A stretch of 61,146 nucleotides of DNA, filler included, from Dugesia japonica (lineage: Eukaryota), in the NCBI GenBank assembly GCA_001938525.1. It is 3 parts of 3 records of this genome, joined end to end, with 100 filler letters (N's around TTAATTAATTAA, not from the genome) between each part and the next. Parts side by side here need not be neighbours in the genome. Positions count along the whole stretch, not along the records: positions 1 to 23,508 come from MQRL01629553.1; 2 more parts are not named here. The stretch is one strand, 5' to 3'. The number at the start of each line of letters is the position of its first letter. The stretch's first letter is position 1. Positions 1 through 61,146 of this stretch are shown piece after piece. Below the pieces are notes generated by a model. It was not told the DNA's origin. It saw only the letters and a list, made by a program, of their open reading frames with translations, and made no database searches. Made by a program: the position numbers and the translations under genes.

Positions 1-2556
1 AAATATTAGCTCTAGAATTACCACAGTTATCTTGTGGCAAATAGATTAAAGTAGTTTTATCTTATAAAATTTTCTTCTTTCTCATCATTTGTGCTCAATA
101 CGCAATACAATATTTTCTTTAATTGATTTATTTAGAAATAACTGATTTAAAAATAAATATTTTNNNNNNNNNNNNNNNNNNNNNNNNNNNNNNNNNNNNN
201 NNNNNNNNNNNNNCAACAAAAAGTAGTTAAATATATTATATAACTAACATGTAGATTTGTATTGAATGTATCAATTATTTAACTACATGTGCCAAATTTT
301 AAGTAATATACTTGGTTATCTGGCCCATGCAAATCCCTAGTTTGGACTAAGTGAAGTGAGTTATGAGTTTAAATAGAATGATCAAGTATTGATGATCTCC
401 TTACATGAACAACAATTAAAATGCATTTCATTTCCCCCCTAAATACTTAATTCCATTTTCTAATTTATAATTATTATACCACACGCGATTCTATAATATA
501 ATTAAATCTAATATTAATTAAAAAATTTTATTATTTTCGAAAAATTATGTAATTTCATTTTTCACTATTATTTGAAGTATTTCCATCTATATTGTAATTT
601 TAAATGATCGATTTTATTATAAATATGTTCTGCATCTGACTGTAAATAATTATATCCTTTAAATATTTTAAATAAATTCAGTTATTTTAAATTTATCTGA
701 TGATCAATTGAAATTCGACATAGTTTAATTATAATTATTAATTATAGCAAGTTCCTTAATCAATAATTTTCTGACCGTTTATTTTGACTATTCTATGTTT
801 ATTCTAAAATAGATTATAATTCGTAGAAATTTCATTATTTTCATGAAATATATTTAATATTTCTAATACATATTTCGAATGAATACATATGATGTCAGTT
901 TAATAAAGTCTGTTACATCCGTTCTAGACATTATTTAACCTTAAATTTTAATCATGTTTTATTATTATTTATTTATTAATAACTAATTAATTGTTAAATA
1001 TTTCAAAATTTATATTCATAATTTGAATCTTTTAACCATAATTCAATTTGACTCTGTCGATTTTCTGTCTTCAATAATTTCATGTTTTATTCTGTAATAG
1101 GAAGTGTCTTATTAATGGCTTCCATTACTTATTTTTAAATTTGATATTAGTTAAAATAGGATAAAGATTTTATTGTTTCAAGTATCTTCATATTTCCTTT
1201 ATTTAAAAATTAAAGTTATAATATTTTAATTCATTGAACCAGCTTTTCTTAATGACTTCTTTTTCCTTTTAAATATCTTTTATTAGTGATTGTCCTTTCG
1301 TCTGAATAATCTACATTAGTATTTTTACAGTAAAGTAACTTGTGGTGCTATAGATTATCCCTAACCTATCATTCTTCCGTGATTAATGTGAAACTCAACA
1401 TTATAATTTCTAATTTTGTATCACCATATTTATCAGATTTTTATTTGAATATTTAGCTGCTTATGCAAATATTTACATACAAATTTCATTAAATAGTATT
1501 ATATTATAATTATTATTATATTTATATAATATTTACTATGTCACAATTTTAGATGCATAATTTTCTAAAAGTAATATAGCAATTATTCAATTATTTTGTG
1601 ACTTTTTTATTTGGATATTGATGTATAAGTGTTCCAGCGATTTAATTTGTCTGTTTCATTAGTTAGTTATCATCTATTGCATTATGAATCTTATTTGTAA
1701 ATCAATATATTTCTGCAGTTTGAATGCATGCCTTGAAACTCTAGATTATTTTTAAGAATGTGTTATAATTGGATTTTAAATACATTTTGAAATGTTTTTA
1801 TTTATTTATAATTCAATTTTGTGGTTTCAAATATTTTTTTTCTAAAATATTTAAAAGCAACATATCTTCAGTTAAAATTTCAGTATAAATTTACGATTCG
1901 AACCCAATATAAATTATTGATTGTGGTTGCATATATATTCCTAAAATGGTTTTAAATTTCTTTGATATAAATTTAAAATATTTTTTTAGTATTTATTTTC
2001 CAATTTAGTTATTTCTTAAAAATAAATCGTTTGTAAAAAACAAAAAATTGTTTTTAACGTTTGCTTGATCAGTATGTAGCAATAATTTTTCTGAAAACAA
2101 ATGGTTTGTTGATGTTTTAAAATTTTTCCTTCTATTTTGTACTTAATTGGACTTCAAACCTACTTTGAAATAAATATTAGTGTTAAGATTGAAACTACCA
2201 TTTTACATGTCATATTTAAAGCGCAATACTTCAAGGTAACTGATGTTCATATCAACTAAATTATTGATAATATTATAAAGGTTTTTCCTTATAAACGATT
2301 AGTAGTTTCTATATCAGTTTTCCATGCTAATTCAAAATCTGCTATCCGTTTTGTAATACTGGGTCAGAATCTAAAGATATTTGCTTATATATATTTTCAG
2401 GAGCAAATTTCTAAACAAGAAAAATCATACAATTACTAAAAATAAATATATCAGATAAGTAGTTTGGTATAAATATATATTAATAAATATATTTAATTAC
2501 TGTTGCGATTGTTTTAACTCATTAACTTAATATTATAATTAGTAATTATTTTGAAA

Positions 2557-3444
2557 ATGTCATCAAGATGTTCTACCCTACCTAAATCTTTTTGTTACGT
2601 ATGCGGCTTAATAACAGTGTTAATCGAAAAATATTTATACCGCTGTAAAAGAAGGCGTATGAGATGTATTTCAATTCAAAACTGAATGGCGTAGATAAAT
2701 TATGGATATCCAGTTTTGTGTGCGTAATCTGTGCTAATACCTTAGCAGTTACCTAAACATACATATATGCCGTTTGGTGTGCGAACAAGTCAGTCATACA
2801 AATGGCTTCTTTTTCTGCCTAGAAAATATCAGTAGCATAACATACAAGAACAGAAAATCTGTGAAATACTCTAATGTTTCCTCCGCCTCACTACCAAAAT
2901 CTCCAACCAGTCATTTGTCCCGTCCCACAACAACTGAATTCCTTTACCTTAGATGACAGCAGTCATCAATAATCAAATGACAGTAAAATTGATTTCCAAC
3001 AAACCGATTTTGACACGTCATTCAAACCTGACAATTATCTTGATCGATAAATTTACGTTGCTTTCTTTGTGAGTGGGATAGCCGTAAAAGGAAGAACATT
3101 ATTTTCAAACTGAAATCACGATATAAGGGACGATTGAAATCATCCATGCTTTCAAATTACTGTTGGCAACCACATCAGTCTGTTCATAGTTCATCCTACA
3201 AATGACACTCTCATGCAAAGAAATTTAAATTAAACTAATAATAACATTATATGATAAATTTATGTTTGTCCATAAATATATTTATACGTATTAAGTATTA
3301 AATTTATGTTAAATTATTTTTATTTAAAAACGACATATCTNNNNNNNNNNNNNNNNNNNNNNNNNNNNNNNNNNNNNNNNCATGTCTTAATTAACAAGAA
3401 AAGACTTATCGGATCTAAGAAAAAAATAAAATTTTATTGCAGTG
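2557..3444 (+). mobile_element. Internally deleted Chapaev3-like (CMC superfamily) DNA transposon remnant
   Basis: Frameshifted fragments MSSRC..SFCYVCG, KKAYEMYF..DKLWISSFVCVIC, FFCLENI..KNRKSVKYSNVSSA, CFLCEWDSR and, almost immediately after, RYKGR..MLSNYCW match the order of motifs I recall for Chapaev3 transposases (FCYICG..WAPH..C, CFLCxWDSR, RYQGRW..MADYCW). Right end is ...TTGCAGTG followed by TTA. Left end not located. Confidence 0.7.
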
Positions 3445-5138
3445 TTATCTAATATCACATGTTTTTGTTAATTTCCCAAAATTCATTTTATAAGACATAA
3501 ATTTCATTTAGAGAAATTTACTAACTAATTTTTAATTCCCAATAAAATTATTTCAACATTCTTATATTTGTCATTAAACTCTATCAGATTTTCTAATTTG
3601 TTAGCAATCAATTTCCCGCCTGTAAATATTCAATATTTTCATTTTGACTGTGTTTTTCAAGCTTTCATTTGTTTGACAGATATTTTGAACTATTAGTTAA
3701 CAGTTTTAATTGATATTATATTTGAGATATTAATAAATGATGAGTGTTTGTTTATATTTTATATAAATATTTTAATATATTCTTTCAAATTTTTTTTTAA
3801 TATTCAACATTATATACGAAAACATATTTTCATTAAAATCTGAACATATTAATTTAAATGTTTATATTTGAATAGTTTTTGTTTCTTGGCAATTATCACA
3901 AGTGAATTTTTTATTAACTTTATTCATACAATATTTAAATTAAAACAAATAATTTCATGTTTCAAAAGTATTTAAATTAATAATTAAATATCCATTGCAA
4001 CTTATACTATTTTATCAGTTGTTTTACACAACATTCGCTTTCATTAGAAATTAAAAAGACAAATGTTCGTAACAGTGGTTAGAATTAATAATAACTAAAT
4101 TAAATACCTTAATAAACTAAAATATTTTCGAGTTTTATATGAAAATAACTGTTGCTTGATACAATCATTTTGTTTGAAATGTTCAATATTTTAGTTTATT
4201 AATCATGAAATCCACCAATACGTTATTTTCCAAATTTTCGATTTTATATTCTAACTTCACACAAAAGATTTTCTTGGTTGAATGACAAATATATTAAATC
4301 AACTATCAATTTATTACATTTGTAGCTATTTGTCTGTATGTAACCAAGGTATATTATAAGGAAACTTTCAGAAANNNNNNNNNNNNNNNNNNNNNNNNNN
4401 NNNNNNNNNNNNNNNNNNNNNNNNNNNNNNNNNNNNNNNNNNNNNNNNNNNNNNNNNNNNNNNNNNNNNNNNNNNNNNNNNNNNNTATTTTTCCAAGTTT
4501 AATTTTATTAATTTAACTATTACGAAGTATGATACAAATTTTAAAAATAAATAGTTTAAAGTTTTACTCATTTTTTTCCAAATTTTTACATCTCTTGTCA
4601 ACTGATATGAATGTTGAAAATGTTTTGCGAGAAAATTATTATAAAAAAATTATAAGTATTAAAAAAATTTAAAAGTTAAAGTTTATTAAATTTTTTTAAT
4701 GTTTTAAAATCTTTTCTGTTTAAATTGGTTTGTTTTCGTTATGGAACCACATTACAAAAAGAGTTAAATCATTAAATGAGATTAGAATAATTAAAAAATG
4801 TAATTAATTGTTATCAATTTTGACTTTGTTTCATGTATTCTGTAATGTTATTTTTAAAATAAAAATTTGAAAAACAATTTCATTTTACAATTAACCAAGA
4901 TATTTCAGCAATTCGTCAATTTCAATTATCGTGATTTGTAATAGTTATTTGAACTAAGAGTTACAATTTTTTTTATCATTTTAACGTTGGATGAATTTTA
5001 AATTTTCATTTAATTCATTTTTATGTCTTGCTATTCTTTTTATCATTATTACTATTAATGTTGTTTTATTATTCTTGAACATTTTTATTATGCAAAATGG
5101 GATTTTAAAAACAAGCGTAACAACTAAAATATCTTCAG

Positions 5139-5372
5139 ATTCAGAAAAACATTAATGTCTGCAATTCACAAAATATTCAAAATCAAGAAAATGTTGGACC
5201 TGCTTGTTCATCCTCAGGTGCCGCTACTGGAACTTGTGTAAGAAAGGATAAACCACTGATCAGAAGAAAATCAGATCTACCCCGTGACCAGGCTACTCAA
5301 AAAGCTATTGAACAACATCATCGTCCAGATGAATTCTTGGTACCGCCGTCTAATGAAGACGATAATAATTAA
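5139..5372 (+). CDS. PPP2R5D: Terminal coding exon of PP2A B56 (B') regulatory subunit, delta/gamma-like
   Basis: After acceptor cttcag, an open frame of 77 codons ends DKPLIRRKSDLPRDQATQKAIEQHHRPDEFLVPPSNEDDNN*, matching the B56 gamma/delta tail (LLRRKSELPQD..T.KALE.H.RA.E). An in-frame stop at 5118 requires splicing. Upstream exons not found in the window. Delta versus gamma cannot be resolved. Confidence 0.87.
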   Translation: MQKNINVCNSQNIQNQENVGPACSSSGAATGTCVRKDKPLIRRKSDLPRDQATQKAIEQHHRPDEFLVPPSNEDDNN

Positions 5373-5934
5373 AAAAATTAATCTATTGAAAATAGCCACT
5401 AATCAATAGCCGTCACATTGTTTTTTTCGTTTGATCAGTGTAGATTTGTGTATCTATTATCATTATTAATACTTTTTAATACTATAATTATTGATTTAAA
5501 AGGAAAATTTGTTCCTTTTGGATTTTAGAAACCATTTGTTTTACAATTTTGAATCAAATACTGTTTACTAGTCATTGAGATATTTTATACATGAGAACAA
5601 TGGAATTATTTGTCCTACTTCGCACTCAGAGATTCAAAATAGATTGATTTTACAACAATAAAAAATTTTTAACTACTGATATGACAATAATGATGATTAT
5701 ATATTTCATGTTTGTTATTTCGGTCCGGTTATCTTTATTATTATTGTGTTCAATTTTGTACTATTCGATTTGCAGATTGGAGAATTTTATTGGACTAAAA
5801 ATGATAATAAAAATAATATTTTGATTTTCATAATGATATTCTAGTTAGTAGTGTGTGTTATTTTTTCACAGTAGCAGTTGTAAAGCAATTACTTCTTTAT
5901 TTCCTTTCTTAATGCACATAAATTCTACTGTTTA

Positions 5935-5975
<41 letters not shown>

Positions 5976-6095
5976 GTGTTATTATTATTATTAGTGTTAT
6001 TATTATTANNNNNNNNNNNNNNNNNNNNNNNNNNNNNNNNNNNNNNNNNNNNNNNNNNTATTATTATTATTATTATTAGTGTTATTATTATTATT

Positions 6096-6137
<42 letters not shown>

Positions 6138-6145
6138 AATAATTA
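5935..6145. repeat. (ATT)n microsatellite with AGTGTT interruptions, spanning an N gap
   Basis: Seen directly. Confidence 0.95.
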
Positions 6146-7084
6146 TTATCTAATGTCCCTGTTTGATATTATAGTTATGCATAAACTGTGTTAAATATTT
6201 GAATATATGAACCCAATGAGAGATTATTGGATCTTATTATTAGGTTTTATAAATTTTGCAAGTTGATTTTATGTTTTGTTTTTTGTATTAGTTATTTTGC
6301 AATAGAATTTTGAACGTGTTAATTGAACTGATTTTTACAATTTAGTTTCAAGAAGATCTCTGGAATTAACTCTGCTAGTTTTATTGAAACTAGAACGTGT
6401 GTGTTCCAATGATGTATGTTAATATACAATTTGTGATCAGAATGAAAGCCGACAAACCTCAGATGTTAGATTAATTGAAATAAATTTGTGATATGATTTT
6501 TATTGTGGCTCTTTAGTGTAAAAAAATAAGAAGTTGTTAAAGAGTAGGAGTTAGTTTAAAATGTAGCGCTTACATAAAAATTTTTTGTGAAAATTTTTAT
6601 TAATTTAAAAAACAAAATTCGTTAAAAAGTAATTTTCTAACGCTTTTTTTTTCTATACTCAAACGTGTTAGATTACAATTTGGTCGTCATAGTGCATTTT
6701 AAGAAATTTAATCAAATATAAAATGTTATTGTTTTAGAAGTATTTAAAAATTGTTTAAAAAAGTGATTTTTTTTACAAGAAAAATTTGCAATATTAAAAA
6801 TAAGCAATTGTTAATATGATTTTATACAACCTTGAACAATTATTGTTATTATTTCATGATTGATATTTATGAAATACACAACAGGAACGAAGATATTCCT
6901 TGCACGTAATTTGATTTTAATAAATTATGATTTGTTCACAATTTTTATTGGAAATTTGTTATTATAAATTCATTGAATGTGTTTGACTAGTAAATTGTAA
7001 AGATTTTCAACAATCAGGAGTCAATTAAGTTTTTGTATTGGGACGATAGCTTAAACTTCCATTAATTTAATATTGTTTTAATAC

Positions 7085-7180
7085 CTCAAAATATTCAAAA
7101 ATGAATTCATTATCCAATAAAAAATAATTTAACTAATTTAGATAAATTGGAGAATTAAATTCATTTTTGAATATTTTTGT
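7085..7180. repeat. Short inverted repeat (MITE-like hairpin)
   Basis: caaaatattcaaaaatgaatt pairs with aattcatttttgaatatttttg across a short spacer. Confidence 0.5.
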
Positions 7181-8169
7181 GGTAATAACTACTTAATGGT
7201 TATTTTATAGGATGAATGACACAAGATTATCTTATTACAGAAATTGTGTTTTCAGAAAATGTTAATAAGAAACAACGTAATGACTGCAATCGCTTTTCAT
7301 GAGCATTTTTTTAGGTACGAGGTAAATATACGGTTTAAGAAGTTAAGTATATTTTCAGTTTCTTTAATTCAAAGTATTTATAAACTTTTATTACTAATAT
7401 TTATCGGATTATAACTTCTATCTAAATTTACATTTTCAATATTAATGAGAAATATTGATCAAATTATCTTCTAAATTTTATTTGAAACAAATAAAATTTA
7501 AAAATTACAATTTATGTTTTTATTTTGAAAATTGTGTTTATGATGGAACAATACAAGGTTTTAAATAATGATTAGATTACGAATAGAAAAGAAGGCAGTA
7601 TAACGCAGTAGAACATTTTACACTTAAATGCAAAAATCAATTATAATTAATATAAAGCATCTGCGAAATCAAAAAGTATATTCACAGATATTAAAACAAT
7701 ATTAACTATTATGTGATTTATAGGGTTCTTTAAGATGTTTATGAATTTATATGGTTTTTATAGAATTTTAAGAGTTTAATAAGGTGTTTATATGGTTATT
7801 ATGGTAGTAAAGAATTTTAATATTATTAGTATAACTACAAGTTATAACAAATTTACTAAAACATACCACGGTTTCATAAAATCCTTACTATTTTCAATTA
7901 AAAATTTAAATTACGTTAAAGTATATAGATTTTAATTGTTTTTTTTGTCGGGCTAGAACGCAAGAGCCCGGAGAAAAGTAGAATCTATAAAGCATAGTGT
8001 AATGAGAATGATGGGGAAGTTAGTGAAAATAACAAAAAGAGAATGATGAAATAAATTGTTGAATCAAACGAGGACTGGCCGAAATTTTAATATTATTATC
8101 ATAATTATTATCATATTATTATTATGGACGTGAAAATAAGTTTTCAAAAAAATATTTACATAAAAAATA

Positions 8170-8275
8170 TTTGTTTTCATACTCCGAGTACTTCATGTTT
8201 GAGCCTTGGTTTGAGCCCACAGACGGAATGAACATGAAATTATGATTGCTCAGAACAAATGTAAAGTCTAAAATA
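8170..8275 (+). repeat. Dispersed repeat, copy 1 (copy 2 at about 10280-10372)
   Basis: Shared blocks atactc..agtactt.atgtttgagccttggt and atgattgctcagaacaaatgtaaagtc.aaaata. Each copy precedes a decayed A-rich gag-like stretch. Confidence 0.75.
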
Positions 8276-8539
8276 TTAAAGATAAAAATACTTATATTAT
8301 AATAAGAGTTGAAGAAGCCTCTACAGCCGTGTTGTTAGTCTAATTGTGATATATTTAAATTATAGTAATACTTAAATATATCGAAATTCAAATTATTGAA
8401 TATTTAAAATTAAATAATAAAATATTGAAATTAATTTGATTGGTACTGCTATTTCATTACAAATATAATTTTAACTTGTTAATCATCTTATTATTTAATA
8501 TCCACATTTATATAGCATTGGATCAAATGAGCAGAAACT

Positions 8540-9228
8540 TTTCCTGCAGAAATTGATGTTTCAAGAAAAGGAACCTAAGTTGTTTAAGTTCAGGAAGGAT
8601 AATGAAAGTCTAGTTAGTAATCGAGAGAATTCATCAATTTATTCAATGCTTATAATATAACTGCAGAAGAGAAGATTATTATATGTAGTAAATATTTTAT
8701 CGACAACCTGATGAAGGAAATAAAATGTGACCCAAGCTTTGAGNGTACGAAGGTAGATATCGATTACTTGGAAAACATCTTATCAATTTACTGGATGTTA
8801 AACCATCAAAAATTACCCAAGCTATGCCGATACTTGAATTAATGCAATAACGAGTGGGAAAATAACGTATTTCGCTAAGCGTATTCGTGTGGAGAGCTGC
8901 TTTTTATCTGAAAAGAAAGAGAAAATTATATTAAAAGCATTTGAGAACATAGAAAATTGGCAAAGACACTAAACATAATCAAATAAAAATCATTGAAAGA
9001 ATCAGTAGAAAGTATAAAAGATGACAGATAACTGCGAAACGAATGAAAATATATTGCAATATAAGCCAAGATAATGAAACTATAAAGAATATGAAAATTG
9101 AAATAGAAAAGCTAAAGAATGAAATTGCCGAACTAAGGAGACACAATTACAAATCTGCTATTTGTAAAAAACCCTGCCGTAAGAATTTTTATATCTATGG
9201 CAAAAGTAACATGCGCAGTGGTGTTTAA
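8540..9228 (+). mobile_element. Decayed LTR-retrotransposon gag-like sequence
   Basis: Broken frames such as ILELMQ*..YFAKRIRVE, coiled-coil IEIEKLKNEIAELRR, and a degenerate knuckle-like end (FYIYGKSN). Weak. Confidence 0.4.
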
Positions 9229-9899
9229 TTTTTTTCTGTATGGTAAGAGATTATGTTGAGGAAAATTATTCAGAACCCGACAGCGTTTCCTGAATGAGTG
9301 TTGGGACAACCGGGGTGTGAGCTGTGTTGATGTATGATACACAGAGAGTAGTTAAATAATTTAACGGAAATCGTAAAATAATAAAATTACTATAAATTAA
9401 CAAAACAGTTACCGAAAAATTTGCAAATTTTATTTAACAAGAAAAACTAAAAAGATTTACTGATTTTATTTTTATGTAAGAGAAAACTGAATTTGGATTG
9501 GTTTCTATTAGAAGGGTTTCTTTGGTTTTCAGAAGGGTCTTCTTTTAGATCTTTGTTTTGTGGGAAATTTTGCTTTATTAGTTTGTGTAACAATCAACTC
9601 GAGATTACTAATTGATCGTATCTGAAATTCCTTATTTCTCTACCAATATTCCTGATTTGTTTAATTTGAATTTTAATTTTGTATTTGACCGTTGCCAAGA
9701 ATTTTTTAAATTTATTTCCATAATAACATTTTAATTCGTCAATCAATTATTGACCTTTTTAATTCTTTTCATATTTTTTTATATTTTATAATTATTATAT
9801 ATATGTGCATGTATATATACACACTTACATATAATAATTTATTTTTAAAAAAATATAAAAGTAAAATAAAAGTACATAATATAAAACTTCCCTTTTTAA

Positions 9900-10165
9900 G
9901 GCCAGAGGTTTATACAACAAAATAAAAGAAAACACATTCATAAGTGCATATCAAAATATTTACATAACAACTCAAAGTAAAAAATTCAAAGCAAACAATT
10001 AACCGTGAATATTTTCAATGAATTTGAAATTTTAAATATTATCCAATGGAAATTGAATTTAATCCAATGAATTTAATTTTAATTGTTGTTTCAAAGTTTA
10101 TAATCCGAATTTACTGAACTAATTTTCCTGAAGAAGACAGCTGAAATATTGAAAAATTTAAAAAA
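9900..10165 (+). mobile_element. Possible Penelope-like element 3' remnant with degenerate hammerhead motif
   Basis: RGLYNKIKEN resembles the GIY-YIG R.L..RI.EH segment; followed by CTGAAGA-AGACAG..GAAA at about 10126-10155. Confidence 0.3.
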
Positions 10166-11029
10166 AGAAAAACAACAATTCTGATCTTTTGTTTTTAAAA
10201 CATTTTATTTTAAATAAAATTGTTTATTCAGTTATTTTCACAGCTCAGTGGTTAAAATTTTTAAATTTTTGTACAAAAAATATTTATACTCGAAGTACTT
10301 TATGTTTGAGCCTTGGTGACTGTGCTTCCAAACTAATGATTGCTCAGAACAAATGTAAAGTCGAAAATAAATTAATTTGATTCATATACAACTGCGAAAA
10401 AATATCAAGAAACCAAATCATGAACGAATACCGGAAAAATTTGTGAGTTCAAAATTGAATAATGCACTGTCAAAATTAAATTAATGAAATTTTGAAGAAG
10501 GGCGAATATAAGCATTGAGAAACAAAGGCACAAACGAATGTTGGTATAAAATTGAGACTTTAAACTTAAATAATGTAAAGGCGATCATAGAAAACAAGAG
10601 AAAAATGTAGAAATCAAGTCACGGGCGAAGATTGAAATGAAAATCGAGAGTCAAAATCAAATAATGAAAAGTCAAAAATAAATTAATGATATCCTGAGGG
10701 ACAAGAAAAGAAACAATATAAAAAAGCAAAAGATGTGAGTATATAAAATCAAATATCCGAACTGCGTCGATAAATTAGAATGACAAAAACCTTATTTTTG
10801 TTTTGTCGCCAAAGGAACTCAGTCATCAATTTGAATGCTTATATGCACCTCGTCATTTTTGTTTTATGATTATTTGGAATTTTGGTTCAACGTAAATTTT
10901 TTTATTTTATTAGTATTAAAATTTTATAACTCCCAATTTTGTTAATTAATTACAGTATTTGAATTCCGTAATTATTAATTCTATTTATATAACTGGTGTA
11001 CACTTTTCATGATTACAATTTTTATTATC

Positions 11030-11630
11030 ATACAAGTCATCTATAAATACACAACTATCAGTATTGACAAAAATACTTCTATTTTTTAATGATTCTAATG
11101 AATTATATAATCCTAATCTAGGAAGAGCAGTTGTGTATAAAGCTATATAAATATAAGTTGATTTATATGGCTTCTTCTATTCATATTTTAAGTTATATTT
11201 AATCATCCATGTTTCTTCATCTAATGTTATATGGTTTTATTCTATATAATAATTGTTGTATATTGTTTTACATGCATCATCATAATTAATAGTATATACG
11301 TTGTGATCAAAATCATCATTCATTTCAAAATATCCCCATAAACTATTTAAAAAATTTTAGTTACTTGTCTTAAGTCGACATTGAATTTGATTTTATCTAT
11401 ATCTAATTCATATGCAAAATTGTCTGTTACAAACTGAATCTTTGTATTACAATTGCTATCATTAGTAGCATTACTATTACAATGTTTGTCACAATCAGGT
11501 AGACAATTTCCATTATGCATTTACAATCTGATGCTTCTAATTTATACTTCATAAATATATTTACATAGTCTTTGAATAAATCTTTTACAGTTTTAGGGAA
11601 ATAGTATAATTCAAATATATGTGTTGCGGT
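11030..11630 (-). pseudogene. Protein-primed family B DNA polymerase fragment (Polinton/Maverick/adintovirus type)
   Basis: Minus-strand motifs in the correct order: IFELYYF..DLFKDYVNIFMKYKLEAS, FLNSLWGYF (KxxxNSLWGKF motif), YIALYTTALPRLGLYNSLESLKNRSIFVNTDSCVF (IAAFTTA.ARL.LY..L...YxDTDS motif). Frameshifts and stops present. Confidence 0.85.
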
Positions 11631-11814
11631 TTCATCTGAGTTGGATGTAGAAAAATGGTGGCTGGGGGAAAAGACAGCCCTCAGGTGACTCATTCAAGAA
11701 TTTGCCTAATGCTCCTTATTAGGTTTTTAATGTGAAGCGGTTGACTCCCAACGCTTATTCGGAGTACACACATGCACATCTTTTTATTCGGGTTCAATAT
11801 TTCCCCATTAGTTC

Positions 11815-13745
11815 CATTTATTAAATGTAAAACGAAGTTAACAATAACTTGTAAACAAAATATTTTGTTTTTCATTCAATTACATATAGTTTAACACCTC
11901 TGAGTTGAGCCACAAGGTGGGCTCGCCATTCGCAAAATTGAAGGTGGCTTCGTCGTCATCACTATTTCATCTAGTCCACGAATCCAGTTCCAATTGGGTT
12001 GACAAATCAGCGATGTATCTGTTTAACAAGTTAATTTTTTTTCCAGAATCTGCTTGGTACGTTCGGCTAAATCCCATGTTTCTTTCACGATGATGTCTAT
12101 CTTTTTGATCATCATATTTTGTTGGGTTAGGTGTTGCAAAAGCGCACACTCGTTTTGACTCTTAATTTGTCACTCGAGTAAAAGCTTTTGAATTAACCGG
12201 TAACAGCGGCAGAGACTATTTTGGAAGTGAATTCTAGGCACTATAAAGAAACAACTAATTAAGAATTAAACAAATATGATTGACGTAAAATTATCATAAG
12301 AAATGTTGTTACATGAACACAAACCAGTTAACTCAAATAAGAGATTTTATTTAGAACAAGACGAAATGAATAGGCACAGTTACGGGCGTGAAGTCTGTGT
12401 AGACTTATAAACCATTAAAGATTCTAAGGCATAAGTCTTCGTAGTTCTAAAATATCGGTGACCAGTTTATTTTCACGGTCATGGAGGGACCGGATAACAT
12501 CTGCGAACGATTCCAGTTGCTTTTTCCAGAGGTGCTCCTGCGAGTGTGAGGCCTCCGCTTCCAACCGGTAATTCTGACATTTATTCCTATAACGCTTGAC
12601 TTTAGCGTTGGCATTGGCCGTGTCGGATTCCCACTTTCGTTTTGCTAGCCAATACAATTACCAGGACATCTCTAAATATCATATATCGTCTCGTCTAAAT
12701 ATCATCTCGATGTCCTCGCTGGTTTCGAGTACTTTCTTAGTTGGCGGGACTGAACGGTTGATTGATGAATGCACTAGAATTTAACTATAATTTAATTTGA
12801 TTAGATAATTTAATAATAAGATAACAACAAAAATCAAGAGTAAACAAGGTCGGCGTATGATTTATGCAGACGACTAACTCAAAGGAAAACCAAATAAAAT
12901 TGTTGGAAGGCTCAATTTAAGATAAACATAATTTTTTAACTGAAAACATTTATTAAAAGAGAATAATTAAATGTAATTAATTTCCGAGGTTGTCAGACAA
13001 TTCAATGTTTTCCGTGTTATCAGCACTCCCAGGGTCTCGAACACTCCACAGCATGTTATAATTTAATCCTCGCAATCCTACAGGAGGAAGTGGTGGGGAT
13101 GTATTTTTGCTCTACTCGCGGCGATGATGTTGCGCACCTAATGTGTCGGTGGTGTACAATAGCTTAAAAAGTAATATGGCTGCGAACCGAACCGGTCCAT
13201 TCATAGAAAGCTTGCCGCTCAGTAGCGTCCCAATGACGTTCCTTATTTGCATCTCTAGCGGATAAGTTAAAATGCTCCTGCAGGACACCAGCATTTCGAT
13301 CGTACGGATTCACGTATCGTCTAAATATCATACGACCCGTGATTCTATCTTGGATTAATTCTCATTTGAATTCCACTAAAAAGAAAATGATAAATCAATT
13401 TATGATAATGTTAACGAAATTATATGCACAAGAATCGAGTTAAACACCATTATATCAGTTATACGGAATCTGGCTAATCAAATAATCAATCATATTAAAG
13501 TTACAACACAATATCATAGTCAAACATATTTTTATTTAGTAACAGAGAAACAAAAGGTGTCAACATCAATATAGAATTTCCAAGGAAGAGGATACAATTC
13601 CTTAAAGCATTGAAGGTCCGTCTCGTCCGGGTGTTCAATCTTCCCGTGAGACAATAAGTGGGTCAATAATTATTTTTATCGTGGTTTCCTACGCCCCTTG
13701 AAAATCTGGCGGATCGTTTTGTGCAATATGCTGATCATGACTCTA
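11815..13745 (-). pseudogene. Cluster of four decayed small ORF cassettes of unknown function
   Basis: Four GC-richer blocks (13742-13532, 13375-12977, 12773-12424, 12240-11880), each preceded by a pyrimidine-rich AG acceptor and followed by a stop and AATAAA. One or two internal stops or a frameshift each. Confidence 0.5.
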
Positions 13746-14619
13746 AAAGTAAATTAATAAAGCTAAGGAGATCATGTGAATCAACAGGGTATGGAACTAT
13801 CCCCTTGTCTATAAAATGATCAAGAGGATTTCCCCTAAAATGCCGTGGCTCGTGGTAAGAAGAAAAAATCATGATCCAAATGTATCATATAGTGGAAAAT
13901 TACACTTATATTACTACTCGTACTGGTATTGTTACCGCCTCAAGTTGTTAATAATGATAGTAATTGACAAGTTTATGAATTAATAATGAGTATATTACTA
14001 ACAATTTTGGTTACGGAACCCGTAATGTTAATCCGCATAATCTCACTTACGTCCCGAGATCTAAATAATTAAAATAGTTGTGATTTTAATAAAGAACACT
14101 CTGAGTCAAATAATGATGGGATTGCTAGTAAAAGTGTTACTATTACTAAAAGTAACAATAATGTCACTACCATAAACCATAAAAATAAAAAATAGCAGGG
14201 AGATTGATGGTAACATTCATTTTCGTGATATTAATAATAGTGATGCTAATGATAACGATAACTATAATATAATATAATACAATATAATAGTTATAATAGT
14301 AATCATATCAATGATACTCATAAAATAAAAATCCCAATAGTGTCAATATTGTTATTATGGATAATAAAGATGACCATAAAGGCAGTAACAATGATAATCA
14401 ATAACTTGCCTGTTAATTGAATTAATTTTATTGACTGGAGTTGAGATAATACTAACTATAGCAATGCTAAACTGCTTAACAATGCTGACTAGCATGTAGT
14501 ATGTTTTACCTTTACTCACGGATTACTAGGTGGAAGTAATATGATCCTAACTCATAAATAAGATTTATTTACTGTGCAGATTTTAACCTGGATAGTGGAA
14601 TCTTAACTGCTACATGAGT

Positions 14620-16838
14620 AATAAATTCTCAACCATCTAATGATACATTGAATGGCAGAAAAAGAAAAATAATTAGTCACTATCACGGCTCGATAAAACG
14701 ACTGATTTAGTGACACACACCGACGTCTGATAAGAGAATTTTGAACCGCATAGTGGAACAGATGTAACATTTCTAGCTGATTTAGCTGAAACAGTGATTT
14801 CCCCCTTGTTTTATAGTTTTTCAACAAAATCAATAAGTCAATAAAATTTTTCCGCTCAACTGCTCGTTGTTAAAAATTTACTCTTTGATTAATTTCAGTT
14901 TCACAGATCTGGTATTCTTCGAATTTTGAAATGTTTTAAGGTTTATTCTCCAAAATTTAATAAACAAAAGTCTTGTTTTGTGTTGACGTAAACTGTTATT
15001 CCACAGATAATAGATTTTTAGGGGTAATTTCGATTAAAATCAGGGAGGTTTTATATCTTTTGGTTTCACACCACGACTCGATTTGCATTGGTGTTCTATT
15101 TTTGTTTTCGTTTTAGCTTCTCCGATTGGCACCATTTCTAATTTTCTATAGGTTTTCATATATTCTATTGGTGCCTATTTTTAGGACACCTGGTGACTTT
15201 TGGTTCTTTATTCTTCGTTTATTTTCTGGCCCCTCACTGGCCTATTCTTCAAAACCTATTCCCGACTCTCTTGAAGATGGTATGGGTTTTACGTTGCAAA
15301 ATTCAATTGCCCCGTGATTTTAGCTTTCTAAATTTTCTTGTTATGATTCTCTGAGATCTTCCGGAGCGAAAATATCTCATAAAAACAGATTTTCACTCAA
15401 TTAGATTTCTTTTTTAGCATAGAAGTAATTAATTATTTAATATATTTCTCGAATCATTGCATCACTTATATTCCCCATATTTAAGAATGCAATTAATGTG
15501 TAATTGCCCCTTTTATTATAATACAATTTTATTAATTTGTTGTTAGTTCTCGATACTAATAATATATTTAATAATATATTTAGTATATTCACATTTTCCA
15601 GAAAAACGAGTTTAGATTATTTAATTTAAAAGTTGTTTAAATTCAAACAAGTCAAATAAATATTTAACCAATTTAAAATAATATGACAACTCCAGATTTC
15701 TATTTATTCTGGATAGATTTTTATAAGGTTTATTTTTAAGACGTTTTTTTTAAAATTGTGATCTAGAATGCAATGTATGATCCGACTACATAATAACTAA
15801 ACCTTTTGGTAAGGTAAGCTTTTATTAGTAGCTTCAAGAAAGTAAACAGTTGAAAAAGGGGTATCCCTAAAATTTGAATTTACCTTATATTTTTATTAAC
15901 CAACTTTGTAAAACTTTTTATAGTTAATAAAAGTTTATTACAAAACAAACGGGTTTTCTTAATTTGCTTTATCTTTATTTATTATATTATTATTTATAAT
16001 AAATAAAACAACGTTTTACCTACACGCCTATTAATTTATCTTTGGAGTCAGATAATTTCTTGATAGGTACCTATACCTACTAGGATCTAACAAAATGTAC
16101 AATTTTATGAGGTTGAGTTTCAATCTTCTCACTTCGATGAAATACAAAGATAGAGATAAGTTACAAGATAAGTTGATAAGTATAAAAAAGAAGAAAGATA
16201 AAATGACAGGAAAAGCGTATTGACAAGTTCTATTATGAAAAGAGTTTAAAGATAGGCTAATCACCAGCTTGGAAACAGTGGCCAAATGTAAGGTATGTTT
16301 GATTAGTAGGCAACCAAACGAGTGTGTATGCTCTCCAATTAGTTTATCTGGAGTTCATTAGGTCATTCAATGAGTTAAATATTAATTCCTTACTCAAAGA
16401 ATATTATAAAACCTAATGATCAAATCAACTTGTTATTTCAATATATTTTAGTTTTAAATATGGTTATATTTTTTATACTTAATTATTTAATTTCTTATTA
16501 CTAAGTTAATATTATTTTAGTATGTTAGTAGTGTTTGAATGAATTGGATTTTAGTTAATGAGTTTAGTTTTATATAATGATGTTTCACAGGAATATGTTC
16601 TTAGTTGATAACTATTATGTGTAATGTCTCAAATGGCATATTAAAATTGTTGATTCTGTTAGTAAATTTGTAAGTGGTATTAAGGCAAAACGAAGAATAG
16701 TTACAACCTTTTAATGATCTAATTAGATGTCAAGTAAGTTAGTCCGTATTAATTAAACATTGAACGTTTACTGAGATCTTGTTATTTGTTTTATTGTTAG
16801 TTTTATATTATTATTTTATATATGGGTTTCTCGTAACA
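14620..16838 (-). mobile_element. Probable 5' part of an LTR retrotransposon (LTR 16287-16838, PBS-like site, decayed ORF)
   Basis: On the minus strand TGTTACG...CCTTACA is followed by ttTGGCCACTG, similar to the TGGCGACCACTG site before the gag at about 21990. A decayed A-rich ORF starts near 15478. Confidence 0.4.
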
Positions 16839-17211
16839 AATAAATTAAGTCTGGTGAAAGGATATAAAGTTTTAAGAAGGCAATAACGTTTGTAATTATC
16901 TAAGAATTGATTTCAGAACAATAATAAACATTTTCAGTAATTAACAGGATTTTATTTAATCTTTATAAAGTTAGGATAATCCGATTTATGAATAATCATC
17001 AAACCTTATAGATAAAAAGGTATATTGAAAAATCATATACTTAGTTTTGAGAGTTCTGGAGGAAATTATGAAATTTGGAAAGAATAACTCGAATTTAAAC
17101 ATCAAACTATCCATTCGATAGTGAATCTTATTTTAAGTAAGAAAAACATAGTTAAAAATCACTTAAACCTATAGATAAAAAGTTATATAGAAAAAACAAA
17201 GTGTAAAATAA

Positions 17212-17285
17212 GTCGACAATCATAGGAATCGAACCACTACTGATGAGTTGTAAAAGAACTGCTATTACCGCTGGACCATAAAGTA
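17212..17285 (-). pseudogene. tRNA-derived sequence (pseudo-tRNA or SINE head)
   Basis: A box TGGTCCAGCGG and B box GGTTCGATTCC at tRNA spacing; 4-bp stem AGTT/AACT around 7-nt loop CTTTTAC. Acceptor and D stems do not pair. Confidence 0.5.
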
Positions 17286-17299
17286 ATTAAACTTTACTT

Positions 17300-18085
17300 A
17301 CTGTTGTTGTATCTTTGCGACTGAGATTATCGACAGCTAATTTTATAGGTTCTATTGCTCTGTGTAGTAGCTTAAGAGCAGAAAAATCAAATCTTCAATC
17401 ATGTTTAATGCTTGAAATTCAAATGATGCCTCACAAATCACTGCTTCCGTTTTTTATCAGTCGCTCAATCATCTTTGAAATTGAATTCCATTTCGTTTTA
17501 ATATCGAGATGCAGTTCTATCTCATGGCTTATTTGCTCTTTTACTTTTCCTAGAAACGCATTATTGCAAACCGTAGTTTTTTTGATAAAGCTAACAAGTT
17601 TAATTGACTAGTCTAAAAGATCGTGATTATAAATTTCTTGCTCTATTGCATCATTACTTAAAATTTCTGTATCCATTCCATCATCAAATGTGTCGATTTC
17701 ATCAATATTGTCAATTTCATTACGATTCATAACCTGTTCATCATCCTCATTCTCTTGAATTTTGCTTGTATATAATGTATCACATACTCCTAAATGCAAA
17801 GCATGATTTAAGTAAAATTTTCCGATTACATCAATATGTTGAATTTATATATTTTTGACAGCAGCACCATATTGCGTTGATTCAACAATATCTTTAGCTA
17901 AATTAATGCCAAATCCACCTAAATAATTTTACATTGCTTTAACCATATCAAGAGCAGAGTAATAATCAAGGATACGCACAAGACCAGTTTTTATTGTTGC
18001 TCTATCATCGCTGCTAGAAATATTAACGCCAAAAAATCGTCTTCCTCTTACAGTTGTACTACATACCATCTAAGCATAATCCATT
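17300..18085 (-). mobile_element. hAT transposase fragment (catalytic region), decayed
   Basis: RGRRFFGVNI..TGLVRI..FGINLAKDIVESTQYGAAV (TTDGA motif), NHALHLGVCDTLY (CxxH motif), LHLDIKTKWNSISKMIERL (TRWNS motif). Confidence 0.8.
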
Positions 18086-18087
18086 TA

Positions 18088-19201
18088 GTTTGAAAGTATT
18101 TCTTCTTGTTGACTGTAAGACGTGAGTTGTTCTTGATATCATCATCTATACCGGTAGTACTATTGAAATCAAAGTTGTAAGAGATTTCGGAATAAGTGGA
18201 TCAATAGTTAGGAAGTTGATGAAAAATAATTTGAAGAAAGGGCACACACTATATCGATAATTGGTTTAGTTTGATCTTCCTCATAAATATGGAACGAACG
18301 TTTGTAGAACCGTGAGAAAGAATCGGATTGATTACCCAGAGCTAAGTACTAGATTAAGAACAAATCAAATTGAACACAAAAATAGTGGACTATTGTTAGC
18401 CATTAAGTGGAAAGACAAAAGAGAAGTCTTTATTTTGTCATTTTTTCATACATCAGCAACCAGTCCATATGGAAAAGTTGTTCCAAACAAAAAACCAATA
18501 ATTAAACCTGTCTATATCAATGATTACACGAAACATATGAATGTAGTTGATAAAGTTGACACGCAGCTGTTTTTCTCTGAATGTATTTGAAAGTCAATAA
18601 AATGGTATAAGAAAGTTTTTTTTCACTTTCTTGATATATCACTTTTCAATTCTTATGTTATTTATTCAAAAAGTAAGTGTAGTTCACTATCTTTTCATGA
18701 TTATAAGCTCGAAGTTGTAAAACAAATCTTTGAAAAGTACAATGCAGTTAGAGATGTTCATGTGTTTTCTAGACCTTTGAATCAGCCAGATCCTAAAAGA
18801 ATTAATGCGAGACATTTTGCTGATAAGTAACCAGTTGAGAGTGGTCGAATTGCTAGACATTGTTGCATTGTATGTTCTGCTAGAGCTATTCAAAAATTAA
18901 CAACTTTGTCCAGAATGTGAAAATGGAATACTTTGTGTTTCACTGAGTGCTTTAAAATTTACCAATAAATCGAAAACTATGAAAGAATGTAACAATCAAC
19001 ACGAACGAACAATTATACATCCACATTGCGAAAAATTAACATTTATATTAGATTTTCAAAAGAATTTTATCTTAAGAATATGTAATTTTCCCAAATTCAG
19101 AATTCTGTGATCCTTATGAAAAAATTTTTTATTCTTCAAAACTTCGTTAAGTAAACTTAATCTATCATTTGAGGCCAAAAATTCAAAAATGCGCTCGCTG
19201 G
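18088..19201 (+). mobile_element. piggyBac transposon 3' half (PGBD4-like), decayed
   Basis: KVFLLVDCKT*VVLDIIIYTG, GHTLY.DNWF, TVRKNR, KWKDKREV, KPVYINDYTKHMNVVDKVD, KWYKKVFFHFLDISLFNSY, Cys-rich tail. Ends ...GCTGG followed by TTAA. Confidence 0.9.
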
Positions 19202-19308
19202 TTAATGAATAAATTTAAATTTCAATTATTTTTTAAAGGAATTTACTGCAATTAATAAATTAAAAACCTCTATTAATATGTTTTTGTTTAAAATTATCAA
19301 AAATTTAA

Positions 19309-22300
19309 TTAAGTTTTCATAGACTCAACACTCATTTGAATAACTGGAATTTTCGGACATGATACCAATCTGTGAATAGTTTTCAGCTTTTCAACTCGCA
19401 TTTTAGCATCATTCATTCTAGAATTGGTTTGTTGAAGAATTTGAAGATCAAGTGCAGAAGTTTCAAGATTTCTTTCTGTTCTCCTATTGAAGGCTTGATT
19501 TTCCAAATATGTTTTTACTGTTTCCATTTCTAATTTCATTTTTTTCCTGAAAAACAACATAAGATCATTAATATTAAAATAAAAATATTTATAAAAGCCA
19601 TTAATTAACAATATTTGTTAATTAGGTTTATTCAGTAAGTTATTATGTAAACCCGAAAGTGTGTGAGGGTTTTGTTTATCAAACTATGAGAGTTAAATAA
19701 ACAATATGCGATTCAATTTTTTGTCGAGTGATATTTGCAATATGAAGCCTTGCATTGTCTTAGAGTTTCACTTTATTTCTATTCATAAGCATAGGTTGTT
19801 TCTGAAGCAATATTTCTTTGGCAAAAAAGACATTACAGAAAATAATACATTATAACAATTAAAAAATCTTTATAAAAAATTTCATTAAATATATATATTT
19901 TATATGTTAGCTTTGATACTGTGATTTATGCGAAATTTTCAAAAACATTCAAATTGTATTTATTTATTACATAAAAGTGTAATAGTAATAATTAATTTTA
20001 AAATATAATAAATACATGTTAATATAATACAATTGTAGCTTAACTAACAGTCATAAAACAAATGTTAACCGAAACACAATTTTGAATTTTATTTTATTAT
20101 GTTCTTTTTAAAAGACTATTTTGTGCTGTGTACGAAATCACAGTCTTGGCCTCAAGAAGAACGATTAATATGTCTTATTAGCTTTACACTCAGAATATTT
20201 TCCTAAAAAACCCAGTTTCATCAATGGTGAACAAATATTATTGATAATAAATTTTAATTTTCAACATATGTAAAAATTATTAACCCGATTTGTAGATAAG
20301 AAATATATCAGCATAGCCAGACACACGATACATAATTCTTAACTTTCTGTTTTCTTCAATTCTCTCCAAATCATCTTAACCTTTTCACAAAAAACTTCTT
20401 CACTTGTTGGATTACCTCTCATTAACATTTCGTTTTGTACTTTTCCATGCGATCCATTTTTAAGATGATAGTTTGGATTAAATTCTTGTGGAAGGTTTAT
20501 TTTTTAAAGAGGCATTTACATGGCTTCTCTTTCAAACCGGCAGAAAACGTTTTCAACGGTTTAAATATCCGCAATCTTTGGATTAATATGAGGGCAATAA
20601 TCAAAAATATTTTTTGACATGAAATTAAACACGTAAATTGGAACGATTTGTTTGTTTATGTTTCTACTTAAATTTGCTGATGTTATATGTCACCCGTATT
20701 GAAATCACTTATGATTTCCACAATATAAAAAAGCTTAGGAGGTCAAAAAATCCATCTTTCAATAATTAATCTTTCGTTTATTGTCGATTGTTCAAATTTA
20801 AATAAAACAAATTATTAAATTTTATTTAATTTTTATTTAAATATTAGAATTACATTTTTTGTTGAAATTTTTTTTTTAAATTCTCGAAAATATGTAAACA
20901 TTCTATAAACATTCATCTAATTTTAAATTTCGATTTTGAATTGTTCTTACTGTCTTGAGTTTACAGACGAAATGGAAACAGTGAAGTCCTTCTTGTTTCA
21001 AAAGTTTACATTATGTCCTACTTCATCTGATTTATCGCAAATTAAATCTATTTCATCTTTTTCATTAGTTTCATCCGCAATACATCTAACATAGTTTCTG
21101 TGGTGATATTTCCCAAGCATTCCATAACTTTTAAAATTATTTCCCAATTTTCCAAAAATTAAACAACAATCCTTTAGAGGACAATTATTACGGATATGTC
21201 CATTGAACTACAACAAAAACATATACCGGGTTTCAAAATCTCTTCTTTTGATGATGGAAAACCTTTGAATTGATTACACAAATTTTTTATACCACTGGCC
21301 TACCCGAAATTTGAATGTAGTTTCAACCGATAATTCTTCCTTTATCCATCGAATTATCGATATTGGGCGGTAATTAGCTGCTACCACTTCAGAATATGAT
21401 AATTCATTTACTGATGACTTTTTATCGTTGTTTTCATAATTTTCATTTAACTTTCGTATATCATCAGCGTCCAAATCTGGTTTCAAGGCAAAGATTTTTT
21501 AATTCTTGAGATTGTACTTCTTTTTTGAATTACTTGCTTCACAATTTCTTCCATTGATAATCGGGATTCGAATATTGGCTTAAGAGCTTTTGTAACTCGT
21601 AATTTGAAATTTTCAAATCTTTCATCAGTGTTTGGACTGATTATACTAAAATCTTCAATCATTCGTAAAAAAGATTTATCTTTGACGAACTTTGATTTAA
21701 ACCAATCTCTTGTTAATTTGTCATCCATTTTGATTCATGATTTGCAAGCCGGCAATAAATCCTTATCGTCACCATCTTATAAAAAATCAAAAGTTATCAT
21801 GAGGTCATAGTTATTAGTGGTTGTGAATGTTTCAATTCCTTTTAACCAGCCAATTGGATCTTCATAATGATTTCCAGAGAATTTTGTTATTCTTGGAAAT
21901 AAAAGTTCTCGCGGTTCTTTTGGTTAAGCTTCATAAATTATTTTTTATTCTTTTGGTTGATTCCTTGTTATTGAATTGGCATGGCAGTGGTCGCCAGTTA
22001 CATCAGTAATAATAGACTTTATGAAATTCAAAAATATATATTATTATTTACACGTTTAATATTTAAACAAAACTTTAAGTTCATAACAATTTCAAAACTG
22101 TATTAAAAGTTAATAAATGTCAACGTTGATTTAAAATATTTTGAGAAAGTAAATTTTCATTGTAAGCATGAGATGAGGTATAAATCTAAATATATATAAT
22201 TTATTAATTGTTTATGAACCCATTTCTGGATTGTCGTGCGATATAAAATTATTTTATTTTATGAATTGCCAGTGACTCCTTTGACGCGAAATTCAAAGTA

Positions 22301-23254
22301 TTTCTATTTAAAGTAGATAAAGAAGATTATTTCTTTAATTTGAAATAGTTTGTTTGACATATTTGAGACCAGTTTATATTGTGTCGTTTTAAAATGTTAA
22401 CAGTTTATCTCGTTAAAAGTTCTAAATTCGCCAAAAATTTATCAATAATTTATGTAATTGTTTGTGTATTATCCAATGAGAAAATTGAGTTGAGTTTTTA
22501 AACAAAAAATAATAAAATAGACATTTGAGAATATCATCAAAGTAAATTAATATGGTTTGAACTGTAGCCCTGAGGTTTAATACAGTTGTTAATATTGAAA
22601 GCATGTGCGATAGCATAATAGTTGAAGAATAATAATTAATTTTCAAGCCTGTAGCTTGATGGGCTGCCGGGTCTCAGCCTCTTAGATTTGGAAATAAAGG
22701 CAACAAATTAATTAAAAATTATGCAAATTCAGACGGAAATTGAAGAATTAATTTAATATTATAAAGTTTAGTAATGATAAGAATAAATTATTAGTGATAT
22801 TTCGTGAAACCCTTTTTCAAAGGTTCCTGGCTACAGTTCTGATATATACACACAGAATCATTATTTGAGATTGTCTGAATACGACAAATTCACAGTTGAA
22901 ACATGTTGCAAACTTATTTTGTAAAATAACTATTAAATTTTAAATGTAATTAAAGAGAAACTAATTGTTTTATTATTCATACTAATATTTATTCACTGAT
23001 AATTAAAGCTCATTCAAATAATAATTTATGATAAATATTTGAAATAATTATATAATAAAATACCGAGTTTCTTCAACAGCAACTTTACTTGATTCCGCTT
23101 GTTCTTGTTTGTAAGTCATTTGTTCAAATTTATCGACAGCTTTAGAAGCAGCCGTTTGTTTCGATCTAAAATCTTTCGAAAATCCCATTTCACGCATTAA
23201 TTTTGATCGTTTTTCGGCGGCTTCAAGTTTTTTCATTTTTACTTCTTCGGAAAT
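19309..23254 (-). CDS. Last two exons (23254-23064, 19546-19309) of a coiled-coil protein, possibly LRRIQ3-like C terminus
   Basis: GT-AG junction is in frame (act cg|g aaa): ISEEVKMKK..EMGFSKDF..VEETR|KKMKLEMETVKTYLEN..SALDLQILQQTNSRMNDAKMRVEKLK..*. The LRRIQ3 resemblance is from memory and unverified. Upstream exons were not found before the linker at 23509. Confidence 0.72.
20140..20620 (-). mobile_element. pogo/Tigger-like transposase remnant (intronic)
   Basis: RGNPTSEEVFCEKVKMIWREL (CENP-B HTH-like) and LFTIDETGFFRK (IFNxDETGLFW motif). Confidence 0.5.
21020..22000 (-). mobile_element. Ty3/gypsy gag remnant (intronic)
   Basis: PBS-like TGGCGACCACTG near 21996; gag-like DERFENFKLRV; frameshifted zinc knuckle ICFCC..GHIRNNCP followed by a degenerate second knuckle at about 21130-21230. 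Confidence 0.65.
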
Positions 23255-23508
23255 CTTGAAATTAATTGATTAAATTTCATAATAAAATTACATATTTGTA
23301 ATTTATCATTTTTATTTTTAATCAACCAAAATATTTTCGAAAATTCATCTTAAAAAATTTATTTTTCTTAATTTTCACTGACTTTCGTGAAAGAATTTTT
23401 TTAAATTTTAATTCACCGCATTTCTATTAGTTTATTATCAAATAAATTAATTATTAATTTTTCCTGTCGATTTTAATTGAACTATCAAATTTCTTTTCAT
23501 TATATATA

Positions 23509-23608
23509 NNNNNNNNNNNNNNNNNNNNNNNNNNNNNNNNNNNNNNNNNNNNTTAATTAATTAANNNNNNNNNNNNNNNNNNNNNNNNNNNNNNNNNNNN
23601 NNNNNNNN
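23509..23608. other. Artificial assembly linker N44-TTAATTAATTAA-N44
   Basis: Exactly 100 nt, stop codons in all six frames, identical to 37629-37728. Confidence 0.92.
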
Positions 23609-26600
23609 GTAATTACATCATAGATTAACGATCAAATTTCAGATAATCGCACTAATTACATCACTAATCGGCGTGGGGGTTCTACTGAATGTGTGCTGTT
23701 CTTGACCGCCACTATCTATCTACTTATACACAAAATTGCGAGTAAATTCTCTTGCATTATTGAGCAACGGTTCTTGTAATTCACTCAAAAAGCCATGGTT
23801 AATCGAATATACTTATTCACACTAAACTAATTCAAATATCGGGTAACCGTTATGATATACAAATTTTTAATAAAAGTATTAATTAAATATAAATAATAAC
23901 CATTATTAAATTACAAAAGACTTAATGGTTCTCATAAAATTTATTATTAAAACATGTTTCTAAGTCTTCAGAAAAATTCAAATTATTTACATTGTTGACC
24001 ATAAAAAAAGTTTTTTGTAAATTTATTTATTGATTAAATTAATTTCAATATTGTAGCGGTTTTGTTTCTTTCAAATCAAATATTTAGTCAAGATTCTGTG
24101 GAAATATTATTTTCGTAAAATTGTTTAAGAAAATTAAATATTGAATCATTTCTAAATAATTCCATATTAAAATCATTTATCAATTGATTTTTATCTGAGT
24201 CCGACATATTGTTTAATATTATATCGATTTCTGCTTTGACAGAATTAGAATTTTTAATTTTTCTTGAATTGTTCAATTTTGAAAACTTAAAAATATTCTT
24301 GATTTTTCGATTCATTGTCAACTATGTCTTATACAAATGTTTTTCTTTATTATAGATCTAAAAAATTTTTATCAATTTTCGTCAAATAATCATTACTAAA
24401 AGAATAGCAATAAATATCAGGAGTTATTTATAATGAGCATTTGAATTTTTCTTTAAAATTCCGATAAAATTTCTGAAGTATAAATACTATGAAAGTAGGT
24501 AGATAGATCAGAACTGGCGAGAAATTAATTAGAAGTAGGTATTTTTCCATTCGAAACTAATGGTTGTTGTACTATCATTCGATTCTTGCATTTTCATTTA
24601 TGAAATAATGTATACTGTTTTAGTTTATATTGTAATTATTTATGTGTGTACAAGAGTTGTAGTGTTTTACATTGTGTTATATGTGTGATTAATTACATTT
24701 TGTATGACCTTCGACCCTTGACATTATTAAAATGTTTTATGTCTATGAATGTTTGTATGATTATTCGATTTTAAATAATATAAACGAAAATTAAAATTTT
24801 TAACTTATTGTCAATGAATATTGATAAAATTATTGACAGTATGGTTGAGTATATTGATATTAATTATACAGTTTTCATGGAACCATTAAAAGTAGTAAAA
24901 GAAATCTACTTGGGGGATATTCTTAGTGAAAAATTAACGATTCGTAACATTCAAGCAATAAAATGCTCAATTCAAGTAAAGTATTTAATTTGTTATTTAA
25001 TATTATAATAATTTTAATGCATTTTCTTTTGAGATTGGCAATTCGAATCATTCCAAATGTAATGAAGCAAAAGATCTTTAAAAATAAAATTTATTTTGAA
25101 ATAAATTTTGTAATTAAAATAACATTTTTAATTTTATGGTTTTGTTAATTTTCAATGTGATATGGTAAATAATATAAATTTGACTTTAATTAAAAATTAC
25201 TATCCTTTAATTTTTATTCTATTAATTTGTATTTTATATATGATAAATTGAACTTAAATTTTGTACTTATTCATAAATTTATAGTTATAACTAAAAATAA
25301 TTTTCAAAATTTTGAATTATAAATAATAGACTGGAACTATTGAACAATTATTAATTACTTACAATTAATTATTTTCTTTATTTCACTGAGATTATTTTCC
25401 TTTCGTTCAATTACTTCTTTTAATTATTTACTTTCATTTTTTCTTTTATTTATTTTCTTTTTATAAATCACTGTTTAATCTTTCTCAATTGTTTCTTGAA
25501 TTTCACCAATTGTACACCTGATTTCTCTTTTAATTCATGACTGTGTCAACCCAACATTTGTTATATTACTGTATCCGCAAAATGCATTATTGCTAACATA
25601 TAGTGAAATTTTCTGCATTTTTTTTTAATTGATATTTCTAAAATCTATTAAAAAAAAATTAAAAGTTGTGCGCTAGTGTAATGCTTCAAAAAATGTTCAT
25701 CGTAAAGAAATTTTTTAAAGTAAAAAAAAAATTTTGTTTTTGTTTCATTAAAATCTAGGTTTATATCTTAGCTTATATCTTTTTTTATTTTCAAATAATT
25801 TCGTGATATTATTTTATATTCTTTATAAGCAAATTTAGAGTTTAAATAATATATTGAGTTTGACTAGGTTTACTTACTTTGTTGCGAAAAATTTTATTAA
25901 TGGGTCATTCGTATCATATACAAACTCTAAAGGTTATATTACATATGAAATTATTATAAGTAATTCTGTTTTAATTGTATAAATTTGATACGAAAGCCAT
26001 AACTANATTAATTTTAGAGATCATGAGACCAGGTTGTCTGACACGCTAGGAAAATATATTTAAAATAAGTGATCAAAGTTTTTCTTAAGTGGTCTGGGAT
26101 TTTGACCTTTGAAAAAATTGTTTTGTCAATTCACTATGAAACTCAAAGTTTACTAATTTAACATGCGTTTGAGTGGTCAAATTATTGTTTGTTTTAATTT
26201 GATATTTATTAATATTTCGAATTTAATTATATCAACGGATTAAAATACGTGAATCTATTTAAAAGTTAAAACAATATTTATTAAGACTTCAATAGCATTA
26301 ATGAATCCTAACGAAAATTAATTTATTAAAAAATAATTTAAGTAGTAATAAGGCTCCCAAAAAATCCGAGTATTAAAATTGTATTTGTGATTGTGCAATG
26401 AATCTATAACTTTACATATGAAAAAATATGAGAAGTAAATAAGAAATCCAAATAGAAAATACTTTTCGAAATACCTTAAATACTTTCAAAAATATTTCAA
26501 ACGATTCCTGCAGGCTTGAATATTTCGTAGCGTATTTTAGTTGTAGGTCATTCGATTGTGTGATGAATTCAAGTGACTAAAGTTCTTTGAAAGTGAAACC

Positions 26601-27227
26601 CATAAATACACCTTGTTCAGCTGAAATTTGCTTATTATGAGGATGAGAGAATTTTTTAAAAGCACTCTTACTTAGCCAGTTAACTGTGATAGAGGTGTAT
26701 ATACGTCAATCCAAATCCAAATATTTGATGTGTAAATACGTCATGTAAAACTCATTTCGTCAGATATTTGATTATTTAAACAAGTTAATATAATAAATTT
26801 ATACATATTAATATTTTCTTTATATAAGTCAAATAAAAACGTAATAATCCATCACTTTTGATTTAAATTATTGTCTTTCAAATTAAGAACACGTTTTATC
26901 ATCTATGAAATGAATTAAATCATTCATGTCATCAAATATTTTGATGAATTATTTAGAAAGAAATTTTGAAATATTTTTTTTCTCCAAGAGAAAACATGAA
27001 ATGAAAACAGTAAATTACTAGAGCTGTAAGTAATGAAAAAAAAATAAATGTCAAACGATGAAACGATTTGATAATATGATGGAATTAACGCTTTGACTCA
27101 TGTAATTTTGATCTGAAATCTTGATGATTGTATTTTATAAAATTTAAAATTTATATAATTAATGTTTTAATTTTAAATTAGTTTTTTATTTTTAGTTTTA
27201 TTTTTAATTGCTAACATTAATAAAGAC

Positions 27228-28330
27228 CAGCGAATCCAAAGATTCGATTCGGATTCGATTAGAAAAATTGTATTTGGATCCGATTCGAAATTTTATTGGA
27301 TTCGTTTCGAATCCGAATCTAAAATATACCCTTTTCATTGAAAAGTTTTCAAGTTAATAAAATTGAATTCATATTTTAATATTATCGTCTTTTATTGTTT
27401 GCAAATATCTTGTTGAATACAAATTAATGTCCAAATTATTATTTATACATAATAATAAAGCATATTTGTTTGAATTTATACTAAATTTAAATTTATTGAT
27501 ACTCCTGGCACTTTGATCTTCATCAACTTTTTTTGATCTCTAAAGAACTTTTTAAGATNTCACCAATTCATTCACACTTCACTAAATCAAAGGATGAGAA
27601 ATATTACCATTGTAAAAAATGCGACAAAAAGTATGTAGTAAATGATGGTGGAACTACTTCTCATCTATGGAAGCACATACGTGATTTTCACGCTGAAATT
27701 TACACCAAAAATCCACTATTAAGAATGATTCAGTCAAAACAAGTTAATCTAGCTTGGTCAATTTATTTAAAAATCCTTTATTAAATGAATCCAAACATAA
27801 ATTTGATAAAACTATTTTAGATTTCATAGTTATGGATGGTTGACCATTCGAAACAGTTGCTGGAATTGGATTTAAAAAATTATGCCGAACAGTTATATCA
27901 GAAGATTATACACCACCACACCCAACCNNNNNNNNNNNNNNNNNNNNNNNNNNNNNNNNNNNNNAGAAATTATTATTTACTGAGGAAATCAAATCTCAAC
28001 TTGAATCTACAAAGTATCATGTAACTTTTGACCATTGGCTTGCATCTAATTATTCTAATTTTCTTNNNNNNNNNNNNNNNNNNNNNNNNNNNNNNNNNNN
28101 NNNNNNNNNNNNNNNNNNNNNNNNNNNNNNNNNNNNNNNNNNNNNNNNNNNNNNNNNNNNNNNNNNNNNNNNNNNNNNNNNNNNNNNNNNNNNNNNNNNN
28201 NNNNNNNNNNNNNNNNNNNNNNNNNNNNNNNNNNNNNNAATACGATGCCATGTACTGCTAGATTAATGGGGATTTAATGACATGGAGGTTGCGCGCACAA
28301 ATTGCAACTCTGTATCAAAGCCTCGTTTGT
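27228..28330 (+). mobile_element. hAT (Ac-like) element 5' part with BED zinc finger
   Basis: Subterminal GATTCG/CGAATC repeats at about 27230-27320; SPIHSHF..HCKKC..GTTSHLWKHIRDFH; then FIVMDG*PFETVAGIGFKKL and VTFDHW (first catalytic D). Confidence 0.82.
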
Positions 28331-28342
28331 TGTTACATTAAA

Positions 28343-28451
28343 TAACGGATATTACCAAATAATATGAATCGTACTATTTAAATAGTATGACCAAAAAATT
28401 AATTACGGTCATATTATTTGAGTTGCTCATACTGTTTCGTAATATCCGTTA
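28343..28451. repeat. Imperfect palindrome of about 110 bp
   Basis: taacggatattac/gtaatatccgtta outer arms and aaatagtatgacc/ggtcatattattt inner arms. Confidence 0.7.
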
Positions 28452-28454
28452 GTT

Positions 28455-29388
28455 AAAAGTTTGGGTGCTACCATTTAACTGATTTCATGGGCTAAATTCA
28501 TTTTTCGTAAAGAATAGTAAAGTTTATTAAATTAAAAACTTTTTCATCGTATTTTGTTTATGCTAACATTTGTTATGGCTTCGATATTAGTGTGATCCGT
28601 ATGGTATCTTTATATTGTCTTGTCATAGCTATCAAAGCTACATACTTACTACAATTGATTTATTATACCAAGAACATATCTTTTTCGATCTCTTGTATCC
28701 GGCAGTGGTCCACACACATCTATAAATAATAGTTCAAACATTTTGGCTGACTGTCTTTCTTGTTTCTTCCATCGATTTTGTTGTTAACACTTTAGCTGTA
28801 TGGCATGTTATACAACTTCGGACAACCTCTTGTAATTGGCTCCACAAAATGTTTCGACATGAAACATTGTGCACATGAATCGCACTGACTCCTTGCCAAC
28901 ATATTTGCATTTGTATGCAGTGATACTTTTTTATATTCTAATTTTATATTTAAAATGTGATCGGCTTCTTGGTATTTAGCATAAAAGTGATGGCTTTATG
29001 GTCTGTTCTGAGAATAACTCTTTTCCCATATAAGTAATGTTTGAAATGAATACAAAAGTAGTAAATTGCGAGCAATTCTTTCCGCGTAGTACAATATCCA
29101 TTCTCATGACTCGTCATTGCGTGTGACCCATATGCAATTACCATTTCTTGCCCATTGTTGTACCTTTGGTATAGTACTGCACCAATCCTATCGAAACTTG
29201 CATTTGTGTCTAAAATAAATCCTCTATTTATATCTGGAAAACATAATATTACAGAAATCATTAGTGCTTCTTTCATTCCATTAAAAACTTCTTCTAATTC
29301 GTCCGTACATTCAATTTTCTTGTTACTCGGTCCACTTCACAGTTGTTCCAGCAATCTAGCTTTTTTCGAATAATCTTTAATAAACTTG
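28455..29388 (-). mobile_element. Ty3/gypsy pol fragment (RT connection, RNase H, partial integrase)
   Basis: KFIKDYSKKAR; FILDTNASFDRIGAVLYQ..IAYGS..YCTTRKELLAI..HYLYGK..RTDHKA; downstream GPLP-like and IHTD integrase pieces. Domain order RT-RH-IN. Confidence 0.92.
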
Positions 29389-31922
29389 AGTAGATAGATA
29401 GTGGCACACGGGCACAATTTGACAATGAGCCAAAATTCAGGCACAATTATTTTTAAGCAGTTATCGAGTCCCCCTCTCCCTTCCCCCCGTGGGCTCGGAA
29501 ACACATTACGCTTAAGCTGCGTTTTTTTAACCATGACTTTTGTGATCGATTTTTTTTTCTTAGATTTTTGGGATCAAAAATTTTTTGATCGGATNAAATT
29601 ATTTTTTAATCTCATTAGTTTTTTTTATCCTGAAGGTGTGTGTNTATTTTTAAATTTTAAATTTTCTTTGTGTTTGGGTTGTTAAGGTGCTTTTTAAAAA
29701 GTAGGTGAAGTTGTGTTTGTGTGTTTGGTTGTGTGTGTGTGTGTGGAAAAGACTGAAAAAACGATTAGGAGTAGCTGGAGATCTTGGGGATAATTTTTTT
29801 TGAATTTTGAAGATTTATTTCTTGTCAGACGAAAATTTGGTCTATATATTGTCTAAAAGACTTATGACTTTGGATGGATGGTTTTAACCACAAGGGTAGT
29901 GGCACACGCCACAAAATATGAGTTATCGTGGGTGGTTTTTGTTTTGGTTGTAGTTTTTATGTTGTTGATGGAATTTGTTGTATGATGGCTTGTTGGAGAG
30001 GTAATGTGATGTTGAAGATGTTGGTTGTCGAATGTGCTTTGATTTTTTATTTTAAGGACTTCTTTCTGATTGGTTTATTTTGTAAGTAGTAAAGATGTGT
30101 TAAAAAAAATTTTCGTGAGGTGGAGGTTGGTATGTATGGAAAGAGAATTAATTATCGGATTTTTTAAGATTTATTTGAAATTTTTCTGTCAGGTTGTTAT
30201 GACGTCATAAATTTTTAAAATAATTAATTTAGTAAAAAATGCTGTATATTGCATAATTTGATGAATTTAATGAAAGTAATATCATTTTTGAGTTTTTGAT
30301 TAAAATTTGGTTATTTTTTCGGTATGTTGATCGGGGAAGTTTTGTTTTGTAAGATTTTCGACTGGGGAGGAGGGGAGTCTTGATATTTTTGAAAACTTTT
30401 TTGGCGGGAAATTTAAAATTTTTTTTTTGGCGGGAAATTTAATAAAAAAATCTTTTTGGCGGGAAATTCAAAAAACTATTATTCTGGCGGGAAATTCAAA
30501 AAAATTATTTTGGCATGAAATTTAAAAAAAATTATTTTGGCGGGAAATTCAAAAAAAAATATTTTGGCGGGAAATTTAAAAAAAATTATTTTGGCGGGAA
30601 ATTCAAAAAAAAATATTTTGGTGGGAAATTCAAAAAAATTATTTTCGACGGATATTGAAAAAAGGAAATTTTTCATTGCAATGGGGGAAAATATTTTATT
30701 ACAATTAAATTAAATTAAATTAAATTACTTTTTTTATGTAAGAGATGGAGTAGTCTTGATATTTTGCATAAGATGGGCAATCTTGATAGTTTTTAAGATA
30801 TTTGTGCATGGTATGGGCAGTCTTGATATTTTTAAGATATTATTACACATTTTTTAAGATTTTAATACAAGATATCAGAGTCTTGGTATTTTGCATGGTA
30901 TGAGCAGTCTTGAAATTTTGAATAGGGAGCCTCTATATTTAGCATGGGATGGGACAGTCTAAAATTCATAGGCATGTAATTTTCAGTTTATGTGTGTTGC
31001 ATCTAAGCTGTATACCTTTTGCATTTAAAATATCAATAAAAATTCCTAGACATGTGATTTTTAATGTATGTGTGTTGCATCTGAGTTGTAACTGAGTTAC
31101 ATTTAAAAAAATCAAAATGGTGGCTATATTGAGTTTTAAAGATTCTCAGACTTGTGATTTTCATTGTAAATGTGTTGCAGCTGTAATGCTTCTGAGTTGC
31201 ATTTATGAAAATATATCTATCAAAAAACTTCAAAGAGGAAAGTCTGTGTGATTTTATATAATAAAATATAACTTTTATTAAAATATTCAAATAAAAAAGT
31301 TCAAAGAGAGGAGTCTTTGTGATATTTACATGTTAAAATATATCTATCAAAAAACCTCAACAAGGGAAGTATTTGAGATATTTACATGTTAAAATGTATC
31401 TATCAAAAATAATCAAANAGNNNANTNTNNNTNANATANTANATANNAAATATAACTTTTTTTNAAATATTCAAATAAAAAACCTCAAAGAGAGGAGTCA
31501 TTGTGATATTTAAATGATAAAAATATAACTATTAAAAATCATCATAGAGGGGAGTCTTTGTGATATATACATGAATAGATATTCAAATTAAAACTTTTCA
31601 TTACAAAATGATAAAAACATAGAACTTTATTCAAAAACATATTACTAGTGCTAATTTTCTATAAAAAATATCATTAGTGATGCAATTTTTTAATAAAAAA
31701 TCTCATTACCGTTGCAATTTTAAATAAAATATATCATTACCGATGTAATTTTTAATAGAAAATCTCTTTAGTTTTACTATTTCTAATAAAAAATCTCATT
31801 AGTGATGTAATTTTCCATTAAAAAAACATATTGACAATGAAGATTTCTTAAAATAAAACATATTGGTGATACAATTTGTCCATAAAAATACATATTACTA
31901 GTGAGAATTTTCTATAAAAAAA
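29389..31922. repeat. Non-coding element arm containing successive different minisatellites
   Basis: Abruptly replaces gypsy pol; TAGTGGCACACG twice; arrays with units of about 27 bp (30398-30660), 28 bp (30745-30960), 55-60 bp (31205-31580) and 32 bp (31630-31922). Confidence 0.7.
30398..30660 (+). repeat. 27-29 bp minisatellite built on TTTGGCGGGAAATT(C/T)AAA
   Basis: About ten copies, seven with intact GGCGGGAAA. Confidence 0.92.
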
Positions 31923-32704
31923 NNNNNNNNNNNNNNNNNNNNNNNNNNNNNNNNNNNNNNNNNNNNNNNNNNNNNNNNNNNNNNNNNNNNNNNNNNNNNN
32001 NNNNNNNNNNNNNNNNNNNNNNNNNNNNNNNNNNNNNNNNNNNNNNNNNNNNNNNNNTATTTTGATATCTGTATAGGAATTATGAGTGTATATGGTTTAA
32101 TGGTGTATATAATTTAGGAGTGAAGAGGGTTAAAGAAGAATTAGTAAAAGAAAAGAAAAGGAAAGGGTAAAAGAAAGTACTGGGTTAAGAAGGAAGAGGG
32201 TAAAAAAAGAAAAAAGAGGGTAAAAGAAGAAGAGGGTAAAAAAGAAGGAAGAGGGTTTATGAGTGTATGTTTTCGTGTATGTATACGTTCAGTAGAATAT
32301 TAATTATATAATACGATATCCACATATAACAATGGGGAAAATCAACACCCGAAACTCATGAAACCTATCGTTGTTCATTTAGTTTTAAATTACGAATCAT
32401 AAAATCACTTTGTTGAGTAGAAATACCCAACATAATAATAGTAATAATAATATTTAGAGATTATTATTTATCAGGGTTTGGTTGCGTGGTTAAAAATCCT
32501 CACTGTTTTGTTGAGATATACTTTTTTTTGTTTCCGAAATCCCATATCATAAAATTTCAGAAGTTCCATTTTAAATTTTAATAAAGTTCTAGAATCTAGA
32601 ACAGTGTCTCGCAAGCTTTTTTAGTCTGCGGCACCAAAATATAAATTTTTTTCTAGAATCTAGAAATATTCTACATTTTGTTTGATAATATACAGTGTAT
32701 AATA

Positions 32705-34326
32705 AAGTCCCTTTCAAAAGTCGATTCGCAACCATGTAAATTTATAAGTCGATACGTATCTTTAACTTTTTCAATTTGCTTGAGTAATGTAAATTGCAAA
32801 ATATAGTAAATAATATTTTTAAAAATGTTATCAACTTATATTAAATGTNNNNNNNNNNNNNNNNNACATTTTAGATATAATGAATAATCGAAACGTCTTG
32901 ATGAAGCACAGAATAATAATTGTGGAATTGATGATGGAAGGGTATATTACTTGCTCAATAAAGCAAATAATGACGAACAGGCATCATATTGATCTGTCAA
33001 AGTGTGGCATTTAAAACATTTTCTATAAATATAAGACCAAAGGAATGTATGTGGATCGGAAACGCAGTGGAATACCACCAAAATTATCAATACGATCACA
33101 CAGATTTATAGAAAAATAGAAGCATGTCGTTAACGGAAATAGCACGTACTTGTAACATGGATANCATTCAACATGTGTTCAGATGCACAATTCATAGCAT
33201 TCTCAATAAGTACGGATTAAGAAGTCATCAGGCTGTTAGCAAGTCGTTGGTCAATGATAAGCAAAAGAAAAGAAGATTGCAATGGGCGATATCTAAATAG
33301 CAATGGGATGTTGATAAATGGACACATTTTTTCTTCATTGATGAATCAATGTTTCGCACATATAATCATAGTCGCTCCCAAAGAATTAGGTGGTTTCAAC
33401 ATGAAAGATTAAGTCNTATTTATACTAAGAAGGTTATTCAATATGGTGTGCAAATCCATGTTTGGGGATGCTTTTCACGATTCGGTGTAGGAATTTTGAA
33501 ATGAATACAGGGTACGTTGAATTCTGCAATCTATCAAAACAAGATTGTCAATGGCATTGACCTAGTTGGCAATTGTTTGGTCTTCCATCTTCGTAGATTT
33601 ATATTGCAGCATGACAATGCTCCTTGCCTGCATCAACATTATCTTTTCTCAGTGAACGTCAAATCGAAATATTAAATTGGCCTGCGAGTTCTCCTGATGC
33701 CAATCCGATTGAAAATTTGGGGCATTTCATAAATATCAAAATAAAAAGGCCTTGGAACCTCTAAATGCTGATGAAATGTGGACGGAGTTACAAATAATTT
33801 CGTATAATATACTCACTTTCTTATGTCGCTGACTCATAGATTCCATGCTTCGAAGAGTGTCTTCTATTATCAAGATGAAAGGATACACAACAAAATATTA
33901 ATAAAACTTACTATCTTGTTTATTGTGAAAATTAAACTTTGTATAATTATTCACTTTTTTAAAATTTTTAACCATTGATCTGTGAAATAAAAAAATTAAA
34001 TATTTTCAAAATTACGAAAATAAACTAAGGCGTAGATCAAAAAAGTTTCAAAAAAATAAGATTAAATCAAAAATTTTGGAAAAAATAAAAAACATTTTTT
34101 GAAAACGTTTTTGTTATTTTAATAAAATTTTTAAAAAGAAACATTTTTTGAAACTGTTTTGATCTACGCCTTAGTTTATTTTCGTAATTTTGAAAATATT
34201 TAATTCTTTTAAACTTACAATCGTTTGTAAATATAATGTTTCTTCTTTTTCTATTGACTTTTCAAACGACTTTTCTGTAATTTTTGTAATTTACATTGGT
34301 GCGAACAGACTTTTGAAACGGACAAG
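32705..34326 (+). mobile_element. Near full-length decayed Tc1-family transposon
   Basis: Inverted ends gtccctttcaaaagtcgattcgcaaccatgtaaatt / aatttacattggtgcgaacagacttttgaaacggac with TA flanks; FFIDESMF, HVWGCFSRFGVG, LQHDNAPC, WPASSPDANPIENL. Confidence 0.92.
33948..34206. repeat. Palindromic dispersed repeat (second copy 52683-52982)
   Basis: aaatattttcaaaattacgaaaataaactaaggcgtagatcaaaaa and its reverse complement; a near-identical left arm and flank recur at 52683-52790. Confidence 0.8.
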
Positions 34327-37300
34327 TATTTAAAACAGAATGAATGAAATGAATGAATTGCGAGAAAGAATCTGTACCATTCGATTTTTTCTATTACATC
34401 TCCGTAATTAATCTCACAAGTTGTTTATCTCATTCACCATTGTTGAAAAGGTGGTTATCTTTTTACCGCGGTTATAACAATCATATTTTTTTGTTGTTGA
34501 AGGATTATTACTGCTCTTTATTTCCGCAGTTCATGACGCCTTTATAGTCTTAAAGATACATCCTCATATTTATATTTAGTGAATCAGGTAAGTTAGTAAG
34601 TTCTAAAGTTGACCTTCACTATTCGTAACCTCATAATATCATTAATAAGTTAAAGACATATCGTAAAATTTTGTGAGGATTTAAGTCATAACAACTTTTA
34701 TCAGTTTATCAATTTATATGGGTTAAATATTATTAATAATTGCATTATTGATTAAGAATTGATTAAAAAGTGATTATTATTATTAATTAACAAGTAATTA
34801 TTAAATTAATTAAGAAATTATTTAACTTTGAAAGTTTATTAATAGCTATCATTACAAGTAATTGTTACATTTCTCATTACCAATCAAGTGTTTATTAAAT
34901 TAAAGTACATAGTAAGTGTGAGAATCATTATGAGCATTATGTATATTAATTTCATCTTATCATTAATTATAGCAAATTAATAGAAACCAATGTATAACTT
35001 ATTTAACTTGTATCGAAAGCAGATGTGTAAACTCAGTGAGTGAAAATTAATAATTGACAAGTTCTAATAGATTATCTAGTAACAAGTAGTTGTCAACTTT
35101 AATCAGAAATAATTAAATTTTTTTGATTTGTTATTTCTGAAAATTTCAACAATATTTTTATTTATTGTTAATCAATNNNNNNNNNNNNNNNNNNNNNNNN
35201 NNNNNNNNNNNNNNNNNNNNNNNNNNNNNNNNNNNNNNNNNNNNNNNNNNNNNNNNNNNNNNNNNNNNNNNNNNNNNNNNNNNNNNNNNNNNNNNNNNNN
35301 NNNNNCCTTATAACTTTTCAATAATTAAGCTATGATTTCTTAACTTAGATTCTATGGTATTTTTTATTCGAAAATTTCTTTTCATATTTTATCAATAAAA
35401 ACATTATTATAATTTAATTTTGCGTAAAATTAATTCCGTTTCTATAAAAAATCATTCTTTTTTAAATGATTTATTTAATTTTCTCTGAATTAGTTTACCA
35501 GTCGGTTGATAATTTTCTATTTTAAGCGGAAAAGTTTTCTAAATCAATATTTTTTCTAGCTCTTCATCTCATAAATAATTCATTTGTCTTCTTTTCTTCG
35601 TTATTAAATAATAATTTTAATATTTAATGCTTTCTTCTCGTATTGGTGATCTTCAAAAATGAATTATTCTATTTTCAATTTTTCTTGGCCTTTTTATCAC
35701 CTTTTTTCCTGTTTTATTTTCCGTTGTTCTATTTGCTACTGGTTTCTTCTTTGCCTGCTTTGTTTATCCTTCTATTTTTTATTTTTGTCTTAGTAATTGG
35801 TTATTATTTTTGTTTATATAGTTTTTCATTCTTGATATCTTCACACTTAATTCTTTATTCAAAAATCTGTGGGCATACTATACTTTTGAGCTCATTTCTT
35901 CTTCTACCAACATCTTATATTGGGTGTTCTACCCCAACAAAATAATTTAAATAATCAATGCATATATAAAATTATTTAAATAAGTTTTTTTATTAAAATT
36001 AATTAAATTTCTTTTATGAATGGGAAAACTTAAGAGCTAAATCCGGAGTTTTGAAGAATAATTCCTTGGATACCAGAATTGAAAAATTGATTAATCCCAG
36101 AATTTAACAAGACTGTAATCTTGTGGTTAAAACACTAATGGAAATATGTTGAATCATAAATTCTATTTAAGAGTACAATTATAAAATAAATAAACTGTCA
36201 ATACTGTTGTTTACATAATTTAACTTAGTAAAATACTCAGACAATCAATTCAATGTTGTAACATGAACAAATATCACAAAACTTTTATTTCATAACCTTT
36301 CTTCCGAAGATGTTTCTAATTCTTTGTTCACTGTAAACGCATTTTTCGAGTATTTCATAAAAGAAATGGAAAAGTTGCACTGAAAGTAATTTTTCTACAT
36401 GAATTATATTTATTAAAAACTTTTTTTTCGAGAACAGATCCTTTTAATATAAAATTATTAATGAAATTAACTGTTTTACTTGTAAATTTAGTTTCACTTT
36501 AATTAATTCCATGAAAAGATTTAAAATAAATTTTTATTTAATAAAAAATTTAATTTTATATTTGCAATTATTTTTAAAATTATTTATTAGTAAATTAAAT
36601 TAAACCAAATATTTTTTTAAAATATTTTAATTTAATTTCAATTTCAAGGAAATGAATTATGGAAATTTTGTTCTCGATATTTTTAATTAACAAAACAATG
36701 ATAAATATATTTAATTAAATAATTTATCATTTTCCATTTTAATTTGATTATCGATTACATTTCCCCGTAAATTAGTTTTCTATCGTAAATTTATTGCCTA
36801 TTAAATATTCGAGACGTTTTATTCTCTAATATTTTCTTTTTTTTTAAACTGTTTATTAGACATGAAAACAGGCTATAATTGTGAATTTCTAATAAGATAT
36901 TTGTTTGTTAAATAAATGATAAATGTTAATTTGAAATTGTGATATTAAAACAAAAGTATAAAGATAAAGAATAAAAAAAATAATTATTTAAAATTAATTC
37001 CATAGGCAAGGATTTTTGGATTTAATGAAGCTCCAGGTAGTAGTTACATCCACAAATTAAAGTTTATTTGAATTTATATTACATTCTACAAAAATCTTAA
37101 ATGATACATAATAAAAAAAACAAACGGATTTAAATTCTTAATAGTAGCCACAATTAACTCGAAAAAGGATAGCATTTGTCCACCGTCGATACATTGTCAT
37201 TTTCTATTGACCAGGACTCATTCACTAGCAGCATACAGAAGAGACTNTTTGAAATTTAAATATTGTATTTTCATTACAAACAGTTAATTAAAATAAATTA

Positions 37301-37628
37301 TTTTCGTGGCGCCACACCGTGAATATCCTAAACCATAGCCAAATGGAATTCTTGTCAGAGTAGCGTTTAAATTGTCTTTCGGGTGAGATTTTTTGTACAA
37401 CTATCAAACTGACTTCGAAGTGCTCTACTGTCTCTTGAGGTAGTTAATGAGTTCGAGTTTGAAATTGATTGTGGCCTATTTATTGTTCATTATGAAGATT
37501 TGAGCTTCGAATATAAATTATAAATTATTTATAAACCTATTTTAAAAATAATTTATATCTATTATATAATATAATAGATATAAATTATTTGATATTTATA
37601 AAATATCAATTAAAAATTTTATCTAACT

Positions 37629-37728
37629 NNNNNNNNNNNNNNNNNNNNNNNNNNNNNNNNNNNNNNNNNNNNTTAATTAATTAANNNNNNNNNNNNNNNN
37701 NNNNNNNNNNNNNNNNNNNNNNNNNNNN
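37629..37728. other. Artificial assembly linker N44-TTAATTAATTAA-N44
   Basis: Identical structure to 23509-23608. Confidence 0.92.
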
Positions 37729-37795
<67 letters not shown>

Positions 37796-38011
37796 GAAGT
37801 AGTAATTGATGAATAGTGTAAAATTATAACTATAAGTTTACAGTGATAATAAATAGATTGATAAAAAAATACTATGCATATAAAATTGAATTATATCTAT
37901 TAAAAACGTGGTGAAATTCGTGTTTTACTTTTATCGTTTTCTTCAAGACTTTTTTCTAACAAAAAACCTATAAAACGTCTAATCCAACGTTCTTTATTAT
38001 AAATAAATCTG

Positions 38012-38078
<67 letters not shown>

Positions 38079-38215
38079 NNNNNNNNNNNNNNNNNNNNNN
38101 NNNNNNNNNNNNNNNNNNNNNNNNNNNNNNNNNNNNNNNNNNNNNNNNNNNNNNNNNNNNNNNNNNNNNNNNNNNNNNNNNNNNNNNNNNNNNNNNNNNN
38201 NNNNNNNNNNNNNNN

Positions 38216-38258
<43 letters not shown>
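37729..38258. repeat. (AAT)n microsatellites flanking the last dynein exon
   Basis: Seen at 37729-37795 and 38014-38258 (with gap). Others at 40153-40341, 41108-41200 and 57503-57553; (TA)n at 60286-60314. Confidence 0.95.
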
Positions 38259-38263
<5 letters not shown>

Positions 38264-40276
38264 TCAATAAAAATTACATGATAAGTCATTCGTGTTTCTT
38301 CAACAGATGATTTTGTTGTCATAGATGATGAAGTATAATAATTAAATTGGAAGGGTTCCAAATTTAAAATTGGTAAGTCAATAAAACTTGGTAGTCGTTC
38401 AGATACAAACAAAGTTTTAGCTTTCAATTTATTTTTTGATATAAACCAAATTCGTTTATTGTTTTGAGATATATATCGATCATCAAACGACTGTAAATTC
38501 TTAACATTAAATCGAGGTTGAATTAAACAACTCAAAAATGATTCTATTGTACTAATAGATTTGTATGTCAGACTCAAATTAATATGCATTGAACTTTCGA
38601 ATTCAGAGCAAGTGAGTTTCTTGATAGTATCATCATTAAACCATGTTTCTTTGGTCAATGAAACGAAATTTGTTAAGAAATCTAAAATAAAAGATATTTG
38701 AAATAAAGTTATGCTAAGCTGTTTAATATTATATATACGACGAAACTCTTTTCTCTAAAGAGAAACATAGAACGTAAGGAGTTTTACAGAAGTTTTCATA
38801 AATCGATTTCTACCAACAGAACAGGAACCACAGTCTACACACAGTCCCACATAAGGGTGGGTACAGGTCTCNTTGTTCCAATAATTAACTCTAAGCTAAT
38901 AAAATGATACTATAGCAATTTTTCCATATGACCTGATCGTCAAGTCTATTGTTTCCTCATTGCAGATTTGACAAAATCTCATTATTAAAAAAAATACTGC
39001 GCCTGATTCTGTTCTTGAAGCTTTTTTTGAATGGATTGAGATTGCGTCTTTTCTAATTACAATTTACGATATCGGATAGCTAGCCAAATCATAGGGTTCT
39101 AATTTACCAAATACCAGAAAATTCAACGTGGAACAATGTATAGTACCCCTTTGTCATGACTAGGCAGATGTTCTTTTCTTCAACAAGTTGTTACTAGGGA
39201 TGAAAAGTGCATTCTATTCAGCAAACTACATAAAAAGAAACAATGGTTATCACCAAGACAAACAGACTGTTATCCAAAAATGATTTTACCGTCAATATGT
39301 TGGGGATTTCAAAGGAATCATTCATTATGAGATTCTGAAACCTAATCAATCCGTTAATAATGGTTAATATTGTACTCAATTTGATCGATTATTTGCGGTT
39401 TTGATTAAAAAGCGCCCAAGATTGACAAATAGAAATGGTGTACTTATTATGCTATGACGTATATTAATTTAATTAAAATTATTGTTAATCGTTATTTTAT
39501 TAAATCAAATTAAATAGTGACCAAATTGCTGAAAAAGTTATGATTTACATCAATACAAAAAGTGCAATATTGAGATATTAAAAAGTAATTGCAATAAATG
39601 AATTTTCTTAAAGATATTTACAATTAAAAAATTAATTATCCAAATCTAATAAAAAGTAATAATATAAATTTAATGCCCATAAATTTAATTGTTTAATTAA
39701 ATATAGTTATGAAAGATTATTATATCTGTAAGAATTTATGAAGCATCATATTTGTAATAAAACTATTAAATATATTTATTTAACTGTGTATAACTTTTCT
39801 TAGTTTCTTTTTAGAATTTTAGACGAAATACATTTTCCTCAAAACATTTAGTCGCTAATCAGAATTTTAGATCACTGTAGATAAGAATAGTATAAACAGA
39901 ACCACGGAAATCTTTAGAATAAAAAATATGTTCACTAATTTCCAAAGAAAAAATTCAGTTTTATTGAATCTATGAAGTAAACCCATTAAGTTTCATTTTG
40001 CATAGTAACATTTTAAAACAGGAAAAAGTCGTTAAGACTTTATTGACCAAAGGTTTCAGTACTGGTCATTGAAAATTACTTAAATTATATGTTTTTAGAG
40101 TTTTTGATAAAGAAAATTTTGTTAAAACCACTAAATTTTATTAAAATCTAAATATTATTATTATTATTATTNNNNNNNNNNNNNNNNNNNNNNNNNNNNN
40201 NNNNNNNNNNNNNNNNNNNNNNNNNNNNNNNNNNNNNNNNNNNNNNNNNNNNNNNNNNNNNNNNNNNNNNNNNNNN

Positions 40277-40343
<67 letters not shown>

Positions 40344-41135
40344 AATAGTAATAATGTTAACAATAAAACAAACATGATTGAAATTCTGGGAATGTGATAT
40401 TCAAATTATTAATAGTGATATCGTTTGAATTGACATTTTCAAACACGATTTGACAAAGAATTTTAATCATTTTGATATCGGTTTTATCGAAATATATTTT
40501 GATTAAAGCTAACTGAAGTAAAATTAATGAAACTAAAATGAAAAATCCAAAATTCAAAAAATACTTCAATAAGTTTAATTACAAATTGCTCTATGCTGGA
40601 CGGAGAGTTGAAATCTGTTTCCATATCGCAAGAATCCAAAAGAAGTAATTGATCCTTTATAAGACCAACGGGAATTTGTTTCCAGGTTGACATACCGCGA
40701 CAACCAAGTAATTGCCTTAACATCAATATTGAATTAATTAAATTAAGTCGCCAAATAATAGCCCCAGTGAGTTTAGAATTTTTTCCGATAATTTTAGTCA
40801 TTAAATCGTTTTGACTATGAAATGCAGACAACGAATAATAAAAAACTGAAGAAAAGGTTTTAAAAATATATTTTCATATTTATAGAATAAATTAAATTCA
40901 ATACTTTCTCCAATGACAAAATTATTAATATTAACATCTTGAGTTTTCATCGAGATTACTATCTTCTTTAAATTCTTTTCGGAAAGAATCAAAATAGTGT
41001 CAAGTAATTCCGAATTTAAATATTTGACAATTTTGTCTGTTTCTTTACTAACTAGCCACAAAAGTTTGGGAGACGGGTTTGTGTTTGAAACTGCAATAAA
41101 TGATTTATAATAATAATAATAATAAGAACAGTAAT

Positions 41136-41200
<65 letters not shown>

Positions 41201-44200
41201 NNNNNNNNNNNNNNNNNNNNNNNNNNNNNNNNNNNNNNNNNNNNNNNNNNNNNNNNNNNNNNNNNNNNNNNNNNNNNNNNNNNNNNNNNNNNNNNNNNNN
41301 NNNNNNNNNNNNNNNNNNNNNNNNNNNNNNNNNNNNNNNNNNNNNNNNNNNNNNNNNNNNNNNNNNNNNNNNNNNAATAAATACATAAACATAAATATTT
41401 AGGAGCTTCATATCAATTAAACAATTGCACAGACCGTCGAGGGTTTACGTACAGTATCTACTTTCTGTTACAAGTAACATTCTTATCAACGAACAGTTCG
41501 TTTTTGTATCACGAAAGAACTATTAACAGGTCTTCCAAACAACAATTTATTTGTATTTCTTTGAATTCGTGATGAATCCATTTGTCAAGCTTTCATGATT
41601 TCCAAATTTCTCGGAAATGGTTTGGAAACGGTCATGGATGATATTCTTATATCAAAAAAATGTTCTCAAACAGTTATACGCGGATCAGTTTCGACTAACT
41701 CCTTCAATTGACCATTGTCAATTGCAGGGCTCTGTTTACAGCATTCATCATCTTCGAGACCTTGATTTCTATTATCGAATTTCTGAATCGCGTTCAGCAA
41801 TGCGACAAATAAACTCTCTGCAATTTATAAAGATGTGTTGTGTCTACTAAGCACCCAGACTAGTAATGATATAATATTTTATAATAAGTTTTTTTGAATA
41901 TATAATGATGAGTTATTAGAATATTTTTATTGAATTATTCCCTATTTGTTATCCTGAACGTCATTTCAAAGGTTTAAACGAAAAATTCAACACCTTGTAA
42001 AATAATGCAGTGTAATCAAATCTATCATTTTGAGAAGTGTTATGAATGAGACCATTTTAAGTCTATTAATGGCAACTACCATTATCTGACATTTAATTAG
42101 TCACTTTATACATGGGCGGGAACCAGTGTTTGATGATAAAGAATGTGAGAGTCAATCTGAAATTTCTGATAAAGAAATTTAATATGCCAGAATTTTGATG
42201 GAAGAGCAATGAGTAATTACAAACAAGATTTCAGAGATCTTAAATATGAGTAAAGAAAGAGGTAGAACCATAATGAGTAATTATAGAATTCTAAAATTTG
42301 CATCCAAACGCTTTTCTTGTTTTATCACTAACTAAAAGCACCAAATCAGATTAAAATGCTGTAAATGTTTTTTGCATTTTTGATGAGAATAAAGATAATT
42401 TGGTGAAGAATATCATAAGTGATGATGAAACACCACTGTTATTGTAGCTTTCTATATCCAAATAAGAATCAGATGAATGTAAATTTACAGCTAAATCTGG
42501 TTCCAGAAAGATCCAATTTGTTAAATGCCATCGTAAATCTATGATGCTGAGCATTTTCTGGGATTACCTGGGTTTTTTTTGACTATTTTTATGGTAAAGA
42601 TATTTGGATAAATATTATTTTTGATCTTATTTAGGAGTTCAAGATGTGCTCAACAAAAATGGAGTAGCTATTACAAGATATGGTATTTTTCTTTAAAAAA
42701 AAGAAATTATGTTGCTTAATTACCTTACATATAGTTCGCATAACATACCAAGTGGTTTTCATCTATTTANNNNNNNNNNNNNNNNNNNNNNNNNNNNNNN
42801 NNNNNNNNNNNNNNNNNNNNNNNNNNNNNNNNNNNNNNNNNNNNNNNNNNNNNNNNNNNNNNNNNNAAAAATGAGAAGTCTTATGTTGAAAAATAGTATT
42901 TATATTGTATTAGTATTTCTATGTCGTAGTATGATGATCATATTATTTTGATTTAAAACTTAGTCCGAGTACTTATTGGACTATTCCCGAGATTTAATTT
43001 AATTTAATTTTCATAGAAAATAGGTATTTTTATTATCAATCAAGTCTTTATAGACGAATTAATGTTGAAATTTGCCAAAATAGTGGACTGAACAACCAAT
43101 TTTTTAACATGTACTCTACACGACAATTTTGGATCCTAAGCTAGCGTAGAGTTCTTTAGTTTTATTTTTACAGAAGCGACTGTTAATTTTCATAAAACCA
43201 GTTAAATTAGGAATGAAAATCAATTAATCAAAATAAAAACTAAGAGCCACAATATTTATTAGCTTACAGAAATTAAATTTATGGAAGAATATTTTCACTT
43301 TTTGTGTTTTTAAAATGTGGTTTTTTGACCAAAGTTCTAATTTTCGCATGAAAAAATAATAAAGATTTAATTGAAAACAAGATTCAATATATTTAAAATT
43401 TATATAATTCGATATATTTAATAAAAATTCACACATACACACATGCTTATAAAACGAATTTACCCTGTTATTAATAAAACTTATTAGGTGTTAATATAAG
43501 TTGTGTCCGTATTTTCTAAATAGTATGGATATAATTAAAAAAAAACAACTAGTAACCAATTAGTCAATAATATATTCTCCGTCACGATTTAAAACTTTTT
43601 GCTAGCGTTCTACACGTTTTTCGATGTCTCTTCGTAAAAATGCAATCGGTTTTCAATCAAAGAATTCGTCCAATAATGTCCTCAATTCGACTTTAGTATT
43701 GAAGGAAACGCCGCGCAATTTGTTCAAAAGCAACCTGAAAATATGGAAATCCGACAGCGCAAGGTTTGGAGAATATGGAAGATGCAACAGGACCTCAAAA
43801 GCAAGAGGTTGGATGATATTTTCTTGATATTAGCGATATAAGGGCGAGAATTATCGTGTTGCAGAAGAACACCATATTGCGATTCTGTCCAATTTTTGTT
43901 GAATTGCCGTGTTAAGTCACTGCATTTGCAGAAATTATAGTTCGGCGTTGACTGCTGGTTGCTTTCAAGTATCTCGTAATAAATGACGCTTTGCCAATGC
44001 CACAAGACGCACATCATCGTCTTTTTTTGCTCTGTGTGTTGCTTGTTCACCATGGTTCACCAATTTTTTCCGTTGCTTCGTATTAGCATAAAGACACCAT
44101 TTTTCATCACCTATAATAATACGGTAAAGAAACCTTTTCTTGCAACTTGCGTAGTTTGATGACGCGCGCGCCAACCAGAAGAAATTGCCGCACATTGATA

Positions 44201-47200
44201 TTTCTTACTTTCACTTAAAATATGTGAGATCCAAGCATCAAATCTCTGAACTTTCCCCACCGACTGAAGATGACATTATACAGTAGTTTAACAGAGATTT
44301 TCATAATTAAACTTGTTTCAATGGTCCTTATTGAATTACATTGGTTGCTCCAAACTTCCTTTTCCTTCTGGTTGGAATTACCGTTTTTGAAATGGCAAAA
44401 CCATTGACGAGCTTTCCTTTTATTTATTACATCTTTACTATACACTGCGCAAATATCGTGAGCTGTATGAGTACTTTTATTCCCTTCATTAAACGCAAAC
44501 AGGAGAATGTATCAAAGGTGATATCTTATTCTACTTGAAATTCAATTTCGAAGACCTATAATTAAAATAATGGATGTTCAAATTACGTATAATCTTTATT
44601 GATCTGATCTTTATATTATTATTAATTGTATTGATTATAAAAATTTGAATATAATAAAATTTGCATGTATTTTTAAAGTTGAATGTTAACACCTAATGTA
44701 AACATTTTTAGTGTGGTTCTTCAAAAATATAAATAGTTAAATAATTTATTATAACTAAATGAAATCTTACTTAAATTTTTCAGAAATTGTTTAATAATTT
44801 TCAGCGTGCGAATAATATTCTGTTCAGTGAAACTGACAACAATCCAGTCAGATTTTCTAGTATCGTTCTCAAGAATTGAATACAATTGATCATAAGATAT
44901 TGTACTGCAGTTTACAAATGATGCGGAAATTGACTGATTCTGGTGGAAATATAATATTTTTAAATTTAAAATTGTTGCAAATGAATATTTAATTTTTAAT
45001 AGACCAAAAATGTCCAAATTAAGCTCTGTGAAATTTTATTTTTATAAATAATTTATAAAAACGGTTACCTCAAATTAATGTTTGCAACAGCTTCCATAAA
45101 ACTTATAAACATTTATTTTTTACCAAAAAAAATTGAATTTAAAATTACAGTTAATACGAGAATAATTGTTGGACTTAACAATTGATAGTATTTGAGATTT
45201 CATTAAATTAAAAGCTTCGATCGAAATATTGTTTTTTTCTAGATATTTTATTTTATTAGTTCTTGGTAATATTTCGAATTTTCGATTTTGTCTTCGTCAG
45301 GAATTGACTTATTTAAAAAGTCAAATTGTTCTGTATAAATTTTAAATTGTTGTAATTTCTATTATTAATTAATTGTTATATTTTAATTATTTTAATTAAA
45401 TAATTAAAATAATTAAATAATATCATTACATAAAAATTTGCTAAAAACCAGTAAAATTTTCTTATTTATAAAATAAAAATCATTAAAAAAACCTTTGCTA
45501 ATTGACCTATAGCAATCAATGGATCTTCGTTTTCAAAACTCTCAACAGATAAATGATCTGGTGAAGGAACAATATTTCTTGACATTAAAATACATTTCGT
45601 ATTGGGAAATCTCTCAATAATACTTTGAAAATCAATAGATTTATTGTTTTTCATGATAAAATCTAAAGAAATTTTATCCATCATTATTTTGCAACGATCG
45701 GGTCTGAAAATTCTCAAAAGAATTAATTTAGTAAATTTATTTGTATTTATTTTAATTAAAGTGTCATTATCTGAGCTATTAGATAAATCATCTAACGGTG
45801 TAACATCAGCGTTTTCGATTTCATCTATCTCATACCTAAATGTTAACCTAGTTAATATAACGCATTTCCATTAAGAATTTCACCAAGATTTCCACTTTTC
45901 ACTATTCTCTGCAACTTTGACGCATAATTCTGTAAGAGGTCCAGGTAGAATCGAAACCGCCAAGATTTCATCCCATGTATTACTCGTTATCCAATTGGGT
46001 ACATTAATAAAACAATCAAAATCACTTAATGTAAGTTTCATTTCAGGCTTTAAAGATCCTAACAACAAACCTTAAAAAAATACTAATGATTAAATTTAAT
46101 TCACCATGTATAAAAAATTCCAATTCCATAGCAGATGGTGCATTTATTGGATCTTCAGATAACCACAGATAATAGATAAATCGATATTCCAAAAATTCTT
46201 GATGTGAAAGACATCTGAAAAATAAAAAATTATAGTAGTGAAAAATACTCAAGAAAATACAAAAAAAATAAGTAAAAAAAATTAAAAAATATGTAATGAT
46301 ATCATAATAGAGTATTAGAATCCGCGTATGTATACTACATGCGTCCGAGCATTTTTGCTTCACTTAACCGCCTGATCAACTAAATTGTAGCGGAATTTGT
46401 CTCATGTAAACGAAATTCTCATCAAAAATGTCTAGTAAAATATTTTCCACTAGAAGTGGGTACTGAAGAAAAAACCGTAATTATATATAAAATGGAGAAT
46501 TCATAAAGTGCACAAAATCATTTCAACTATATAACTCTATAAATTAAATTACAATTTCTTTTGTGAAATTAAAAAAACCAATGGTAAAACAACCTAGTCT
46601 AAAATATCAATGTTTGTCAACCATCTATTGTGAATGACAATGAAAGATTGACTTGAACAGCAATCTACTTTATTCAAGAACTAACAAATGGAAAAGGGTT
46701 GTCAATAAAGTTTATATTTCTAAACAAATATTACTACTTAATTAATTTCAATAAAAATACAAAAATGCCATAGAAAGTTTCTTACAATTGCAGGCGATAA
46801 AGAACAGACGATTCAAACATCATCACGAGATCTTTGATATTTTCTTCAGTTAATAATTTAAAGGTTTTATCTAAATCAGAATCGCATTTATCGATGTTTT
46901 CGATTTGATTTGAAATATTTTGTATTTGTTTCAATTTCTCTGGCAATTCCATCTGATCTTGTTGAAGAAGTCTTGATAAATTGTCGCGGTGTTTTGATTT
47001 TAATTGTGGTTTCCATGGTCTTGGACGAATAACTCCTCTTCTTTGCATGTAAAATTCAAAACTTTTCAATTTAAGTTGATTTTTAGATGATCTTATTCCA
47101 GTGATTTCTTGAGCTAAAAATCTTTTTTCTTCACTATCAATAGAATTCAACAATTGCTCAACAAGATATTTGTCATCTAAGTATAACGTTAAAATATCTG

Positions 47201-50200
47201 TAACTTAAAAGAAATTGAAAATACCTTCATCACTAGTTTCAAAATTAACTATTTGATCACTCGTGGACCATTTTAGAATACTTTCTTCATCTGTAATTTA
47301 ATATACAAAATCAATTTTAAAAAGTAAAAAAATTATTATAGATAATTGTAAAATTATAATTATAAATATAAATAATTATATAAATATAATAATAATCAAT
47401 ATAGAATCGGTATTGTGCAATTGTAAATAATTAAAAGAAGAATTCTAACTGAATTCAGTTTTATGATATGTTCGATGATATTGTGAAATGTATAAATTTA
47501 AAATTCAAAAGTTAATAATTACAATAATTGAACAAATTAAATATTCTTTAGGAAACTTTTAAAATGGAATCAGAAATAACAACTTCTGCATGATAATTAG
47601 AAGAGTCATGGAAAATTAAATAAGTTCTTTGAACACTTTTGTTCCTAAACTGTCTCCTAGATGAGGGTATCAAAAAGGTGACTGGGTTGATTAAAAGTTT
47701 GTATTCAAACTGAACCAGTTATTCTATTCTATAAGATCTCAACCAGTCTTGTTGTAAATAATAGAGGGGTTTAATGTGGAGCAGAAATATATCGAATTTA
47801 GATATTCTTATCTGACGGCTCAGTTTAATTCAATTCTAAATCGAATCCATATAAATTCCGATGATCTATGAAATATCCATCAACTCAAGAAGATTATAAT
47901 TATGTACTACAATAAATCTTTGCCTCTATTGCCTCTCATTGTTCCAGAAACATATATATCTAAAGATCTTAGCTGAATAGTCAAATCGAAACTATTTTAG
48001 TAATTATCCATATATAATTTGTGATTTTTACCGGAAAAAATTAGAATGTTTACTGTCTCTTTTATAGTTCTACGAACTCCAATGTAAAACACGAAGTTAC
48101 AAATAAATCCGCTTGAGGATTCAGCCAAAAGATAAAATTTTAATCCCACTTTTGTTGGATTTAGAGGCATATACGTTTTATATCTATATCTGCCTTTAAA
48201 TTTGCACATACCCTCGCCTATAGTTAAATATTCTCAGGGAGAGAATATTTCAGCAAATCTTTGATTTAAATAGTTCGATATTTTATCTGTTGCAGTATTA
48301 TTTCTTTTCTCACTTACATAATCTCTTTGCAGTGTCGTAAAGCCAAAATGTTGATTTATTTGAGTATATCTTTTCAAAGTCATTATCTTTCTTGAGAAAG
48401 CAACGTGAAAGATAGAATTTGACGATATCCAGTACAATTTTTATCTGTGGAAGCTTTAGTATCCCGAAATAAATGTCCAGTCCTATAAATTTTCGAATTT
48501 TTTCTTTATTGACATATTTTATATGAGTGGAAACATCACTTTTATTCTGTCTATTAGTTCGTTGAATTCGTTTATTGGTTTGTTTCTTAACAAAATCATA
48601 CAACTCGGCTGTAAAGAAAGTTCGAAATAGCCAAGTACTGAAGAAGGAGGATCTATATTTAATTTTTCTTCACCGGTAAATTGCTTGTGAGGGATCTCAT
48701 AAAATTCTTTTGACCAACCANNNNNNNNNNNNNNNNNNNNNNNNNNNNNNNNNNNNNNNNNNNNNNNNNNNNNNNNNNNNNNNNNNNNNNNNNNNNNNNN
48801 NNNNNNNNNNNNNNNNNNNNNNNNNNNNNNNNNNNNNNNNNNNNNNNNNNNNNNNNNNNNNNNNNNNNNNNNNNNNNNNNNNNNNNNNNNNNNNNNNNNN
48901 NNNNNNNNNNNNNNNNNNNNNNNNNNNNNNNNNNNAAATTTAAAAACTGAAAGGGTTAACATATTTTTATTTAATGGCAGGGTCGTACTGTAAATTTTGA
49001 GGACCCTGTGCAAACACTAAAAAAAATTTATTGAATTCATTTTTATTTATTTTATTTAAAAATTAATAACAAAAAAAGCAATTTTNNNNNNNNNNNNNNN
49101 NNNNNNNNNNNNNNNNNNNNNNNNNNNNNNNNNNNTTGTATCCGACATTCTGATTGTATTTGTATCTATTTCAAATGCAGTTTTATTAGGCTCTCCATCT
49201 GAAATATCACTCGTATCTAACAAATTGATTTCTTGTTTGTTTGCCATTTAGAGGGGTAAATTTTTTATATTACAAATATGAGATTTTTGAATTTCAAGCC
49301 CTTATAGAAAATCTCAAATATNNNNNNNNNNNNNNNNNNNNNNNNNNNNNNNNNNNNNNNNNNNNNNNNNNNNNNNNNNNNNNNNNNNNNNNNNNNNNAA
49401 ACACTAAAAAAAATTTATTGAATTCATTTTTATTTATTTTATTTAAAAATTAATAACAAAAAAAGCAATTTTTCTAGCTCTTTTGTTGGCAAATTCATCA
49501 ACAATATCATTGTAATTAATGGTTTTGGCTGTTGCATTTTCAATCGACAGTATTGCTAATCCAGAAAGTTTTTCCTGTGACATTGTAGACCGTAGATAAT
49601 TTTCAATTAGTTTTAGTTTTAAAAACGATCGTTCACAATTAGCAACGATAATGGGTATTGTTAAAATTATTCGATATACGATACATAAATATGGATATAA
49701 TTCTTCCAAATTCCTTTCTAAAATGAATTCCAAATTCTCCAAATTAGTATATTTATCTTCTAAAATATATCTTAAAATAGAAATTTTAATTTCAAATTCC
49801 AAATCTTCAATATCGCCTTCAACGTGTTTGACTAGATTTAATATTTAGGGCCCCCAAAAAATAGGGGACCCAGTGCGATTGAACTTGTTGCACTTGCGAT
49901 AGTACGGCGCTGTTTAATGGTGCTTTCTAGCACCGTCGGACGACAAATGGTTAACCGAAAATTTCAAAATACAATCTTATCTATTTTTATTAAATAAATA
50001 TGTAAAATAGGATGGCCAATGTTTGATAAAAAAGCCATCTTATATTCAGTATAATTTCTTGAATCTTTGTTTAAATAATATAGACTGAATAAACTCATTT
50101 TTTTCATTTTTGTCTGATGATGACAGTTGAATCATTGAAATATATACCAATTAAATTTTATTTTAAATAGCGTTATTTATTTTTAATTAAATAATTGATA

Positions 50201-53200
50201 TCTTTAGCAAATATGGTACGAATTAAAATTGTTTTGATATTAAAAAAATTTAATACGTAACGTATGAGCTCATTTCAATTTTCATTTGCCATTATTTAAT
50301 TGGTCGCATATTACGAGTGTGATATTAGAAATGCTATACTTACTTGTTTTCCCATTTAAAGCCGTAGTTGAATTATGTCCAACAAAACCATTTTCAATAT
50401 TGTTGTCATTTGTTTCATTTGTATTTGAAGGCAGTATATATTCGAATTCATTATTTTCTATCATTACTTTTTCAAAAATTTCTAAATAAATTGTTGCAGT
50501 AAAAGAAATATTTGGATTAATTTTCCCCATATTTGTTAAGCATCTAATTTATCAATCAAAATTTGAAATATAAAAAATCAATTACTGTAGTATCACTTCC
50601 ATTCTCATCAATTGTTTTTTGATATTAAATTTATTTTGATTGATTTCTTTTAAAAATTGATTATATTGATTGATTTTTTCTTTAACTAATTTAATATCAT
50701 CGATAATCAATTTTAATAATTCAATATTTTCATTATTCCATATTTTCCCTGTTGATTGATTAGATTTTATCAAGATCAAATGTAATTCTTGCATTAGAAT
50801 ATTGAGTTGTCGACGATATTTTTCATTCAATTTTTTTCGTGATTCTATCCTAGTAACAAATTAGTTAAAATAAAAATTCAATGATTTTTTTTTGGTTATT
50901 ATCATTTTGTAATTGAATAAATTTTATGGATTTAACTAATGAATCAAATTTGAATTCTTGACCGTCGACTAACATTTTCATAAACATGGTGACTATGGTA
51001 AATACAGAGGAAATCACGAAAAGATTATTGCCAAGGAAATCACGTGAAATATATTTCAAAACCAAGGACATCACACAGAAGAGAAAAGATAAGAGATTGA
51101 AAGCATGCAAAAACAATAAAAAGTGAGAAGGATTTCAATTCAGGCTAGGAATAGAATATGATTACGAAAGAGAAATAGTCAAAGATTATTGAATTTAATT
51201 AAATAATTAATTAAAATTTATAGAATTAAAAAAGCTAAGGTAAAAAGATTGAAGCATATTTTAAAAAAGTAGAAGACTTGAGGGACTCTTATTATATAAG
51301 AGCAGAATGCATAATAAAAGAAATAGTAGAGTACTGCACGTGTCAAGAAACCGACACATAAGCAGGTATTACCCGAATAAAAGAGAACCAAGATGTTTTG
51401 ATCATGGAAAAGAAGGCAATATAAGAAAATTATGTTAGAAAATACGTTGTAAGAGATACAACGTAAATTATCATACAGCTGTGGAATATTATACAAAGTT
51501 GAACTACAGAAGAACGATTGAAAAGCAAAGACCGACAGGAAACACATACAATTGGATAAAATGAATCAAAAGAGAAGAGAAAAGAAAATCATATGTAGAA
51601 ACCGACGAAGTCAAATGTTGTAAGCTTTTATGAAAGAAGTTGGTTGGAACCATTTACTTAAGGTTGATGGGATAACCTCATGAGGCCGAAGGATAGGAGA
51701 ATGTTGAAATAATAAGGGAGAAGATATACAGGTTTCTAAAGAAAGAAAAGTTTGAAAAAGTGATAGAAAGAATTGGAACAGTTGAAGCGAGATATATGGT
51801 AAAAATATTTCGCATAATAAGTTACATGGAAAGCCCAGCATAACAATTATAATAAATGGAAAAGTTTCAAATTTCTTTTAAACTCCAGGACAAAAAATCA
51901 ATGTAATGAGTATGAACTGTTTTAACAAGTTACGAAAACAATATTTCATGAGAAGTGACGATAAATTACGACGCACAAAACAAGAGCACGACTGAAACAG
52001 AAGAAAAAATGAACGTATAAGTAACTTTCAGAGATACTTCAAAGGAAATTGTATTCACATAGAGACGCTGATGTCAGATTTGATCAGAGAAGTAGAATTA
52101 ATAGAGTTATAAGGATATAAGCTATTGAAAAGGAAAGATATTGAATCGAGTGAAAAAGATAAAAACTACAGTAACGAAAATAATAATTTTATCAGTGTTA
52201 TATTTTAATATTTTCAAAAGGAATAAGATTATTTTTTGCTTATTGTATATCTATAAAATTGAAGCGATGTTCGGCAAACATATAAAAGATAGAGAACAAT
52301 TGATTCAAGCCTTCTAAAGTCTTCAGAAATTCTAAAGACCAAGAAAGACAAAAAATTAAAGGAAATAATAATTAACGTGTTTTTGGTTGATAAATTGTAA
52401 ATGAGTTGGATCTGGTAAAGCATAAGATGATGAACCAATCGACAGGAAGCCATATTATCAGACAGAAAATTTGGAAACAAATATCGAAGCAATATAGAAC
52501 TTGTTTAAAAAAGGGATTATGCAAAAATACAATTCCACTAGAACACACTATTAGTTAAACGCGGTAACACAGAGACTGATATTTATAATGTCAAAGATAA
52601 ATGAAATGTTGGAGTTGTATTTTTCAGTTCAATCGACTTTAACTCTCAAGCTCTAAAACGGGTTGAATATATAAAACTAATTATTCACTTTAAAATTTTT
52701 AACCATTGAGCTCTGAATAAAAAAATTAAATATTTGGAAAATTACGAAAATAAACTAAGGCGTAGATTAAAAAAGTTTCAAAAAAACTAAACTTTTCTTT
52801 TTTCCCAAATTTTCAGTTTTATCTTCTTCAGGAGTTGTGATGATTTATTCAATTTGGAGGTTAATATCAATTTTTTTAAAATTAAATCTTTTTATCCTGA
52901 TTTTAATTGGGTAATATTATTGAAAATTATATTAATATCTGGTATAAATGTCTCAGTTTATTTTCGTAATTTTGAAAATATTNNNNNNNNNNNNNNNNNN
53001 NNNNNNNNNNNNNNNNNNNNNNNNNNNNNNNNNNNNNNNNNNNNNNNNNNNNNNNNNNNNNNNNNNNNNNCCAATAAATGATATACAAATATAAAATCTC
53101 GGTAGACTAAAATATTTAAATATTAATTTTATTATATTTTACTTGGTGAGGTTATCACCAATATGCAAAAAGCACTTCTCCGTCATTTCATCAATAATGT

Positions 53201-56200
53201 GATCTTCGGTTACTTTCCAATTAATAATATTTGTCACCGAATAAAGTTCATTATCATGTGGCGAAGAACACTGATTACTTATTAATATCGACCGAAAGCC
53301 CTCATCAGCAAATAATCGACGATTACCAATTTGAATTGATCTTGCGTCTGTAAATACCTAACAGTTAATATTATATCAAATAATTAACAAATAACCGAAT
53401 TCCTGATTTTTGATACTTTTAGAAGAACAGAATTGAATCAATGATTCAACATATGAATCTAATTTTAGCTGATCTGTGTGAATGACTGTTTGATATCCAT
53501 TGATGATCGCTTCTTCAACTCGACTCGCAAATATTTGAGTTGTACTAGTAAAGAAAATTTATAAATTATAAATCATAGTAAAGAAGTTATTAAATAAGTT
53601 ATAAAGAGCCAGATAAAAAAATATTATATTTTAAATATTTATATTCGTCATTGGCGTTTTTTTTTAAAATACTTTTCTCTCAGAGGAATAATTGATTTGA
53701 AGTCAAGTACAATAATAGAAAATTAAGTAATATAATCATTTAATTTATTTCAAGATTTCTTTTTTCATCTTAGAAGGCATACAAATACGGAATTTATAAA
53801 AATCAAATAATAGTAAATCATATATTTTTCTTTTCTTTATTATTCTACTATTATTGATGAATTACTGATGATTCTTACAGATAAAAGTTCTATTAGATTT
53901 CAGTGAGTAAGTGTCGTCTGAGTCTGGCGGTATTTAATTAGAGATAACCTTACATATTTCCAGTGCATGAAATAGTCCAGCACTTTGATCTTTGTTGTTT
54001 ATGTGTAAAACATGTTAGTCTTTTTAACTTTTCTTATAAATCTCTATTTTATTAATTGTATGGAGCTTTCAACATTAGGTCTTCAAGGGTATTCTCTATT
54101 CAGCTTAACAGTACGCATACCCTGACAGCTGATCATCAATAGTAGAATCTAGTACTGGTATCTTATTCAGTAAATAGGTTTTTCCGGTTTACATTTGTAA
54201 GATCGATTCATGAATTTCTGAGATTTTTTAATTTTTATATATATTACATATATATTATTTTAAAATTTATTGCTGAAACTTTCAAATATTTTTGAAAAAA
54301 ATGAAGATAAATTTTTAACATTATTAAAGATTATTTTATGATAATAAAGTATTTTAAAATCAGGATCGATATTTTATATTATGTAAAATTATAAAATTAT
54401 AAAAAATTGTTTCATGAAATTATGATATATAAAATATTTTAAAAAGGAAAATCGATATTTTTAAAAATTATATTGGATTAAAATTTCTCAGATTATTTCT
54501 TTGAATATTGTGAATTCTTCTTCATCATTTTTCATTTTATAAATAATCGATAAGTAATAATCTATAAAAATTTATGGAGAGTTGTGAGATTTTGAATTTA
54601 ACTAATAACATTAATGTAGATTTGCATATTTCTTGGGACGTATTAATACGTGTTGTTCTATTATAATCATAAGTATTTCTGCGAATAAGTGTTTTATTAC
54701 TGATACGTTCTTTTATTAAATTATTATTAACTTAATAGTCGCTTTATTAAAATATTATAAAATTGATTTTTATTTTTCAACTAAATACTTTTAATGTACA
54801 TTCGATTAAACAAGATCACCATATATGAGTTATTATACCAATCTATTCACTTATGTATTATAAAAAGTAATTATCAACTTAATGGCTAATCCCAAGCTTT
54901 GTTCACTTATTAGTAAGACCTAATTTCAATAAAAATAAATAAGTCACTATAAAAGATCAAAGCCGCTAACTAGTCTTGTGGCTATGGTTGCTGCAAGTAA
55001 TCCATTTCTCATCATCTATTATGATTTTTTTCAAGAATTGCTCATTTTTAGCAACAAATCGCAAATGTCAAAGCGATAAATAAAATCCATTTCTGTGAGA
55101 AAGCATGGAATGAAAATATCGAGCTTTGTGACATAATCAAGCTATTTCAAATGGGCGGGGATTGTCGAATTATACCGATTTAATGTCTTTCCAAAGATTT
55201 TTGATCCAGATTTTCTTTCAACAGACTCATCAGTTTGTTATCATTATCTTTAACTGTCATTCTAGAACACGGTTCATTTTGAAGATCTAAATTTCCCAAA
55301 GAAAACCTAGAGTTTGACATTGGCGTTTGGTTATCGAATCTTCTTCATACACCGCACATAATTTTTTTTTGGCATGTTCAACATTTATATCTCTTCGGTA
55401 ATAAAATGAAAGAACATGTAAAAAATGCAATTTCTTGTCAATCATTTCAAATATTATATCTATAAAATAATTTGATAAATTAAAACAAATTTACTATTAA
55501 ATCAAACTAGATATGTAAGTTATTGTAATAAGTTTTTGATGCTTTAAATTAATACCAAAACATGGGCACAAAAAATGAAGTTACTTTTCGAACAGCATAA
55601 TATTAACTACTAATTCTTTTCATTTTTTAAATTATAAAAAGACTCTTAAACTTAAATGTGATGTATTGATTTTCCATTAAAAATATTTCACTCTAATTTT
55701 CAAAAATTATTCCATTAAATATGATTTTTTTATATTGACTAAAATAATCAATTCAAATAAGAAACAAAATAATTCAAACAAACTGCAAAAAAAATTAATT
55801 AAAATTCTTAAAATCTAACATCTGTTCCATTTCAATAATTTGTAATGAATCTTCTTTATCTAATTCTTTTTTTCTTGAAAAAAGTTGGTTAAAAAGATTC
55901 CAATGATTCGTGTAAAATCTCAATCCATAATTAGATGGATCAGTAATAACTGATAATCTATCCTCATTTCCAGCTAATAAAATTGCCTGTTGTAAATCAA
56001 AATTGGAAATTCCTACATGAAAGGAAAGTTAATTTATTTCAAAATAAAATTAGAAATTTCACACCCTCAAATTCTAAATAATAGTCTTTTCGTTTGTTAA
56101 ATACAAGAGATGCAATCGCTGTAATAAAATTAGGATATTGTTCATCCGTGAGTAACGGGATTTGTAATTGAAATTTCGATCCAGATGTGCTATTCGATTG

Positions 56201-57499
56201 TGTTTCTTGTTTTTCATTTACGTTTTCTATCTCCTCTAAAATAATTGTCCATAAATATGTGATAATTACAAGATATATATTAAAACTTACCTTGACGATT
56301 TGTATTCTGATTTAGAGATGGATATTCAAATAATATCTTAAGACCTAAATAAAATCATTTTCTTATAAATTCCTGGGATAATATTTATAAATATAAAGAT
56401 AATATATGATCATAAAATAGAGCATATTTTTTCAGTCCATTTTAAAATAAGTAAATAAATAAATAAAACAAAATAAAATAAATAAAACTTGAGCATTTTC
56501 TGGTAAAATGATAATAGTTTTTTTGTAAGAGGACTTTAGAGTCAATATTCAAATTATTATTAACTATGAATTTGAAAGGACTTTGAAAATTTAAAAAAAA
56601 ATAGCCCGTCAACTTAGATTTGAGAAGCACTTTTATTACTTGGTATAATTATTAGATGCAGACAAATAATTCAAAGATATTGAGCAAATAGCTATCATTA
56701 ATGTTTCACTTAGTTCTGCACACACAGAGCTTTGTAAATTGTTGTATAGCAGAAATCTTTATTGCACAGTAATCAAAAAAGAGAAGATCGTTAGATATTA
56801 CAATTGAGAACTATTTAACGATAAAATACTGAGGTTTATGCGCATTATTTTTAGAATTTTATAAGGAATGTTCGTTAATTAACAAAGATTCAAGACTTAT
56901 TTTCGAGTATATTCAAAACCTCGCGAATCATAAGTGCATATCACGGATATGGCGGTAAGAGAACCATTTTCAAAAATATTCTTAAAATGATTTCCTTTTA
57001 ATTTTAATAATAGCCAAATCAAGTAAAATCAGATACCTTGAACATCATCAACAACATCAAATGATAGACTGAGTCCCCTTTCTTGTAAGCATCTAGGCCA
57101 ATGAGCAGTTAACAATTCTCGTCTCGATGACATTTCAAATTGGCCTAAATACGTGACAAATCCAGCAGCAATTGCACAACTTCCAATTATATGAGATCGT
57201 CTTTTTTTGTATGATGATTTTAAAATTAATGCATTTTCTTTTTCTTTTTGTAATAATTCAATAAGATTTTTTGATGTAATTAACATTTCAGTAACTTTTG
57301 CACTTTTGATTTCCTAAATTTTACAAATTTATATTAAAATAATTATTGTGAAATTTACAAATGATAATATTACAATAATATTACTATTGATATTAATTAA
57401 AATTTTGACTAAATTTTTAAACTTTTAATAAGTTTTGAATTGAATTTAACTAAAATATCAATATTATTATTAATAATATATCAGTATACCAATATATCA

Positions 57500-57553
<54 letters not shown>

Positions 57554-59540
57554 NNNNNNNNNNNNNNNNNNNNNNNNNNNNNNNNNNNNNNNNNNNNNNN
57601 NNNNNNNNNNNNNNNNNNNNNNNNNNNNNNNNNNNNNNNNNNNNNNNNNNNNNNNNTTTTGAAAAGCGAGTTGAAATTTTTGTGCTTTGATTGGAAATTA
57701 TTTTTGTTAAAAATCTTTTATTTAAAAATTAAAATTAATTAAGAAATTAAAGTAAATTAAATTTTTTATACAAAAATTGTGTAAATTTTTAGAAACTACA
57801 ATTTTGTTTTAAAATTAGGAAAATTTAAAATGATATTTTTGTTTTAAAATTTGGAAAATTAAAAATGATATTTTGAATTTATTAGAAAATAATTTCCAGT
57901 TAAAGTATAAGGTTTTACTTTGTTTAAATAAAAAAAATAATGATGTTATAGTTTTGTTTAAGAATAAATTTTGCTGTGGAATCGAGTTTTGATATTAATT
58001 ATCCTATGAGTATTTCAAACTCATCTAACAATAATAATAATCATAATAATAACAATATAAAGAAAATAATAATATTTATTTAAATTTTAAACTACTAAAA
58101 AAATGATTTACTTGATTATATCGATCTAAGGTGGCTTGTTCAAAATTGTTAGATAGATCTTGTAATCGCGAATTTAAATTTTTACGTTTTTCATCCAGGA
58201 GTTTCATTCGAACTTCAGCGTCTGAAACTTCCTTGGTAGTTTGCTCTAATTTATTATGTAATGGCTTCACTTTGTTTTGCATAATTTTATAATATCTTGC
58301 TACAAAGTGCACCCAACGACAAAGATCACCACAACAAGGCATTTCACTTTTTTCTCTAATTGTGTCTGGTTGCATTGACGGTTTCTTTAGTCGAGGTTCC
58401 AATAAACTCAGAGTTTCGTCAGTTATTTTTCTTTCATCAAAAGTTAAAAGATCCAATGTAAACCTAAATGTATTATTAAATAGATTATGAAACACACAAT
58501 ATTAATTATTATTAAAAAATACCTTTCTAAATTAGCCAGTAATCGTTTACCACCTGTGTTCCATGTCATATCCGAAGATGGCGATTTCACTGAATTCGTA
58601 AAATAATAAAATTCAATCAAAATATAATAATACGAATCATAATTATGGTTTCTATTAATTCTACAACTTCAACTATTGGATTATGATTTGATCGAAGTTC
58701 TGTTAAATTATCAATATCAAGATTTTTAACAACATCCCTAGCTTGATTAAAAGCCGCGATAGCTTTGTATGAAAATCTATCATGAGCCAATTTGTATTCT
58801 GGTACCAACTGTTTAAGTATAAATTTTAAAAAAAACCAATAAATTTCCGAATAATTTCCAACTTTTTTCAGTTGCTTAATTTCATTTATTTGAGTGTGTA
58901 TTGTTTTCATTTGTGATTGTACAATCAATGTATTTTCACCGATCTGATTCAATATCGATGTGGCAGCATCGATTTTGTCCTGTAACACTTGTTTCTCATG
59001 ATTTAATTGGTTGAATAATCGAGTTGCCAGTTGTTCTTGTTCGGTGATAACCGATAAGGTTTCCGTGACTGCTTTCTCCTCACTTTCAATATTATATAGT
59101 TTTCTTTCTATAAAATGACAGAATCTACAAAAATATTTCCAATTTATGATTCTAATCAAAAGTTAATTACTAACTTTGTTGTAAATCGTTCAAATGTAGT
59201 ATTATTAGCACAGTTCATAAGATTTACGCCAGATTTATTAACAGGATTAGAAATATTGAGATAATTTCTAGCCATATCGTATTCTTGAGTAGTAGTGTGA
59301 ATATTATACAATAAATAACAACAGTTTTCCTTTTCATTTTCGGATAAATTATCATTAGTTTCTGGATAATTGTTAATAATATACTGGCAATTGGTGATCA
59401 ATTCTTGTTTAGTCCAAGATCTATTCCATATTAAATTAAGTTTTCCAATCAAATGAGAATTATGCTGCATCCAAGCATGAAAAGATGGCGAATGACAATT
59501 ATTTACAATAATTGCAAATCGGAAATTCTTTATAACGTTT
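37900..59540 (-). CDS. Divergent dynein heavy chain, 3' half (end of AAA4, stalk/MTBD, AAA5, AAA6, C terminus)
   Basis: Exons traced by hand: 59540-59175, 59124-58863, 58808-58634, 58589-58523, 58463-58112, 57313-57037, 56344-56291, 56235-56065, 56012-55820, 53544-53396, 53347-53143, 50849-50586, 50543-50344, 47290-47225, 47197-46786, 46214-46105, 46070-45884, 45835-45493, 44939-44771, 41090-40905, 40845-40565, 40512-40374, 38681-38278, 38008-37900. All junctions are phase-compatible except the last. Motifs: GDLCRWV..Y..KVKPL (MTBD/CC2), GSCAIAAGFVTYLGQF..RRELL..W, VITDP, IQIGNR..FRSIL, KLILLRIFRPDR, RWIRR. The 5' half lies beyond the window. Confidence 0.9.
39180..39450 (+). mobile_element. 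mariner transposase fragment (intronic)
   Basis: VVTRDEKCILF; DFKGIIHYEILKPNQSVN..YCTQFDRL..KRPRLTNRNGVL. Confidence 0.8.
41420..41840 (-). mobile_element. mariner transposase N-terminal fragment (intronic)
   Basis: LEDDE..ELVETDPRIT..KLDKWIHHEF (WVPHEL motif)..FVDKNVTCNRK*ILYVNPRRS. Confidence 0.75.
41990..42990 (+). mobile_element. Decayed mariner of a different subfamily (intronic)
   Basis: ISEILNMSKER..NIISDDET..SK*ES..MMLSIFWD; TIR-like acttattggactattcccg at about 42970-42990. Confidence 0.65.
43484..44696 (-). mobile_element. Full-length decayed mariner, about 1.2 kb (intronic)
   Basis: Inverted ends TTAGGTGTTAA / TTAACACCTAA; RIIIGDEKWCLY, VLWHWQSVIYYEIL, LLQHDNSRPY, HLPYSPNLALSDFHIF. 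Confidence 0.92.
47700..48955 (-). mobile_element. piggyBac transposase remnant (intronic)
   Basis: GEGMCKFKGR..YMPLNPTKVGLKFYLLAESSSGF..HKLYMDNY, GTMRGNR; terminus TTAA-CCCTTTCAG at 48955. Confidence 0.88.
48978..49912 (-). mobile_element. Internally deleted hAT element with 8-bp TSD and dimerisation domain
   Basis: TTTAATGG duplicated at 48970-48977 and 49913-49920; TIRs CAGGGTCGTACT / CAGCGCCGTACT; YPYL..LTIP..ANCERSFLKLKLIENYLRSTMSQEKLSGLAILSIE. Confidence 0.9.
50960..52570 (+). mobile_element. Heavily decayed Ty3/gypsy gag-protease-RT start (intronic)
   Basis: INGKVSNF..INVMS (protease-like) and EPIDRKPYY..NLFKKGIMQKYNS (RT N-terminal PY..LL..GII..S.S pattern). Confidence 0.55.
55030..55602 (-). 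mobile_element. mariner 5' fragment (intronic)
   Basis: TIR-like TATTATGCTGTTCGAAAAGTAA; MIDKKLHFLHVLSFYYRR..KKLCAVY..YVTKLDIFIP..RFDICDLLLK. Confidence 0.78.
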
Positions 59541-60283
59541 CTAAATAATGAAAAATTAACAATACTTTTAATAAAATATGCTATATCTTTTGATCGAATT
59601 ATTCTTTGTAGTTATATTACTGTAAACTATATTATATATTGAGAGGTGCTAATTCTTTGGTATTTCTTTAGAGATTTCGAATTTTAATTTCTTTCACTAA
59701 TCTCTAGATTTTAAGAAACGAATGTTTTCAAATATAGAAGTTATATGATGGAACTTAGCACTTTTTGAACTGAAACAACTGATTATAGAGTCTATAAACA
59801 TTTTTAGTTCATAAAACTTGAAAATTTCTTATGTTTTTACATAATAAAGCACTAATAATATTTTCAAAAATACGTGTTTCAAAATTAATTATAATAGAGA
59901 ATTTCAAAATATTTTAACACGAGACTTCAAAATAATTTACCAATAATTACACATTATATTAATTTTTAAATATTATCAAATATATATTCAAGAAAGTGGC
60001 TAATGTACGCTATAACTAAATTATTTCTTCATTTACTAATTAATTCTTTTCTTTTTAGCCAGAATCTCAAATAAGTCTTATGACAATCTAAATAATCCAG
60101 CATAGAAAAAGGAAATGAGTTTCTAGATCAGCCAATATAAAAAAATAAATACAATAAAGTGAAACTTCTGTACGTCTCAACCATTTTTGAGATTTCAAAA
60201 ACAATCTAGATGTTTTTAGCATAAAGTAAATATATTCTAGCTGCTTTATTTTTTTCGGATAGTAAATTAGAAGCACCGGTTTT

Positions 60284-60314
<31 letters not shown>

Positions 60315-60379
60315 CGTTTTATATGTTTTATAATTATTGATTTAAAATTTTTTTAATTTATTGATAAAAACAGAAACAC

Positions 60380-61146
60380 GCCATTTAAACCAATATTTAT
60401 TAATAGCTAAATGTTTCGACAGTATATCTGTCATCTTTAGGCAAACTGATTTAAACTATAAATAGAGTTTATATATTAAGATTTCACATTATGCACTCAA
60501 TTAACAGCCTCCAAAAAATTGAAATAAAATAAAAATATTCAATAAATATTTAGAAAGACCAGTTCGAACATTAATTTTTTAATCATAAGATCTAATCAAT
60601 GCTTCGCACATAAATCTTTCCTCATAATCTTCAAAAATTTTGCACAAAATTTTGAAATTATTAATATTTATAACTGGTTTACATTGAATATTAGTTCTGC
60701 AATATTACTGCGACTAACTATGTTCCTGAAATCTTTTACATGAATGACGGGAAGTTTCTCCAATGTATGTGGCCCATTATACTCATTTTATAAATAAGAT
60801 TAGAAACCAATACACAAGGAGTCTTAGATTTATTACTGGACGTATTAATAATTTTAAAATTTGAGATTTGCTGAATATTTTAGCAAATCATTTTTAAAAT
60901 CCTTAAAGCCCTCGGAGTAAGGAATATTTAAAACATAACTAATTTTATCGATTTTATTAGATTTATCTGGATCTTTAATAACCTTTTCATCATTTAGATT
61001 ATTATTCATGTAAAGTACAATTTAATCAATCATTTCTCATAAGATACTTTTTCTAAAATTGATTTTGAATATCAATTTTTATTTAATTTTTATTTATCAA
61101 ATTCTGAATACATTTACAAAAACTTCGAATATGAAGAAGAGAGAGT
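60380..61146 (-). mobile_element. Penelope-like retroelement 3' remnant (GIY-YIG endonuclease)
   Basis: LNIPY..SNLIYK..TYIGETSRH..RFQEH..NFKIL..EERFMCEALI, followed by a hammerhead-like motif. Confidence 0.8.
60405..60445 (-). ncRNA. Degenerate minimal hammerhead ribozyme motif
   Basis: CTAAAGA-T-GACAG-ATATA-CTGTC-GAAA: core CUGANGA with one substitution, perfect 5-bp stem II, then GAAA. Located 3' of the GIY-YIG ORF, where Penelope-like elements carry such motifs. Confidence 0.55.

Follow-up and report, generated by a model that had tools for sequence, protein, structure and literature searches.

Open reading frames (ORFs) within long terminal repeats (LTRs) are known from retroviruses, where MMTV sag and HIV nef are single ORFs in U3, upstream of the LTR promoter and with their own ATG. 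In adenovirus units, one leader serves several acceptors and poly(A) sites, and we know of no accessory genes of foamy viruses that lie in U5. Among Gypsy elements, the env of the springer subclade of insect endogenous retroviruses is spliced to an AU dinucleotide (bioRxiv 10.1101/2023.08.03.551782), and the MDG1 group has small accessory ORFs, sORF1 and sORF2, which are located upstream of gag or, in some cases, downstream of pol; poly(A) use is alternative, and sORF2 encodes a membrane protein (bioRxiv 10.1101/2025.03.14.642691). In planarians, the Burro/GYPSM1 elements, which have thousands of copies, long LTRs, and an internal region of ~22 kb, possess the order gag-CCHC-SUMO-like-BCL2-env-PR-RT-RH-IN, a BIR ORF, and MATH, dUTPase-like, and ankyrin domains, and the part of that account on which we drew gives no genes inside the LTR (PMC6431247).

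The locus compared with these systems lies in a window of 61,146 nucleotides, that is, the whole stretch of DNA analysed, from Dugesia japonica (GenBank assembly GCA_001938525.1). Comparison with its copies identifies the unit in this window as a solo LTR, now decayed, of an env-bearing giant Gypsy element of the Burro type (table 1). In contrast to that account of the Burro elements, four genes are found inside this LTR. As in MMTV and HIV, the ORFs lie within the LTR; however, there are four or five of them and they are located downstream of the TATA box, so that a solo LTR contains the whole unit. A splice-completed start codon in a Gypsy element would be shared with springer env, but the latter is one gene of the type AU|G outside the LTR, while here the putative joint is A|UG and would serve up to three small genes from one donor in the LTR. 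Small accessory ORFs before gag and alternative poly(A) use are likewise features of the MDG1 group, whereas the ORFs described here lie within the LTR with their own acceptors, and, unlike the membrane protein sORF2, their alignments show no apparent hydrophobic stretch.

The explanation that we consider probable is an LTR-borne unit of four genes, every one of which has an acceptor and a poly(A) signal to itself; the unit would be served by the LTR promoter and by one ATG-poor, A-ending leader giving A + TG starts. The transcript would begin at the LTR promoter with this leader, the shared leader would be spliced alternatively onto the acceptor of each cassette, its A and the TG of the exon would together form the start codon of cassettes 2, 3, and 4 (cassette 1 has its own ATG), and each message would end at its own poly(A) signal. 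An initial annotation had tentatively read 11815..13745 as an adenovirus-style unit with alternative splicing and polyadenylation, which might be an accessory module of a virus-like element, preserved in a decayed copy. Comparison of the copies argues for such a unit and bears out the decay, the carrier being the LTR of a Burro-type Gypsy retroelement; the unit itself is real, but its extent was drawn too small, for it spans about 15447 to 11622.

Table 1. Features of the LTR copy and of the adjoining PolB fragment (positions in the window)
Feature	Position	Strand	Remark
Solo LTR remnant, Burro-type giant Gypsy	11622..15447	-	Copies match from 15447 down to 11622, then end
Promoter-like block: CCAAT boxes and TATAAAA (15055-15049)	15049..15240	-	Arrangement common to 28 distinct copies
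Remnant of ATG-poor leader	14790..15027	-	Likeness to L055 ends at 14790
Cassette 1: acceptor, own ATG at 13738, ~60-aa basic-helix + ETDLxCF protein, broken, AATAAA at 13536	13531..13742	-	
Cassette 2: AG|TG start, ~133 codons, broken, AATAAA at 12954	12949..13375	-	
Cassette 3: AG|TG start, ~120 codons, predicted coiled coil and C-terminal LC8-type motif, broken, AATAAA at 12351	12346..12773	-	
Private 36-nt insertion with two short copies of cassette-2 sequence (second MIFRR)	12668..12705 (ends approximate)	-	
KSTQT codons, LC8-type motif of cassette 3, out of frame here	12392..12406	-	
Cassette 4: AG|TG start, 120-130 codons, broken, AATAAA at 11822	11817..12240	-	
Conserved LTR 3' block, end ..AACA	11622..11806	-	In 5' LTR copies the primer-binding site comes next
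Decayed protein-primed PolB fragment, separate repeat	10980..11621	-	Outside the unit

A search of the same genome with the unit returned 2,639 candidates, 40 of which were scored, and the other copies were 68-89% alike. They cease matching at 11622, where the terminus ends ..CCCCAACA and is followed by unrelated, often TAA-rich DNA; an 18-mer of this LTR 3' end had 2,133 exact matches in the genome, while the reversed control had 0. The opposite terminus opens TGTTGGGG.., the termini are TG...CA with short inverted ends, and the flanks are unrelated between copies. Whole LTRs measured 4,347 nt (L038), 4,103 nt (L125), or, in others, more than 5 kb. A primer-binding site of 18 nt, which we take to be that of tRNA-Pro, follows the LTR end after one spacer at 57 loci; it was present behind only 2 of 29 unselected LTR ends, so most copies are solo or 3' LTRs. 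The complement of this site was seen once among 25 loci, as a tRNA-like 3' half (L267), and ARAGORN found no tRNA in the window and no whole tRNA gene in the 25 loci. With regard to target-site duplications, the window copy is without a 5' end and the sole whole solo LTR (L038) lies inside an ATT microsatellite; with regard to a polypurine tract, the G-run pattern before the 5' terminus gave 0 matches, and one junction was purine-rich but atypical. Cassette number and order differ between LTR copies: cassette 2 is duplicated in some subfamilies (five genes; L124, L130, and L134 compared with L066, L125, and the window), and L066 is without cassette 3 and most of cassette 4. LTR copies often adjoin each other, head to tail or tail to tail, or sit in TAA/ATT microsatellite (L036, L014, L071, L074, L087), and there is a sister family with the same primer-binding site and a different LTR end (L260, L265, L270, L271, L274, L275, L277, L279, L282).

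The link between this repeat and a gag-env-pol element was found on other contigs. Contig C614725 joins the LTR end to the primer site and gag, and C609115 (22.2 kb in all) runs PBS-gag-2xCCHC-SUMO-like-Bcl2-Env-PR-RT-RH-IN-BIR-3' LTR start, with PR-RT-RH-IN in the Burro order; the same repeat therefore flanks both sides of gag-pol, with its 3' end on C614725 and its 5' end on C609115. Both whole LTRs never occur on a single contig, and the total, more than 30 kb as set for Burro elements (whose internal region reaches up to 25 kb), is a sum across contigs of the 22.2 kb internal region and two LTRs of 4.1 to more than 5 kb each. Pfam matches were strong for the mononegavirus-like env between gag and protease (PF24664, E 4e-25 and 1e-53), the BIR domain (PF00653, E 9e-14), and the CCHC knuckles after gag (PF00098, E 1e-7, two stretches), whereas gag (PF03732, Retrotrans_gag, E 0.002) fell below the cut-off, as did the SUMO-like (PF11976, E 0.0025) and BCL2 (PF00452, E 0.005) domains, both in the expected order. 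A comparison of the gag fragment with the longer proteins of the protein database gave no match. In 15 frames of C609115, Pfam revealed neither the MATH, dUTPase-like, and ankyrin domains of Burro elements nor an uninterrupted ORF of ~5,000 aa, but the copies are broken; the two elements are likened by description, not by sequence.

The initial annotation had also placed the unit next to a Polinton-type polymerase. The adjacent fragment is real (its relatives match PF03175), but it merely abuts the end of the repeat. This contact would suit an accessory module of a Polinton/adintovirus-like element tied to PolB, as would 1 of 11 other PolB copies, which has an LTR end ~380 nt off (L250), and one of six gag-bearing contigs (C606696), which bears a different PolB fragment. 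However, all 11 PolB copies fetched other than that of the window (of 40 scored) continue across the LTR junction point, no LTR-bearing locus except L250 has this PolB piece, and there the LTR faces the opposite way. Moreover, a primer-binding site and gag are attached to the repeat, which has its own LTR termini and unrelated flanks rather than Polinton terminal inverted repeats with capsid, ATPase, and integrase genes. A functional tie to the polymerase thus did not survive the linkage check: judged from these copies, the link to PolB is incidental and the position of the window LTR beside it is a chance insertion, and we give next to no credence to a Polinton module. The gag-bearing contig C606696 (L189:1-2055) has an inverted env segment and the different PolB further on, in nested, rearranged repeats.

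Other repeats were observed in the window. A Gypsy RNase H fragment at 28950-29400 (-) is 37% like Burro-type pol and belongs to a separate element. Judging by eye, we take 18270-18827 (+) and 48313-48669 (-) to be piggyBac-like, and 17300-17850 (-), 27844-28266 (+), and 49446-49844 (-) to be hAT-like transposase fragments. Long stop-free frames at 37900-47200 (-) and 58079-59611 (-) resemble host-gene exons, and those near 58-59 kb presumably, again by eye, resemble the dynein heavy chain stalk region.

Within the unit, four same-strand modules of pyrimidine tract-AG and AATAAA, three of them with TG starts, had been reported, and all were confirmed on the minus strand. The first bases of the exons are AGTC-ATG at 13742, where the ATG does lie 4 nt behind the acceptor, TG GAA TTC at 13375, TG CAT TCA at 12773, and TG CCT AGA at 12240. 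Of the long frames said to follow, none is open over its length in the window (in-frame stops at 13678/13672; 13364 and 13166; 12681 and 12660; and 12172; plus frame shifts), but open versions exist in other copies. Two further suggestions were not upheld. The word MIFRR was thought to be shared by two products, and ATGATATTTAGACGA is located at 13331 and 12705; the MIFRR of cassette 3, however, belongs to the 36-nt insertion, found in 3 of 39 rows, all from the window's own contig. Likewise, TTTGAGTTA is located at 12883 and 12337, and a micro-leader TTTGA|GTTA had been proposed for the spacers, but TGAGTTA occurs in the spacers of only 3 of 30 and 1 of 29 copies, window included. The private insertion twice repeats sequence from 630 nt upstream, and we take it to resemble a templated repair insertion.

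The window copy is dead, since its donor end is lost and all four frames are broken. The first ~270 nt, including the 5' terminus, are missing (no 5' terminus motif was found in the segment), as is the end of the leader, where L055, L023, and other copies retain a conserved candidate donor, A|GT; the GTTGCAG anchor that precedes it there was looked for in the window segment and not found. A donor-like GT at 14881 was dropped as a candidate, for it is not kept in close copies.

The coding capacity was investigated in the other copies, by the dN/dS comparison that the initial annotation had proposed. Calculated pairwise between natural copies, with pairs that are not independent, dN/dS was 0.05-0.20 for the proposed cassette frames in diverged pairs with unsaturated dS, against 0.9-3.1 for the other sense (+1/+2) frames; cassette 1 gave 0.05-0.12 and cassette 2 gave 0.09-0.20. 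Close pairs of the better-kept subfamilies gave 0.09-0.20, and the few close pairs of window-type sets gave 0.46 and 0.71, as expected from decay after insertion. The mirrored antisense frame had values of 0.13-0.36 in the diverged and better-kept sets. On this comparison of copies, the cassette frames are under purifying selection.

The start codons of these frames were then compared among copies, given the earlier suggestion that a leader ending in A completes each ATG. In 68 distinct contexts of the first codon of cassette 2, a genomic ATG was present in 52, AG|TG at the same codon in 15, and neither in 1, and this DNA comparison supports such a leader; the copies with a genomic ATG keep an AG, mostly 1-11 nt upstream. 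AG|TG was retained in 35 of 45 copies of cassette 3 and 42 of 45 copies of cassette 4, with a background of 26 of 376 sites (6.9%) for TG after a pyrimidine-tract AG in the window's other DNA, although cassette copies share descent and these counts are not independent. The codons before the first internal Met are also constrained (pN/pS 0.14/0.63 and 0.20/0.76). Cassettes 2, 3, and 4 therefore likely gain their ATG, as far as the conserved AG|TG can tell, by splicing of an A-ending leader to TG. Translation might instead start without any splice-built codon, at the genomic GTG (A-GTG) or at internal Mets, the RNA being unspliced or differently spliced; the genomic triplet at the start position is indeed GTG, and many cassette-3 copies have an internal Met, near codon 24. 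Yet this GTG overlaps the pyrimidine tract and YAG, with Y alternating between C and T as in acceptors, the genomic-ATG copies keep their nearby AG, and cassette 4 is mostly without Met (none at all in 7 of 11 long open copies), so that we regard such starts as very unlikely. Flatworms trans-splice, and the flatworm spliced leader ends in AUG. If the acceptors took this leader, however, its AUG end would read a frame that is not under selection, and a cis promoter and leader lie upstream of the cassettes; if the four blocks were instead exons of one ordinary gene, it would be odd that each has its own stop and poly(A) signal and that cassette number and order vary. Either possibility appears highly improbable.

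Upstream of the cassettes, a CCAAT/TATA block (28 copies) is followed by a variable leader, and we infer that this block is used as the promoter. A conserved GTTGCAG-type word lies near the end of the leader, and 14-60 nt behind it comes the final A, next to a donor-like GT; this candidate donor was identified from sequence alone. By the first rule, A was found at -1 of the candidate donor in 27 of 31 rows (background 34%), and the four misses were two spurious anchors and two with a later A|GT. By a later rule, which was set after inspection of the leaders and excludes two T-ending first-rule matches, A was at -1 in all 22 leaders (19 clusters), one donor (L036) being probably wrong. A was also frequent at -2 (24 of 31), and at -1 G predominates among the element's remaining donor-like sites. 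The leaders contained 18 ATG in 7,236 nt, 8 of which stem from one doubtful row, versus 111.5 expected and 108 CAT, and an in-frame stop preceded any in-frame ATG in 21 of 22. With leaders so poor in ATG, the spliced message would have its first AUG at the joint itself.

The position of a poly(A) signal relative to the donor bears on where the cassettes lie. In 17 of 22 leaders, an AATAAA lay no more than 100 nt beyond the donor (38-85 nt; shuffle mean 4.1, maximum 11), and this signal may mark the R/U5 border, in which case R would be short and U5, with the cassettes in it, 3.5-4 kb long. This placement of the border is weakened by the next two 100-nt windows, which also contain AATAAA in 10 of 22 and 10 of 22 leaders. 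An alternative is a second transcription start near the conserved last 190 nt, which would put the cassettes in U3. The foamy virus LTR likewise has its major splice donor upstream of the poly(A) signal, and U1 bound to that donor suppresses the 5' poly(A) site; that layout was established by experiment, whereas ours is read from DNA (PMC3694450).

Three raw RNA runs gave 40, 236, and 71 reads on copy L134; nearly all of them matched only in part, most fell on simple-sequence or terminal stretches, and few reached the cassettes. A GT-AG joint was sought on L134 in these runs and in one contig set, with next to no coverage, and none was found. At L134 likeness, the LTR family is nearly silent in the RNA libraries examined. 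This fits the silencing of planarian LTR elements by piRNA (PMC8532177).

At L124:5360-5730 and 10 other loci, an exon running from acceptor to donor is conserved in the stretch that separates the primer site from gag, and the gag message is thus probably multiply spliced. This exon has purine-rich tandem repeats and contains ATGs and a G|GT donor. These ATGs and this donor, the phase-1 acceptors, which suit any upstream exon, and the absence of a junction read in the three RNA runs would also be compatible with cassettes that are LTR-borne but serve as phase-1 terminal exons behind an upstream coding exon, xTG being an ordinary codon; the upstream exon would be either a short one with an ATG or an internal ORF joined by splicing to the 3' LTR. 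However, 52 of 68 cassette-2 copies have a genomic Met at this codon, ATG is scarce in the LTR leaders, 21 of 22 of which have an in-frame stop first, and the length of the internal leader exon modulo 3 varies (6, 2, and 3 of 11 loci), unlike that of a coding exon. We consider phase-1 terminal exons unlikely, and keep the splice-built ATG as the preferred reading.

The open copies encode ~60, 110-137, ~120, and 120-130 residues for cassettes 1-4, respectively, and an accessory role in regulating the element is likely for these products. In cassette 1, ETDLxCFxE is reminiscent of LxCxE, a motif that binds Rb, but is one residue longer. A model of cassette 2 is a beta-hairpin/helix/beta-hairpin (pLDDT 66), with no fold match at E 0.001 in the PDB or viral libraries. 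Cassette 4, with a basic N-terminus, a predicted coiled coil, and an acidic-aromatic tail, looks in its sequence like a basic region, zipper, and acidic tail. Pfam gave nothing above the cut-off for 14 frames (12 from related loci, 2 from the window), the cassette-4 alignment found no homologue among 5,064 candidates of a protein database, PDB sequence profiles gave only E >0.8 for cassettes 3 and 1, and the best scores of Atlas comparisons, 0.79 and 0.80, were at chance level. For cassettes 2 and 4, these searches yielded no family, homologue, or fold.

Cassette 3 ends with an LC8-type motif (D/E-K-x-T/V-Q-T; DKxTQT) in 23 of 26 tails, window included. In these 23, the motif agrees with the published LC8 anchor rules, namely TQT-type with an H-bonding residue at -4 and a positive one at -3, although many anchors do not bind (PMC6607443). 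When the L161 tail was modelled with LC8 of the same genome, the score was 0.82, compared with 0.22 for the best of 3 controls; the runs agreed in 89% of contacts, partner pLDDT was at least 67, and the interface comprised residues 107-115. Among solved pairs, 51 of 78 reached the score mark, and among mismatched pairs 2 of 108 did so (39 of 65 and 2 of 126 for eukaryotes); because LC8-TQT complexes are textbook, the pass shows likeness only. Cassette 3 is thus predicted by the model to bind the host hub protein LC8.

The Burro-type element and a splice-built start for one gypsy env are known already. In the literature searched, we found neither an account of ORFs inside Burro LTRs nor one of several selected genes arrayed in an LTR and served by a single donor; Repbase and the supplement of Grohme 2018, which may mention such ORFs, lay outside this search. 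LTRs are usually treated as non-coding and solo LTRs as inert promoters; this invertebrate Gypsy LTR contains small genes in an array under selection. Burro-type elements thereby have an accessory programme like that of complex retroviruses, which annotation based on ATG-started ORFs misses. For a wider hypothesis, the chances seem to us about even: the LTR would be a complete multi-gene unit with one promoter and an AUG-less leader, the last A of which several start codons would share as their first letter; a U5 of 3.5-4 kb would hold the four or five accessory genes, only correct splicing would license translation, and thousands of solo LTRs would each have been born able to make virus-like regulators, one of which recruits LC8. 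If the splice-built starts are true, they would be an unusual way for a single donor to gate several genes, and proteins made from solo LTRs could be involved in the phenotypes seen when PIWI knockdown de-silences planarian transposons (PMC8532177).
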